Origin: Epithemia pelagica
Lineage: Eukaryota > Protista > Bacillariophyta
Assembly (NCBI GenBank): GCA_946965045.2
Contig: OX337234.1
Span: 248,001-312,000 of the forward strand
Length of the DNA: 64,000 bases
Direction of reading: 5' to 3'
In this document: piece by piece, positions 1-64,000 of the stretch
How positions within the stretch are numbered: the first letter of the stretch is position 1
How the letters are laid out: each line of letters opens with the position of its first letter
Notes under the pieces: model-generated
Database searches by the model: none
Seen by the model: only the letters and a program-made list of their open reading frames with translations
What the model was told of the DNA's origin: nothing
Program-made: the position numbers and the translations under genes

Positions 1-2
1 CA

Positions 3-3000
3 TTACCGACACTCGCACTCTACTGCTTTCCTACTCAAGAAACTGTCGATGCAACAGATGAATCAAAACATCATGATTCTCCACAAGATTATGATGCCGT
101 TTTCGATGACTCAAGTGACAACGAGTCTTTCCAAACCTCACAACAAGACCTCTCCACAACAGATAGGGCAACGATCGTCTCTACGTCATCGTCACGAGAA
201 CCATCTGACTACCCGTCGTCTAACACTGGAGACGACAGGACTATCGTCGTTGACAACTCCCAGTCACATCCACCAAGATCTCCACCATCCCAACGACGAA
301 GTAATCCTGTACCCTCACCAGTCAATACCACTACCGTTTCCAATACACAACAACTTTCTCCATCCAGAAACACACAATCTCCGAACACCGACACTCAGCA
401 CATCGCTTCCCCACCTGGTACTCTTCGAGAAAGGAGCCCACTCTCTCTCCAAAGTCCAAATCGCGATAGTGCAACATCTATAGATCCCCCGCTTTCGCCA
501 CAAAACCAGATCTCACTTCTTCAAGCAAGGATTGACTTACTGAAAGAAGAACGCCGCGAATTACTTCGACAAAAAAAAGCTCAACAGATTCAACTCAAGA
601 AAAAGGACGACAAAATGAGAAAAATGAGTGAGAAATTGAAATCAATGGAAGCTTTACAACAAGCTTTCTGCAATGTACCAAGATCGTGCACCGATGACGT
701 CAAGTCGGCACAGATTGTAGCGCACATAAAGATGGTGATTCTTAGAAGCGTGCAAAATCATGCCACTGACAGTCACAGAACAGAACTGTTCTTCAAACTG
801 CTTGTGGAAATGATGCTTTACGACGATATTCATGGGCTTCAGTTGAGAGACAAGATGATGGATACGTACCGACTCCACATGCGTCGGTATGTGTATTCTC
901 CTTTCCGAATATTGAAGGAGATGGATCTCGCGGGAGGAGTCCTCAACTACGAGGGACTCGAGATCCTTCGACGATGCGAGAACAATGGAGAGAGACATAA
1001 GCGGACGCTTATCCCGAGTTCTGGCTCTGTCAAGAAGATTGCAGCAATGATGGAGAGATTCGGCGCCGAAAAGATCCCCTTTCGAATGATCCGAAACTCC
1101 AAAGACGGAACAGAGGGGTTCTATTTCCGAGTAGCAGACATGGTTCGGGAAGTGATTCTTGCAAGAAAGGCAGTTGCAGAAGGCATGCTGAGGAATCTGA
1201 TGATGGCACAGACACTAGATGGTGCCACATTGACCAACTACACAAATCATACTCTTGCGGGGATTAAATTCAACGACAAATCCAACCCGCTAACGTCATC
1301 TCGGAACGACGTCACACCTTTGGTCTGCGTAATGGGCAGTGAAACCAAGGCAAACGTCCGAGGCATCTTTTCCGTCTTGTTTGCTGAAATCGCTGAGGCA
1401 GCGAACACCATCCTCCCACGATTACTTGGCATCCTCGCGTTATGGATCGTCACGAACTGTGACATGTCCTGCGAGTGGAAGCTTTGTGGTTGTGGGGGGG
1501 CTGCCAAGAATGCCAACTACCCGTGCACGAAATGCCCCATTCATAGCAAAGACCTGCATCTACGTGCCACTGACCAACCTTCAAAGTGCGAGTGGTGTGA
1601 GAAAATGGGTCACTTGGACGATGATCCTAACTGGGAGTGTCGGCATCATAAAATGCTGACCAAGGAGCATCGCGCCGCGTTGCAACGAGAAGTGAAATCG
1701 TTCGAAGCTGGACTACCTAAACATACGAAAGAATTGGAGACCATCTGGTCCAAATCCAAGATAACACCACATCTCGACCCGAGACTCCAATCCACTCCGA
1801 TGCAAAGAAAAGAGATTACGTCGATTCATTTCGATGTTTCAAAGGCCACTCGCAAGAGCCGTTCGACGTACACCCAGCATCTGACAAATGACCTAAAATT
1901 ACGGGGTCTGCCTTTAGATGGATCGATGATTGAGCGCCAAGAAAGGTTGAAGGTTCAATTGACGTCAGAGTGGGTTTATCGCGAATCGTCCGACGCTCTG
2001 AAGAAGTTTGGGAAAAACAATGCCAAGTCAGCATTGGTCGTCATGATGGACATGGTCCCTTGTATCTTGCATCTCGAGATACGAATGGGGATTAAAATCC
2101 TATCGATGTTGTTTAAGAGTGGAATGACAAACTCCAAACAAGGTATCCTACCATGGATGACGACTCACGATAAGTATTCGGACAAGACGGCTGCTGAGGC
2201 CTACAGAGACAAGGTCCAAGATTTGGCAAATCGGGAGATTCTCGGAACGGAAAAAAACGCACAGCAGTGGTTGTTCCCATATGATAAGGAGAAGCTACAG
2301 GTGGGGAAGGTGGTTCTCGATAACGGCCAAGTTCGGGACATGCTTCAATGCATCGTCAAGCTTGTAGTGGTCTCTATCGTGGATGGCGAACTCCAAGAAA
2401 AGTGGGTCCGCAGTGTGAGTCACTACTCGGAGGCAATCAGGCGTCTCAGATCCAAGGAGGATTTCACGGAAACACAGGTGTGGGAGTTCCAAAAACACGT
2501 GGATCTTTTTTTTAAGGAGTGGGTCGAGCTACATAACTCGGAAGGAGTGACCAATTATGGGCATATGCTTGGAGCGGGTCATATTGCCGAGTATTTACTT
2601 CATTGGAAGAACCTGGCAAGACATTCGCAACAAGGATGGGAGGGTAAGTTTATGTGAGAGCTTTGTGATCTTTACGAACCGGTTTCTCAAAGCAATACAG
2701 CTTTCAACAGTCTTTTCAAGTCCTTCTACTTCAGTAGGACGCAAAGGGGAGGGGCAGTGAACAAAGGGAAAGGACAACAGACACGCTTATTACCTATGGC
2801 AAGATGGATCCAACGACGGACTCTGTTTCTTGGGGAGTATACGGAACAGTTCATGCGAGATTACCTACTGAACTTGACAGAGACCGAACAGGAATACAAC
2901 AAGAATTGGGTTCGGAACTTGGGGGGGACCATCGAATTCGGCCAATTAATCTCTGATATGGTATCAGACGTTGCACAAGGCGAGGGGGAAGAACGAACAG

Positions 3001-3137
3001 ACCTGGTATTCGATTGGCATCTTGGTAAAGAGGATCTGTATGGCCAAACTGTCGACCAAGTGGAGAACAATATCAAACAGACTGCGGAACTTCTACGACA
3101 AATGGACGAAGATTCTGATGATAGTGATGATGAGTAA
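3..3137 (+). CDS. RAG1/Transib-like DDE transposase, 5'-truncated by the window edge; exons <3-2643 and 2701-3137
   Basis: The frame of ORF 615-2657 is open back to position 3. Motifs appear in RAG1 order: QTLDGA (D, 1218-1220), TNCDMS (D, 1461-1463) followed by YPCTKC, PCILHLEIR (H, 2070-2072), TNYGHMLGAGHIAE (H 2562, H 2580) and SQQGWE|AFNSLF (E, 2640-2642). Splicing out 2644-2700 joins it in frame to ORF 2757-3137, which ends in an acidic tail. Confidence 0.75.
2644..2700 (+). other. Predicted 57-nt GT-AG intron in the transposase gene
   Basis: GTAAGT donor at 2644 and ATACAG acceptor ending at 2700. Removal gives WEAFNSLFKSFYFSRTQRGG, in frame with the downstream ORF; retention hits TGA at 2655-2657. 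Confidence 0.7.
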
Positions 3138-3183
3138 TCTAGAAAGATGATCGTATTGTAATGATACTATGTACGAGTACTTA

Positions 3184-5073
3184 TTAGTTGTACTTATCGA
3201 TGTCATCTAAGATACGGTCGGAATGGGGACGAACCATGGTGATTTGGTGAGCGTCGTCAGCACCTTCCTTGTATAAAGGACCTGCGATTGGACGACAAAC
3301 GTAAAATGGTAGTCTGTTTGGAGGGAGGTAAATTTCCATGTCGATATAATGGGTCCTATCTTCCTCTGTGAGGTGTTCTCTGGGACACAATGTGGTGGTA
3401 TACAATTCGCCCGACACGCGGTGTTGAAGCAAGAAACGAAGACTGGGGTATCCACTGATGATTTGGACAACCTCAATCACAGACTCGTCTTTCATGAACT
3501 GATCACCGACGTAAATGCTCTTGCCCTTCACTGTTGCTTTTGCCCGGGAGTCCAGCGAAACCAATTCCAGACGGTCTTCTCTTCGGGGTTCGACAGTATT
3601 GTCATTGAGCCATTCTTCGTCACGGCTTGAATTGGTTTTGTTCGCTGGGCTCGGACTCATTGCCACGGGGGGGAGCTTGTACGGGGTGGTGTTGTCGTCG
3701 GAAAGGTCAGATGATGCATTCGATTCGCTGCTTCCATTCTTGGGGTCCGCAATAGTTTCTCCAGCCCTTGTAACATAGTAAACTGTCTCGGGGTGTTCTC
3801 CGGAATCCGAACCAGTAAGGATTGCCTGTAGATGACGTGTAGGGGCGTCACGTTTGAGTTGGTCGCTAGTGCCAATGGTATCATAGGTGTACTTTTCAAA
3901 AGCAACGGTAACACGAACCTGGTTGGGAGAAAACATGAAGTCTACTCGCTGTTGTTTCGAGCGACGTTTGAATTCTTGAGGAGACTCTGCTTCTTCCTGG
4001 CCTCGGACAACGGTCAATGTATGCCCGCGTTTGAGAGACATTCCACGGTCTCCGTCAGATAAAGTTGGACGGGATTCGGTTGAGCCATAGATGGCACTAA
4101 TACCAAGAAAGGAACGGAGAAGATGAAGGTCGTCACACGAAATGAAACGGAGGAACCCACTTTCGTACTTGAATTTCAATTTACGGCGGGTCAATTTTTC
4201 GTCCAATACCAAATAAGCCTCTGTATTAGAAATAGAGTGACAAGTGAGAGTCTGTACTGTAGAGTTTGCCAGAACGTGGATGTAGTTAAATACTTCCAAA
4301 GGAATGGCACCGATTGAAATGGATTGGGTGTGACGCTCTTCGAGAGCTCCACTTCGACGATTCATAATCTTCATGATTGCTTTTCGAAGCTGAAACAGGC
4401 CTGTCCAAATGTTCTTATGCAGGCATCGAGGACAGACGATTAGATCGTCGGGGTCTCGCTTTACATAGTCCGTAGGGAAACAACGGACTTCTTCATCTTT
4501 GATAGGAACTAAACGAACCACTCCGCCGATTTTCTTTTGCTTGTATCGAACAACGTAAACATTCCGCATTCCTTCGGCCCAGGAGTTCTTGGGATCTTGC
4601 AAGTCATGGAGGTTGAAGACGAAAGCAGGGTACATGATTTCAGTCTTGTAGGTGATTGGGTGGCTGCCGTCGATAAAGACAGATGCTTTGTAGAGTTCAA
4701 TGCATTGAGAACCGGGGCCGTGTTCGATGGGAGTAAAGTCATGATCGGGGATTTCGGGGTGGCATTCGAGTTTTTTCTTGGGAAATAAGGGGAAAAACAA
4801 GGAAAGGGCAGGTGCTCCTGTTTCATCGTTGCGTTCGATGCGAGACACGGTTGTGGTGAAATGGTCTTGCTTGGGGAGAAGAAGGTGAGCAAAGGTTTCC
4901 AATCTGAAGGAGTCTTCCATGTGCGGCACATAAAGCGGACGGTTGAAATCAGAATCAGAGGTAGTCGGCATCGTGATTGTCTTGTTGTCTTCAAAGGAAA
5001 ATTGTTGTGAAGAAGAGAGTGGGTGGGTTGATTGTTGATCGTCTTTACGTTCTGGTACATTGGTTCCGTTCAT
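3184..5073 (-). CDS. 629-aa protein of unknown function, convergent with the transposase; probable element-encoded partner
   Basis: Long uninterrupted ORF with globular-looking sequence and an S/N/D-rich linker. Its stop lies 46 bp from the transposase stop. No domain recognised. Confidence 0.75.
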   Translation of the reverse strand: MNGTNVPERKDDQQSTHPLSSSQQFSFEDNKTITMPTTSDSDFNRPLYVPHMEDSFRLETFAHLLLPKQDHFTTTVSRIERNDETGAPALSLFFPLFPKKKLECHPEIPDHDFTPIEHGPGSQCIELYKASVFIDGSHPITYKTEIMYPAFVFNLHDLQDPKNSWAEGMRNVYVVRYKQKKIGGVVRLVPIKDEEVRCFPTDYVKRDPDDLIVCPRCLHKNIWTGLFQLRKAIMKIMNRRSGALEERHTQSISIGAIPLEVFNYIHVLANSTVQTLTCHSISNTEAYLVLDEKLTRRKLKFKYESGFLRFISCDDLHLLRSFLGISAIYGSTESRPTLSDGDRGMSLKRGHTLTVVRGQEEAESPQEFKRRSKQQRVDFMFSPNQVRVTVAFEKYTYDTIGTSDQLKRDAPTRHLQAILTGSDSGEHPETVYYVTRAGETIADPKNGSSESNASSDLSDDNTTPYKLPPVAMSPSPANKTNSSRDEEWLNDNTVEPRREDRLELVSLDSRAKATVKGKSIYVGDQFMKDESVIEVVQIISGYPSLRFLLQHRVSGELYTTTLCPREHLTEEDRTHYIDMEIYLPPNRLPFYVCRPIAGPLYKEGADDAHQITMVRPHSDRILDDIDKYN

Positions 5074-5280
5074 GGATCAAGGGGTCCGAGATCGTCTATG
5101 CATTGGAGGTAGGTTGGATGGAGGCAGTACCGGTAAAGAAAAAGTGAGAAGAAGTTCGTACCGTTGATAAAAAAAAGGTTAAATGTTGTACGTGGTTTAA
5201 GTCACAGTTTCGGTGTCTAGAGTTGGTTGTTTAAGAAGAAATTTGCGCGCGGGCACGTAGAAAAGGTGCGCCGGTATGGT

Positions 5281-5329
5281 TGGGGGTACGTTTTGGCACG
5301 TGTAGGTGAGGGAAATTGGTACCGAAGTG
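5281..5329 (-). repeat. Candidate right terminal inverted repeat
   Basis: The minus strand reads CACTTCG-25 nt-GCCAAAACG inward from 5329. A 5'-CAC start is typical of Transib TIRs and RSS heptamers. The partner end is not visible. Confidence 0.3.
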
Positions 5330-5384
5330 CTCCTATTGGAAAAAGAGGATACACTTCAATAAGTTAGAATAACAAATAGAGATC

Positions 5385-8300
5385 ATGAGTTCTGCAGCAC
5401 AATTCACAGCGGCCAAGGCCATGGGGCCACAGTCGCAACGATACGGAAATCAGTACTCTCGTTGGCCAAAGAAGAGTTGGAAGAAGCGTTCAGGTTGGAG
5501 AAAGATGGACCTTTCGGTCATCTTTGAGTCCGACATTGACTGCCCCATCTGCAGGGCCAAGGCAAGAGGAATGGCCATCCCTCATCGCCCTCACCACCCC
5601 AGATGTAGCAAAAACACAACAACAAGGGGCAAGGGAATGAACGATGGAAGAGGAGCAGAGGTAGTGGCCTCAGAAAAGGCCCAGGCTGCCCATGCCAAAG
5701 CAATCCGCAAGCAACTTACCAGTGCAGAGAGATTGTCCGCCTCCAATGTCACACAGGAGGCACTCAACACTTTCATGGAGCATCGTCCAAATTGCTCGTC
5801 GAAAAAAGCAACGACAAGAGACGCTGAAAATGAAAAAACACAATCAACTACGGAGACTACGGCAACGGAAAGTTCTACCGTTGGTGGCGAGGAAGGCGTG
5901 TATGTTCCAACAGCCGAAGATTTCAAGTTTGAGGTAATTATGCGTGTGACAGCAGTACCTACGGAGGTGCATGTCCCACGTGCTGTGCATGCGTTGGCGA
6001 GTTATGTGACCGACACGTGCCTTGGTTCTAAGCGTTGTGTTGAGAATTTGAAACCTTTCTTCACTAATATTACCGTTACTGTACCCCCCATTGCCGACAA
6101 CACGAGTGCTTTGTACGACTCGATTGTGGGACAGGAACTCCTGGTTGTTGATTGGGAGCTGTTTTTCCCCAGTCACCACTTGCGTTGTCCTCGTTGCCGG
6201 GGTAATCTCCAGCGTACGCGATCGAACTTTTCAAAAAACAAGTCCCTTTTCCCCATTTTCGCCATATCTGGTCCCCCAAAGTATGCAATACTTATGGGAT
6301 ACAAGTGTGCCGGGTGCTCGGCTGCCTTCTATGCGAATGATGGAGAATTGCTCGCACGACTGCCTCCCTACATGGCTATGTGTTACCCAGTGAAATCCAA
6401 GTATTCTAGAGGAACATCGCATCTAGCTAAAGATGCTACGAGGATTATGGAAGCATCAATGGTAACCTATGGCAATGGGGATTACATCAGTCGGATGCTA
6501 TATGAAGGAATCAACACCTACTATGAAGACAAGACAATGAGATACTATTCTTATTGTGCTGCTACAGGAAAAGAATCAGAAGACTACGTGCAAAAGGATG
6601 GTGAGTTTCTGGTTCGCTACCCACCTTTAGGCGAGACAATCCGCCAGCTATATGATGATGGAGCTAGCTCCGAATGGCAACCCTGGATGGTGTCGGACAA
6701 TGAGAGAAACACAAGAGAGATTCAAGGGGTTAGATGCCAGCACATGTTTGCTCACGACCACACCCACCAGGTAGTGAAAAATTATCCAAGACGCCTCAAT
6801 GCAGCTGCAATGTGGACCATGGCAACAGAGGCAGGAGAAATTGCTTGTGCAGTGTTAGTGCACGACACATCAGCACTCGAGTTTGCACATGCTGCGGAAC
6901 AAGTGCTGAGACGTACCGGGTTTTGCCCCAAGGCCATGTACTCTGACACATGGCCTTGTGGCAAGGATTTTTGGTTGTTGTTGGTTGATGACTTGGAGGG
7001 CCGTCTTGGCCTTTTCCATTTCATACAGAGGATCACCAAGACGCTCAGACAACGGCACATTGACTTTGGGATAGCCATGAAGGATTTGTTGGATGCAATC
7101 TACGAGTACCATCCTGAAGACTTGGAGAAACTTGTTGGTTCTTTGAAAAATGGAACCATGTCAAGCTCCAAGAAACAATACACAGACGAAGAGATCAGTG
7201 AAATGATGGGAACAAAGACCTTTCGACAGAGGTACTCAAAGAACTTACGGAAGATTATTCGGGGTGGCGATACCATTGTCCTCAAGTTGGAGGAGTGGAA
7301 GTGCAAATACAAGTGCACTTCCACTCCTGGCAAGCCACCAGCACGAGGCCGATTGGATCCACACTCCAATCAACCTCTTTTTACGGCCGAAACACATCAA
7401 GCACTGGAAAACTGTAAAGAGAAGGCAAAGTTCCTTGCTGATCCCTTGCCCGTGGAGAAAATGTATCGTGAGATACCTCCATCACCAAGATCAAGCAACC
7501 AGCTGGTGGAGTACGTACCTTTGAGAGGAGAGAGTAAGCTCGAGAGCTTTCATGACAATTTGACGCATTTTGCCAACTGTGGCATGCGAGAAACTCTCGC
7601 AGATGCTTTGAATTTGGCAGGCACGGCCCAGTATAACAGGGCAGTTTGTCACAAGATGAGAATCATGACGAAGTCTCAAGAAGAACGTTCAGTGGTGCCT
7701 GCAGGATGGGAAATGGTGGTGAGTTTTGGTAACGCATGCAAAACAAACATGATCAATATACTTGCCTCGATGTCTGGAGCTTCTCGTCCTCCCTTTCCAG
7801 AGGTTGAGAAGCTTCCAGAAGATACAGGAGAACGGTTTTTCTCCGAGTACCTGGAAACGAGAAAAGAAATCACGCAACAAGTTCCAAAGCATCCACTCAA
7901 CGATCGATGCCAGTGCCGAAAATGTGCGAGCAACAAGAAGAGGTTGCCGCATGACACGTCCATTCCATTGTTGGGTTTGGCAGAGGAGGAGTCAGAGGTC
8001 GAAGATGAAATCCAACAACAGGACAGCGAGGAGAATCCAGCCAAAATACAACAACCAGAGACACAGCCAGAAACACAACAACAGACACGGCAAGAAACAC
8101 AACAACAGACACAACAACAAGAAACAGCACAAGCACAGGCAATCAGTAGCAATAAGAGAAAGGAAAGAGAGCGAGAAGAAAAAGAGAGCGACGATTTGGA
8201 TGAGAACAACACCAGCAACAAAAAGCAAAAGGTTACAAACAACAGCGAAGCCTTACCAACAACAACGATGGCAGCAACAAATCAATCAGCAGCGACAGTG

Positions 8301-8717
8301 CAGGATCAACAACAACAACACAAAGAGCCTCAAAATGCAGCAAACAGGACACCTGCAATGGCAACAACAGCAAATGGGTTGGTGGTACTGCAATCGACAA
8401 CAACAACAACGACAACAAGACAGAAAAACCAACCTGTCAACCCGTACAAGCAAAATCAGCAACGGCCAACAACACTCCCCGATCAACAGCAATACCCCTT
8501 TGCATTCAACAGCAATCCCCATGGCTGGGGTGGTCTTCAATCCGTCCCGAGATGTATGCCCACCTTTCCTCCCTTCGGACCACCACCTCGTGTCCAGACC
8601 CAGTTCTGTTGCGTCAAGTACATGAAGTACTGCGTAGAACGAGGGAAAGGACGTCCACCCCATGACCGACGCTGCCCCAAACGAGCCTTGAACAAGGCAC
8701 CATCTTCATTCTCTTGA
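5385..8717 (+). CDS. 1110-aa zinc-finger/DDE transposase-like protein, copy 1
   Basis: Cys/His clusters (CPIC..HHPRC; CPRC..YKCAGC; CQCRKC; C-terminal CC..H..C). Candidate D-D-H-E core: AHDHT, YSDTWP, GLFHFIQRI, RGESKLESFH. Q/T/E-rich tail. Confidence 0.65.
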   Translation: MSSAAQFTAAKAMGPQSQRYGNQYSRWPKKSWKKRSGWRKMDLSVIFESDIDCPICRAKARGMAIPHRPHHPRCSKNTTTRGKGMNDGRGAEVVASEKAQAAHAKAIRKQLTSAERLSASNVTQEALNTFMEHRPNCSSKKATTRDAENEKTQSTTETTATESSTVGGEEGVYVPTAEDFKFEVIMRVTAVPTEVHVPRAVHALASYVTDTCLGSKRCVENLKPFFTNITVTVPPIADNTSALYDSIVGQELLVVDWELFFPSHHLRCPRCRGNLQRTRSNFSKNKSLFPIFAISGPPKYAILMGYKCAGCSAAFYANDGELLARLPPYMAMCYPVKSKYSRGTSHLAKDATRIMEASMVTYGNGDYISRMLYEGINTYYEDKTMRYYSYCAATGKESEDYVQKDGEFLVRYPPLGETIRQLYDDGASSEWQPWMVSDNERNTREIQGVRCQHMFAHDHTHQVVKNYPRRLNAAAMWTMATEAGEIACAVLVHDTSALEFAHAAEQVLRRTGFCPKAMYSDTWPCGKDFWLLLVDDLEGRLGLFHFIQRITKTLRQRHIDFGIAMKDLLDAIYEYHPEDLEKLVGSLKNGTMSSSKKQYTDEEISEMMGTKTFRQRYSKNLRKIIRGGDTIVLKLEEWKCKYKCTSTPGKPPARGRLDPHSNQPLFTAETHQALENCKEKAKFLADPLPVEKMYREIPPSPRSSNQLVEYVPLRGESKLESFHDNLTHFANCGMRETLADALNLAGTAQYNRAVCHKMRIMTKSQEERSVVPAGWEMVVSFGNACKTNMINILASMSGASRPPFPEVEKLPEDTGERFFSEYLETRKEITQQVPKHPLNDRCQCRKCASNKKRLPHDTSIPLLGLAEEESEVEDEIQQQDSEENPAKIQQPETQPETQQQTRQETQQQTQQQETAQAQAISSNKRKEREREEKESDDLDENNTSNKKQKVTNNSEALPTTTMAATNQSAATVQDQQQQHKEPQNAANRTPAMATTANGLVVLQSTTTTTTTRQKNQPVNPYKQNQQRPTTLPDQQQYPFAFNSNPHGWGGLQSVPRCMPTFPPFGPPPRVQTQFCCVKYMKYCVERGKGRPPHDRRCPKRALNKAPSSFS

Positions 8718-9109
8718 TTGACCTGAATACCTGCATGACAAACAACAAAAAGAAAAATTCGTAGTGAGTAACATCGTAGCAAAAAGAATTATGACAAGAT
8801 CTTGTGCGAGGTGCAAGCAGTTCCGATTGTGATGCGAAGCACAGACTGGATACGCCTCATCACATGCTACGTAGAACCACGTGAAAGGTCATCGGATGGT
8901 CGGGAGGATTGTACCAGTGTAGAATGTCGTTTCAATAACAAAAAGGTGCTGAAACGACATGAAGGACTTAATCGTTTTGGAGGGGAAGTGCCTTCTCCCC
9001 TCTGAGGGAAGCTTGGAGCTTCCTAGAACATTTCATACGTCAGAGGAAACAAACGTGAGACTGCGAGCAATACGCGGATCGATTTCATGAAGGAATCTGA
9101 CTTACGGAA

Positions 9110-9171
9110 TCTCCTTCTTCTCTCCTTCTCTCTCCCCCTCCTCTCCCCCTCTCCTCTGCCTTCTCCCCCCT
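9110..9171 (+). repeat. 62-nt polypyrimidine (CT) tract near the end of each array unit (also 13215-13276, 17320-17381, 21425-21487)
   Basis: Only one purine in 62 nt. Confidence 0.9.
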
Positions 9172-9400
9172 ATTTTCGCTCGGGGGTGTTAGTTTCAAAA
9201 GGCAGCAATATGATTGGGTTAGAAATGTCGTTTCACAAAAAATCACTTAGGAAACAAATGTCGTTACAAGTGTCTTACCGTGTCCCGGGAACCCATCGAA
9301 TCACGGACAAAAAACATGGAGGGAAGATTCCATCAGCCGATCCGGTCGGTCCTTCACGGTCGCCCATGGCATGGCCAAGTCGACCATTGCGACAAGTCCT

Positions 9401-9440
9401 CTTCTGACCATCTCATGACCCTTTTGAGCATGGTCAGAAG
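9401..9440. repeat. Inverted repeat at array junction 1
   Basis: CTTCTGACCAT-CTCA [TGACCCTTT] TGAG-C-ATGGTCAGAAG: perfect 11-bp arms plus 4 more bp with one bulge. Confidence 0.85.
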
Positions 9441-9489
9441 CCTGGAAAAGAGGATACACTTCAATAAGTTAGAATAACAAATAGAGATC

Positions 9490-12400
9490 ATGAGTTCTGC
9501 AGCACAATTCACAGCGGCCAAGGCCATGGGGCCACAGTCGCAACGATACGGAAATCAGTACTCTTGTTGGCCAAAGAAGAGTTGGAAGAAGCGTTCAGGT
9601 TGGAGAAAGATGGACCTTTCGGTCATCTTTGAGTCCGACATTGACTGCCCCATCTGCAGGGCCAAGGCAAGAGGAATGGCCATCCCTCATCGCCCTCACC
9701 ACCCCAGATGTAGCAAAAACACAACAACAAGGGGCAAGGGAATGAACGATGGAAGAGGAGCAGAGGTAGTGGCCTCAGAAAAGGCCCAGGCTGCCCATGC
9801 CAAAGCAATCCGCAAGCAACTTACCAGTGCAGAGAGATTGTCCGCCTCCAATGTCACACAGGAGGCACTCAACACTTTCATGGAGCATCGTCCAAATTGC
9901 TCGTCGAAAAAAGCAACGACAAGAGACGCTGAAAATGAAAAAACACAATCAACTACGGAGACTACGGCAACGGAAAGTTCTACCGTTGGTGGCGAGGAAG
10001 GCGTGTATGTTCCAACAGCCGAAGATTTCAAGTTTGAGGTAATTATGCGTGTGACAGCAGTACCTACGGAGGTGCATGTCCCACGTGCTGTGCATGCGTT
10101 GGCGAGTTATGTGACCGACACGTGCCTTGGTTCTAAGCGTTGTGTTGAGAATTTGAAACCTTTCTTCACTAATATTACCGTTACTGTACCCCCCATTGCC
10201 GACAACACGAGTGCTTTGTACGACTCGATTGTGGGACAGGAACTCCTGGTTGTTGATTGGGAGCTGTTTTTCCCCAGTCACCACTTGCGTTGTCCTCGTT
10301 GCCGGGGTAATCTCCAGCGTACGCGATCGAACTTTTCAAAAAACAAGTCCCTTTTCCCCATTTTCGCCATATCTGGTCCCCCAAAGTATGCAATACTTAT
10401 GGGATACAAGTGTGCCGGGTGCTCGGCTGCCTTCTATGCGAATGATGGAGAATTGCTCGCACGACTGCCTCCCTACATGGCTATGTGTTACCCAGTGGAA
10501 TCCAAGTATGCTAGAGGAACATCGCATCTAGCTAAAGATGCTACGAGGATTATGGAAGCATCAATGGTAACCTATGGCAATGGGGATTACATCAGTCGGA
10601 TGCTATATGAAGGAATCAACACCTACTATGAAGACAAGACAATGAGATACTATTCTTATTGTGCTGCTACAGGAAAAGAATCAGAAGACTACGTGCAAAA
10701 GGATGGTGAGTTTCTGGTTCGCTACCCACCTTTAGGCGAGACAATCCGCCAGCTATATGATGATGGAGCTAGCTCCGAATGGCAACCCTGGATGGTGCCG
10801 GACAATGAGAGAAACACAAGAGAGATTCAAGGGGTTAGATGCCAGCACATGTTTGCTCACGACCACACCCACCAGGTAGTGAAAAATTATCCAAGACGCC
10901 TCAATGCAGCTGCAATGTGGACCATGGCAACAGAGGCAGGAGAAATTGCTTGTGCAGTGTTAGTGCACGACACATCAGCACTCGAGTTTGCACATGCTGC
11001 GGAACAAGTGCTGAGACGTACCGGGTTTTGCCCCAAGGCCATGTACTCTGACACATGGCCTTGTGGCAAGGATTTTTGGTTGTTGTTGGTTGATGACTTG
11101 GAGGGCCGTCTTGGCCTTTTCCATTTCATACAGAGGATCACCAAGACGCTCAGACAACGGCACATTGACTTTGGGATAGCCATGAAGGATTTGTTGGATG
11201 CAATCTACGAGTACCATCCTGAAGACTTGGAGAAACTTGTTGGTTCTTTGAAAAATGGAACCATGTCAAGCTCCAAGAAACAATACACAGACGAAGAGAT
11301 CAGTGAAATGATGGGAACAAAGACCTTTCGACAGAGGTACTCAAAGAACTTACGGAAGATTATTCGGGGTGGCGATACCATTGTCCTCAAGTTGGAGGAG
11401 TGGAAGTGCAAATACAAGTGCACTTCCACTCCTGGCAAGCCACCAGCACGAGGCCGATTGGATCCACACTCCAATCAACCTCTTTTTACGGCCGAAACAC
11501 ATCAAGCACTGGAAAACTGTAAAGAGAAGGCAAAGTTCCTTGCTGATCCCTTGCCCGTGGAGAAAATGTATCGTGAGATACCTCCATCACCAAGATCAAG
11601 CAACCAGCTGGTGGAGTACGTACCTTTGAGAGGAGAGAGTAAGCTCGAGAGCTTTCATGACAATTTGACGCATTTTGCCAACTGTGGCATGCGAGAAACT
11701 CTCGCAGATGCTTTGAATTTGGCAGGCACGGCCCAGTATAACAGGGCAGTTTGTCACAAGATGAGAATCATGACGAAGTCTCAAGAAGAACGTTCAGTGG
11801 TGCCTGCAGGATGGGAAATGGTGGTGAGTTTTGGTAACGCATGCAAAACAAACATGATCAATATACTTGCCTCGATGTCTGGAGCTTCTCGTCCTCCCTT
11901 TCCAGAGGTTGAGAAGCTTCCAGAAGATACAGGAGAACGGTTTTTCTCCGAGTACCTGGAAACGAGAAAAGAAATCACGCAACAAGTTCCAAAGCATCCA
12001 CTCAACGATCGATGCCAGTGCCGAAAATGTGCGAGCAACAAGAAGAGGTTGCCGCATGACACGTCCATTCCATTGTTGGGTTTGGCAGAGGAGGAGTCAG
12101 AGGTCGAAGATGAAATCCAACAACAGGACAGCGAGGAGAATCCAGCCAAAATACAACAACCAGAGACACAGCCAGAAACACAACAACAGACACGGCAAGA
12201 AACACAACAACAGACACAACAACAAGAAACAGCACAAGCACAGGCAATCAGTAGCAATAAGAGAAAGGAAAGAGAGCGAGAAGAAAAAGAGAGCGACGAT
12301 TTGGATGAGAACAACACCAGCAACAAAAAGCAAAAGGTTACAAACAACAGCGAAGCCTTACCAACAACAACGATGGCAGCAACAAATCAATCAGCAGCGA

Positions 12401-12822
12401 CAGTGCAGGATCAACAACAACAACACAAAGAGCCTCAAAATGCAGCAAACAGGACACCTGCAATGGCAACAACAGCAAATGGGTTGGTGGTACTGCAATC
12501 GACAACAACAACAACGACAACAAGACAGAAAAACCAACCTGTCAACCCGTACAAGCAAAATCAGCAACGGCCAACAACACTCCCCGATCAACAGCAATAC
12601 CCCTTTGCATTCAACAGCAATCCCCATGGCTGGGGTGGTCTTCAATCCGTCCCGAGATGTATGCCCACCTTTCCTCCCTTCGGACCACCACCTCGTGTCC
12701 AGACCCAGTTCTGTTGCGTCAAGTACATGAAGTACTGCGTAGAACGAGGGAAAGGACGTCCACCCCATGACCGACGCTGCCCCAAACGAGCCTTGAACAA
12801 GGCACCATCTTCATTCTCTTGA
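9490..12822 (+). CDS. 1110-aa zinc-finger/DDE transposase-like protein, copy 2
   Basis: Intact, near-identical copy of 5385-8717. Confidence 0.65.
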   Translation: MSSAAQFTAAKAMGPQSQRYGNQYSCWPKKSWKKRSGWRKMDLSVIFESDIDCPICRAKARGMAIPHRPHHPRCSKNTTTRGKGMNDGRGAEVVASEKAQAAHAKAIRKQLTSAERLSASNVTQEALNTFMEHRPNCSSKKATTRDAENEKTQSTTETTATESSTVGGEEGVYVPTAEDFKFEVIMRVTAVPTEVHVPRAVHALASYVTDTCLGSKRCVENLKPFFTNITVTVPPIADNTSALYDSIVGQELLVVDWELFFPSHHLRCPRCRGNLQRTRSNFSKNKSLFPIFAISGPPKYAILMGYKCAGCSAAFYANDGELLARLPPYMAMCYPVESKYARGTSHLAKDATRIMEASMVTYGNGDYISRMLYEGINTYYEDKTMRYYSYCAATGKESEDYVQKDGEFLVRYPPLGETIRQLYDDGASSEWQPWMVPDNERNTREIQGVRCQHMFAHDHTHQVVKNYPRRLNAAAMWTMATEAGEIACAVLVHDTSALEFAHAAEQVLRRTGFCPKAMYSDTWPCGKDFWLLLVDDLEGRLGLFHFIQRITKTLRQRHIDFGIAMKDLLDAIYEYHPEDLEKLVGSLKNGTMSSSKKQYTDEEISEMMGTKTFRQRYSKNLRKIIRGGDTIVLKLEEWKCKYKCTSTPGKPPARGRLDPHSNQPLFTAETHQALENCKEKAKFLADPLPVEKMYREIPPSPRSSNQLVEYVPLRGESKLESFHDNLTHFANCGMRETLADALNLAGTAQYNRAVCHKMRIMTKSQEERSVVPAGWEMVVSFGNACKTNMINILASMSGASRPPFPEVEKLPEDTGERFFSEYLETRKEITQQVPKHPLNDRCQCRKCASNKKRLPHDTSIPLLGLAEEESEVEDEIQQQDSEENPAKIQQPETQPETQQQTRQETQQQTQQQETAQAQAISSNKRKEREREEKESDDLDENNTSNKKQKVTNNSEALPTTTMAATNQSAATVQDQQQQHKEPQNAANRTPAMATTANGLVVLQSTTTTTTTRQKNQPVNPYKQNQQRPTTLPDQQQYPFAFNSNPHGWGGLQSVPRCMPTFPPFGPPPRVQTQFCCVKYMKYCVERGKGRPPHDRRCPKRALNKAPSSFS

Positions 12823-13505
12823 TTGACCTGAATACCTGCATGACAAACAACAAAAAGAAAAATTCGTAGTGAGTAACATCGTAGCAAAAAGAATTATGAC
12901 AAGATCTTGTGCGAGGTGCAAGCAGTTCCGATTGTGATGCGAAGCACAGACTGGATACGCCTCATCACATGCTACGTAGAACCACGTGAAAGGTCATCGG
13001 ATGGTCGGGAGGATTGTACCAGTGTAGAATGTCGTTTCAATAACAAAAAGGTGCTGAAACGACATGAAGGGCTTAATCGTTTTGGAGGGGAAGTGCCTTC
13101 TCCCCTCTGAGGGAAGCTTGGAGCTTCCTAGAACATTTCATACGTCAGAGGAAACAAACGTGAGACTGCGAGCAATACGCGGATCGATTTCATGAAGGAA
13201 TCTGACTTACGGAATCTCCTTCTTCTCTCCTTCTCTCTCCCCCTCCTCTCCCCCTCTCCTCTGCCTTCTCCCCCCTATTTTCGCTCGGGGGTGTTAGTTT
13301 CAAAAGGCAGCAATATGATTGGGTTAGAAATGTCGTTTCACAAAAAATCACTTAGGAAACAAATGTCGTTACAAGTGTCTTACCGTGTCCCGGGAACCCA
13401 TCGAATCACGGACAAAAAACATGAAGGGAAGATTCCATCAGCCGATCCGGTCGGTCCTTCACGGTCGCCCATGGCATGGCCAAGTCGACCATTGCGACAA
13501 GTCCT

Positions 13506-13545
13506 CTTCTGACCATCTCATGACCCTTTTGAGCATGGTCAGAAG
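13506..13545. repeat. Inverted repeat at array junction 2
   Basis: Identical to 9401-9440. Confidence 0.85.
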
Positions 13546-13594
13546 CCTGGAAAAGAGGATACACTTCAATAAGTTAGAATAACAAATAGAGATC

Positions 13595-16500
13595 ATGAGT
13601 TCTGCAGCACAATTCACAGCGGCCAAGGCCATGGGGCCACAGTCGCAACGATACGGAAATCAGTACTCTTGTTGGCCAAAGAAGAGTTGGAAGAAGCGTT
13701 CAGGTTGGAGAAAGATGGACCTTTCGGTCATCTTTGAGTCCGACATTGACTGCCCCATCTGCAGGGCCAAGGCAAGAGGAATGGCCATCCCTCATCGCCC
13801 TCACCACCCCAGATGTAGCAAAAACACAACAACAAGGGGCAAGGGAATGAACGATGGAAGAGGAGCAGAGGTAGTGGCCTCAGAAAAGGCCCAGGCTGAC
13901 CATGCCAAAGCAATCCGCAAGCAACTTACCAGTGCAGAGAGATTGTCCGCCTCCAATGTCACACAGGAGGCACTCAACACTTTCATGGAGCATCGTCCAA
14001 ATTGCTCGTCGAAAAAAGCAACGACAAGAGACGCTGAAAATGAAAAAACACAATCAACTACGGAGACTACGGCAACGGAAAGTTCTACCGTTGGTGGCGA
14101 GGAAGGCGTGTATGTTCCAACAGCCGAAGATTTCAAGTTTGAGGTAATTATGCGTGTGACAGCAGTACCTACGGAGGTGCATGTCCCACGTGCTGTGCAT
14201 GCGTTGGCGAGTTATGTGACCGACACGTGCCTTGGTTCTAAGCGTTGTGTTGAGAATTTGAAACCTTTCTTCACTAATATTACCGTTACTGTACCCCCCA
14301 TTGCCGACAACACGAGTGCTTTGTACGACTCGATTGTGGGACAGGAACTCCTGGTTGTTGATTGGGAGCTGTTTTTCCCCAGTCACCACTTGCGTTGTCC
14401 TCGTTGCCGGGGTAATCTCCAGCGTACGCGATCGAACTTTTCAAAAAACAAGTCCCTTTTCCCCATTTTCGCCATATCTGGTCCCCCAAAGTATGCAATA
14501 CTTATGGGATACAAGTGTGCCGGGTGCTCGGCTGCCTTCTATGCGAATGATGGAGAATTGCTCGCACGACTGCCTCCCTACATGGCTATGTGTTACCCAG
14601 TGGAATCCAAGTATGCTAGAGGAACATCGCATCTAGCTAAAGATGCTACGAGGATTATGGAAGCATCAATGGTAACCTATGGCAATGGGGATTACATCAG
14701 TCGGATGCTATATGAAGGAATCAACACCTACTATGAAGACAAGACAATGAGATACTATTCTTATTGTGCTGCTACAGGAAAAGAATCAGAAGACTACGTG
14801 CAAAAGGATGGTGAGTTTCTGGTTCGCTACCCACCTTTAGGCGAGACAATCCGCCAGCTATATGATGATGGAGCTAGCTCCGAATGGCAACCCTGGATGG
14901 TGCCGGACAATGAGAGAAACACAAGAGAGATTCAAGGGGTTAGATGCCAGCACATGTTTGCTCACGACCACACCCACCAGGTAGTGAAAAATTATCCAAG
15001 ACGCCTCAATGCAGCTGCAATGTGGACCATGGCAACAGAGGCAGGAGAAATTGCTTGTGCAGTGTTAGTGCACGACACATCAGCACTCGAGTTTGCACAT
15101 GCTGCGGAACAAGTGCTGAGACGTACCGGGTTTTGCCCCAAGGCCATGTACTCTGACACATGGCCTTGTGGCAAGGATTTTTGGTTGTTGTTGGTTGATG
15201 ACTTGGAGGGCCGTCTTGGCCTTTTCCATTTCATACAGAGGATCACCAAGACGCTCAGACAACGGCACATTGACTTTGGGATAGCCATGAAGGATTTGTT
15301 GGATGCAATCTACGAGTACCATCCTGAAGACTTGGAGAAACTTGTTGGTTCTTTGAAAAATGGAACCATGTCAAGCTCCAAGAAACAATACACAGACGAA
15401 GAGATCAGTGAAATGATGGGAACAAAGACCTTTCGACAGAGGTACTCAAAGAACTTACGGAAGATTATTCGGGGTGGCGATACCATTGTCCTCAAGTTGG
15501 AGGAGTGGAAGTGCAAATACAAGTGCACTTCCACTCCTGGCAAGCCACCAGCACGAGGCCGATTGGATCCACACTCCAATCAACCTCTTTTTACGGCCGA
15601 AACACATCAAGCACTGGAAAACTGTAAAGAGAAGGCAAAGTTCCTTGCTGATCCCTTGCCCGTGGAGAAAATGTATCGTGAGATACCTCCATCACCAAGA
15701 TCAAGCAACCAGCTGGTGGAGTACGTACCTTTGAGAGGAGAGAGTAAGCTCGAGAGCTTTCATGACAATTTGACGCATTTTGCCAACTGTGGCATGCGAG
15801 AAACTCTCGCAGATGCTTTGAATTTGGCAGGCACGGCCCAGTATAACAGGGCAGTTTGTCACAAGATGAGAATCATGACGAAGTCTCAAGAAGAACGTTC
15901 AGTGGTGCCTGCAGGATGGGAAATGGTGGTGAGTTTTGGTAACGCATGCAAAACAAACATGATCAATATACTTGCCTCGATGTCTGGAGCTTCTCGTCCT
16001 CCCTTTCCAGAGGTTGAGAAGCTTCCAGAAGATACAGGAGAACGGTTTTTCTCCGAGTACCTGGAAACGAGAAAAGAAATCACGCAACAAGTTCCAAAGC
16101 ATCCACTCAACGATCGATGCCAGTGCCGAAAATGTGCGAGCAACAAGAAGAGGTTGCCGCATGACACGTCCATTCCATTGTTGGGTTTGGCAGAGGAGGA
16201 GTCAGAGGTCGAAGATGAAATCCAACAACAGGACAGCGAGGAGAATCCAGCCAAAATACAACAACCAGAGACACAGCCAGAAACACAACAACAGACACGG
16301 CAAGAAACACAACAACAGACACAACAACAAGAAACAGCACAAGCACAGGCAATCAGTAGCAATAAGAGAAAGGAAAGAGAGCGAGAAGAAAAAGAGAGCG
16401 ACGATTTGGATGAGAACAACACCAGCAACAAAAAGCAAAAGGTTACAAACAACAGCGAAGCCTTACCAACAACAACGATGGCAGCAACAAATCAATCAGC

Positions 16501-16927
16501 AGCGACAGTGCAGGATCAACAACAACAACACAAAGAGCCTCAAAATGCAGCAAACAGGACACCTGCAATGGCAACAACAGCAAATGGGTTGGTGGTACTG
16601 CAATCGACAGCAACAACAACGACAACAAGACAGAAAAACCAACCTGTCAACCCGTACAAGCAAAATCAGCAACGGCCAACAACACTCCCCGATCAACAGC
16701 AATACCCCTTTGCATTCAACAGCAATCCCCATGGCTGGGGTGGTCTTCAATCCGTCCCGAGATGTATGCCCACCTTTCCTCCCTTCGGACCACCACCTCG
16801 TGTCCAGACCCAGTTCTGTTGCGTCAAGTACATGAAGTACTGCGTAGAACGAGGGAAAGGACGTCCACCCCATGACCGACGCTGCCCCAAACGAGCCTTG
16901 AACAAGGCACCATCTTCATTCTCTTGA
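13595..16927 (+). CDS. 1110-aa zinc-finger/DDE transposase-like protein, copy 3
   Basis: Intact copy with private changes AQADHAK and QSTATT. Confidence 0.65.
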   Translation: MSSAAQFTAAKAMGPQSQRYGNQYSCWPKKSWKKRSGWRKMDLSVIFESDIDCPICRAKARGMAIPHRPHHPRCSKNTTTRGKGMNDGRGAEVVASEKAQADHAKAIRKQLTSAERLSASNVTQEALNTFMEHRPNCSSKKATTRDAENEKTQSTTETTATESSTVGGEEGVYVPTAEDFKFEVIMRVTAVPTEVHVPRAVHALASYVTDTCLGSKRCVENLKPFFTNITVTVPPIADNTSALYDSIVGQELLVVDWELFFPSHHLRCPRCRGNLQRTRSNFSKNKSLFPIFAISGPPKYAILMGYKCAGCSAAFYANDGELLARLPPYMAMCYPVESKYARGTSHLAKDATRIMEASMVTYGNGDYISRMLYEGINTYYEDKTMRYYSYCAATGKESEDYVQKDGEFLVRYPPLGETIRQLYDDGASSEWQPWMVPDNERNTREIQGVRCQHMFAHDHTHQVVKNYPRRLNAAAMWTMATEAGEIACAVLVHDTSALEFAHAAEQVLRRTGFCPKAMYSDTWPCGKDFWLLLVDDLEGRLGLFHFIQRITKTLRQRHIDFGIAMKDLLDAIYEYHPEDLEKLVGSLKNGTMSSSKKQYTDEEISEMMGTKTFRQRYSKNLRKIIRGGDTIVLKLEEWKCKYKCTSTPGKPPARGRLDPHSNQPLFTAETHQALENCKEKAKFLADPLPVEKMYREIPPSPRSSNQLVEYVPLRGESKLESFHDNLTHFANCGMRETLADALNLAGTAQYNRAVCHKMRIMTKSQEERSVVPAGWEMVVSFGNACKTNMINILASMSGASRPPFPEVEKLPEDTGERFFSEYLETRKEITQQVPKHPLNDRCQCRKCASNKKRLPHDTSIPLLGLAEEESEVEDEIQQQDSEENPAKIQQPETQPETQQQTRQETQQQTQQQETAQAQAISSNKRKEREREEKESDDLDENNTSNKKQKVTNNSEALPTTTMAATNQSAATVQDQQQQHKEPQNAANRTPAMATTANGLVVLQSTATTTTTRQKNQPVNPYKQNQQRPTTLPDQQQYPFAFNSNPHGWGGLQSVPRCMPTFPPFGPPPRVQTQFCCVKYMKYCVERGKGRPPHDRRCPKRALNKAPSSFS

Positions 16928-17610
16928 TTGACCTGAATACCTGCATGACAAACAACAAAAAGAAAAATTCGTAGTGAGTAACATCGTAGCAAAAAGAATT
17001 ATGACAAGATCTTGTGCGAGGTGCAAGCAGTTCCGATTGTGATGCGAAGCACAGACTGGATACGCCTCATCACATGCTACGTAGAACCACGTGAAAGGTC
17101 ATCGGATGGTCGGGAGGATTGTACCAGTGTAGAATGTCGTTTCAATAACAAAAAGGTGCTGAAACGACATGAAGGGCTTAATCGTTTTGGAGGGGAAGTG
17201 CCTTCTCCCCTCTGAGGGAAGCTTGGAGCTTCCTAGAACATTTCATACGTCAGAGGAAACAAACGTGAGACTGCGAGCAATACGCGGATCGATTTCATGA
17301 AGGAATCTGACTTACGGAATCTCCTTCTTCTCTCCTTCTCTCTCCCCCTCCTCTCCCCCTCTCCTCTGCCTTCTCCCCCCTATTTTCGCTCGGGGGTGTT
17401 AGTTTCAAAAGGCAGCAATATGATTGGGTTAGAAATGTCGTTTCACAAAAAATCACTTAGGAAACAAATGTCGTTACAAGTGTCTTACCGTGTCCCGGGA
17501 ACCCATCGAATCACGGACAAAAAACATGGAGGGAAGATTCCATCAGCCGATCCGGTCGGTCCTTCACGGTCGCCCATGGCATGGCCAAGTCGACCATTGC
17601 GACAAGTCCT

Positions 17611-17650
17611 CTTCTGACCATCTCATGACCCTTTTGAGCATGGTCAGAAG
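17611..17650. repeat. Inverted repeat at array junction 3
   Basis: Identical to 9401-9440. Confidence 0.85.
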
Positions 17651-17699
17651 CCTGGAAAAGAGGATACACTTCAATAAGTTAGAATAACAAATAGAGATC

Positions 17700-20600
17700 A
17701 TGAGTTCTGCAGCACAATTCACAGCGGCCAAGGCCATGGGGCCACAGTCGCAACGATACGGAAATCAGTACTCTCGTTGGCCAAAGAAGAGTTGGAAGAA
17801 GCGTTCAGGTTGGAGAAAGATGGACCTTTCGGTCATCTTTGAGTCCGACATTGACTGCCCCATCTGCAGGGCCAAGGCAAGAGGAATGGCCATCCCTCAT
17901 CGCCCTCACCACCCCAGATGTAGCAAAAACACAACAACAAGGGGCAAGGGAATGAACGATGGAAGAGGAGCAGAGGTAGTGGCCTCAGAAAAGGCCCAGG
18001 CTGCCCATGCCAAAGCAATCCGCAAGCAACTTACCAGTGCAGAGAGATTGTCCGCCTCCAATGTCACACAGGAGGCACTCAACACTTTCATGGAGCATCG
18101 TCCAAATTGCTCGTCGAAAAAAGCAACGACAAGAGACGCTGAAAATGAAAAAACACAATCAACTACGGAGACTACGGCAACGGAAAGTTCTACCGTTGGT
18201 GGCGAGGAAGGCGTGTATGTTCCAACAGCCGAAGATTTCAAGTTTGAGGTAATTATGCGTGTGACAGCAGTACCTACGGAGGTGCATGTCCCACGTGCTG
18301 TGCATGCGTTGGCGAGTTATGTGACCGACACGTGCCTTGGTTCTAAGCGTTGTGTTGAGAATTTGAAACCTTTCTTCACTAATATTACCGTTACTGTACC
18401 CCCCATTGCCGACAACACGAGTGCTTTGTACGACTCGATTGTGGGACAGGAACTCCTGGTTGTTGATTGGGAGCTGTTTTTCCCCAGTCACCACTTGCGT
18501 TGTCCTCGTTGCCGGGGTAATCTCCAGCGTACGCGATCGAACTTTTCAAAAAACAAGTCCCTTTTCCCCATTTTCGCCATATCTGGTCCCCCAAAGTATG
18601 CAATACTTATGGGATACAAGTGTGCCGGGTGCTCGGCTGCCTTCTATGCGAATGATGGAGAATTGCTCGCACGACTGCCTCCCTACATGGCTATGTGTTA
18701 CCCAGTGGAATCCAAGTATGCTAGAGGAACATCGCATCTAGCTAAAGATGCTACGAGGATTATGGAAGCATCAATGGTAACCTATGGCAATGGGGATTAC
18801 ATCAGTCGGATGCTATATGAAGGAATCAACACCTACTATGAAGACAAGACAATGAGATACTATTCTTATTGTGCTGCTACAGGAAAAGAATCAGAAGACT
18901 ACGTGCAAAAGGATGGTGAGTTTCTGGCTCGCTACCCACCTTTAGGCGAGACAATCCGCCAGCTATATGATGATGGAGCTAGCTCCGAATGGCAACCCTG
19001 GATGGTGTCGGACAATGAGAGAAACACAAGAGAGATTCAAGGGGTTAGATGCCAGCACATGTTTGCTCACGACCACACCCACCAGGTAGTGAAAAATTAT
19101 CCAAGACGCCTCAATGCAGCTGCAATGTGGACCATGGCAACAGAGGCAGGAGAAATTGCTTGTGCAGTGTTAGTGCACGACACATCAGCACTCGAGTTTG
19201 CACATGCTGCGGAACAAGTGCTGAGACGTACCGGGTTTTGCCCCAAGGCCATGTACTCTGACACATGGCCTTGTGGCAAGGATTTTTGGTTGTTGTTGGT
19301 TGATGACTTGGAGGGCCGTCTTGGCCTTTTCCATTTCATACAGAGGATCACCAAGACGCTCAGACAACGGCACATTGACTTTGGGATAGCCATGAAGGAT
19401 TTGTTGGATGCAATCTACGAGTACCATCCTGAAGACTTGGAGAAACTTGTTGGTTCTTTGAAAAATGGAACCATGTCAAGCTCCAAGAAACAATACACAG
19501 ACGAAGAGATCAGTGAAATGATGGGAACAAAGACCTTTCGACAGAGGTACTCAAAGAACTTACGGAAGATTATTCGGGGTGGCGATACCATTGTCCTCAA
19601 GTTGGAGGAGTGGAAGTGCAAATACAAGTGCACTTCCACTCCTGGCAAGCCACCAGCACGAGGCCGATTGGATCCACACTCCAATCAACCTCTTTTTACG
19701 GCCGAAACACATCAAGCACTGGAAAACTGTAAAGAGAAGGCAAAGTTCCTTGCTGATCCCTTGCCCGTGGAGAAAATGTATCGTGAGATACCTCCATCAC
19801 CAAGATCAAGCAACCAGCTGGTGGAGTACGTACCTTTGAGAGGAGAGAGTAAGCTCGAGAGCTTTCATGACAATTTGACGCATTTTGCCAACTGTGGCAT
19901 GCGAGAAACTCTCGCAGATGCTTTGAATTTGGCAGGCACGGCCCAGTATAACAGGGCAATTCGTCACAAGATGAGAATCATGACGAAGTCTCAAGAAGAA
20001 CGTTCAGTGGTGCCTGCAGGATGGGAAATGGTGGTGAGTTTTGGTAACGCATGCAAAACAAACATGATCAATATACTTGCCTCGATGTCTGGAGCTTCTC
20101 GTCCTCCCTTTCCAGAGGTTGAGAAGCTTCCAGAAGATACGGGAGAACGGTTTTTCTCCGAGTACCTGGAAACGAGAAAAGAAATCACGCAACAAGTTCC
20201 AAAGCATCCACTCAACGATCGATGCCAGTGCCGAAAATGTGCGAGCAACAAGAAGAGGTTGCCGCATGACACGTCCATTCCATTGTTGGGTTTGGCAGAG
20301 GAGGAGTCAGAGGTCGAAGATGAAATCCAACAACAGGACAGCGAGGAGAATCCAGCCAAAATACAACAACCACAGACACAGCCAGAAACACAACAACAGA
20401 CACGGCAAGAAACACAACAACAGACACAACAACAAGAAACAGCACAAGCACAGGCAATCAGTAGCAATAAGAGAAAGGAAAGAGAGCGAGAAGAAAAAGA
20501 GAGCGACGATTTGGATGAGAACAACACCAGCAACAAAAAGCAAAAGGTTACAAACAACAGCGAAGCCTTACCAACAACAACGATGGCAGCAACAAATCAA

Positions 20601-21032
20601 TCAGCAGCGACAGTGCAGGATCAACAACAACAACACAAAGAGCCTCAAAATGCAGCAAACAGGACACCTGCAATGGCAACAACAGCAAATGGGTTGGTGG
20701 TACTGCAATCGACAACAACAACAACGACAACAAGACAGAAAAACCAACCTGTCAACCCGTACAAGCAAAATCAGCAACGGCCAACAACACTCCCCGATCA
20801 ACAGCAATACCCCTTTGCATTCAACAGCAATCCCCATGGCTGGGGTGGTCTTCAATCCGTCCCGAGATGTATGCCCACCTTTCCTCCCTTCGGACCACCA
20901 CCTCGTGTCCAGACCCAGTTCTGTTGCGTCAAGTACATGAAGTACTGCGTAGAACGAGGGAAAGGACGTCCACCCCATGACCGACGCTGCCCCAAACGAG
21001 CCTTGAACAAGGCACCATCTTCATTCTCTTGA
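17700..21032 (+). CDS. 1110-aa zinc-finger/DDE transposase-like protein, copy 4
   Basis: Intact copy with private changes EFLARY, RAIRHK and QPQTQ. Confidence 0.65.
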   Translation: MSSAAQFTAAKAMGPQSQRYGNQYSRWPKKSWKKRSGWRKMDLSVIFESDIDCPICRAKARGMAIPHRPHHPRCSKNTTTRGKGMNDGRGAEVVASEKAQAAHAKAIRKQLTSAERLSASNVTQEALNTFMEHRPNCSSKKATTRDAENEKTQSTTETTATESSTVGGEEGVYVPTAEDFKFEVIMRVTAVPTEVHVPRAVHALASYVTDTCLGSKRCVENLKPFFTNITVTVPPIADNTSALYDSIVGQELLVVDWELFFPSHHLRCPRCRGNLQRTRSNFSKNKSLFPIFAISGPPKYAILMGYKCAGCSAAFYANDGELLARLPPYMAMCYPVESKYARGTSHLAKDATRIMEASMVTYGNGDYISRMLYEGINTYYEDKTMRYYSYCAATGKESEDYVQKDGEFLARYPPLGETIRQLYDDGASSEWQPWMVSDNERNTREIQGVRCQHMFAHDHTHQVVKNYPRRLNAAAMWTMATEAGEIACAVLVHDTSALEFAHAAEQVLRRTGFCPKAMYSDTWPCGKDFWLLLVDDLEGRLGLFHFIQRITKTLRQRHIDFGIAMKDLLDAIYEYHPEDLEKLVGSLKNGTMSSSKKQYTDEEISEMMGTKTFRQRYSKNLRKIIRGGDTIVLKLEEWKCKYKCTSTPGKPPARGRLDPHSNQPLFTAETHQALENCKEKAKFLADPLPVEKMYREIPPSPRSSNQLVEYVPLRGESKLESFHDNLTHFANCGMRETLADALNLAGTAQYNRAIRHKMRIMTKSQEERSVVPAGWEMVVSFGNACKTNMINILASMSGASRPPFPEVEKLPEDTGERFFSEYLETRKEITQQVPKHPLNDRCQCRKCASNKKRLPHDTSIPLLGLAEEESEVEDEIQQQDSEENPAKIQQPQTQPETQQQTRQETQQQTQQQETAQAQAISSNKRKEREREEKESDDLDENNTSNKKQKVTNNSEALPTTTMAATNQSAATVQDQQQQHKEPQNAANRTPAMATTANGLVVLQSTTTTTTTRQKNQPVNPYKQNQQRPTTLPDQQQYPFAFNSNPHGWGGLQSVPRCMPTFPPFGPPPRVQTQFCCVKYMKYCVERGKGRPPHDRRCPKRALNKAPSSFS

Positions 21033-22350
21033 TTGACCTGAATACCTGCATGACAAACAACAAAAAGAAAAATTCGTAGTGAGTAACATCGTAGCAAAAA
21101 GAATTATGACAAGATCTTGTGCGAGGTGCAAGCAGTTCCGATTGTGATGCGAAGCACAGACTGGATACGCCTCATCACATGCTACGTAGAACCACGTGAA
21201 AGGTCATCGGATGGTCGGGAGGATTGTACCAGTGTAGAATGTCGTTTCAATAACAAAAAGGTGCTGAAACGACATGAAGGGCTTAATCGTTTTGGAGGGG
21301 AAGTGCCTTCTCCCCTCTGAAAGAAGCTTGGAGCTTCCTAGAACATTTCATACGTCAGAGGAAACAAACGTGAGACTGCGAGCAATACGCGGATCGATTT
21401 CATGAAGGAATCTGACTTACGGAATCTCCTTCTTCTCTCCTTCTCTCTCCCCCTCCTCTCCCCCTCTCCTCTGCCTTCTCCCCCCCTATTTTCGGCTCGG
21501 GCTGTCGGGAACGGGACCTAACATTACTCCCAAGTTTTTGAAATGTTAGTCGCATTGGAGTCACCTTCGTCTTATGTATTGAATGGACCACAGAAGATAA
21601 GAAGACCATCTTTTCCCCCACTCTGGAGAGACTACAGCCTCAAGATCTCGTCCTGATACGGGACTCACTATCCGTGACACGTCTCATAAAGGCGACCAAT
21701 AATGTCGCACCGGCACCCGGCACCTCTTGTTTATAAGAGAGAGTCCGGCGAGATGAAATTTTTCTCAGAACGATGCCATCGCCACATTTTTCGGAGACTC
21801 TTCACCAAAAACGGAGCAGTTGTGCAAAGGGCAAAGCACATGGTACCAAAACGGAGTGATGGCTGAACGGAGCGAAACCATCATAATTTGTATTGGCCTA
21901 TACGCAATGGCCGGGACGCAGAACTTTGTCGTCAAAAGGGTCCACATTATGTGGGCAAATACTTGTTGACAACGAACAGCGGGAAAACGACGCGGGACAA
22001 CAGACATTCTGGCCGCAACCACCGAAAAACTCCCACCATAGCAGAGTCCGCAAAAACCTTTTATGCGACACAGTGAGAAGCAGCAACCACCACGACGACC
22101 TCACCAAAAATTTATTGCGGCATTGCAGCAGTGAGAGGGTGAAAGAGCACGACAATTTTGAGCCGGGGGACTCTGTAATCATGAGCACTGGGAATGGAAA
22201 ACATATGAAAGAATGATATGCAACCAGCGCAAGACATGTTGCAAGAGACACAATTTCATAGTCATCCGAGATTGCAAGGCCACAAAACAAGGTTGATCAA
22301 TCGTTTTGGATCTCCGGAAAACCGAAAACAAAAGCAAGATATCATCAATC

Positions 22351-22824
22351 ATGAAGCTCCATGGGGTCTCGATGCACTCTGTTCTCCTACTTGTTGGTAT
22401 GACACCCACGTCTGTCCTGTCTACAACTTGGGACACCACTGCAGAAACCCAGGTACAGCAACAGTACAACAAGGACGAGCAGGCCAACCCCCAGGACGTC
22501 AGCAATCATGCAGCGACCAGAAACCTTGGAATGGAAGAAGGAGATCTGACAGCTGTTGATCCCATTCCGGGAGAGGGTGGCAAGAAGGGAGGCAAGGGCG
22601 GTTGTGGTGATGCTGAAGATGGTGGTGGCAAGGGCGGCAAGGGCATGGATTCTGGTGGTCACCGTCGTAATCGTGGTGCCCGCAAGAATCGTCGTTTCTT
22701 GTCGTCAGGTAAGCGTGAAAGTTATAGTAGTGATGGTGGAGCTCTCGCGGCTGGAGATACTGGCGGTCCGATTTGATGTGCTGAGGCAGAGTTTGAGGAC
22801 GGTGGTGTCGAACATGGTGTCTAG
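22351..22824 (+). pseudogene. Small secreted Gly/Lys-rich protein G1, with a premature TGA at 22774-22776
   Basis: Hydrophobic N-terminus, GKKGGKGG/GKGGKG motifs and RRFL. The paralog at 32485-32685 has GGA where this copy has TGA and reads on through CAEAEFE. Confidence 0.5.
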
Positions 22825-23758
22825 GAATATAGCCAGACGATAACCTATCTAGTATAGAATATTCGATCGTACACAACAGAACCGAACGAGAGGACGGGTT
22901 CTGTATAGTTCCACAACAACTACGGTATTCTAGAGATGGTATTTTTTCTCAAATGTTGAGACAGGAATACCTGTCGTCCCATCTACCAGCCAAACAGAGC
23001 TGACAAAAATCCATCCATCATGGAGGGTTCCTCGGCTTTTGGTGGAGTGTGTCGTATGGAATGATATGATATAATATAATATAATATCCTATCCGTGGCG
23101 TGCCTTTTTGTAAAAGGATTCAGAGAGATACTAGGTAGATTCTTCGAGTCTTCTATTTCTATCGCTACTCATTGGGTGGAGCTTTCATGCCACATAGCTT
23201 CATGCCTCAACAGAGGCGACCTATGAGCGTCTCATATACCGCTCCCATCACTGACGTGGTTTTGGCATGTCTCCCACATTTGCTTTTGGCCATGACGGAA
23301 TTAGTTGTGGTGTTGTCCGTTGTCCTCATTTGTCAATCCCCTCTGTCTTGTCGGTCATGTCGAATTCGTTGTGAGGAAGACCATAAGAAGAACCACGAGA
23401 AGAAGAGAGAGAGCGCGGAGTATGCAGATTTTTTCTCGTCGAGAGAGAGTTTGGTGAGATCCAGAAACATGAAACATGAGTGACCGGAACGATGCGATGC
23501 TATCTGTGTTCCGAAGACTCTTTTCCATACCAGAAACGGAGCGATCGATCCGGTAGTATGATACCATATCGACAAGACATAGAGTAGTAGCATTCAAACG
23601 ATGGATGACTGCCACCACACCGGACCACAGAAAGGTCCCTTCATGGAGGAGAGACAGGGACAGTCACTACTAGTTACGGTGACGAACCAACAAGACATAA
23701 ATTGCGATACATAACCTGATGGATGGATTGCCCATAAAGAGTGAAACAAGAAATCATC

Positions 23759-24175
23759 ATGGAACTTTGTTGGGCCTCGATGCAAACCATGCTTGTTTTG
23801 GTACTTGTTCGAAGCACACCCACGACGGTACTGGCTACTTCTGGAACAATGGAGGCCGATGCCCTTCCAGGAGAGGGTAGTGGCAAGAAAGGCATAGGAG
23901 GCTAGGGCGATTGTGGCGATGGAAAAGGAGGCAAGGGCATGGGTTCCAGTCGTCGCCGTCGTGCTCGCAAGAAGAATCGCTTCTTGTCTTTGGGCAAGAG
24001 TGGTGGTAAAGATGATGGTGGCGATTCAGCTGGTGGTGAAGACGTCCTCTCCGGAGTGGTGATTGGTTTTGCCGAAGGAGCGGCGAAAGAAGATGTATTT
24101 GACGGCGTTGAGGAGCCCACCATGGTGGATTTCGGAGGTGACCGAGTACCTGGACCGGATCGATTTTCAACCTAG
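23759..24175 (+). pseudogene. Small secreted Gly/Lys-rich protein G2, with an internal TAG at 23903-23905
   Basis: Colinear with the intact paralog 33693-34115, which has AAG at the matching codon. Confidence 0.65.
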
Positions 24176-24875
24176 AATCGTACCACGAAGCAACGCATCT
24201 GGTCTTCATGCGCGGACGTTGTCCCTCGGAATGATGCCCTCTGTTTTTCCTGATTGAATGAAATCAACCAATCCGCCCAAAAGGCAATTAAACAATCTTT
24301 GCATTCATGTAGATGCTTGTTTGTCGCTGTGGAGATGTGCGATGTGACGGCGTATCTACGGTTGTGAAAGGATTGTATGCTTCTTTCATCCCCCGGGTCA
24401 AAGATTCATGGAAACGGTACAAACGCCATGGTCGTTCGAGAGACAAATTCAACTCTCAATGATACGGCGACCGGCGGCAGCATGGATCGTGGAAACAAGT
24501 GTTCCTCCATACGAACAAGCACCTCTTGCGTTCACTGCCGGTCCATGAAGGTATCTCCTCTCAACCCACGAAACCCGCACCTCGAGTCATTGCACACGAC
24601 AGCTATAGCATGCGTGATGGATTTGGATCAATCAAATCGTGTTCGATAAAGAACGAGCGAGAATCAGTCGTCGGAACAACAAGCTTAGGAACGAGAACGA
24701 AACACGACCATGGGTGGGTCGAAACACATTCATCATACCACACATGCTGTTCGTTGGAATGAACACTGGTTCGACTTGACTGCACCCACCAAACTGTTCC
24801 TGCATACCTCAATCAAGAAAGCAGTGCTACATCGCTTTGTAGAACCTTTTTGACCTGTTCCACTTGCCTACAGGG

Positions 24876-26039
24876 ATGAAGATCCAGGAACAAGCGTTGT
24901 TGTCAGGGTTGGTCTTTGCTGATAGCAAAGACAAAATAGAACCACATTGGAGGCCATCTGATAAAAACTGGTCACCACTCTTCGGACGGCATGTGTGGGG
25001 CCACGGGTTGCTTGTTGTTCCTCATCCAAACATGATACACGACAAGATGGTGGTTCTGTTGGGAGGATGTCCGGGCTCTTCTGTAACAAATTTGGTTAGT
25101 CTCTTGAAGGTTGGCGAAAACAGGTGGCAAAACGCGACGCCTTTACAAGAAAAACGAGTAGACCTTGCTTCTGTGGTATGCAATGGCGCTGTTTACGCTA
25201 TTGGCGGATACAACGGCCACAATGCTTTGGATACTATTGAACGTATCCATGTCGACGATTTACTTCATTCATCATTGTCATCGTCTTCCAAGAATAGCTC
25301 CACGGGATGGAAGATGTTAAATTGTCGTTTGACGAGTAAACGATTAGGCTGCGCCGCTGTAGCAGTTTCCGACAGATTTATTGTGGTGGCGGGGGGATGC
25401 AATTTAAGTCCCCGCAAATGCTTATCATCCGTTGATATCCTGGACACGGCATCTGGAAACCCGTATTCAGTCGTACCTGGACCATCCTTGAAAATAGCTC
25501 GAAGGGATTTTGCAATGGCTGTGGTTGGTTCACGCATCTTTGCTGTTGGTGGGTGGTGGGGACCATACTGCGATGATTGTCTGGAATCTGTCGAATACCT
25601 GGAGTTTGATGACTGGTTGGATGCTCCAACTTCCACCCCCAGTGTCGCATTGCCCACAAAGTCCTGGACCGTCGACAAGGAACTGATTTTGAACATACCT
25701 AGAGCTGTATTTGGTGCAGTCCAAGTGGGCTCCTGTCTGGTTGTTGCAGGAGGACGGGTTGCCGGGGGTGAAGGCGTACGTTCTGTGGAGGTTTTGGATA
25801 CTGTGAGAAACATGGTTTGGGAGCTTCCGGACTTGACCGTAAGGAGGGGTGTTTGTGGCCTGGCGTCCTTGTCAAATGCTCTTGCTGTGATTACTCGTGA
25901 TAGTCGAATGGAATTGTCGTGTGAAACACTGTCACTTGTGGACAAGAAGAGTTGGCTCTTTGCACGGTTGTTAGAGATCGGCAAAGTTCCAACCTCACCT
26001 GGGCAATCGTGTGGAATTAGTACAACACGCTTATCCTGA
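24876..26039 (+). CDS. Kelch-repeat beta-propeller protein K1
   Basis: Repeated GG-x-Y/W Kelch signatures (VLLGG, AVYAIGGYNG..LDTIE, IVVAGG..SSVDILD, IFAVGG..SVEY, LVVAGG..SVEVLD..W). The start at ATG 24876 is inferred; the ORF track starts at TTG 24864. Confidence 0.85.
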   Translation: MKIQEQALLSGLVFADSKDKIEPHWRPSDKNWSPLFGRHVWGHGLLVVPHPNMIHDKMVVLLGGCPGSSVTNLVSLLKVGENRWQNATPLQEKRVDLASVVCNGAVYAIGGYNGHNALDTIERIHVDDLLHSSLSSSSKNSSTGWKMLNCRLTSKRLGCAAVAVSDRFIVVAGGCNLSPRKCLSSVDILDTASGNPYSVVPGPSLKIARRDFAMAVVGSRIFAVGGWWGPYCDDCLESVEYLEFDDWLDAPTSTPSVALPTKSWTVDKELILNIPRAVFGAVQVGSCLVVAGGRVAGGEGVRSVEVLDTVRNMVWELPDLTVRRGVCGLASLSNALAVITRDSRMELSCETLSLVDKKSWLFARLLEIGKVPTSPGQSCGISTTRLS

Positions 26040-26578
26040 AGCTTGTCTTTGGACCCTGAGTGTGGACGAGGTTCTGTGGTAATGTGCCATGGTAGGTAGC
26101 TAGGAATTGAAAACTTTTTTTGTGCCATGATTTGTTGCCACGTTGAATAGGAAGAAGCATGAAAAATTGAGGAGACAAAAGCTTTGTCCCACAAATATCT
26201 TGATCAATGCATCCATCCGTTGCCTCGGCACATGCCAAAGTCTCTGGTGAACTATGTTGGTACTCCTACTAGTAGATACCGATTGGAATTTGAGACCTGC
26301 CACGTCTTTTTTGGTCGACTGTTCCCCATCGTGGATATGGTCTTCGGCTAGTGGCTCTACTAGCGGGCGAACTGTGTCAATAGTATTCACCAACGACCGA
26401 TATAGACTCACACATTGATCCGTATTTCTTCTCTCTAGTAGAGGCAGAGAAATGGAGATCCATCTCCAATGCCATATTTATCCATCTCAAAATGGGATAT
26501 AGAGCCATATATCCATAGCTCTTTCGTACGCATTATCTATCCACATAGCATATACAAAAGCGACCTATCCACGTCTCA

Positions 26579-27319
26579 ATGCCATCGCACACGCACTTAC
26601 CCCCAAGTAGGGGTGAGTGGTCGGGTCGCATGTGTGTCGTGCTTTTGGTGAGTAACATTGACGGTGCTAAGGAGGCCATCATGGTAGATTACGGAGCTGA
26701 CCGAGCTGTGGATGGGTTGGGACCGTGGACCGAACATTGCAAGTTCGTAATGTATAGGGTCCATTATTGTCCACGAAAGAAGCGCGTACGGGTCAGGTAT
26801 GCATACTCGGACGTCCTCCTTCGGATTGCCCTGCCCTCTTTCCTGGTCATGGAGACAAGAAATCCACCAACCATAATCACCCGCTCCAAAAATGCAGGCA
26901 ATCCATCCATTCCTGTAGATCTGAGTGCTGTGACGCCATATCCAGTCCAGTTTTGGGGGAAGGTTTGTTTGCGTCTTCATTGCCGTACCATCCCGAGGAT
27001 CAAGGATCCATGGGACCGTACCAAAGCCATTGTCGATCGAGAGAGAAATTCCCCTTTCGAAGAGATGGATGTGGACTGCGGCCGAGGGCGGCCTGTGGAT
27101 ATGGGGAACAAGCAATTGTTCTTATGGGTATTTGGTTTCAACGAGCGCACGTTACGCCTGTTTTGGATCACATCTGAATCAACACCTCTCGTGTTCACTC
27201 CCGATCCGTGGAGGTACCTGATCTCAACCCACGAAACCGCTCCGTTTTTTGCCTCGAATCAGTGCAAATGGCAATTTGTTTGTGCGATGGATTTGGATCG
27301 ATTGTATCATGTTCGATGA
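26579..27319 (+). CDS. 246-aa ORF X of uncertain status; decayed homologous segments lie upstream of other Kelch genes
   Basis: KEAIMVDYGADRA resembles the G2 tail EEATMVDFGRGRA. DMGNK and VCAMDLD match broken frames at 24377-24649 and 34168-34662. Confidence 0.3.
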   Translation: MPSHTHLPPSRGEWSGRMCVVLLVSNIDGAKEAIMVDYGADRAVDGLGPWTEHCKFVMYRVHYCPRKKRVRVRYAYSDVLLRIALPSFLVMETRNPPTIITRSKNAGNPSIPVDLSAVTPYPVQFWGKVCLRLHCRTIPRIKDPWDRTKAIVDRERNSPFEEMDVDCGRGRPVDMGNKQLFLWVFGFNERTLRLFWITSESTPLVFTPDPWRYLISTHETAPFFASNQCKWQFVCAMDLDRLYHVR

Positions 27320-27623
27320 AGAACGAGCGAGCACTCCGTTTCGTGCCTCGAATCATTGCACACGGCGAGCATGTGCGATGCACTTCGATCGGTCAAATTG
27401 TGCTCGTTGAAGAACGAGCAAGGATCATTTGTTTGTAACAAGAAACGAAGGAACGAGAACAAAGCACGGCCATGGGTCGGTCAAAACACATCCATCACAC
27501 ATTGTTCGTTGGAATGAACAATGGTTCTATTTGGCTTCACTCACAAAACCGTCCCTGGATATAACAAGAAGTGCTGCATCGCTCCTCCTAGACGGACCTT
27601 TGCCCTGTTCGACCAAAAAAACC

Positions 27624-28780
27624 ATGCCAACAAGGATGAAGATCCAGGAACAAGCTTTGTTGTCAGGATTGGTCTTTGCCGATAGCAACGATAGAAAAGA
27701 ACCGCAGTGGAGGCCATCTGGTACACATTGGCCTCCACTCTTGGAACGGCATGTGAGCGACCACGGGTTGGTTGTCGTTCATTTCATTATCCACACACGA
27801 ACCACGACAATTTTGTGGTTTTGTTGGGGGGATGGACGGGACGTCCTTTTGATGGCACAACAAATTGGGTAAGTCTTCTGAATTATGGCGAGAAACGGTG
27901 GGAAAATAGACCGCCTCTTCAAGACAAACGAAGAAATCTTGCTTCTGTGGTTTGCAACGGCGCTGTTTACGCCATTGGCGGATACAACGGCCACACTGAC
28001 TTGGATACTATTGAACGTATTCCTGTCGGTGATTTACTCCATTCATCATCTTCGTCTTCCTGCAACAGCACCAAGGGATGGAAGATGTTGAAGTGTCGTT
28101 TAACAAGTGAACGATCAAACTGCGCCGCTGTCGCTGTTTTGGACAGATTTATTGTGGTGGCGGGCGGATGTATTTCTCATGTCTACAAAGAATTATCATC
28201 TGTTGATATCTTGGACACGGCATTTGGAAACCCGTGTTCGGTCGTATCGGGTCCATCGTTGCAAGAATGTCGAAGAGATTTTGCCATGGCTGTGGTTGGT
28301 TCACGCATCTATGCTGTTGGTGGGTGGCGGGGATTGGTCGAATACCTAGAGTTTGATGACTGGTTGGATCCTGTCACATCCACTGTCGCATTGTCCACAA
28401 AGTCCTGGACCATTCATAAGGAACTCATTCTTAACATACCAAGAGCTCGATTTCTTGCAGTCCAAGTGGGCTCCTGTATTGTTGTTGCAGGAGGATTTGG
28501 TGTCAGGGGTTTAGGCGTACGCGCGGTCGAGGTTGTGGATACTGTGAGAAATACGACCTGGGTGCTTCCGGATGTGACAATAAGTTTGGTGAGGGGTGTT
28601 TGTGGCATCATGCCCTTATCGAATGCTCTTTCTGTGATTACTCGTGATAGTCGAATGGAATTTTGGTGTGAAACACTGTCACTTGTGGACCAGAAGAGTT
28701 GGCTTTTTGCACATTTGTTGGACATTGGCAAAGTTCCAACCTCACCTGGGCCATTTTTTGGCAGTAGTACAAAACGCTAA
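27624..28780 (+). pseudogene. Kelch-repeat protein K2, frameshifted
   Basis: A 5-bp insertion (ATTTC, 27781-27785) relative to K3 splits the gene into ORFs 27429-27872 and 27707-28780. Confidence 0.75.
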
Positions 28781-30115
28781 TCCTGAACCTCGTCCAAAGT
28801 TGTGTTGGATACTATTGGCAAAATTCCAACCTCACCTGGGTCATCATTGACATGCTTTTCTTTGGTTCCTGCGTGAAAGAGGTTCTGTGGCGATGGGCCC
28901 TTTTAGCCACCAAGGAATTGAAAACGTGTCGTGGCATGACTTGTTGCAACGTTGAATGGGAAGAGGCATGAAAAAGGAGAGGAGGATGTTAAAAGCTTTG
29001 TTCCACAAATATGTTGTTCAATCTGTGCCATGGTGTTAGTTTCTTTTTGGCATCCTTTTGTCGCGAATAGATAGTCTCGAATCCATGCAGTATATAGTTT
29101 CAGCTCCTAGCACATCCTGCAGTTTTGACATTGAACGAATCGATCCCTTGCCTCGGTACATACGCCTACGTCTCTGGTGAACTCATAGGTACTTCCCACT
29201 ACCGATTGGAATTCGACGACTGCCTCGTTTTTGGGGGGTTCTGGACTGTTCCCCATTATGGAAATACTCCTATATGGTCTTTGCCTAGTGCCAACAGCAA
29301 GGGAACTCTGTGTCAATATCATATGATTCTCCAATGACCGAAAGACCCACATTGGTCACAATATTTCTTCTCTCTAAGCCGAGAAAGGGAGATCTAGATC
29401 CATCTCCAATGGGATACAAGATAGAGCCATCTATGGCCATCGTAGTATTCAGCTAGCACAAAATCTATCCATAGCATCTACAAAATCCTTGCCATCTTAC
29501 AGAGTGACAATGGCGCACACACACCGATCATCGGTATTAGCCCTCTCTGTTCGACCGAACCAGAAACCAGAAAAGATCTGGAGTTGGTGCTGGTGAATGC
29601 AAACGAGAAAATCTAGATTGGCCTCACAAGCCAAAAGGGTTTTCTTTACAAGTCTCTTGATTGGTCATTTATTTTCCTTACCAGGATGATGATGACAACA
29701 CTGCTACTACTTCTAATTTCGTGGACCCCTTACACCATGGTCGCTGCCTTTGGTTTGACTGCGTGGTCGTTTTATCCTTGTGTGTGCGAATGAGGGCAAC
29801 TTTTCATCCAGCATTGTTAAACTCTTGATCAAAAGCATGCAGGGTTCGATGCTGGACCAGGTGATTTTGTTTCGTTGAACGAGACAGAATGGGCCCTTTT
29901 GCAATAAAGTACTGCATCGGCCGGTCAGCTAATATCACAGCAAAAACCAATGGACGGTACAATGTCATTCAAGAGTTATGCTTATAAAGAGTTCGAACGG
30001 ATGAACAACAAGAACAAAAGGAGTTGTCCTCTCGAACCAAGGACAGCGTGGGCGGTGGACTTCATTGTGGAGGTCTTGGAGGTCGCGGTCCAGTAGTCTT
30101 TGATGACTGACTGGT

Positions 30116-30361
30116 TTGTCTCTTTACGATGAGTCGCAAAAGTTCCGAGCAGCTCTTTCTGCGACGGGTGATCGCGTAGGCATTGGTGGAAACGAGGCCC
30201 AGATGGAAGAGTTATTTGACGGTGCTGAGAAGCTCACCATGGTGCGTTTCGGAGGTGGTCGAGCTGTGGAGGTGTCGGGACCTGGAACGAACATGGGAAA
30301 TGCTTACTGCGTTGGATTAGATTGTCAAAGGAATCGCACTTTGAAACGACGCATCAAGTAG
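30116..30361 (+). pseudogene. Remnant of the 3' end of a G2-like gene
   Basis: VGIGGNEAQMEELFDGAEKLTMVRFGGGRA resembles VVIGCAEGSAATEDVFDGFEEATMVDFGRGRA. Confidence 0.45.
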
Positions 30362-30818
30362 GCATGCTCGGACGTCGTCCATCGAAATGCCCTCTATGAC
30401 GAATCAAGCAACCGTTATTCACTCAAAAGGCAATGCATCTATTCTGTCAGTCCAACGAACACATGACACGCCTGCATGCGAATCAGCACCTCTTTTGATC
30501 CGTCGAGGTGCGCCGTCTCCACCATCCGATTCTTTTCACTCAACACGTCGAGTCTCCCAACACAGCATGTATGTGATGGATTTGGATTGGTCGAATTGTG
30601 CTCCATGAAGAACGAGCGCGAATCAACAACAAACACACCAATGTCTACTTGATCACGGAACGAGAACGAAACAGTGAGTCGAAACGCATCCATAACCCAT
30701 CTTGTTTGTTCGAAGTAGACTTGACTGCATCCATCACAACGCTCCTGGCTGCCACAAAAAGGAAGCGCTCCTCGTAGAGGAAGGACCTTTTGCTGACCAA
30801 TTCCACAAAGAAAAATCA

Positions 30819-31958
30819 ATGCCGACAAGGATGAAGATCCAGGAACAAGCTTTGTTGTCAGGATTGGTTTTTGCCGACTGCAAGGACACCATAGAACAAC
30901 GTTGGAGGCCATCTAGTGATAATTGGCCTCCACTACATGGACATTACGGCTGGGGTCACGGGTTGGTTGTCGTTCATAATCCACACACGAACCACGACAA
31001 GTCGGTGGTTTTGTTGGGAGGATGGCCGGAACTTTTTGCTATTGGTATGACAAATTCGGTTAGTCTCTTGAACGTTGGGGAGAAAAGATGGCGAAATGGA
31101 CCGCCTCTCCAAGAAACACGAGGGTGTCTTGCTTCCGTTGTTTGCAATGGCGCTGTTTACGCCATTGGCGGATACAACGGCCAATCTGTTTTGGATTCAA
31201 TTGAACGTATCCCTGTCAGCGATTTACTTCATTCATTATCGTCAGCATGTTCCAGCAACAGCACCAAGGGATGGAAGATGCTGAAGTGTCGTTTGACGAG
31301 TAAACGATGTTGCTGCGCCACTGTACCTGTTTCTGACAGATTTATTGTGGTGGCGGGTGGATGCATTTCTGCTCTCGACAATGGCTTATCATCTGTTGAT
31401 ATTCTGGATACGGCATCTGGAAACAATTCAGTCGTATCTGGACCATCGTTGAAGGAAGGTCGATCGGAATTTACAATGGTTGTGGTAGGTCCCCGCATCT
31501 ATGTTGTTGGTGGGTTGGGGAAAGGAAGCCCCTTTGATCACCGAGAATCTGTCGAATACCTTGAGTTTGATGACTGGTTGGATCCTGTCACATCCACTGT
31601 GGCATTGTCGACAAAGACTTGGACCATCCACAAGGAACTCACTCTTAACATACCGAGAGCTGCATTTTATGCAGTCCAGGTTGGATCTTGTCTTGTTGTT
31701 GCGGGAGGATGCGATGACAGGGGTAAATGCGTACAATCTGTGGAGGTTTTGGATACTGTGAGAAACATGGTTTGGGAGCTTCCGGACTTGACAAAAAGTT
31801 TTGGGAGGGAAGTTTGTTGCATGATATCCTCTTCGAATGCTATTGCTGTGATTACTGGTGGGCAAGGAATGGAATTCTTGTTTGAAACACTGTCACTTGT
31901 GGACCAGAAGAGTTGGTTCTTTGCACGTTTGTTGGATATTGGCAAAGTTCCAATCTAA
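30819..31958 (+). CDS. Kelch-repeat beta-propeller protein K3
   Basis: Intact paralog with the same Kelch signatures. The frame is open upstream to 30702. Confidence 0.85.
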   Translation: MPTRMKIQEQALLSGLVFADCKDTIEQRWRPSSDNWPPLHGHYGWGHGLVVVHNPHTNHDKSVVLLGGWPELFAIGMTNSVSLLNVGEKRWRNGPPLQETRGCLASVVCNGAVYAIGGYNGQSVLDSIERIPVSDLLHSLSSACSSNSTKGWKMLKCRLTSKRCCCATVPVSDRFIVVAGGCISALDNGLSSVDILDTASGNNSVVSGPSLKEGRSEFTMVVVGPRIYVVGGLGKGSPFDHRESVEYLEFDDWLDPVTSTVALSTKTWTIHKELTLNIPRAAFYAVQVGSCLVVAGGCDDRGKCVQSVEVLDTVRNMVWELPDLTKSFGREVCCMISSSNAIAVITGGQGMEFLFETLSLVDQKSWFFARLLDIGKVPI

Positions 31959-32317
31959 GCCGGGTTATCTTTTGGAAGCAGTACAAGACGCTTATACTGA
32001 AGATCGGCTTTGGACCCTGTGTGAAAGAGGTTCTGTGGTGACGGGCCCTCTAGTAACTCGGAATTGAAAACTTGTAGTGTCATGACTGCCGTGTTATGGT
32101 TCGATTGTTTCCCATCCTGGAAATTGTCTCTGTGTTTTGGTAACTGCGAGCGAAAGGTGTCTATGCGATTTCCCATGGGCGCATGGACCCACATTGGTCA
32201 TCGGGCTTTCCTTGAAGACCGAGAACCTTTGATCTCGTTTCATCTCCCATAAGATAGAACAGAGCCATTCTATTTCTTCTCTGGGTCTAAAACTATCAAG
32301 ACAACAAGAAGGACGAG

Positions 32318-32685
32318 ATGACGATTCTCCGTACGAACAAGAACAGTGCGTTCATGGCAACTAAAGGCGATGCTCGTGGATTGATGGAAGGTCTCATTCC
32401 TGTAGACGGTGATCCTATTCCTGGCGACGGTGATCACATTCCGGGAGAGGGTGGCAAGATGGTGGTGGTAAGGGCGGCAAGGGCATGGATTCGGGTGGTC
32501 ACCGTCGTAATCGTCGTGCCCGCAAGAATCGTCGTTTCTTGTCGTCAGGCAAGCGTGAAAGTGATCGTGGTGGTGCAACTGCCGCGATTGAAGATGGTGG
32601 TGACCCGGATGGGTTGGTGGTGGGAGTGATTGGATGTGCCGAGGCCGAGTTTGAGGAGGACGGTGGTTTCGAACGTGGTCTCTAA
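32318..32685 (+). pseudogene. Degenerate G1 paralog
   Basis: VDGDPIPG..GEGGK and MDSGGHRRNRRARKNRRFLSSGK lie in two frames; no signal peptide. Confidence 0.55.
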
Positions 32686-33692
32686 GAACATATAGTCAAA
32701 CGAGAACTATCTACTATACAATACCAAATGAGAGGAACAGTCCTTTATAGTTCTTTGACAACTACGTTCTCCTACTAGAGTAAATCGTATTCCTCTCAAA
32801 CCTTGACGCATGAATGAGGCAACTGGAGGCAAGTGTGGTGGCAAGTGGAGGACCCACAAGCCTGCGGATTGCAAAGGACATGGAGGGTTCTTCTTCTGCT
32901 TGTTGTGGAGTGTTGCCGAGTTGAATGATAGGATAGATATTCTATTCGTGGCGTGCCTTTTGAAAAGGATTGAGAGATGAAGTCTACTATCGCTACCCCT
33001 TGAGATGGAGAGGCGACCCATGCGCGTCTCAAAGACCTCGCCCTTCACTGACGTGGTTTTGGTCGGTGGGTTTCGTTTTTTGGCCATGATTGTCCTCTGC
33101 GAAGATTCGCTGTGTGAAAGCACACATGAGGAGAACGAGTTTATCGTCGCCTGAACAAAGAACCAAGAGAAAAAGCGAGAGTGCTGGAGTGCGCCGATGA
33201 GAGTCATCTGGTGAGATCCAACATGAAACATGAGGGATTGTCCTAGTTTTCGGAGATTTTCTATACCAGAGACGGAGCGATCGACCCGGTAGTATGATGT
33301 CGTATGTACAACTCTCCACCAGAAATGGTATTCAAACGAAGGATGACTGCTACCACACACCGGACCACCGAAAAGGTCCCCTCCACAGGAAGGAGCGACT
33401 CCGTTCTACACTCAAGCCGTATTGGTCGTAGTAGAAGGGGTCTACTAACAGAACCACTATGGGTTGGAAAAATCCTTCGGACAACGGGTCATTGTAGCAA
33501 ACGAATTGGAACAGTGATGGCACCAATTTTCAAGACCTGAATGAATGCTGAGTCAACAACATCTCCCCCGCCCTACAAACGAGGCGCAAGGGACAATCAC
33601 TAGATGCGGTGACGAACCAACAAGACATAAATTGTGATACACAACCTGGTGGACGGATTGTCCAAAAAGAGTGAAACAAACAAGAAATCATC

Positions 33693-34115
33693 ATGAAACT
33701 TTACGTGGCCTCGATGCCCACCATTCTTGTTCTGGCAGTACTTGTTGGAAGGACACCCACGACAGTCCTGGCCACTTCTGGAACAATGGAGGCCGATCCC
33801 CTTCTAGAAGAGGGTAGTGGCAAGAAAGGAGGAGGAAGCAAGGATGATTGTGGTGATGGAAAAGGAGGCAAGGGCATGGGTTCCGGTCGTCGCCGTCGTG
33901 CTCGCAAGAAGAATCGCTCCTTGTCTTCGGGCAAGAGTTGTGGTAAAGATGATGGTGGCGATGCAGCTGGTGGTGAAGAGGTCCTTGCCGGGGTGGTGAT
34001 TGGTTGCGCCGAAGGATCAGCGGCAACAGAAGATGTATTTGACGGCTTTGAGGAGGCCACCATGGTGGATTTCGGACGTGGTCGAGCACCTGGACCGAAC
34101 ATTGGAAATCCGTAA
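33693..34115 (+). CDS. Intact 140-aa secreted Gly/Lys/Arg-rich protein G2' (silica-protein-like motifs)
   Basis: Signal-peptide-like MKLYVASMPTILVLAVLVG, then GKKGGGSK, GKGGKG and RRRRARKKNRSL-SSGK, with an acidic C-terminal half. Confidence 0.65.
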   Translation: MKLYVASMPTILVLAVLVGRTPTTVLATSGTMEADPLLEEGSGKKGGGSKDDCGDGKGGKGMGSGRRRRARKKNRSLSSGKSCGKDDGGDAAGGEEVLAGVVIGCAEGSAATEDVFDGFEEATMVDFGRGRAPGPNIGNP

Positions 34116-34887
34116 TGATGTATAGGATGGATGGTCAACCCAGGATCGTACGACGAAGCGACGCATCATGTATTCATGCGCGGATGTCGTCCCTGGGAAT
34201 GATGCCCTCTGTTTCCACGTTGAATCAATCCGCACAAAAGGCAAGCAATCTGTTCATTCATGTAGATGCTTGTTTGTCGCTGTGGAGTTGTGTGTTTTGA
34301 CGGCGGCGTATCTACGGTTGTGGAAGGATTGTATGCTTCTTTCATGCTGTAGATGTACGATTCATCCCTCGGATCAAAGGTGCATGGGAACCGTACATAG
34401 GCCATGGTCGCTCGAGAGAGAAATGCCACTTTCGGTGAGGAAATGCGGCCGGCGGCAGCATGGATCGTGGAAACAAGCGTTCCTCCACGTTACCCGCCCT
34501 GCCTTGGAACACATACGAATCAGCACCTCTTGTATTCGCTGCCAGTTTGTGGAGGTATCTCTTCTCAACCCACGAAACCGCTCCGTTTCATACCTCGAAT
34601 CCTTTCACACGACAACTATAGTCTGCGTGATGGATTTGGACCAATCAAATCGTGTTTGGTGAAGAACGAGCAAGAATCAGTCATCGGAACAACAGCTAAG
34701 GAACGAGAACGAAACACGATCATGGGTGGGTCGAAACACATTCATCACACCACACATGTGGTTCGTTGGAATGAACACTGGTTGGACTTGACTGCACCCA
34801 CCAAACTGTTCCTGCAAACCTCAATAAAGAAAGCAGTGCTACATCGCTTTGTAGAACCCTTTTGACCTGTTCCACTTGCCTACAGGG

Positions 34888-36012
34888 ATGAAGATCCAGG
34901 AACAAGCGTTGTTGTCAGGGTTGGTCTTTGCTGATAGCAAGGACAAAATAGAACCAAATTGGAGGCCATCTGATAAAAACTGGTCACCACTCTTCGGACG
35001 GCATGTGTGGGGCCACGGGTTGCTTGTTGTTCCTCATCCAAACCTGATACACGACAAGATGGTGGTTCTGTTGGGAGGATGTCCGGGATCTTCTATAACA
35101 AATTTGGTTAGTCTCTTGAAGGTTGGCGAAAACAGGTGGCAAAACGGGACGCCTTTACAAGAAAAACGAGTAGACCTTGCTTCTGTGGTATGCAATGGCG
35201 CTGTTTACGCTATTGGCGGATACAACGGCCACAATGCTTTGGATACTATTGAACGTATCCATGTCGACGATTTACTTCATTCATCATTGTCATCATCTTC
35301 CAAGAACAGCTCCAAGGGATGGAAGATGTTGAAATGTCGTTTGACGAGTAAACGATTTAACTGCGCCGCTGTAGCTGTTTCTGACAGATTTATTGTGGTG
35401 GCGGGGGGATACGTTTCTATTTTCGACAATGTCTTATCATCGGTTGAGATCCTGGACACGGCATCTGGGAACCCGTATTCGTTCATATCGGGGCCATCAT
35501 TGAAAGAAGCTCGAAGAGGATTAGCAATGGCTGTGGTTGGTTCACGCATCTATGCTGTTGGTGGATGGGATGGAATTATCACTTACGGTGATTGCCGGAA
35601 ATCGGTCGAATACCTGGAATTTGGTGACTGGATGGATCCTGTCACATCCACTGTCGCATTGTCCACAAAGTCTTGGACCATCCATACGAAACTTATTTTG
35701 AACTTGCCGAGAGCTGGATTTTCTGCAGTCCAAGTGGGTTCCTGTCTGGTTGTTGCAGGAGGATTCACCGACAGATATGAAGACGTTCATTCTGTGGAGG
35801 TTTTGGATACTGTAAGAAACGTGGTTTGGAAGCTTCCGGACTTGACAATTATTAAGGTGAGGAATGGTTGTGGCATGATATCTTTGTCGAATGGTCTTGC
35901 TGTGATTAGTCGTAATGATGAAATGGAAGTTTCGCGTGAAACACTGTCACTTGTGGACAAGAAGAGTTGGCTTTTTGCACGCTTGTTAGAGATCGGCAAA
36001 GAACCATCCTAA
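34888..36012 (+). CDS. Kelch-repeat beta-propeller protein K4
   Basis: Intact; the first ~150 aa are almost identical to K1. The ORF track starts at TTG 34876. Confidence 0.85.
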   Translation: MKIQEQALLSGLVFADSKDKIEPNWRPSDKNWSPLFGRHVWGHGLLVVPHPNLIHDKMVVLLGGCPGSSITNLVSLLKVGENRWQNGTPLQEKRVDLASVVCNGAVYAIGGYNGHNALDTIERIHVDDLLHSSLSSSSKNSSKGWKMLKCRLTSKRFNCAAVAVSDRFIVVAGGYVSIFDNVLSSVEILDTASGNPYSFISGPSLKEARRGLAMAVVGSRIYAVGGWDGIITYGDCRKSVEYLEFGDWMDPVTSTVALSTKSWTIHTKLILNLPRAGFSAVQVGSCLVVAGGFTDRYEDVHSVEVLDTVRNVVWKLPDLTIIKVRNGCGMISLSNGLAVISRNDEMEVSRETLSLVDKKSWLFARLLEIGKEPS

Positions 36013-37253
36013 GCCGGGCCATCTTTTGTTCTTTTGGAAGCAGTACAACTCGCTCATCCACATGTTTGTCGTTGGACCCTGTGTGGACGTGGTTCTGTGG
36101 TGACAGGCCGTGGGAACTAGGCTTTGAAAACTTTTTATTGTCATGACAGCTTCATCTTCGCATCGATAAGATATTTTCGATCCAGGCAGTAGTTTTAGCT
36201 CTGAGCAAAGCTTATAGTTTTGATATTGTACTCATCCATCCCTTGCCGACACGAACAAGTCTGTGGTGAACTAATGGGGGTACTCCTACTACTAATAGAT
36301 ACCGATGGGACTTTGAGAACTGTCTCGTTTTGTTCGTTCGATTGTTTCCCATCATGAATATGGTCTTCTTGTAGTGGCACCTTTGTGTCAGTTTACTCCT
36401 GCTACTCTATAGAGATACCGATGGGACGTCTAGAACTGTCGCGGTTTGTTTGTTCGATTGTTTCCCATATATGGTCTTCTTGCAGTGGCACCAGAGAGCG
36501 AACTGTATATCAGTATAGGATTCTGTCCCAAGACCGATAGAGCACCATTTCCTCTTTCTAGGCCGAAAACTGAGATCTATAGCCATATACTGCTCTTAGG
36601 AGTAGGTATTAGTCCCTCTCCACATTACGTAGCATGTACAAAAGCGACCGTTCCCCACCCACCGCTACAGCGACGCCATGGCGATGACGCGCAATCATGA
36701 TAACTGTCTCTGTTCGACCGAACCAGAAGAACCAGAGTAGATCTGGAGACTTGGTGTTGGAGGAAGCAAAACGAGAAAATCTAGTAGACTGCCCGCTCAA
36801 GCAAAAAGTGTTTTCTACTGAAGTCGCTTGATCATCCATGCTCCCCGTACCCCTCTGGAACGGGCCGTTTTCCAACAGAGTATCATTTGGGCCTGTCAGA
36901 TCAACGAGCACATCTCAATCTCACGCCTGCCTTCGATCAACAGCGGATCAGCACCTCTTGTGATCCGTCGAGGTGTGCCTTCTTAACCGTCGGAACCGCT
37001 TCGCTTCTTTCTCTGACTCTCCCAATGATGGATTTGGAGTGGTCGAATTGTGTTCCATGAAGAACGAGCACGAATCAACAACAAACTCCATCACGGAACG
37101 AGAACGAAACTGTGAGTCGAAACACATCCATAACACATCTTGTTTGTTCGAAGTAGACTTGACTGCATCCATCACAACGCTCCTGGATGCCACAAAAAGA
37201 AAGCGCTCCTCGTAGAGGAAGGACCTTTTATAGACCTGTTCCACAAAAAAACA

Positions 37254-38429
37254 ATGCCCACAAGGATGGAGATCCAGGAACAAGCTTTGTTGTCAGGCTT
37301 GGTCTTTGCCGACAGCAAGGACAAAACAGAACCACAGTGGAGGCCATCAAGTGATAATTGGCGTCCACTCTTGGAACGACATGTGAGCGACCACGGGTTG
37401 CTTGTCGTTCACCATCCAGACACGACCCATGACAAGATGGTGGTTTTGTTGGGGGGATGGACGGGACGTCCTTTTGATGGCACAACAAATTGGGTTAGTC
37501 TCTTGGATTTTTGCAAAAAAAGGTGGCAAAATGGACCGCCTCTTCAAGAAAAACGAAGAAGTCTTGCTTCTGTGGTATGCAATGGCGCTGTTTACGCCAT
37601 TGGCGGATACAATGGCCACACTGACTTGGATACTATTGAACGTATCCCTGTCAGCGATTTAATTAATTCATCATCGTCATCATCTTCCAGGAGCAGCTCC
37701 AAAGGATGGAAGATGTTGAAGTGTCGTTTGACAAGTAAACGATATAGCTGCGCCGCTATAAATGTTTTGGACAGATTTATTGTGGTGGCGGGTGGATGCA
37801 ATTCAAGTCCCCATATATGCTTATCATCCGTTGATATCCTGGATACGGCATCTGGAAACCCGTGTTCGGTCGTATCGGGGCCATCGTTGCAAGAATGTCG
37901 AAGAGATTTTGCCCTGGCTGTGGTAGGTTCACGCATCTATGCTGTTGGTGGGTTGGGAACCGCCAGTTGCCGTGAATCGGTTGAATGCCTGGAGTTTGAT
38001 GACTGGTTGGATCCTGTCACATCCACTGTCCCATTGTCGACACAGTCGTGGACCATCCATAAGGAACTCATTTTGAACATACCGAGAGCTGGATTTGGTG
38101 CAGTCCAAGTGGGCTCCTGTATTGTTGTTGCAGGAGGATGGGGTGTCAGGGGTTTAGGCGTAGGCGCTGTGGAGGTTGTGGATACCGTGAGAAATACAAC
38201 CTGGGTGCTTCCGGATGTGACAGTAAGTTTGGTGAGGGGTGTTTGTGGCATCATGCCCTTATCGAATTCTCTTGCTGTGATTATCCGTAATAGTCCAATG
38301 GAATTTTGGTGTGAAACACTGTCACTTGTGGACCAGAAGAGTTGGCTTTTTGCACATTTGTTGGATATTGGCAAAGTTCCAACCTCACCTGGGCCATTTT
38401 TTGGAAGCAGTACATCACGCTCATCCTGA
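37254..38429 (+). CDS. Kelch-repeat beta-propeller protein K5
   Basis: Intact positional counterpart of K2. Confidence 0.85.
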   Translation: MPTRMEIQEQALLSGLVFADSKDKTEPQWRPSSDNWRPLLERHVSDHGLLVVHHPDTTHDKMVVLLGGWTGRPFDGTTNWVSLLDFCKKRWQNGPPLQEKRRSLASVVCNGAVYAIGGYNGHTDLDTIERIPVSDLINSSSSSSSRSSSKGWKMLKCRLTSKRYSCAAINVLDRFIVVAGGCNSSPHICLSSVDILDTASGNPCSVVSGPSLQECRRDFALAVVGSRIYAVGGLGTASCRESVECLEFDDWLDPVTSTVPLSTQSWTIHKELILNIPRAGFGAVQVGSCIVVAGGWGVRGLGVGAVEVVDTVRNTTWVLPDVTVSLVRGVCGIMPLSNSLAVIIRNSPMEFWCETLSLVDQKSWLFAHLLDIGKVPTSPGPFFGSSTSRSS

Positions 38430-38679
38430 ACCTCGTCCAAAGTTGTGTTGGATACTATTGGCAAATTCCAACCTCACCTGGGTCATCATTGACATGCTTT
38501 TCTTTGGTTCCTGCGTGAAAGAGGTTCTGTGGCGATGGGCCGTTTTAGCCACCAAGGAATTGAAAACGTGTCGTGGCATGACTTGTTGCAACGTTGAATG
38601 GGAAGAGGCATGAAAAAGGAGAGGAGGATATTAAAAGCTTTATTCCACAAATATGTTGTTCAATCTGTGCCATGGTGTT

Positions 38680-38891
38680 TGTGAAGATATTGGGTCACCC
38701 GGTGCTTCGGGGACATCCCCCGGACGCACACGTCATCAAGGGCACTTTCCGCCTGACGTACCCTACCAATCACTCACCAACACATCGTCTAGGGACACTG
38801 AAAACGTAACGTTATAATACTCTTTTCCCCCTTTTAATTTCATCTCTTTTAGCCCATCCAACTATACGGGGACGACAGTTGGATTTCAACA
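38680..38891 (+). repeat. 5' LTR (212 bp)
   Basis: TGTGAAGATA...ATTTCAACA; matches 44908-45119. Confidence 0.96.
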
Positions 38892-38907
38892 CGCTTCCTC
38901 TGCGCTA
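38892..38907 (+). promoter_or_regulatory. Candidate non-canonical primer-binding site
   Basis: CGCTTCCTCTGCGCTA abuts the LTR, with no TGG. Its reverse complement resembles the D-arm of eukaryotic initiator tRNA-Met. Confidence 0.6.
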
Positions 38908-38972
38908 ACGAAACCAGGATTTGAAGGGAACTACAAGAGTATTACAAGATACGGACTCGCAGGCAAGCAAGA

Positions 38973-40484
38973 ATGGACGGCGGAGACGGCGCTCCTGCAC
39001 CAGGAGGTGGCGGTGGTGATGGAGCACCACCAGTAGGCGGAGGCGGAGGCGGAGGACCAGCACCGCTAGGAGCCGAAGCAGCTGCAATCGTGGGAGCACT
39101 GGGAGCAGCCACGCAAGCAATTCAGCAAGCCATTGCGAACGCCGCCGCGAATGCAGCTGCCGCTGCTGTAGCAGCAGGGGGCGCAGGAGGCGGAGCACCA
39201 GGAGGAGGAGGACCAGGACCATTCCTAAGGACCCCACTCCGAGCCGGAATCGGGCAGCAATTGGATTTCAGTACCAAACAAGGCCGAAAATACTACGAGC
39301 AAGCCACTCGCTCCTTGTTTAGTACGGATGAAAAATTCGATGTGGAACCGAGTCGGTTTCAACTATTCATCAACCTGCTGAATACTCGGGCACGAGATTT
39401 GGGCATGTTGGAGGATGGATCAAACGCAAAGGTCCCACTGGACCTTGCAACACCAGGAGCAAACCAAGTCGACCTCATCAACGACTATGGGCGGGTGACT
39501 CTGGCCCATGTAACGGCATGGGAGCAATCCTTCATCGCAGGGAACAGTCGAAAAAGCCAAGACTCTAAGATGCTGTATGACTTGATCATGAATTCCCTGT
39601 CACCAACAGGAATTCAGCGAATCCAAATCTGGAAGGAGCAGACACAAGTGAATGGCCTGGACGCGGGAGGTTGCCTATTCAAGGTAGTGGTACGAGAGAG
39701 CTACCTCGACTCCCACGCCACAGTCTCGACACTGCGACTCAACTTGTCCAACCTTGACAAGTACATCGAAACTAACGGCAGTGACATAATCGCATTCAAT
39801 GCGTATGTCCAGAGCCAAGTGGATGGCCTATCATCGCGAGGACAAGCGTCGTCCGACCTGATTGTCAATCTCTTCAAGGGATACAAGGCCGTCAACGACG
39901 AACGATTCGCAGCGTACATCCAACAAGTGGAAGACGGACACGAGGATGGGACGGCAACCATCACCGCGGCACGCGATTTAATGATCAAGGCAGTGAACTT
40001 TTACAAGAAACAAGTCACGAGGGACGAGTGGGAGCAACCCACGCAGCACCAGAAGGAAGTGCTAGCCCTCCAAGCGGAGGTGCAATCGCTGAAGAAACGA
40101 GCACCGTCAAAGGGCACAAAATTCGAAAGCAAGAAGGAAGGCCCAGCAAAGAAATCGAGCAACGACAAACATGGAGCCCCGACAAAACCGGAGAAACCAG
40201 CGTGGCTCAAAAACAACGAGAAACCGAAGGCGGACAAAATGCACAAGTTCCGGACATGGAATGGCACCAAATGGTATTGGTGCTCCAGTGAAACCAAGGG
40301 CAAGTGTGACGGACGCTGGAGGACTCACAAGCCGTCCGAATGCCGAGGATATGCGGCAAAGAAGGACTCCTCCAAGAAGAAGGAAGGACAGAAGGAAAAG
40401 AAGACCAAGGATGGGGCACTCAAGCTGGCAGCGGCACACGAGGCGCTCATCGAAGAACAAGAAGACTCGGACTACGACTCCTGA
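38973..40484 (+). CDS. gag: Copia Gag
   Basis: First ORF after the LTR, with a G/A/P-rich N-terminus, a basic region and the variant knuckle WYWC-x7-C-x6-H-x4-C. Confidence 0.85.
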   Translation: MDGGDGAPAPGGGGGDGAPPVGGGGGGGPAPLGAEAAAIVGALGAATQAIQQAIANAAANAAAAAVAAGGAGGGAPGGGGPGPFLRTPLRAGIGQQLDFSTKQGRKYYEQATRSLFSTDEKFDVEPSRFQLFINLLNTRARDLGMLEDGSNAKVPLDLATPGANQVDLINDYGRVTLAHVTAWEQSFIAGNSRKSQDSKMLYDLIMNSLSPTGIQRIQIWKEQTQVNGLDAGGCLFKVVVRESYLDSHATVSTLRLNLSNLDKYIETNGSDIIAFNAYVQSQVDGLSSRGQASSDLIVNLFKGYKAVNDERFAAYIQQVEDGHEDGTATITAARDLMIKAVNFYKKQVTRDEWEQPTQHQKEVLALQAEVQSLKKRAPSKGTKFESKKEGPAKKSSNDKHGAPTKPEKPAWLKNNEKPKADKMHKFRTWNGTKWYWCSSETKGKCDGRWRTHKPSECRGYAAKKDSSKKKEGQKEKKTKDGALKLAAAHEALIEEQEDSDYDS

Positions 40485-43400
40485 CGGTTATGGAGAGAGT
40501 GGGCCAAAGTAAATGTATTAACCATCTATGTTAACATCTACTCCACCCTCTCCTTCATAGCCGCCATAGACATCGTGGCCACGATCCTCATAGAGAGAGC
40601 AGCAAGCACCATCCTAACGACACTCCAGCTACTGCTCCACTACATGATACTCGCAGCAGTAACCATCGTCGAACGGAACGAGGATGAGGACAGCGAAAAT
40701 ACCATGGCAGCACAAGCAGGGATGTCAAAGATACTCCACTACATTGGGAGAGGAACCGAAACGGCAGCAGAATGGCTGGGCAACAGGATCCACACCAAAG
40801 CAAAAGCACACCACCGAAAACACACGCGAACGAAAAGCTCCAACCGAAAACGACTGTGCATGGCAGCCATATTTGCCATGGCAGCCAATTGCAGCGCAAG
40901 ACAATGCGCACCATTTGACTCAGACTCGCGCATGGTTGGCATAGACAATCGATGTTCCGGATGTATTACGCACAAGCGAGAAGACATACCAGGATCAATC
41001 ACCCCATGCAAAAGAGCAATCAAAGGTTTCGGTGGAACGAGGACTTTCAACGTGTGGCAATGCACAATTCATTGGAAATGGGAGGACGATCAAGGCAAAG
41101 TCCACCACATGATCATACCGAACTCGTATTACGTGCCAGAAGGAGGAGTGCGACTGCTGAGCCCGCAGCACTGGGCACAAACACGCAACAATGTTGACAA
41201 ACGGGGAGGAGCAGGCGAGACGACCACAGGAACAGAAGTCGTCCTCTTTTGGAACAACCGGAAGTCACGCCGGACGATCCCAATCGAGTCATACGGCAAC
41301 AACGTGGCGACGTTCAGTCTCGCGAGCGGATACGACAAGTACCACCAGTACTGCAAGTGTGCCGGAATAGACGACCCCGAGTACGACAACAACCCACTGA
41401 CGGAGAACGACGTCGAAGTAAAGCCATCCATAATCTCGGACGACGAGGATGGATCGGAGAACGACGATATCGAACCCGAAAACGAAGCGCCGCCACCAGT
41501 CTGGCACAGCGCCATACAACCAAACGAAGCGGAACCAACTACGGCGGATGGAGAAGCACCGGCACCCAGGACATTCGACATCAACGCCAAGGACGCAGCA
41601 ACACTCGAGGAAACACCCGACATCATCCCCGATGAGGAGGAACGGGTCCCATCAGCAGAAGCCGAGCTACTGAGGTGCCACTACGACTTTGGACACCTAC
41701 CCTTCCCAAAGCTCCAACAGATGGCCAAGGACGGACAGCTGCCTAGACGGCTGGCAAAGTGTCACGTTCCAGTATGCTCAGCATGTGGATACGCCAAGGC
41801 AACCAAGAGGCCATGGCGATCGAAGACGGTCCGAGACAGGGAGGCCGAGGTAAAACCAACCAGGCCAGGCCAAGTGGTATCGGTGGACCAACTTGTGTCA
41901 CCGACTCCTGGACTGATCGCCCAAATGACGGGATTCCTCACTAAACAGAGGTATAACTACGCAACGGTCTATGTGGACCAAGCAACGTCCCTCGGATTCG
42001 TGTACCTGCAACGCACAGCGACAGCGGCAGAAACGATCCAGGGCAAGAAAGCATTTGAGCGGTACGCACTCAACCGTGGAGTCAAGATCGAGGCGTACCA
42101 CGCGGACAATGGAATTTTCAAGGCGAAAGCATGGGTCCAATGCTGCGAGAGGGACGGACAAGAACTCACCTTCGCAGCAGTTGGAGCACACCACGCCAAC
42201 GGGAAGGCGGAACGGCGGATTCGGGAGCTACAAGAGATGGCACGGACGATGTTGATGCACGCACACAAGCGTTGGCCAGAGGCAATCTCGGCACACCTAT
42301 GGCCGTACGCACTGCGCCAAGCGAACCTCTGCATCAACAACTCACCGAACATGCAGCACTCATCAAAGCAAGCACCAATCCAACTTTTCGCACAGACGCC
42401 CGTCAACATCAATCGAAAACACTGGAAACCATTCGGATGTCCAGTGTACGTGTTGAGTGAGGCGCTGCAGTCCGGAAAGCCGCACCACAAATGGAAGGAG
42501 AGAGCACGAATTGGCATCTACCTAGGCCAATCCCCAATCCACAACCGAAACGTGGCCCTAGTGTTGCATCGCCACACAGGACACGTGAGCCCACAGTTTC
42601 ACGTACGGTTCGACAAGGGCTTTGATACGATGAAACAAGAAAAGGTGGAAGCAACCTGGCAAGTCAGCACGTTTTTCAAGACGGCGACAGGAAAGGCGAA
42701 TGGGAAAAAGGACCAGCAACCCAAACCAAGGAAAACGGCAAAGAGAAGCCGGCGGCAAGAGGGAGCCGCACCTGGGATGGAACTGGGAACGCGCGAAATA
42801 AACACTCAACAACAACGAAAGGATCATGACCCAATGCAGGACGGGACGCTGCCGCAAGAGGGAGATCTAACCATGGAACAACCTGAAAATGCACAACAGA
42901 CTCCAGCGACTAGCCAGGAAAGGAGAGAAGTGCAAAGTCAGAGGGAGCAGACGAGTGCTCCTCCCCAGACACCAACCATTCGCACCCGATCCGGAAGGAT
43001 CAGGAAGCCCACACAACGACTCATTGAGGTGATGAGCGCTGAAACAGAGGACGAGGAAATAATCCCAGGCGAAATATTCACCTACGCCACCCTCTGCCCT
43101 CAAGATGACATGGTGGCCGAGGACGGGCTACTGGCCTACAAGACCATGATCAAGCACGAGGCCGCGAAAAAGCGAGCGAAAGAGAGCAAGAAACGAAGGA
43201 AAGCCACCAAGCAACAATCAAAGCTGAACCCGATAGCCTTCAAAGCGGCAATTTCCGACCCCGATACGATGTATCATCACGAGGCGATGGCGCAGGAAGA
43301 TAGCGCCCAGTTCGTGCAGGGGATGCAAAAGGAAATGGACCGGCAGATGGAGGATGGGAACTTCTCGATTGTGCACCGAAGCAAGATCCCCAAAGGGACA

Positions 43401-44870
43401 AAAATCTTCAAGGCAGTGTGGCAGATGAAACGAAAACGCGACATCATCACACGAGACATAAAGGCACACAAGGCAAGGCTGAACTTCGATGGCTCACGTA
43501 TGGAGAAAGGGCGGGATTACGACCAAACGTACGCACCCGTGGCCAACTGGGCATCAATTCGACTCGTGCTAGCGCTGGTGTCAGCCTTCAACTGGCACAC
43601 GACGCAAATCGACTACGTACTGGCATATCCACAGGCGCCAGTTGAACGGGAGGTCTATATGGAGATTCCCCGGGGCTATGAACTGGAAGGAGGCAAATCC
43701 AAAACGGACTACGCCCTACAGCTCCACGCCAACTTGTATGGCCAAAAACAGGCCGGGAGAGTATGGTACCAACACCTATCGAGGAGATTGGTACAGGATG
43801 TGGGATTCACCAAATCATCCATAGACGAATGTGTTTTCTACCGAGGCTCAGTGGTGTACGTATTGTACACAGACGATAGCATCCTCTGTGGGCCGAACCA
43901 ACAGGAGATTGACCAAGTGATTGCCGACCTCAAGGCGGCAAAGCTCAACATCACTGTGGAAGGCAACATCAAGGATTTCCTCGGCGTAAACATCACCAAA
44001 CATGCTGACGGGCGAATCACATTCGCACAGCCGCATCTTATCCAAAAGATACTGCAGGCCCTTCACTTCAAGGACAACACGACCACAAAAGACAATCCCA
44101 TGGCGTCATCAAAGATCTTGCATCGCCACCTTGACGAGCCGGCTTTCGACGAGTCATTCAATTACCGCTCAATAGTAGGGATGTTGAACTATCTGGAAGC
44201 AGGTTCCAGGAGCGACATCTCATACGCGACACATCAATGTGCTCGCTTTGCGTCAAATCCACGCAAACCACACGGCGAGGCAGTACGATGGATAGCGAGA
44301 TACCTGAAAGGGACTCGAGAGAAGGGAATGACATTCCATCCAAACCCAGCACTGGGGCTGGAGGTATATGTCGACGCCGACTTCGCGGGGAACTGGAATA
44401 AGGAGACGGCAAGCACAGACCGAGACACAGCACGCTCGCGTCACGGATACATAATCCGTTATATGGGCTGCCCGGTCATATGGAAGTCACAGCTCCAGAC
44501 GGAAATCGCATTGAGTTCGACGGAGAGCGAGTACACGGGACTATCGTACGCACTCAGAGCCGCAATCCCGCTCATGCGACTCCTAGACGAGATGAAGGCG
44601 CAACAAATTCAAATACACTCCACCAAAGCGGAAGTGCATTGTAAGGTATTCGAAGACAACAGCGGGGCATTGGAGATGGCGCGAGTCTACAAGTTCAGAC
44701 CACGCACCAAGCATCTCAATGTCAAACTGCATCACTTTCGATCCTACGTGGAAGAAGGGAAGATATCCATACATGCGGTAGACACAACAAACCAATTGGC
44801 GGACTATCTCACCAAGCCACTTGCAGTGGATGTGCTAAGGCGGCTACGCAAACGGGTCCTCGGTTGGTGA
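40485..44870 (+). CDS. pol: Copia Pol (protease-integrase-RT-RNase H), in frame with gag after a single TGA
   Basis: Protease GIDNRCS; integrase HHCC (HYDFGH..CSAC) and D-D-E (SVDQ, ADNG, AERR); RT QIDY, LYGQKQAG, YTDD; RNase H YVDADFAG, STESEY, FEDN, ADYLTK. The ORF track starts at GTG 40575, but the frame is open from 40485. Confidence 0.93.
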   Translation, partial: RLWREWAKVNVLTIYVNIYSTLSFIAAIDIVATILIERAASTILTTLQLLLHYMILAAVTIVERNEDEDSENTMAAQAGMSKILHYIGRGTETAAEWLGNRIHTKAKAHHRKHTRTKSSNRKRLCMAAIFAMAANCSARQCAPFDSDSRMVGIDNRCSGCITHKREDIPGSITPCKRAIKGFGGTRTFNVWQCTIHWKWEDDQGKVHHMIIPNSYYVPEGGVRLLSPQHWAQTRNNVDKRGGAGETTTGTEVVLFWNNRKSRRTIPIESYGNNVATFSLASGYDKYHQYCKCAGIDDPEYDNNPLTENDVEVKPSIISDDEDGSENDDIEPENEAPPPVWHSAIQPNEAEPTTADGEAPAPRTFDINAKDAATLEETPDIIPDEEERVPSAEAELLRCHYDFGHLPFPKLQQMAKDGQLPRRLAKCHVPVCSACGYAKATKRPWRSKTVRDREAEVKPTRPGQVVSVDQLVSPTPGLIAQMTGFLTKQRYNYATVYVDQATSLGFVYLQRTATAAETIQGKKAFERYALNRGVKIEAYHADNGIFKAKAWVQCCERDGQELTFAAVGAHHANGKAERRIRELQEMARTMLMHAHKRWPEAISAHLWPYALRQANLCINNSPNMQHSSKQAPIQLFAQTPVNINRKHWKPFGCPVYVLSEALQSGKPHHKWKERARIGIYLGQSPIHNRNVALVLHRHTGHVSPQFHVRFDKGFDTMKQEKVEATWQVSTFFKTATGKANGKKDQQPKPRKTAKRSRRQEGAAPGMELGTREINTQQQRKDHDPMQDGTLPQEGDLTMEQPENAQQTPATSQERREVQSQREQTSAPPQTPTIRTRSGRIRKPTQRLIEVMSAETEDEEIIPGEIFTYATLCPQDDMVAEDGLLAYKTMIKHEAAKKRAKESKKRRKATKQQSKLNPIAFKAAISDPDTMYHHEAMAQEDSAQFVQGMQKEMDRQMEDGNFSIVHRSKIPKGTKIFKAVWQMKRKRDIITRDIKAHKARLNFDGSRMEKGRDYDQTYAPVANWASIRLVLALVSAFNWHTTQIDYVLAYPQAPVEREVYMEIPRGYELEGGKSKTDYALQLHANLYGQKQAGRVWYQHLSRRLVQDVGFTKSSIDECVFYRGSVVYVLYTDDSILCGPNQQEIDQVIADLKAAKLNITVEGNIKDFLGVNITKHADGRITFAQPHLIQKILQALHFKDNTTTKDNPMASSKILHRHLDEPAFDESFNYRSIVGMLNYLEAGSRSDISYATHQCARFASNPRKPHGEAVRWIARYLKGTREKGMTFHPNPALGLEVYVDADFAGNWNKETASTDRDTARSRHGYIIRYMGCPVIWKSQLQTEIALSSTESEYTGLSYALRAAIPLMRLLDEMKAQQIQIHSTKAEVHCKVFEDNSGALEMARVYKFRPRTKHLNVKLHHFRSYVEEGKISIHAVDTTNQLADYLTKPLAVDVLRRLRKRVLGW

Positions 44871-44891
44871 TCAGCAAAGAGCACCAGGGAC

Positions 44892-44907
44892 GAAAAGTGA
44901 GAGGGAG
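44892..44907 (+). promoter_or_regulatory. Polypurine tract
   Basis: GAAAAGTGAGAGGGAG lies immediately before the 3' LTR. Confidence 0.85.
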
Positions 44908-45119
44908 TGTGAAGATATTGGGTCACCCGGTGCTTCGGGGACATCCCCCGGACGCACACGTCATCAAGGGCACTTTCCGCCTGACGTACCCTACCAATCA
45001 CTCACCAACACATCGTCTAGGGACACTGAAAACGTAACGTTATAATACTCTTTTCCCCCTTTTAATTTCATCTCTTTTAGCCCATCCAACTATACGGGGA
45101 CGACAGTTGGATTTCAACA
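44908..45119 (+). repeat. 3' LTR (212 bp)
   Basis: Matches 38680-38891. Confidence 0.96.
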
Positions 45120-46217
45120 GGTGTTAGTTTCTTTTTGGCATCCTTTTGTCGCGAATAGATAGTCTCGAATCCATGCAGTATATAGTTTCAGCTCCTAGCA
45201 CATCCTGCAGTTTTGACATTGAACGAATCGATCCCTTGCCTCGGTACACACGCCTACGTCTCTGGTGAACTCATAGGTACTTCCCACTACCGATTGGAAT
45301 TCGACGACTGCCTCGTTTTTGGGGGGTTCTGGACTGTTCCCCATTATGGATATACTCCTATATGGTCTTTGCCTAGTGCCAACAGCAAGGGAACTCTGTG
45401 TCAATATCATATGATTCTCCAATGACCGATAGACCCACATTGGTCACAATATTTCTTCTCTCTAAGCCGAGAAAGGGAGATCTAGATCCATCTCCAATGG
45501 GACACAAGATAGAGCCATCTATGGCCATCGTAGTATTCAGCTAGCACAAAATCTATCCATAGCATCTACAAAAGCGACCTACCACAGCGTGTAAAAGACC
45601 TTGCCATCTTACAGAGAGACAATGGCGCACACACACCGATCATCGGTATTAGCTCTCTCTGTTCGACCGAACCAGAAACCAGAAAAGATCTGGAGTTGGT
45701 GCTGGTGAATGCAAACGAGAAAATCTAGATTGGCCTCACAAGCAAAAAGGGTTTTCTTTACAAGTCTCTTGATTGGTCATTTATTTTCCCTACCAGGATG
45801 ATGATGACAACACTGCTACTACTTCTAATTTCGTGCACCCCTTACACTATGGTCGCTGCCTTTGGTTTGACTGCGTGGTCGTTTTATCCTTGTGTGTGCG
45901 AATGAGGGCAACTTTTCATCCAGCATTGTTAAACTCTTGATCAAACGCATGCAGGGGTCGATGCTGGACCAGGTGATTTTGTTTCGTTGAACGAGACAAA
46001 ACGGGTTCTTTTGCAATAAAGTACTGCATCGGCCGGTCAGCTAATATCACAGCAAAAACCAATGGACGGTACAATGTCATTCAAGATAAAGAGTTCGAAC
46101 GGATGAACAACAAGAACAAAAGGAGTTGTCCTCTCGAACCAAGGACAGCGTGGGCGGTGGACCTCATTGTGGAGGTCTTGAAGGTCGCGGTCCAGTAGTC
46201 TTTGATGACTGACTGGG

Positions 46218-46463
46218 TTGTCTCTTTACGATGAGTCGCAAAAGTTCCGACCAGCTCTTTCTGCGACATGTGATCGCGTAGGCATTGGTGGAAACGAGGC
46301 CCAGATGGAAGAATTATTTGACGGTGCTGAGAAGCTCACCATGGTGCGTTTCGGAGGTGGTCGAGCTATGGAGGTGTCGGGACCTGGACCGAACATGGGA
46401 AATGCTTACTGCGTTGGATTAGATTGTCAAAAGAATCGCACTTTGAAACGACGCATCAAGTAG
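46218..46463 (+). pseudogene. Remnant of the 3' end of a G2-like gene (duplicate of 30116-30361)
   Basis: Near-identical to 30116-30361. Confidence 0.45.
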
Positions 46464-46920
46464 GCATGCTCGGACGTCGTCCATCGAAATGCCCTCTATG
46501 ACGAATCAAGCAACCGTTATTCACTCAAAAGGCAATGCATCTATTCTGTCAGTCCAACGAACACATGACACGCCTGCATGCGAATCAGCACCTCTTTTGA
46601 TCCGTCGAGGTGCGCCGTCTCCACCATCCGATTCTTTTCACTCAACACGTCGAGTCTCCCAACACACCATGTATGTGATGGATTTGGATTGGTCGAATTG
46701 TGCTCCATGAAGAACGAGCGCGAATCAACAACAAACACACCAATGTCTACTTGATCACGGAACGAGAACGAAACAGAGAGTCGAAACGCATCCATAACCC
46801 ATCTTGTTTGTTCGAACTAGACTTGACTGCATCCATCACAACGCTCCTGGCTGCCACAAAAAGGAAGCGCTCCTCGTAGAGGAAGGACCTTTTTCTGACC
46901 AATTCCACAAAGAAAAACCA

Positions 46921-48060
46921 ATGCTGACAAGGATGAAGATCCAGGAACAAGCTTTGTTGTCAGGATTGGTTTTTGCCGACTGCAAGGGCACCATAGAACC
47001 ACGTTGGAGGCCATCTAGTGATAATTGGCCTCCACTACATGGACATTACGGCTGGGGTCACGGGTTGGTTGTCGTTCCTCATCCACACACGAACCACGAC
47101 AAGTTGGTGGTTTTGTTGGGAGGATGGCCGGAACTTTTTGCTATTGGTATGACAAATTCGGTTAGTCTCTTGAACGTTGGGGAGAAAAGATGGCGAAATG
47201 GACCGCCTCTCCAAGAAAAACGAGGAAGACTTGCTTCCGTGGTATGCAATGGCGCTGTTTACACCATTGGCGGATACAACGGCCAATCTGTTTTGGATAC
47301 AATTGAACGTATCCCTGTCAGCGATTTACTTCATTCATCATCATCTTCCAAGAGCAGCTCCAAAGGATGGAAGATGTTGAATTGTCGTTTGACGAGTAAA
47401 CGATATGGCTGCGCCGCTGTTGCTGTTTCTGACAGATTTATTGTGGTGGCGGGTGGATGCAATTCAAGAAGTCTCCACACCAAATGCTTATCATCCGTTG
47501 ATATCCTGGACACAGCATGTGATGGAAACCCGTATTCAGTCGTATCTGGACCATCGTTGAAAGAATGTCGAAGCGATTTTGCCATGGCTGGGGTAGGTCC
47601 ACGTATCTATGCTTTTGGTGGGTGGGGAGGACCAAACACCTCTGGTTGCCTGGAATCGGTCGAATACCTGGGGTTTGATGATTGGTTGGATCCTGTCACA
47701 TCCACTGTCGTATTGTCGACAAAGTCTTGGACCATCCACAAGGAACTCATTCTTAACATACCGAGAGCTGGATTTTTTGCAGTCCAGGTGGGTTCCTGTC
47801 TTGTTGTTGCAGGAGGATGCGATTACGACGGTAAATCCGTGTATGCTTTGGAGGTTTTGGATACTATGCGAAACATGGTTTGGGAGCTTCCGGACTTGAC
47901 AGTGAGGAGGGATGTTTTTGGCCTGGTGTCCTTGCCGAATACTCTTGCTGTGATTAGTCGGAGTAGTGGAGACGAGTTTTCATCTGAAACACTGTCACTT
48001 GTGGATAAGAAAAGTTGGCTCTTTGCACGTTTGATGGATATCGGCAAAGTTCCAACCTAG
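46921..48060 (+). CDS. Kelch-repeat beta-propeller protein K6
   Basis: Intact positional counterpart of K3. Confidence 0.85.
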   Translation: MLTRMKIQEQALLSGLVFADCKGTIEPRWRPSSDNWPPLHGHYGWGHGLVVVPHPHTNHDKLVVLLGGWPELFAIGMTNSVSLLNVGEKRWRNGPPLQEKRGRLASVVCNGAVYTIGGYNGQSVLDTIERIPVSDLLHSSSSSKSSSKGWKMLNCRLTSKRYGCAAVAVSDRFIVVAGGCNSRSLHTKCLSSVDILDTACDGNPYSVVSGPSLKECRSDFAMAGVGPRIYAFGGWGGPNTSGCLESVEYLGFDDWLDPVTSTVVLSTKSWTIHKELILNIPRAGFFAVQVGSCLVVAGGCDYDGKSVYALEVLDTMRNMVWELPDLTVRRDVFGLVSLPNTLAVISRSSGDEFSSETLSLVDKKSWLFARLMDIGKVPT

Positions 48061-48905
48061 AAGCACAACACACTCATGCTTTTCTTTCGGACCCTGGTAG
48101 GGCGACTCACAAGAGCCAAAAACTTTCTACTCTCAAGTCTGTTGATCATTTCTTTTCCCTAGCATGACGATGGTAACACTGCTACTTTTTACAAGGTACC
48201 TACTAGAAGAATGAGGCAAAAGAGAAAGCGAAAAGGGTGTGTCATGTTTGATACCCATAGTGTCTACCGCCATTGTCCTCCTTCTCTAGAGCTCTACTAG
48301 AGGTACTCGATTGGAGTAGCTCTACGAGTACTCCAATTACAATCACACCTCTCTCAGGACTCGGGAGTGCCATTCCAACAGTCTGTCATGCAGTCCGGTT
48401 ATGACAGCCGCCATGATGCATGTCGGTGCGCAGCTGTCCGCTGTCTGACAGTGTGTCATTGTGATTGGTGGTTGCTCTCCCAAGTTTTCTGTTCTGCTTT
48501 GTTGGTTGTTTCTGTGTTTCTTCGACATCTTTCTCTCTTTTTTTTGTTTTTTTGGATCATTCCATCATCACAGCAATAGACAAACAAACTCACCAAACAA
48601 ACAAACCAACAACACAAACAGAACATCCTTGGTTTCATTTGGACGTCATATACTATATCTGTCTGTCTCTACATGTTGACGACATTGTAGCATCCCTACT
48701 GCTGTTTGTGCTAGAACACACACAAGGCAGATGAGAGACACACTGCTCTCCGAGTAGTAGCAGTAGTGAAAGGAACGAGCCTCTCTCTCTCTCTCTCTTT
48801 GGATTGCAGGGGAATGGACGACTCTCTGTCCAACGACAACAATACCCACCTACAGTGACAGTTGGATTGTACACAAATAAAAGTTCTGGAACGATTCTTA
48901 TCATA

Positions 48906-51900
48906 ATGATGATGAGGAACGCGAATCATTGCCCCACCATCGGCAGACAAGCAACGACAGCAACACAATGGCGGCGGCGTACTACTAGTGTGGCAGCACT
49001 CTTTCTCCTTGTGGTTGTCTTTTGGGGTGGGGACCGACCAAGACAGAGCACACGGCATGGTTTGGTACAAGCTGCATCCGCCCAGAACGAACCACTTACG
49101 ACCACAACAACCAGCAATAGAGCATCACAAAAACAAAAACAATGGATCGTCCTACCCGATGGACCCCGAAACCGAAACCAACAAAAAAGAAGAACCACAA
49201 CAACCAGTCGAAATTCCTCCGTACCAAGCAACAACGAGTCCACAACAACAACAACAAGAAGTACTACTAGTACTCACCGCAAATTGCCCACCACCATGAT
49301 TGCGGCCACACCACCACATTACAATTGCGAAGCCTTGACGCCGAATTTTCAAGTTCGTTGGAAAGTTGTGCGGACCTTGGATGGAACTGCAGCTGCCGGT
49401 ACAGATCATCATTCGCATGGAACATCGTCCACCATGGCAGCTGATGCCATTGCCTTTGAACTGCTGACCCGAGGCTTGGACCATGAAGATACCTACATGA
49501 GTTTGGGCGTCAGTGGACGACCTGATCAACCGCACATGATTGGTGGCGATGTCGTGGTGGCGGATTACTTTCAAGGCAAACCTCGAGCTCGCGATTTTTA
49601 CATGAATGCCCGACGACCCTGTACCAGTACGCCCACTTTTTTAGACGACACTTCACAATCGCAGTATCATCAATATCTCCATCCTCATCCACACACCAAT
49701 CGCAACAACAATGACAGCAAGAACAAAGTTGTGACCGATGGTGCTTTGGGAGTATGTCCGGATACAGCCGAAACCTTTGTCAATGATGTTCCCACCGATC
49801 GGATTAGTGGGGTACGATTGCAACATGGCTATGTCGAAAGTGGAGGAGGAGGAGGCAAATCCTCCTTGCAAGAGGACGAGGAAGAAGCACTTTTACAACA
49901 ACAACAACAACAACAACAAGCAGGAGAAGAAGAGGATGATTCCAATCGACAAGAAGGGGCCGAGGGCGAACCTTTGGACGACGATGATGACAATGATGAT
50001 TTTTTGACCTTGATTCGATATCGCCATCCCGTCATTCCTCACGATGTCAATGTCATTCGGAATGGCAGTCACGATGTCGATCGAGTCATGAGCATTCAAC
50101 CCGGTGTCATGACCACCATCATTTGGGCACTGGGTCCCATGGACGAACGGACCGGTCAACCCCTCTTTCATTCGTACGGCGAATCGCGAGACTTTTTGCA
50201 ATGGGAGTTGGGTCGGTTTCCTCCAGAAGATAATTGCGAACCCTTGTTTCTGGAACAAGATTGGTACGAAGATGGCAGCATGACGGCGGGGGAATACGAC
50301 GATCCCTTGCACGAAGAACGCATCATTCATCCCTTTGTGCGACCCGTCTTGACCAATACACTGGAATTTCGAGCCACGCTCGGACCGTCGGGGGGAGAAC
50401 GAGGATATCCCTCCATTACCCATGGACGAACACCTGACAATTGGGCCTGGTATATCAATGGTACGTATCAACGGTTGTATATATATATATATGTATATAC
50501 TCTGTACATATATTATTCTTAGTTCGAAACCAACAAGACGAATGATGCACGCTCCTTTGGAATATTTCCTCGCTTCGGACAGGAAGATCTCATTCACTCT
50601 CCTCTCTCTCTCTACATTACACCAGATATCTTGTTGCCCGTGATTGAGTTGCGTCGAGGGACAACCTATCGATTTTTGATCAATGGAGGCAATACCAATA
50701 CAGTTGCCATGGAAAAGCGACGAAAACATCGGAAACGAGAGGACGACCCAGATTGTTGTGAACATCGGAAACGAGAGGACGACCCAGATTGTTGTGACAG
50801 TGACGACCCAGATGACGATTCCTATCCCAATCATTATCAAGAATATCATCCCTTTTATTTGACATCGTCCATTGCTGGTGGCTATGCTCAATTGGCGCCG
50901 TCCGAACGCATCAAACAACGCATCTTGGCTGGCATCCGATTGGTCGTGGAACAACCCACACCCAACAGTCCCTACGTCGTGGGCTTTGAACCGACCGCAT
51001 TGGGACCACTCTGCCTCTTTACCGAAACCAAGGATAGTTATGAGGCTGCCGCAGGAGGTACGTGTCTCACAGAAGTTCCACGATCACACCTACCTCACGT
51101 TTGTGCAATACTCAAACTATTCATCTATATCTACAACAGGCTATCAAGAGTACTTTGCTTCCCTCAATACCTCCTGTGCTTCGGAACCAAGCATTACGAA
51201 TGCGGCAGGAGTTCTTGAGTTTACTCCCGACCGCAACACGCCGGATTTAATCTACTATCAAAGTGTCACACAAATGAACTTGGGATGGGAGATTCATGTC
51301 ATTGACGAAGATGCTCCCTCGATTGTCTCGGTCAATTGTGATCATTTTGGTTCGGCGCCGGTACAGCTTACGAGTGAATTGACCTTTCATGGTATTGTGG
51401 ACCCCATTCAAAATACAATCACCATGGAGCTTATTTACGATGGATTGGCGTGGATCTCCATTGCCTTTACCAAAGACGGACGACCGGACATGGTGGGAGC
51501 CGAAGCCGTCATTGGCTTGCCGGCCACATCGGCAACCTCCACTACCTACTTTAGTTCTATGGACGACGATTATGACGGCAATTCGACAGTCGGCGACATG
51601 CCTTGGCGCGTCACATCCCACAACCCTGCCAAATACCACATGTTTTCCAATACCGTTCCAGGTGTCGTGCCCATGCCTTCCGAACAACAAACCTTGATCA
51701 ATGCCACGATTGGACAGACACAGACCATGACCATCATGAGATTTACCAAACGTTTGTTTGAACCCGGTGAACATGCCATTTTTTCGGACCGTCCCAACTT
51801 GCTCCTCTTTGCGCACGGTTCCAACAACCAAATAAACAGTTTTCATAGTTCCTTTGGGGCCTTTGAGTTGTTGCCCAATCAGTGCGCCGTGTATATCAAG

Positions 51901-52773
51901 GGCGAACTCCAAAACGAACACGCTCTCAATCAACAGCATGGAGGTGGCGACGTAGATGTGGCAAACATGAACCATGCGCTGTGGATTGGACATGGCGTCT
52001 GCGCCGTTCTGGCGTGGGGCATCTTGGTCCCACTAGCGATTGGAGCATCCATGATCCGCAAAGTACTAGTCAAGGTATTTGGACTTTCTCATGACGCTTG
52101 GTTCCAGATTCATCGTGCCTTAAATTTAACGGCTGGTATGCTGACAATGCTCGCCTTTTGGTTGGCCGTCCGGGCCATCAACAACGGAACCGTCCCCGGG
52201 GCCGATCCCTGTCATTTTGGTTGTGGTGTCACCCACCGTCGAATCGGTTTGGTGATTTTTATGTTAACGATTATTCAAGTCAATAATGGGATCTGGAGAC
52301 CTCGTCATTCCAGCAGCGCAGACAACAATGAGATGCATGATTTAACGCTCGGTGGAAGTCGCAGTCGAAGTCGCAGCAATCGTCCGCAACAGCCGCCCAT
52401 CTTACCACGACGACTCCACGTATCGCGACATAGCGATGACGGTGATGAAGAGACGCTGAGAAGAATAACAGATTGTGTAAGACTGATTGCGGAAACTCCA
52501 ACCCAAAACACCAGCAATGGGACCGACGAAAATGAGCAAGATCCTTGTGCAGAAGGTGGCCCCGAGCCGGAACGTTCCGTGTGGCAAATATCCCATCGCC
52601 TATACGGCTTTGTGTTGCTAGCCCTTGCATGGTGGCAGGTTCATGATGGACTCGGGCTGTTCACGGACCGATTCAACGACGACCACAACTTGGAACGACA
52701 CTTTTGGATCATTGTTTCGAGTATTGCCGGATCCATTGCCGTCATTGCAATTTTTGCTCAAAACTGGTGCTAG
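48906..52773 (+). CDS. DOMON + Skeletor/Knickkopf-type domain + DOMON + cytochrome b561 membrane protein; predicted exons 48906-50460, 50626-51057, 51140-52773
   Basis: DOMON-like YMSLGVS..HMIGGDVVVA and WISIAF..DMVGAEAVIG; WYING|DILLPVIELRRGTTY..HPFYLT and TPDLIYYQS..LGWEIHV; b561 histidines in HGVCAVLAWG, WFQIHR, HRRIG and SHRLYG. GT-AG introns restore the frame. Confidence 0.8.
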
Positions 52774-53725
52774 CAACAACAACAAGACAACAGAATCACC
52801 CAGAAAATGAAAAAAAACAGTCGAGCACGGCGCGTTTGGATGCTTTCTAGAGGTTTAGTTTTTATCAACAACAATGTGCTTGATGCTCGAGTTTGGCACT
52901 CGATTGTCATTGTGTTTCGTGACTTTTTGTGCTGTGGCGAAGCGATCCCAACACGACGACTTCACCTTTTTGCCCAGCACACATGAGAGAATTGACACCG
53001 GCTACCTGCAGAACTACCACATGAACATACTATATTTGAAGCAGGATGTCTTAGATCAGTAGATAAGGTAAAGGACAAAAAGATTTTCCTAGTCTTGACA
53101 TCTCAGCGTTTACTGACTGCCAAGGGAGTACGAGATCTTAATTCGACAGCGTTATCATTCCAGTGTATGTTCGGCTCGTGTATTCGAGGTAGACCTGTCA
53201 AGGTCAAGAAGATTCGCTGTTGTGGATCTAGGTAGAGCAGGTCTTCTACTCCTACCTCCTACCCCTCTCTAATCCATGATGACGTACCACAGTGAGCGGC
53301 AAACGACTTTACAGTCACATAAGCTGGTTCTGTTGCCATGATCGAAAACCATTGATCTTCTTGGACGGATCGTATGAGCTGGTTCAGATGCGTTCCAAGG
53401 ACGATCCACGAACTTCGATCCGATTGCGTTTTCGAACGATTGATTGTCGGCTGGAACATTTTGGAACTACAATTGGCCGCCGCGCATGCGAGCGGAGTAG
53501 CTGCATCCGAGTCCCCCGCCCGTTTACGCTCTCGTACTTATCTGCTTATATGTGTTACCCGCCAATTAACGCTTGAAAATGTCTTGGTCCTTTCTGGTTT
53601 CTTTCCTCTCAAAGTCCTCACAAAATACACACGTTTGTTAGTTTGATCGCTATCACCGTCACTCCAATTGGTGCCATAAATCAAAGACCAAGCAACTAAG
53701 ATCTAAGACGAATCATTGTGCAAAG

Positions 53726-56613
53726 ATGTTGCTCTCAGCCGCTTTACTTCTACTCCAGGCTGCCTGGAGTTTCGCGGAAGGTGATTCCGAAGTACCGACT
53801 TTTGCTGGCACACCTCCCATGTATAACTGTGAAGAGCTCAACCCCGATTTCCAAGTTCGTTGGAAGGTTCTGGATACGGTTGAAGACAATGATGAAATCG
53901 AGATTCAGCTTGTGGGACGCATCGATGATCTGGTCTACATGAGCTTTGGAGTAAGTGGCAATTCCTCCAGCGCACAAATGGTGGGCGGTGAAGTTGTTGT
54001 GGCCGATTATTTTGGTGGAGCTCCGCGTGTGCGTGATTTCCTAATGAATGCCAAAGGTCCGTGTTCGGTCGATGCCCTCTTGGGAGTTTGCCCGGAAGAG
54101 ACCCATTCTTTTCTGGTAGACTCTGTCAGTGGAGCTCAAGAAGGTGGTTTGACGATGCTAAGCTATGTGGCAACCGCCGGTAACCAAGGAGTTCTGAACA
54201 CTCAGCCTGGAGCCATGACATCCGTCATTTGGGCTTTGGGAACGGTAAACCCTGCTTCCGGAAGTCCATCGTACCATTCGATCGGTGCATCTCGAAGTTT
54301 GATCCAGTTTGAGTTTGGTCGCGAGCCTGAAGACAATTGTGCTCCCATAATCTCCAACACCACAAGACGAGATGACCGGTGACAGTGATAATAAGGAAGA
54401 AGAACAAGAAGAACAAGATGTTGTCAACCCGTTTTTTCGTCCAATCCTTACAGATGTCCTCGAGTTCCGCGCGAACCTCGGTCCGTTGGGTGGTGAACGC
54501 GGATACCATTCAAGTTCTGTCGACGACAACTATGCATGGTATATCAATGGTAAGTTTCTCGCACAACTTATGAAACCATTCACAAAGGGCATTAGACTCA
54601 CATCAATAATTTCTCAGAAATGTTGCTTCCGGTCATTGAGCTTCGCCGTGGTACCACCTATTCCTTCCTTGTCAATGGTGGTGACGTCCCTTCGGACTCT
54701 GCCAACGGATCGTTTCATCCTTTCTACCTCACAACCTCGAGCAGCGGCGGATACGCGCAAATGACACCCGAGCAGCGAGCAGAGGAAACCATCGTAGCTG
54801 GGATCCAAACGGTACAGTCCGCACAAGGAACTCCCGATTATGAAGCAACAGCGATCGGTCCACTATGCCGTTACGAAGAAACCGAAACGAGTCAAGAAGC
54901 TGTAGCAGGAGGTGAGTGCAAATTCTATGCCGTAGACCTTTGGACCACTGTGCATCACGAGTTCTTGAGATCATCTTTGCTTACCGCATGTCATTTATCT
55001 TAAACTTTTCACGAATGCACCAGGATTTCTCGAATACTTTGCTTCCTTGGACACATCCTGCGCGTCCATTGACAGTATCCTCAATGCTGCTGGAAGCCTT
55101 GTGTTTACACCCGATCAGGACACACCCGACCTGATCTACTATCAAAGTGTCACGAATCCCAACCTTGGATGGGAGATTCATGTGATTGATGCCGATGCTC
55201 CGTCCATTCTTACGGTGGACTGCGAAGGTTTGGCTTCCTCTCGGTTGGAGCTGACGAGTGAGTTGACGGTGCAATCAATAATCGATCCAACTCAAAACAC
55301 CATTAAAATGGAATTCGTACTGGACCGTTTGGCTTGGATGGCAATGGCCTTTACCAATGGACAACCTGGAATGGTGGGAGCCGAAGCCGTCATGGGATTT
55401 CCTACTGGGACTAATGACAACCCACCACCCGCCAAGTTCAGCATGACGGCCAAGACGGTAGATGGCGTCACCCCCATGGATCCGGCGAGACAGACACTCA
55501 TCAATCCCGCAATCACTCAAACGGAGACTCGGACCATCTTGAAGTTCACCAAGTATTTGTTTGAAGACGGAGAACATCCCATTTATTCCGACCGGACCAA
55601 CACCTTATTGTTTGCTCATGGATCCAGCAACGAAGCCGGTTTCCACATTTCGTACGGAAGCTTCGAGCTGTTGCCCAACCAATGTGCGGTTTATCTCAAG
55701 GGTGAACTCCAAAACGATTTTGCTCTCAACCAGCAAGGTATCGATGCTGGTGTAGATGAAGCTGACTTGAACCGCAACTTATGGGTCCTTCATGGCGCCT
55801 TTGCCTCCATTGCCTGGGGTATTCTCGTTCCTTTAGCCGTTGGGGCATCTATGATCCGAACGGTTCTGGTAAAGACACTGGGGCTGTCAGAGGGTGCATG
55901 GTTTCAGATTCATCGTGGATTGAATGGTGTGGCAGCACTTTTGACCTTGGCCGCTTTTTGGATTGGCGTCCGTGCTATTAATGAGGGCACTGTGGACAAC
56001 GCAGACCCTGACCACTTTACCAGTGACATTCCTCATCGTCGTATTGGTCTCGTCATTTTTCTCTTGACCATGGCGCAAGCAATTAATGGTATTCTTCGTC
56101 CCCACAACAAAGAGCATGGCTCCGAGGAGAAAGACACAAAGGAGGGATCGTCCGAGCTTTCCCGAACGATTCGGACCGATCCAGGAAACGCATCATCTCA
56201 CGGAGCAGCAAGTCGGCACATGGAAACGATTGAAATCGGAGAAGAACAGGAAAGCACCGAAAGTCCAACTCCAGTGGCTCATGAAGCAGACGAAAATGAA
56301 CCTGGTGCCGCTAACGGAGACAATAGTCTTGTGCGAACCGTTTGGTCTGTTTTTCATCGTCTTTTGGGTTTTGTGGTCTTGCTTGGTGACAGGTAAGATT
56401 GAACTGCTTTGAGATTCAGCGCGCCCTAAGTGTCTCTGAATCTGACGGTAATCACGCATCACTCTTTTCTTGTTTGTTCAGATTCAAGATGGTTTGGGAA
56501 TTTTTGCGACCCGATTCGACGAACCCAATCTGGATACAGTCTTTTGGATCGTGGTGTCTTGCATTGGAGGTTTGGTGGCTGTGGTCGCCATCCTTGGCCG
56601 TACAGTGCTCTAA
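53726..56613 (+). pseudogene. Tandem paralog of the DOMON-b561 gene with frame lesions; predicted introns 54550-54617, 54912-55023, 56393-56481
   Basis: Signal peptide, the same domains and the first two intron positions shared. Frameshift near 54360-54375 with no GT-AG rescue. Before the last intron, CTTGGTGACAG replaces the paralog's ..GCA TGG TGG CAG (frame loss plus TGG>TGA). Confidence 0.65.
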
Positions 56614-56791
56614 AAACGAGGTTGCGTTTTCGTCCTGTCCAGAATGAACAGAATAGGATCACGCGCTTCATCGGAACGGAAGAAAGGAATGCATGCATGC
56701 AGATACTCATATCCATATCTTTTTATATAAATATAACACGTAGTACCTCTGTATATCCATCATGCTGTCCCATGAGCGAAAACCGCCGATT

Positions 56792-59496
56792 TTAGAGTCG
56801 GGAGGCTGTGCCTGCCACGCCACGACGAGTCGTTTCCTTCTTGTTCTTGTTTGCATCTCCTCGATAGACACCAACGCCATCGACAATGAGTCGACGCAAG
56901 TGTTGTTGATAGCCGGGTCCCACGTCTCCATGAGTATTGAGGGGATCTCGTTGGGCCGTTTCCAAAATGGCGGGATAGACATTGCCATCGTACCGTCCCA
57001 AGGCACTCTTGAGTCGAAAATCGGAAAAATCACGGGCATCGACCAAGGCCACGGCATTGGGACGAATCACTTGCAGCATGTGCAAGACGGCGGCTCGGAT
57101 CCATTGCGATTGCTGGGCCGACATATAGCCGTCTTCTAAAAAGTCTCCCAATTCGGCTTCCATCCAATACAAGGCCAAGAGCCGGGCCAAATCACGAAGG
57201 ACAGCCGCTTCGGGTGCTCCCAAGACATTGGCCTCTTCTTCTTGTGCAATGCCTTGCCAAAAATCTTGCAACAACAAGAATTGTGCATAGGCCCGTGAAC
57301 AACGCGCCATTTGGACCAATCCCAAATTCCACGAGTCTTGCATCGTCTGGGATTCTTCCGTGGTTCGCGTGTGCAAGTCCCTGGCACATACGAGAAGCAA
57401 TCGAGCCGCTCGATGTCGAAAGGCTTGGAGCAATTGCGACATCTTGGTTTGCACGTCCGTCAGCGACGTACAACCAAACCGTTCCGTCGGTGCTTGACCC
57501 AAGAGCGCTTCCAGGGATGGTACGAGTGCATAGGATTGACAGGGTTTGTAATCCTCCAGTGTCTTGGTATCTTGGGTTTGAACGACGGTGACAAGTTTGA
57601 GCAAGACTTTGACCACTTGTTGGGGCAACATGTAATTGTCTCCTTCGACGGTAGGATTTTGCAAGTAGGTGGTAATGAGTTCGGGCAAGCCAGAACTGAC
57701 CAAAAAGCCATGTCCCCCACAGGCCTTGCGACAATCTTCCATACCATCGGCGGCCACGGTGGTGGTATAGGATTTGAGTGCCGACGACGAGGCATGAATG
57801 TCCGTGACTTGTTGCTTCGTCACGGGGCGTGTTTGTTCCACCAACCGTCGTTCAATATCTTGGAGGGTGGCCAACAAGTTGCGTCCGGCAAAAAAGAAAC
57901 AATACGACGCCGCCAATCGAGGAAAGAGTCGATGTTGTTGTTGCGTATAATCCAAAATTTGCACTTCGCCCGGACCGGTGGCATTGACAAATCCTTGTCG
58001 TCGCACAGCGGAATACCGAATGGCAATGGTACAGGCCATGGCGAGATTTTTGCCCGCTTCATTGGTAATGTAGGCCCGTACTTGCATCATGGTAATGTAC
58101 GCCACCTTGGCACTGGCATCGTCATTGCCTTGCTGTTTTTTGCGATACCGACCATGCTTGTCAACCGTGGCAAAGCGCATGGCCATGTTACGTCGCGGAA
58201 TAACCACCTTGTCAAAGCGACAATAGCCATTGTCCATGACATTGTATCCAATCTTGGGTCCAATGTCACCCGTTGTGACACTGATGCGTCCAGAACAACA
58301 AGGAACAAGAAAACGAAGAAGAACCAAACCATCCGCCGTGAAACCACACACACACCGTAAAGGAACCGAGAAAGCCACACACATACACATACAAAAACAA
58401 GAACAAGGACCAGATGCAAAGAACCAAGGACATGTGTAAGAGTGATGAGGAGAGAGTTTCGCAAGGGGGGCGAGGAATGGCACACTCCTGTTTTGTGTTG
58501 TTGCTTGTCTTGTGTGGTTGGTAGATACGTACCCTGGCAAGAGGGAATGATCCTGGAGGGATCGAAGGGGGACCAAAAAATTGTGAATGCCCCGAGGTTT
58601 GCCTTGTCCATCAATCAATTGGGCAATCACCATGGCATGATTGGCCGTTCGTCCCAAGGTACCGGGCCAAAATTTGGTACTGGTTATCGTCGGGGAATCA
58701 ATGACAAAGGTTCCATCCTTGCCATCTGGTACGAACGTGGCCGTCGTTTCCAAGGCGCGAATATTCGAACCCTATGATGACGTAAGAAACAACCAACAAA
58801 CCAAAACAAACAAAATGAGCATCGACGGAGATATCCTGCCCAACGAACCAAACCACTCTTGCTCCTCCTCCGCCAGACAACACAATTCTCCAACTCTCTC
58901 TCTCTCTATATATATATCGTAAATATTCTCTCTCTCTCACTCTCTTTTTCAATTATACACTCCCTTCATACAAACAAACAAGAATTGAACGAGATACTTA
59001 CATGTCCCAATTCGGTTTGCGCATAACAGCCAATCATTTTCCAATCGCGACAGAGTGGCAACCATTCCGCTTGTTGTTGTTCATCGGCCAAGGTTTGAAG
59101 ATTCGGGACAAACATGACCCAATGCAAGGAGGTTGGCAAATCATCCGCCACGGCTTGCAACAACCAGGGAAAATCTGCATGTTGCGTAATTTCACCACCA
59201 CACAAGTCCAACGATCGACACAATTCCACGAGCCGAACATGTTTGGCCAAACTCCGGACATGTCGTTCCGTCCGATGCAAATAGGGATTGTCCGTCGTGT
59301 CAAAGACGCCGGTCGGATCACGAGCAATCAAGGCTTCCAATTGACGTCGTCGACGCGTCAAGGAGGGAGATCCACCATCCAACAAATGGGTCAAACGATC
59401 CACCGAAAAGGTGGCTTGTTGACGTTCGCGCACCAAATCGGGGTTCATAGTACTGCTCGTGCTGCTAGTACTAGTCGTTGTGGTTGTGGTCTTCAT
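56792..59496 (-). CDS. ACOX: Peroxisomal acyl-CoA oxidase; predicted exons 59496-59002, 58771-58533, 58280-56792
   Basis: CYAQTELGH|GSNIRALETTA, KFWPG.LG..ANHA, GDIGPKIG..DNG, CGGHG and TVEGDN motifs; C-terminal SRL (PTS1). Splice sites GTAAGT/TAG and GTACGT/CAG restore the frame. Confidence 0.93.
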
Positions 59497-59933
59497 GGTG
59501 GTGCTGGTGGTTCGTCGTCCTTTGCTCTCTCTCTTTCCCTCTCCTCGATTGCGGAGGAGGATGATGTGTTATTGGTTGGCGAATTGTCGGATCTGGGGTT
59601 CGGACTTTGGATACGCCCAAGCGCGGAGAGAGTTTCGAGTCGGACGTAAAAACAAATCATTGACAGTTTTCTGACGCGGCGGGATTCAAAACCCACTCGG
59701 GCGTAATAATATGGAATGGATGTGTGGTCTCTCCGTAGTCCGTAGGAGGGGTTCGTAGTTCGTAGCTGGCGTTCAAATGTGTGGCTCTAATCAGAGCAGT
59801 TCAGTTTGGATACGGTGGATATTAGACAATAAGTCCTCGATTTAGAAGGAACAAGAGGAAGAAACAACGAACGAGCAAGGGACGGGATCACGAGGACGAC
59901 AAATGGAATGAATTGGAGGCGAGGTCAAGCTCC

Positions 59934-61370
59934 ATGACCAAGGACCGAGAACCACTCAAGGAACAACGTGAAAAGGTCAGGAGAACAAATGCCGCCAAAA
60001 AGCTTCGGCGTCGCAGACACCTGCAAAAAGTGGCTCAGGAGGAATTGGACAAGAATTCTAGCACCAACAAGCTTCCTGGGACTATCTACTATGATGATAA
60101 GAATAGGAGCGAGGAGGAGGAGCTGGAGCGGACACTTGGTTCTGAACTGCTTTATCAGAATGGCAGTGTCGTGATCGAAGGACTTTTTACAAAAGAGGAG
60201 GTGGCCCTTTTGTACTACGATGCACGAGACAACATCAGGACTAAAGACTACCTCGGTACTGCAGATGATACCACGGTGACAAGTGGTGGAGGAGCCAAGC
60301 TTTTTGAGATTCAGGATGAAGAAGGACACTTCCACCAATCTGTGAAGCCATTGATCGAGCGTGTGGAGACCAAACTAACTGAGATGCTGTACAGCAGGGC
60401 GTTTAGACAGAAGAGACAGTCTGTTGCCGTGCAGAAATTTTACCTTTGGAATGAAGGGGACTCATCTGCTGCCGAGTGGCTCCATGCCAATTCCATGTAC
60501 CGAAACAACTTAACGGCCATGGTTTGCCTCTCCTCTCCTGTCAGTCCTGCCACACGGGTGCTCCCGTACGATCGGCTGATGGGCGATCCGCTCATTGCTG
60601 TTCAAGGAGGAATGTCGCCACTACCTAGTGCTCTGAAAGAACGCTTCAAGTCTTTGTACACCATGAGCCAGTGTCCTTTTTTGTTGCGTGAAGTGTACAA
60701 CAATGTCATGAAGCCAGCCAAAAAGGATGGTTTCCAAGCTGGTGACGTGTTTGTGTTCTGTGGGGACCTGCTTCATGCGGATCCACCAGGCTCACCCAAG
60801 GAACCCCGGCTGTTTTTGCTTGTGACACTGGATGTGGGTCAATGTCACCAGGATGTGGATTTTCACAAGCGCCAAGTACATGCGGGTACTCTGATGGAGG
60901 CCATTCATGGGAGTGACAGCGCGGCAAAATTGGACGCGGTTGCCACACACTGTGCCGTGTTGGACGCCCCTGAAGCAGAAATTCAAACGCTTTACAATTG
61001 TTCCTGGTCCTTGGAGGAAGAAACAATGAAACCTGCTTCTACCAGGATGGGAAAGCCCAACACACGTGTAAGCAAGAGCAAGCGCAAGGCGGAGCATTTG
61101 ACGAAAACAGCATTTCCAAGCGTGAAAGATTTAGTGGCCAAGACTGAGGAAATCAAAAATGTCCTTACTTGTTCTGCTTCTGCTGCGGATAATGATGATG
61201 ATCAGAGTGCTGTGGACGATGCTACTGATGGTGATGATGATGCTGATGATGATGACGCTTATGATGATGCTTATGATGATGATGCTTATGATGATGATGA
61301 TGCTGTTGCTGCTGATGACTATGACAATGACAATGACGATGCTGTGACTGAGTATGACTTTGAGTGTTAA
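59934..61370 (+). CDS. Protein with a possible PhyH/2OG-Fe(II) dioxygenase-like fold and an Asp-rich tail
   Basis: Basic N-terminus; EWLHANS and GDVFVFCGDLLHAD..PRLFLLVTL resemble a jelly-roll His...His..Arg pattern; DDAY repeats at the C-terminus. The 5' end is uncertain. Confidence 0.5.
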   Translation: MTKDREPLKEQREKVRRTNAAKKLRRRRHLQKVAQEELDKNSSTNKLPGTIYYDDKNRSEEEELERTLGSELLYQNGSVVIEGLFTKEEVALLYYDARDNIRTKDYLGTADDTTVTSGGGAKLFEIQDEEGHFHQSVKPLIERVETKLTEMLYSRAFRQKRQSVAVQKFYLWNEGDSSAAEWLHANSMYRNNLTAMVCLSSPVSPATRVLPYDRLMGDPLIAVQGGMSPLPSALKERFKSLYTMSQCPFLLREVYNNVMKPAKKDGFQAGDVFVFCGDLLHADPPGSPKEPRLFLLVTLDVGQCHQDVDFHKRQVHAGTLMEAIHGSDSAAKLDAVATHCAVLDAPEAEIQTLYNCSWSLEEETMKPASTRMGKPNTRVSKSKRKAEHLTKTAFPSVKDLVAKTEEIKNVLTCSASAADNDDDQSAVDDATDGDDDADDDDAYDDAYDDDAYDDDDAVAADDYDNDNDDAVTEYDFEC

Positions 61371-61426
61371 GATTGAGACTGACGCCACTTTCTAATTTAT
61401 ATATTGCTCATTCTAAGAAATATGAA

Positions 61427-61914
61427 CATGTACCGAAACAACTGAACGGCCATGGTTTGCTGCTCCTCTCCTGGCTGTCCTGCCACACGGGTAATCCCGC
61501 CGTACGATTGACTGATGTGTTGCCGTTCAAAAGGAGGAACGTCGCCGTTACCCAGTGCTCTGAAAGAACACTTCGATTCTTTGTACACCATGAGCCATAA
61601 TGCTGGTTGGTTGTTGCATAAAGTGTACAACAAGGTCCTGAAGCCAGCCAAAGAGGATGGTTTCCAAGCGTGTGACAACAAGGTTTCCAAGCATGCAAGA
61701 TTTAGTGGCCAAGATTGAGGAGATCAAAAATGGCAGGCGTTTCCTTGGTGTTACGGCTTCTGCTGCCCCTGGTGCTACTCCTGCTGCGAATGATGATGAT
61801 GATAATGATGATGATCAGAGTGCTGTGGATGATGGTGATGATGAGATCGAGTATATAGAGACTGAGACTGACGAGACTTTCTAATTTCTCTAGATGTTGC
61901 TTATTCGAAAAATA
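61427..61914 (+). pseudogene. Internally deleted partial tandem copy of 60494-61422
   Basis: CATGTACCGAAACAACT.. matches 60494 onward; AAGATTTAGTGGCCAAGA..GATCAGAGTGCTGTGGA..GAGACTGACG matches 61126-61400. Confidence 0.8.
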
Positions 61915-62318
61915 TTTCATTGCTGAAAATAAAATATCGGATTCTGAAGAACTAAATCTCCTTACTTGCATGAAATAGTATGGACCTTTCTGCGACCGAT
62001 CGTCTTACACGATTCTGCTCCAGATAGATGCAGCGTGAAACTACCACAGACTCATTGAGATTTTTACTTCTTGACGTAGAGTAAATTGCAGATACCAGAA
62101 ACTATCAGACTTTTGCATGGCCGGCCCTCGCCAAAAGCTCTCTATCTCTTGGCGATGGCCATGCCCATATTGTGATTGATTGTCTCACTCATTCATCTCC
62201 TCCCGTTCTCGATCCCATCATCTCTCCTTATTGGATCTACTATTCTCGATTGCAAGAAGAAATCCTGTTCAGTCTGTTTGGTGCGCGCACAAGACAACAA
62301 CCACACTAAAACGAGAGT

Positions 62319-63387
62319 ATGCAGCAACCACAAGCACAACATGCCTCTGGAACAGGTGCCGCAACGCAGCATCCTGCTCCCCACAATTACCACTCCACCA
62401 CCACGACAACGGCAACGACAACACCGGCATTGAATTCCTCCGCGTCTCGATTTGCGGCTGCGGCAGCCGCACCGCCCGCAGCGCATTCCGTCTCGCCTCC
62501 TTCGCATGCCAGTACTACGACCACTGCCACTGCTGCGGTAAGTGTTTCCCATTATTTGGTGTGGTTTCACATCTTCCTGTTTGGTGTATCATGATGGAGA
62601 GCATTGATTGGATTGGAATTTCTGATTCGTTCGTTCTCGACGTCTCTTTTTGGTTCTTCTCTTGTTTGAAATCTACCCTCTGCAGCAATCGCACAACCAC
62701 AACAACTTTTCTGCCGCATCTTCTCCCGATGCTGCTGCTCCAGCCGTCAGCAAAAAGGAAGAATTTCGTCGCTTTTTGGAAAAGACGGGTGTTTTAGATG
62801 CCTTGACCAAAGTGTTGGTCGGGTTGTACGAAGAACCGGAACGACCGGCCAATGCCGTCGATTATGTGCGACGCTATTTGGGACCCGCCGCCGCAACAAC
62901 CAATACTACTAGTACCAACCACAACCACACCAATACGAATACAAGCTTGGCCACTTCCTTGGCAACCGCCGCTGCCGCCACGTCCGCTGCCTCGACAACC
63001 ACCACTGCTACGCCAGCCACCACCACCACAACGACCAATGTCGATGTGGTGGGTTTGCAACGAGAAAATGAAGAATTAAAGGCCCGATTGGAACGACTCA
63101 AACAACAATTGTACGAACGGAATACGAATACTTCAGCTGCAGCGGCTGCGACGAGTAGTGCGAATCCCTCAACCACCACCAATCCTACCAACAACGCCAA
63201 CAACAACAATAATCTTCCGTCTCCCTCCTATCGACATCAAGCGGCCAAGGGAGGAGGTGGCCATTCTCATGGGCATCACCATCATCATAACCACCATCAT
63301 CACAATCGTCACAAACAGCAGCAGCAGACACAAGCTACCAAACAAGCAGCCTCGTCGTCGTCGTTGAAGTCTTCTTCCAGACAATAA
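62319..63387 (+). CDS. MYCBP: c-Myc-binding protein (MYCBP/AMY-1) homolog with low-complexity extensions; predicted intron 62538-62685
   Basis: SKKEEFRRFLEKTGVLDALTKVLVGLYEEPERPANAVDYVRRYLG followed by the coiled coil LQRENEELKARL; phase-0 GTAAGT...TGCAG intron. Confidence 0.8.
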
Positions 63388-63707
63388 CACCACCACAATG
63401 TTCAACGAAAGGGGTCTTTGTGTATCATACCTACTACAAAATACAGTGTGTATTCTAGAATTTATAAATCAAGAGCTTTATCACGAGTCGTCGTCTTTTT
63501 CCAACAAACAGCGCATTCTCGTTTATGGTCGCATCATCATGAGCGCTTTTCTTCCTTTGAACTGTGGAGTCTCGTTCTATACTTTGTGGACCTTCTTTGT
63601 TGCGAAAAGAATCCTCTTGACCATCTCGCTCATGTTTAGACAAGTTGAAGACCTTGAGAGGTTTTAGACACATGGACAGAGACTGTTGGAGCACATGGAC
63701 ATGGAAA

Positions 63708-64000
63708 CTAATTGCCATTTGCCTTCCGCTTCTTGTAGGGGTTGACCTTGTCCAACAGGGGCTTGGACTTTTTCGTGATTGAAATTTCTGGCCCCGCCCG
63801 TGTCCACAGGTCGTCAAGCTCTGCCAAAAGGCCCGATGTGTCATAGTCTGGACCAAGAAGCACACCGTGTTTCGTATGACGGAGGCGGGATGCATAGGTG
63901 TAGTTGTACGACCCAATCATGGTTCCAGCAGTGGTCACCATGACGTTCGAATGAGAATACTTGGAGGAATGGCCGACCGCCTCATCTCGACCATATCTCT
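63708..64000 (-). CDS. 3' end of a gene with a phospholipase D-like (PLDc) motif, truncated by the window edge
   Basis: The frame is open to the window end: YSHSNVMVTTAGTMIGSYNYT resembles HxK-x4-D-x6-GSxN, but with H-S-N. Confidence 0.4.
   Translation of the reverse strand, partial: RYGRDEAVGHSSKYSHSNVMVTTAGTMIGSYNYTYASRLRHTKHGVLLGPDYDTSGLLAELDDLWTRAGPEISITKKSKPLLDKVNPYKKRKANGN

Follow-up and report, generated by a model that had tools for sequence, protein, structure and literature searches.

The CMCT clade of transposases comprises EnSpm/CACTA, Mirage, Chapaev, Transib, Plavaka, ESTA as well as Lanisha (Kojima, 2025, PMC12730594), and a signature consisting of a DDE triad, a C(2)C pair and an H..H pair is common to the whole clade, whose elements have 5'-CA..TG-3' termini and target site duplications of 2–5 bp (PMC12730594). 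Duplications in the CMC group (EnSpm/CACTA, Mirage and Chapaev) tend to be 2–3 bp long, and ESTA, which is tied to RAG1 solely by HHpred, duplicates TA (PMC12730594). Transib is defined by a 5-bp duplication together with the heptamer CACAATG, and the repeats of Transib and RAG1 consist of a CAC-initiated heptamer, a spacer and an A-rich nonamer (Kapitonov & Jurka, 2005, PMC1131882). An active RAG1L-RAG2L transposon, AanRAGL, has been described in the stramenopile alga Aureococcus anophagefferens, and Transib-like proteins have been described in bacteria, fungi and plants (Tao et al., 2022, PMC9435367). The original prediction for the locus considered here, that it holds an intact RAG1/Transib-clade transposase whose stramenopile host would be a novelty bearing on V(D)J recombination, is therefore out of date with respect to the host, and since such elements and proteins are already published the diatom family alone does not shift the presumed origin of V(D)J recombination.

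The window analyzed is a stretch of 64,000 nucleotides from the diatom Epithemia pelagica. We conclude, with a probability of roughly 0.6, that its positions 3–3137 encode the DDE transposase of an autonomous cut-and-paste diatom transposon of ∼6 kb, which would belong to the CMCT group as an unclassified and probably new lineage and would not be a Transib. The element has two genes, with the following parts:

3..2643, + strand: transposase exon 1, residues 1–880 visible, 5' end cut by the window edge (from the open frame and homologs)
936..2642, + strand: core superposing on mouse RAG1 474–965 and HzTransib 35–438 (VIA-align, Foldseek)
2644..2700, + strand: predicted 57-nt GT..AG intron, phase 1, directly 3' of the candidate catalytic Glu codon (from the sequence and the alignment to paralog P0002)
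2701..3137, + strand: transposase exon 2, with the AFNSLF helix, a conserved region towards the C terminus and a tail of acidic residues; the stop codon occupies 3135–3137
3184..5073, − strand: convergent partner gene encoding 629 aa when counted from its first ATG, with its stop codon 46 nt from that of the transposase
4474..4920, − strand: BAH-like domain of the partner, residues 52–200 (from structure-model matches)
5314..5338, − strand: right terminal inverted repeat, reading inwards from the end CAATAGGAGCACTTCGGTACCAATT

The five RAG1-like motifs that had been noted were all found in order in one protein and a single frame, which is open from 3 to 2643 and resumes at 2701–3137 after the intron. 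This frame runs off the left window edge at position 3, so that the visible product of 1025 aa is the C-terminal portion of the protein, and comparison with paralog P0007 predicts ∼195 further N-terminal residues upstream of the window. Exon 1 codes for a linker rich in Ser, Pro and Thr, for a coiled coil and for the RAG1-like core as far as the catalytic Glu. The spliced product aligns without gaps across the exon junction to the intronless paralog P0002, and many paralog gene models end exactly at the intron position; the predicted intron at 2644–2700 is thereby confirmed by homology. Within the visible window the gene product is supported as an intact DDE transposase.

Conservation was counted over 87 representatives of the family, each 550 aa or longer, with only the rows having a residue at a given column included, and was also assessed in an alignment (A4) of 50 sequences reaching down to 21% identity. 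The residues concerned, all on the + strand, are:

1218..1220: candidate catalytic Asp 1, D406, in QTLDGA (87/87 rows), on strand beta-1 of the RNase H-like fold (model strand E196–205)
1461..1463: candidate catalytic Asp 2, D487, in TNCDMS (86/87 rows), immediately after strand beta-4 (model strand E277–282)
1524..1535: C(2)C pair C508 and C511, in YPCTKC, counterpart of RAG1 C727/C730 (ZnC2); invariant in A4
1587..1646: extra conserved Cys/His cluster C529, C532, C546 and H548, seen in A4
2061..2072: C(2)H motif C687 and H690, in PCILH, counterpart of RAG1 D792/H795 (C in 79/80 rows, H in 81/81)
2562..2582: His pair H854 and H860, H(5)H, in NYGHMLGAGH; invariant in A4
2640..2642: candidate catalytic Glu E880, in GWEAFN, the last codon ahead of the intron (E in 71/71 covering rows)
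2706–2708: N883, three residues after E880

Among the rows of the 87-representative set covering each column, D406, H690, H860 and E880 are invariant, D487, C508, C511, C687 and H854 deviate in one or two rows each, and N883 is Asn in 58 of 66. A4 shows no variation at either Asp, either Cys or either His, and conservation of at least 90% at the Glu. Near-invariance of this kind across the family indicates that the motif residues are not a matter of chance, and the predicted alignment of the acidic triad, the C(2)C and His-His ligands and the Asn after the Glu holds, with the correction that the two His are spaced as H(5)H, a residue more than in the H(4)H of RAG1. C508 and C511 lie 21 and 24 residues past Asp 2, and the ZnC2 Cys pair of RAG1 lies 19 and 22 residues past its second Asp; H860 sits 20 residues ahead of E880, the same distance as from H942 to E962 in RAG1, where an Asn likewise follows the Glu by three residues. 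The distance from the second Asp to the Glu is 393 residues in the diatom transposase versus 254 in RAG1. A4 also shows the additional cluster, with C532 and C546 unvaried and C529 and H548 conserved to at least 90%; these four residues possibly form a second zinc site, for which we know of no counterpart in RAG1.

An AlphaFold model of the transposase (pLDDT 79) was compared with the PDB using Foldseek and VIA-align. The top 45 Foldseek matches are all RAG1, BbRAGL or HzTransib (E 2e-7), as the original prediction anticipated, and not an unrelated fold. Model residues 108–676 align to mouse RAG1 474–965 with Z of 19–20 (VIA-align Z 19.9 for RAG1 and 19.8 for HzTransib), the C-terminal end of the model falling on RAG1 962–965, and the match runs from the dimerization/DNA-binding domain through the pre-RNase H, RNase H, ZnC2 and ZnH2 modules to the catalytic Glu. 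In the predicted model the strand order beta1-beta2-beta3-alpha-beta4 places both Asp at their canonical positions. The P element (THAP9 family) and the hAT transposase Hermes share an RNase H-like DDE core and a large insertion domain with this enzyme, but match it more weakly (Z 12 and 7, respectively) and lack its zinc-ligand pattern. Among predicted models, that of a plant CACTA protein (Transposase_21 cluster) aligns with TM 0.51 over 451 residues, versus TM 0.48–0.50 for RAG1, an arthropod cluster partly annotated as Transposase_21 aligns with TM 0.48, and a C. elegans PHD-finger protein, which we take by conjecture to be perhaps Mirage-like, is among the best AlphaFold DB matches. Protein language-model features rank RAG1 clusters first (0.91, 174–182 of 256 features shared), with Transposase_21 clusters at 0.87 (138 features shared).

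Searches at the level of sequence give a different picture from that of the fold. No Pfam family matches the window protein or 16 homologs at E ≤ 1, and neither RAG1 (searched at E ≤ 10) nor Transposase_21 (PF02992) is matched by any of 50 diverse family members. The expected profile match to RAG1 was likewise not obtained with HMMER among PDB sequences, where at E ≤ 10 the single sequence and three family profiles return coiled-coil noise only, and no chain of RAG1 or Transib. The family itself is large: a word-based search finds 25 homologs of the transposase, to which its use with a wide profile adds no further members, and an iterated family profile collects 2922 representatives at E ≤ 0.001. 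Among the best 150 of these 2922 matches, the checkable ones are proteins from diatoms or metagenomes, and no RAG1, Transib or CACTA protein is reached. All named members are diatoms (Seminavis robusta, Epithemia clementina and a Bacillariaceae MAG), which bears out the predicted diatom origin, and one assembly contains divergent paralogs, at least 20 in number, on separate contigs. The transposon family is widespread and diversified in diatoms and, judged by sequence, is distinct from both Transib/RAG1 and CACTA. Since Pfam has no model for it, diatom genome annotation that relies on domains misses the family.

The right end of the element is at 5338, where homology to paralog L001 (98.9%) ends and where a loose end was obtained in three of three runs (DNA contigs); the left terminal repeat is placed outside the window, ∼1.19 kb upstream of it. 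Another copy is 98.9% identical and stands in different flanks; it has a frameshift and an insertion nested within it. In eight copies the two genes together are enclosed by inverted terminal repeats, with 5'-CA..TG-3' termini in all eight, and the terminal motif is inverted at both ends of six paralogous units. In six copies from the Epithemia pelagica genome the termini read 5'-CAATAGSAGC, with A as the third base, and in Seminavis and in L010 they read CACCAC; RAG1 and Transib elements instead have CACAATG/CACAGTG. No nonamer, no 12/23-type bipartite structure and no CACAATG heptamer was recognized within the terminal repeats of ∼25 bp. A 5-bp target site duplication is absent from the copies with paired termini. 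For seven such copies a 1-bp duplication is the sole model that fits all, and models of 2–9 bp fit only when the ends are moved inside the conserved repeat. Since the flanking base is identical in seven of eight copies and nothing longer is shared, the duplication is either 1 bp or none, versus the 2–5 bp (TA in ESTA) of described CMC and CMCT lineages, from which this family differs also in its host range of diatoms.

Nine of ten loci (L002–L010) have a convergent partner gene called at a matching position and in the same direction; the product of the partner gene in the window is 40% identical to that of L002, and the L001 partner is present but broken by an insertion. No Pfam family matches the partner. 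Its model has a pLDDT of 64 overall and mostly 80–90 in the BAH-like region, for which the top 50 PDB entries are all BAH domains (Z 7.6–9.2, 100–130 residues aligned), and on the strength of this model a BAH-like domain is assigned with moderate confidence. A RAG2-like identity was considered and rejected: the model is mixed alpha/beta with BAH domains as its only consistent PDB matches, and contains no Kelch-type beta-propeller. The partner is probably an accessory factor and perhaps a chromatin reader.

Because the motif set belongs to the whole CMCT clade, it defines that wider clade and not Transib specifically, and because RAG1 and Transib are the sole CMCT members with solved structures, their being the only strong PDB matches (RAG1, BbRAGL and HzTransib) cannot separate them from CACTA-type enzymes; indeed the plant CACTA model fits equally well. 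On the basis of these models the RAG1 architecture is not diagnostic of Transib. We consider it unlikely that the family is a divergent member, or a sister, of the Transib/RAG1L lineage whose termini and duplication length have drifted secondarily, even though the leading language-model scores of RAG1 clusters, the second His 20 residues before the Glu and the Asn three residues after it are RAG1-like, the elements begin with CA (and with CAC in Seminavis and L010), the convergent gene pair resembles that of ProtoRAG, and RAG-like elements are known from another stramenopile (PMC9435367). Against such a relationship stand the failure of 50 members to match Pfam RAG1, the H(5)H spacing, a partner that is not a Kelch propeller, and ends with neither the 5-bp duplication nor the heptamer-spacer-nonamer repeat (PMC1131882), the third base being A in Epithemia pelagica. 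AanRAGL resembles the diatom element in having two genes and a transposase of RAG1 fold, and in its photosynthetic stramenopile host, but it was found through sequence similarity to RAG1 and RAG2 and has 5-bp duplications, asymmetric repeats that begin with CACAC and an upstream RAG2-like gene, none of which the diatom family shows (PMC9435367). More generally, RAG-like transposons carry a RAG2L Kelch propeller with a PHD finger, whereas the diatom partner has the BAH-like domain. Of the claim of an intact RAG1/Transib-clade transposase, then, the intact DDE enzyme with a predicted RAG1 fold stands, and the clade assignment is not supported, in view of the Pfam results, the termini, the duplication and the CACTA fit.

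It is somewhat less probable still that the family is a divergent member of CMC proper (EnSpm/CACTA, Mirage or Chapaev), whose elements typically have more than one gene and short duplications. The DDE triad with C(2)C and H..H between the second Asp and the Glu, the CA..TG termini, the frequent presence of more than one gene and, apparently, a short duplication are shared with CMC and with Plavaka, ESTA and Lanisha, the termini and an apparent short duplication suit the 2–3 bp trend (PMC12730594), and the Transposase_21 clusters among structural and language-model matches, together with the conjecturally Mirage-like C. elegans match, point the same way. PF02992, CACTA or CACTG termini and a 3-bp duplication are, however, the marks of EnSpm/CACTA, and none is present here: PF02992 is unmatched in 50 members, the termini are of neither kind, and the apparent duplication is 1 bp and not 2–3 bp; the language-model score is also below that for RAG1. 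That the gene is instead an immobile host gene domesticated from a transposase would accord with its intact frame, conserved catalytic residues and conserved intron position, but is very improbable given dozens of divergent copies per genome, inverted repeats bracketing every unit, near-identical copies at different loci with different flanks, and decayed copies with frameshifts and nested insertions, a picture opposite to that of a single-copy locus kept in orthologous position across diatom species and devoid of terminal repeats.

On the main reading the enzyme has a RAG1-like architecture in which an RNase H-like catalytic domain carries D406 on beta-1, D487 after beta-4 and E880 on a late helix, and in which D487 and E880 are separated by a large insertion that would be braced by a zinc site of C508/C511 and H854/H860. 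By analogy to RAG1, Transib and hAT, the transposase would bind the ∼25-bp terminal inverted repeats (5'-CAATAGSAGC...), nick at the element ends, release the element, possibly via hairpins on the flanking DNA, and finally join it to the target with a very short stagger, while the partner with its BAH-like domain may serve as an accessory factor, perhaps reading chromatin. More tentatively, and with greater doubt than for the main reading, the family may constitute an undescribed CMCT lineage of superfamily rank, characterized by a RAG1-fold transposase of ∼1200 aa, 5'-CAATAGSAGC termini, a 1-bp duplication and an obligatory convergent gene for a BAH-type chromatin reader. The family adds a large and apparently diatom-wide group to the transposases with RAG1 architecture, and if the 1-bp duplication and BAH-type partner hold, the known mechanistic range of the clade would be widened. 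A chromatin-binding partner would constitute a second, independent pairing with a RAG1-fold enzyme, a functional parallel to RAG1 and its histone-reading RAG2, and would bear on the origin of the RAG1-RAG2 partnership.

An N-terminal Cys/His motif, a coiled coil and a full length of ∼1200 aa, together with the extra CCCH cluster, distinguish the transposase from RAG1 and Transib.

The transposase gene is open in frame 3 of the forward strand from window position 3 to 2643, and therefore extends past the left edge of the window. Removal of a 57-nt intron joins ...SQQGWE to AFNSLFKSFYF..., after which the frame continues to the stop codon, giving a visible product of 1025 aa whose numbering is used for all residues here.

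Features in the window
1587–1646: additional CCCH cluster of the transposase, just past the C(2)C pair, within a loop that the model renders poorly
2644–2700, forward strand: transposase intron of 57 nt, donor GTAAGT at 2643/2644, acceptor AG at 2700
3135–3137, forward strand: transposase stop codon, TAA
3184–5073, reverse strand: partner gene, an ORF downstream of and opposite to the transposase, 550–630 aa across loci

The paralog protein P0002, whose gene is intronless at this position, aligns with the spliced product at 47% identity over 887 residues with no gap at the junction, and in many other paralogs the gene model ends precisely at GWE, the result to be expected from a prokaryote-style gene caller on meeting the same intron. 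The model of a 96% identical paralog (P0007) supplies ∼195 more N-terminal residues upstream of the window, including a Cys/His-rich motif. Across the family (P0007 residues 60–160 and the consensus of family alignment A1) this region holds a conserved motif, PCS..FCxxC..CxAxH, after which come a low-complexity linker and then a coiled coil with weak TMF_DNA_bd hits; the transposase may use this region for DNA binding or dimerisation. A contig joining window 1481 to 2590, skipping 1108 nt, occurs in all three DNA runs; no more than 21 letters match on a side, the tails are long and unlike, and the contig may represent a copy that is divergent or has lost internal sequence, or else an artefact of the assembly graph.

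The five motifs, from QTLDGA to GWEAFN, from which the original prediction read an intact RAG1/Transib-clade transposase are all present and in the order claimed. A word-based search with the transposase protein returns 25 homologs, and an exhaustive profile search returns, at E ≤ 0.001, 2922 representatives of clusters made at 50% identity, of which 402 reach E ≤ 1e-30. In an alignment of 50 sequences with identity down to 21% (A4), the Asp, Cys and His pairs show no variation, and judged by conservation the motifs are more than chance.

Conservation among 87 representatives 550 aa or longer (rows gapped at a column are not counted there)
D406: 87/87
D487: 86/87
C508: 86/87
C511: 85/87
C687: 79/80
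H690: 81/81
H854: 75/77
H860: 74/74
E880: 71/71
N883: 58/66

The 50-sequence alignment A4 contains an extra conserved cluster, C529/C532/C546/H548, which is not known from RAG1. The sources of named family members are Seminavis robusta, Epithemia clementina and a Bacillariaceae MAG, and the remainder are from other assemblies and metagenome contigs. The window transposase and 16 homologs match no Pfam family, and a search of published papers found no description of the family, which is large and unannotated. One subfamily (locus L010; proteins P0028, P0197 and P0198) is represented by three copies of 1208 aa each, which share 90% identity or more and lie each on its own megabase contig; this suggests recent activity.

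The AlphaFold2 model covers the residues encoded by 615–2642 at a mean pLDDT of 79 and contains a beta1-beta2-beta3-alpha-beta4 unit in which beta-1 holds D406 and D487 directly follows beta-4, so that the model places both residues at canonical RNase H-like positions. In the Foldseek comparison proposed with the original prediction, all 45 PDB hits at E ≤ 0.001 (best 2e-7) are RAG1, BbRAGL or HzTransib. VIA-align gives Z scores of 19.9 to mouse RAG1 (model residues 108–676 on RAG1 474–965), 19.8 to HzTransib, 18.5 to BbRAGL, 12 to P element transposase and ∼7 to Hermes, and E880, the last model residue, lands on RAG1 962–965. RAG1 clusters also rank top by language-model features (0.91; 174–182 of 256 features shared).

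The window copy is 98.9% identical to the paralogous locus L001 over window 1–5338, where similarity ends sharply after ...GAAGTGCTCCTATTG and where contigs of the three DNA runs branch. The L001 transposase is truncated by a one-base insertion (P0007; run X3 shows the same insertion) and its partner gene carries a 2.6-kb insertion, so the window copy is the intact one. The sequence 5'-CAATAG[G/C]AGC is inverted at both ends of six paralogous units in one assembly (L001, L002, L004, L005, L007 and L009), with repeats of ∼25 bp and element lengths of 6.0–6.3 kb (excluding L001, 9.1 kb with its nested insertion); L001 excepted, their transposases are just 44–48% identical to that of the window. 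In the Seminavis copy (L003) and in L010 the termini are CACCAC... instead, those of the L010 subfamily reading CACCACCTAGT, like the Seminavis element. No direct repeat of 2–9 bp flanks the ends unless the boundaries are moved into the conserved repeat. The single flanking base is the same on both sides in all seven of the copies that are well defined, the bases being T, A, T, A, G, T and A, for which simple arithmetic gives a chance of ∼6e-5; the exception is L010, with flanking bases A and G and a repeat of just 11 bp. From these flanks, the pattern looks like a 1-bp duplication.

Of the ten fetched loci, nine have the partner gene called at its place; the tenth, L001, has it too, but interrupted by the insertion. 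Identity of the window partner is 40% to its L002 counterpart, and it can still be aligned, at 19%, with that of Seminavis. It matches no Pfam family, and a search of the ESM Atlas yields nothing for the protein as a whole. Its model is moderately good (pLDDT 64), and for residues 52–200 (pLDDT mostly 80–90) BAH domains are the sole matches: every one of the top 50 PDB entries is a BAH protein, aligned over 100–130 residues at Z scores of 9.2 or less. Because Z scores of 8–9 barely exceed the method background, a BAH-like domain here is a lead from the model. Nothing in the analysis points to a Kelch propeller.

We consider it roughly 60% probable that this is an autonomous diatom transposon forming its own lineage within the CMCT clade, which unites EnSpm/CACTA, Mirage, Chapaev, Transib, Plavaka and also ESTA and Lanisha transposases by a shared motif set, with termini mostly 5'-CA..TG-3' and duplications of 2–5 bp (PMC12730594). 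The apparent 1-bp duplication lies outside that range and, with the BAH-like partner, is one of two unusual features of the family. By analogy with relatives, such a transposon would act by DDE cleavage at the terminal repeats, with an insertion domain braced by zinc, and would integrate with a short stagger. The RAG1/Transib interpretation is right as to fold, catalytic residues and zinc residues, but membership in Transib is unproven, and those of its defining features that can be tested contradict it: Kapitonov & Jurka (2005) define Transib by duplications of 5 bp and by a 38-bp repeat containing a CACAATG heptamer that invariably begins with CAC (PMC1131882), whereas the diatom element has neither the 5-bp duplication nor the heptamer. 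Since RAG1 and Transib are the only CMCT members among solved structures, any member will necessarily retrieve them from the PDB. ESTA transposases match RAG1 in HHpred (PMC12730594). A divergent true Transib/RAGL relative is a less likely reading.

Across predicted-structure libraries, modeled likeness is flat, with TM scores of 0.54 to a rotifer cluster, 0.53 to a Mucoromycota cluster, 0.51 over 451 residues to a plant Transposase_21 (CACTA) cluster and 0.48–0.50 to RAG1 clusters. A search of AlphaFold DB clusters returns mainly uncharacterised proteins, whose accessions alone suggest sources in animals, fungi and Naegleria, and reaches RAG1 no earlier than rank 25. No RAG1 or Transposase_21 Pfam match is found at E ≤ 10 in 50 diverse family members, nor any RAG1/Transib PDB chain at E ≤ 10 with family profiles A1, A2 and A4. 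At the level of sequence nothing links the family to Transib/RAG1 or to CACTA. A divergent CMC member is likewise a less likely reading. The premise that the clade is described almost entirely from animals, which made a stramenopile lineage seem novel, is out of date because Tao et al. (2022) cloned, from Aureococcus anophagefferens, a stramenopile alga, an active RAG1L-RAG2L transposon that shows 5-bp duplications; in the same paper bacteria, fungi and plants are reported to have Transib-like proteins (PMC9435367). The diatom family leaves the RAG origin story unchanged.

Two bases (5339–5340) past the right end of the transposon, another element starts at window 5341; its contig depth in the three DNA runs is 25–90 times that of the transposon (2400–9900 versus ∼100), and it is therefore a high-copy repeat. 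The insertion in the L001 partner gene (L001:15440–18053) has imperfect inverted repeats beginning TGTAATTACACTATG... and may be flanked by a 4-bp TTGT duplication; a CACTATG near its end resembles the Transib-type heptamer. A Copia-type (RVT_2) polyprotein gene lies at L001:987–6533, ∼3 kb upstream of the left end of that copy, and MULE and DDE_Tnp_4 genes lie near the copies in L005 and L006; the surroundings of the copies are therefore rich in transposons.

Follow-up and report, generated by a model that had tools for sequence, protein, structure and literature searches.

Four complete head-to-tail copies of a DNA transposon in the diatom Epithemia pelagica, probably built by insertion in front of a resident element

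How did four near-identical transposase genes come to stand head to tail in the genome of Epithemia pelagica, and where did the DNA between them originate? The window analysed here, a 64,000-nucleotide stretch of contig OX337234.1, contains direct repeats with a start-to-start spacing of exactly 4105 bp that extend from 5341 to about 21500, or 3.93 units. The first-pass annotation had described four intact head-to-tail copies of a transposase-like gene (A, about 3.85 kb) separated by a spacer (s, about 260 bp). These measurements held: A is ~3.84 kb, s is about 260 bp, and each of the four repeats contains a 1110-aa open reading frame (ORF) with no stop and no frameshift. Approximately 20 variable sites distinguish the four copies. 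The annotation had also placed s exclusively between copies, found it in neither flank, and reasoned that it needed a source of its own.

The repeating unit and its tips were defined from at least 22 dispersed copies elsewhere in the 60.5-Mb genome. In at least 22 dispersed copies s lies immediately 5' of A. The unit is a 4100-bp element, F1, with the order s then A, and s is F1's own 5' 263 bp. The true unit boundary is at ~9177/9183 and neither at 5341 nor at 9445; the argument that s needed a source of its own depended on a wrongly set boundary. Position 5341 was rejected as an element end, as the dispersed copies continue through it. The inverted repeat at 9401-9445 was also rejected as two abutting transposon ends, since every solo copy carries it as a palindrome within the leader. 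Read from the corrected boundary, the array has the layout GCTCG-E-GCTCG-E-GCTCG-E-GCTCG-E-(G)GCTCG, where E is a whole element and each junction carries a 5-bp target duplication. GCTCG occurs at 9178, 13283 and 17388 and in the left flank (locus L021, immediately ahead of position 6553), and the right flank (21494-21499) has one extra G; the same target duplication is present in all junctions and both flanks. The junctions add just these 5 nt, which equal the flanking DNA, and s, being part of the element, does not need a separate source. We conclude that F1 is a recently active DNA transposon with four complete head-to-tail copies in the window. The features are as follows.

1-5338, no strand: right-hand 5.3 kb of a nested two-gene transposon of 6524 bp (whole element, C7:246815-253338)
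5339-9177, plus strand: copy 1 (W1) of F1, here without its first 263 bp; the missing start is at C7:246553-246814, upstream of the window
5385-8717, plus strand: ORF of copy 1, 1110 aa, predicted DDE transposase with candidate catalytic residues D458, D521 and E720
9178-9182, plus strand: junction 5-mer GCTCG between copies 1 and 2, equal to the left-flank 5-mer and matching the right flank
9183-13282, plus strand: copy 2 (W2), complete, 4100 bp; ORF 9490-12822; 5' tip GGGGTGTTAG, 3' tip ending TATTTTC
9183-9445, plus strand: 'spacer s', the F1 5' leader or promoter region, with the family-wide motif AAGGCAG..TGATTGG
9401-9440, no strand: perfect 11-bp palindrome with an 18-nt loop within the 5' leader; not an element end
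13283-13287, plus strand: junction 5-mer GCTCG between copies 2 and 3
13288-17387, plus strand: copy 3 (W3), complete; ORF 13595-16927
17388-17392, plus strand: junction 5-mer GCTCG between copies 3 and 4
17393-21493, plus strand: copy 4 (W4), complete, nearest the ancestral state; ORF 17700-21032
21494-21499, plus strand: right-flank target duplication (G)GCTCG, followed by GG

Copy 1 seems truncated because an unrelated 6.5-kb transposon later landed in it. A fourth s (C7:246548-246814; 267 bp, 99% identical) was found ~1.45 kb before the start of the window and 6.5 kb upstream of the remainder of copy 1, with GCTCG on its left, contrary to the statement that s is confined to positions between copies. 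The 6524-bp insertion is a mobile unit in its own right: it is bounded by an imperfect 15-bp inverted repeat (left, CAATAGCAGCACTTC; right, the reverse complement of GAAGTGCTCCTATTG), two further copies in the genome stop at precisely these bases, and copies 2-4 contain the uninterrupted sequence of the insertion site. It entered copy 1 at a point 4 nt downstream of the site equivalent to the palindrome. The spacer puzzle thus dissolves: the array consists of whole elements, one of which received a nested insertion, and no ends were lost. The annotation had offered serial tandem transposition followed by loss of both outer ends as one possible history; serial transposition is the origin that we favour below, while the loss of ends drops out, as both outer ends are present.

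An AlphaFold model of the 1110-aa protein was obtained with a pLDDT of 93.8. The top Foldseek match of the model was ISCth4, an IS256-family enzyme (E 6.7e-5), and ISCth4 was also the top VIA match, with a Z score of 12.1 over 344 aligned residues that span nearly the whole chain (runner-up Z 9.4). The modeled protein has an RNase H-like core with an all-helical insertion domain and is structurally closest to this IS256-family member. Among 59 homologues D521 and E720 never vary, and at least 90% retain D458; in the model D458 lies on strand 1, D521 after strand 4 and E720 on the helix following the insertion domain. These features identify the F1 product as a predicted DDE transposase of IS256/Mutator type, and the label 'transposase-like' was right. 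Neither the Pfam MULE (PF10551) nor the Transposase_mut (PF00872) profile matched the F1 protein at E values up to 0.01. Its only Pfam match was a sub-threshold one to TraG-D_C, and its relatives match DUF6729 alone, below the cut-off of that profile. A profile search of solved structures returned no match for the F1 transposase, and literature searches found no paper on DUF6729 and no description of the F1 family. Helitrons and Cryptons are other eukaryotic elements known for head-to-tail stacking. An HUH Rep/helicase or a tyrosine recombinase is absent from F1, the sole ORF of which is predicted to fold as a DDE RNase H-like transposase, and this fold rules out a Helitron or Crypton identity.

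The ends of F1 and the DNA next to them were also characterized. The 5' tip reads GGGG(G)TGTTAG (GGGGTGTTAG) and the 3' tip ends in TATTTTC. Long terminal inverted repeats are absent, although a short AAGGCAG motif (7-8 nt) lies in inverted orientation ~15 nt in from either tip. A clean target duplication of 5-6 bp is seen at no more than about 8 of 22 F1 loci, the remainder being without one, and in 4 of 24 complete environmental relatives. F1 therefore shows neither the long terminal inverted repeats nor the 8-11-bp target duplication of canonical MULEs. Of 24 non-junction flanks, 8 have GGG 5-8 nt past the 3' tip, compared to 3.6% of random positions (p about 1e-6), and inspection by eye placed GGG at this distance from the 3' tip at 8 of 21 F1 loci in the E. 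pelagica genome. Most insertions have no target duplication. An empty paralogous site shows that the GGG beyond the 3' tip belongs to the target DNA. At the two informative empty sites (L005 and L014) about 6 foreign nt are present at the 3' side and there is no ordinary duplication; the empty site of L010 is uninformative, as the insertion is in a poly-A tail, and L006 and L013 have single-copy flanks. Ordinary staggered integration is an incomplete account of these insertions because clean target duplications are few and ~6 foreign nt occur at the empty sites. Comparison of right spacers with the left flanks of other copies gave no exact match among 23 left flanks, own target duplications excepted. 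The single cross-family 6/6 match between a spacer and a left flank (GTGGAA) is within chance.

The four window copies are 3-12 nt apart from one another and at least 16 nt from all other copies. They form one clade (support 99/97) with the nested topology (W4,(W1,(W2,W3))). As the copies form a single clade and show only 3-12 nt differences, they were amplified locally, by a route on which the tree is neutral between insertion and unequal exchange or gene conversion. The intact ORFs probably reflect youth (0.07-0.3% divergence) rather than selection.

Head-to-tail junctions recur at other loci. Elsewhere in the genome we found one more same-element dimer, together with two arrays of mixed family composition. 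The dimer, at 1.13 Mb on C8, reads GAGTA-E-GAGTA-E-GGAAA, and its copies are 1 nt apart. The array at 1.55 Mb on C3 reads GTTGTA-F2-GTTGTA-F2-GTTGTA-F3, and the one at 2.97 Mb on C7 reads ATTCGA-F1-ATTCA-F2-GTGGAA-F3. Homologous exchange could not have built the latter array because F1 and F2 are only 66% identical. In it, F2 is flanked by unlike 6-mers and the two flanks of F1 differ by one indel, which counts against the insertion reading favoured below. Among relatives from mat metagenomes, 18 of 42 distinct 3' ends (43%) are followed by a 5-7-nt spacer and then the 5' tip of another element. One such locus (L092) has the order TGAGAA-Ea-TGAGAA-Eb, Ea and Eb being members of different subfamilies. 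In same-element dimers the spacer is identical to the left flank, including cases in which the right flank is different (C8, C3, L038 and L072/L074), and the window array likewise has a short spacer equal to its left flank, as expected of a copy-out/paste-in junction. None of 80 metagenome loci of relatives yielded a circular-looking contig. Together, the mixed-family arrays and the junctions in other species indicate that elements have repeatedly been placed directly in front of one another.

The array probably arose from a founder insertion followed by insertion of resident-derived copies just upstream of the GGGG tip, possibly combined with unequal exchange, and we hold this reading with moderate confidence. 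The founder F1 would have inserted at this locus, producing a 5-6-bp target duplication. Further copies, templated on the resident element, would then have entered a few bases directly upstream of the resident GGGG tip, with every such insertion regenerating the GCTCG 5-mer. The F1 family appears to favour targets in which N5-7 is followed by GGG, and an inserted element would re-create N5-7-GGG at its own 5' border; the landing pad would be renewed because each arrival restores the preferred pattern there. In bacterial IS dimers and in the P and hobo elements of Drosophila, a target duplication kept within the junction is the sign of double insertion (PMC5932611). Some of the four copies may have been added by unequal exchange between the 4.1-kb repeats, and the near-identity of neighbours agrees equally well with self-insertion and with tandem duplication of a resident copy.

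A possible but rather unlikely alternative is that the 3' end is nicked in IS256 fashion and linked to a point 5-7 nt beyond the 5' tip of the same or a sister copy, giving a figure-eight, circle or tandem dimer in which the spacer is the left flank of the donor, with growth by replication across the junction or by circle recombination. ISCth4, the closest structural relative, is a copy-out/paste-in enzyme, and ISCth4/IS256 are known for flank-derived 6-8-bp junction spacers and tandem dimers (PMC7780238; PMC3299598; for IS30, PMC9333248). A left-flank spacer in every same-element dimer seen (C8, C3, L038 and L072/L074) points the same way, as do the asymmetric F1 ends without inverted repeats and the two empty sites, which imply that the element entered together with ~6 foreign nt, as would happen with a retained junction spacer. 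However, the 80 metagenome loci gave no sign of circularity, the foreign 6-mers match none of 23 left flanks, and recombination between a circle and a resident element cannot yield arrays of 66%-identical elements. Structural kinship does not settle the pathway either, as the eukaryotic MULE Muta1 moves by cut-and-paste (PMC5499845). We thus give only tentative weight to the idea that the F1-like family moves in a copy-out/paste-in-like manner, with the 3' end joined 5-7 nt outside the 5' tip and circles or dimers carrying flank-derived spacers; were it so, the head-to-tail junctions and the insertions with ~6 foreign nt and no target duplication may be genomic fossils of that process. To our knowledge, the copy-out/paste-in route has so far been documented for bacterial insertion sequences only.

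Host processes are an improbable source of the array. Slippage or microhomology-mediated joining between the flanking GCTCGGG sequences (7 bp shared), followed by unequal sister-chromatid exchange to four copies, predicts exactly the GCTCG(GG) common to both flanks and all junctions, and growth of dimers via unequal exchange is well documented (PMC5932611). This route does not explain the C8 dimer, in which the right flank is GGAAA and the junction GAGTA, nor the mixed-family arrays, nor the 43% of 3' ends in other species that abut another element precisely at both tips. The concatemeric integration proposed in the first-pass annotation fares worse. Although one-step integration of a rolling-circle concatemer from a 4.1-kb circle would give regular units and identical junctions, and insertion of concatemers is one of three published routes to tandem transposons (PMC5932611), removal of the nested insertion leaves an integral number of whole elements with true tips and a target duplication at both ends, the junctions equal the flank, and shared derived variants are nested rather than star-like; we consider this origin very improbable. 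That an assembler expanded one or two real copies is scarcely credible, even for 4-kb tandem repeats, which are prone to assembly error: the copies carry distinct, phylogenetically nested variants, the nested transposon is in one copy only, the assembly comprises 23 contigs for 60.5 Mb, and comparable arrays are present at three further loci as well as in metagenome assemblies made independently.

The F1 family offers a natural system in which to ask how transposons seed tandem arrays, a first step towards satellite DNA, and whether eukaryotes possess an equivalent of the bacterial copy-out/paste-in pathway. F1-type elements will also be mis-delimited, as happened in the first-pass annotation, by annotation pipelines that presume inverted repeats and target duplications.

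The window array resembles the Drosophila P, hobo and R1 arrays (McGurk and Barbash 2018, PMC5932611) in that whole elements stand head to tail, the target duplication is present in junctions and flanks, and there is one founder. In contrast to those arrays, F1 stacking is family-wide, across subfamilies and species (43% of environmental 3' ends), the target is apparently re-created by F1's own GGGG tip, and most solo insertions have no target duplication. F1 shares with copy-out/paste-in insertion sequences (IS256/ISCth4, IS30 and IS3/IS911; PMC7780238, PMC9333248, PMC3299598) the predicted ISCth4 fold, a 5-7-nt spacer equal to the 5'-end flank, and tandem dimers. It differs from them in its eukaryotic host, in a 1110-aa protein with extra zinc-binding N- and C-terminal regions, in the absence of terminal inverted repeats, and in a target duplication of 5-6 bp rather than 8-9 bp. 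Similarity of the F1 protein to Mutator families is distant and at the level of features: like MULEs such as Muta1 (PMC5499845), it has a DDE core with an all-helical insertion domain and a cysteine-rich region of DNA-binding type upstream of the core. Unlike MULEs, F1 has no Pfam MULE or Transposase_mut match, its relatives match DUF6729 only, and its target duplication is 5-6 bp or absent rather than 9 bp. The Phaeodactylum MULE represents a separate family of the canonical kind, its inverted repeats being ~200 bp long and its target duplication 9 bp (bioRxiv 10.1101/2023.01.02.522487). F1 is thus a diatom-active family related in its predicted fold to IS256 and Mutator, without inverted repeats, and with a habit of nose-to-tail insertion across subfamilies.

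The window array consists of direct repeats with a start-to-start distance of exactly 4105 bp, running from 5341 to ~21500 (3.93 units), with ~20 variable positions between units. The first-pass annotation had described a transposase-like gene (A, ~3.85 kb) alternating with a spacer (s, ~260 bp). These sizes were correct, as was the statement that no copy has a stop, each unit carrying one uninterrupted 1110-aa ORF. The assembly that contains the window (C7:248001–312000) comprises 60.5 Mb in 23 contigs, and at least 22 further copies with 97–99% identity were identified in it. Since s (unit positions 3842–4105) directly precedes A (positions 1–3837) in all of these dispersed copies, the real element boundary within the array is 9177/9183, and neither 5341 nor 9445 marks it. 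Re-alignment of the copies yielded a 4100-bp element, F1, with the 5′ tip GGGG(G)TGTTAG and a 3′ tip ending in TATTTTC. The short inverted motif AAGGCAG is located ~15 nt inward of either tip, and F1 contains no longer inverted repeat. Adjoining elements are kept apart by only 5 nt, GCTCG. From these data we conclude that the "spacer" is the 5′ end of F1 itself. An 11-bp perfect palindrome with an 18-nt loop (window 9401–9440) is found at the equivalent position in each copy; it is internal to the element, within the F1 5′ leader and ~50 nt ahead of the start codon.

The earlier claim that s matches neither outer flank held for the immediately adjacent DNA only. A fourth s of 267 bp (99% identical) is present at C7:246548–246814, ~1.45 kb upstream of the window start, with GCTCG adjoining its left side. 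The 6524 bp between this s and position 5339 start with CAATAGCAGCACTTC and end with its near-perfect reverse complement, and two other genomic copies terminate at exactly those bases. This stretch is an independent transposon nested in copy 1:

Window 1–5338 plus C7:246815–248000 (6815–8000 of locus L021): nested 6.5-kb two-gene transposon

No obvious target duplication was seen at any of its three copies (flanks cctg/gaaa, tgtt/tgca and cctt/tttt). One extra A coincides with its insertion into copy 1. The complete layout, in which E is F1, is GCTCG-[s / nested transposon / A]-GCTCG-E-GCTCG-E-GCTCG-E-(G)GCTCG, i.e. four whole F1 elements with the target duplication on both flanks and at every junction. 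The array is thus composed of whole elements joined via their target duplication, and the tandem-array finding is real but largely explained. Elsewhere in the window, the composition profile contains an A-rich, GC-richer block at 40–44 kb.

The four array copies (W1–W4) differ from one another by 3–12 nt and from all other F1 copies by at least 16 nt, and they form a clade (support 99/97) with the topology (W4,(W1,(W2,W3))). This pattern indicates that the array probably grew locally from one founder, either stepwise or with conversion among its members later on. Only W1 contains the nested transposon, which therefore postdates the array. The unbroken reading frames of the array probably reflect youth rather than selection, as W1–W4 contain 10 nonsynonymous changes versus 1 synonymous change, three of them at family-conserved residues: R755C (W1–W3), S437P (W2 and W3) and A341S (W1). 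A full-length ORF was retained in 16 of the 24 F1 copies examined, and hence the family was active recently. Moreover, four essentially identical copies at separate loci (L007, C7:2971345; L009, C2:5003155; L010, C4:801881; L013, C10:268302) have zero-length tree branches, which points to a very recent transposition burst. Two copies 20 kb apart (L002, C10:1299763–1303870; L003, C10:1320114–1324221) are identical in sequence and flanks and share a premature stop at codon 283; this pair is part of a segmental duplication and not separate insertions.

An exact-pattern search of this genome for a 3′ tip, a 3–10-nt gap and a 5′ tip identified eight junctions at four loci, three of them in the window array. 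The dimer on contig C8 is arranged GAGTA-E-GAGTA-E-GGAAA, and its two copies differ at a single nucleotide. Two arrays contain F2 and F3, sister families of F1 with similar tips and ORFs of 1244 and 1132 aa, respectively; F2 is only ~66% identical to F1 at the DNA level. These arrays are GTTGTA-F2-GTTGTA-F2-GTTGTA-F3 (C3:1551619–1564806, L034–L036) and ATTCGA-F1-ATTCA-F2-GTGGAA-F3 (C7:2971081–2983939, L025 and L037). F3 follows F2 in both, yet the 6-nt spacers differ (GTTGTA versus GTGGAA). Among 80 metagenome loci encoding relatives, the conserved 5′ tip is GGG(G), ~14 nt, then AAGGCAG..TGATTGG, and the conserved 3′ end is GCCT..CCCCCC followed by 8 nt. A 5–7-nt spacer followed by the 5′ tip of another element was found at 18 of 42 distinct metagenome 3′ ends. 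Among these, the mixed pair TGAGAA-Ea-TGAGAA-Eb has a perfect 6-bp duplication, and the spacer of a same-element pair (L072/L074) equals its left flank. Head-to-tail stacking of F1 and its relatives is not accidental.

GGG occurs 5–8 nt past the 3′ tip at 8 of 24 3′ ends that have no recognisable element next to them, compared to 3.6% of random positions (p ~1e-6), and visual inspection gave the same result for 8 of 21 genomic F1 loci. Comparison with one empty paralogous site identified this GGG as target DNA. As elements begin with GGGG, an inserted copy and its left duplication would re-create what appears to be the preferred site. We favour a model in which new copies, usually made from a neighbouring copy, would insert within the handful of nucleotides immediately preceding a resident tip. 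Such insertion would account for same-element arrays with identical spacers, for spacers that match the left flank despite a differing right flank (C8 and C3), and for mixed-family arrays. Target duplications kept in junctions are a signature of double insertion, and the resulting dimers can expand through unequal exchange (PMC5932611), which may have contributed additionally to the window array.

Microhomology-mediated duplication between two GCTCGGG repeats also explains the window locus, but it fails for the C8 dimer, the mixed arrays and the cross-species junction frequency. An integer number of copies, genuine element tips at either end of the array and a nested tree all speak against concatemeric integration in one step, as suggested in the first-pass annotation. 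Four distinct variant patterns among the copies, together with a nested insertion in a single copy, make an assembly artefact unlikely.

Part of the evidence does not agree with the favoured model. A clean 5–6-bp duplication was found at only ~8 of 22 F1 loci and at 4 of 24 complete environmental relatives. Two loci that lack a target duplication (L005, C17:160270–164383; L014, C6:2275602–2279704) were compared with empty sites (L041–L043 and L124–L126). The left flank was intact, ~6 foreign nt (agccca and agcagg) were present past the 3′ tip, and 1–2 target nt were lost; the inserted DNA is the element plus about one spacer's length. Each foreign 6-mer partly echoes bases that lie only a few nucleotides before the insertion point, so that it may derive from templated repair synthesis. 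At L136 (C1:4065364–4065423), an F1 copy whose 5′ tip carries a 7-nt tandem duplication (GGGGTGTTAGGTGTTAG) has a perfect CTCAAA target duplication.

The F1 protein had no significant match in Pfam, and membership in the Pfam MULE (Mutator-like element) families was rejected; its relatives match DUF6729 only. Homologues with 40–58% identity are plentiful in diatoms (e.g. Seminavis robusta) and microbial-mat metagenomes, and an alignment of 59 homologues revealed conserved D458, D521 and E720, as well as several Cys/His clusters. An AlphaFold model of residues 230–860 (pLDDT 93.8) contains an RNase H-like core and an all-helical insertion domain. By two independent methods its best solved relative is ISCth4, a bacterial IS256-family enzyme (Foldseek E 6.7e-5; VIA Z 12.1 over 344 residues); the next VIA matches had Z ≤9.4 and were confined to the catalytic core. 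By this predicted fold we file the protein as an IS256/Mutator-type DDE transposase. With neither long inverted repeats nor a 9-bp duplication, F1 does not qualify as a canonical MULE. A literature search for DUF6729 found no description of this family, and it is this undescribed transposon family, rather than the spacer, that retains interest: eukaryotic, with an IS256/Mutator fold, devoid of inverted repeats, stacking head-to-tail as a rule and mostly lacking a target duplication.

The foreign ~6 nt at L005 and L014 are reminiscent of ISCth4/IS256 junction spacers, as would be seen if the F1 family used asymmetric, copy-out-like strand transfer. Extrachromosomal circles of Mu in maize may be relevant to this reading. 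However, no donor flank matching the foreign 6-mers was found among the genomic F1 loci compared, nor any circular contig among the metagenome loci, and we therefore consider copy-out-like transfer rather improbable. ISCth4 and IS256 form tandem dimers, and their junctions carry flank-derived spacers of 6–8 bp (PMC7780238; PMC3299598; PMC9333248).
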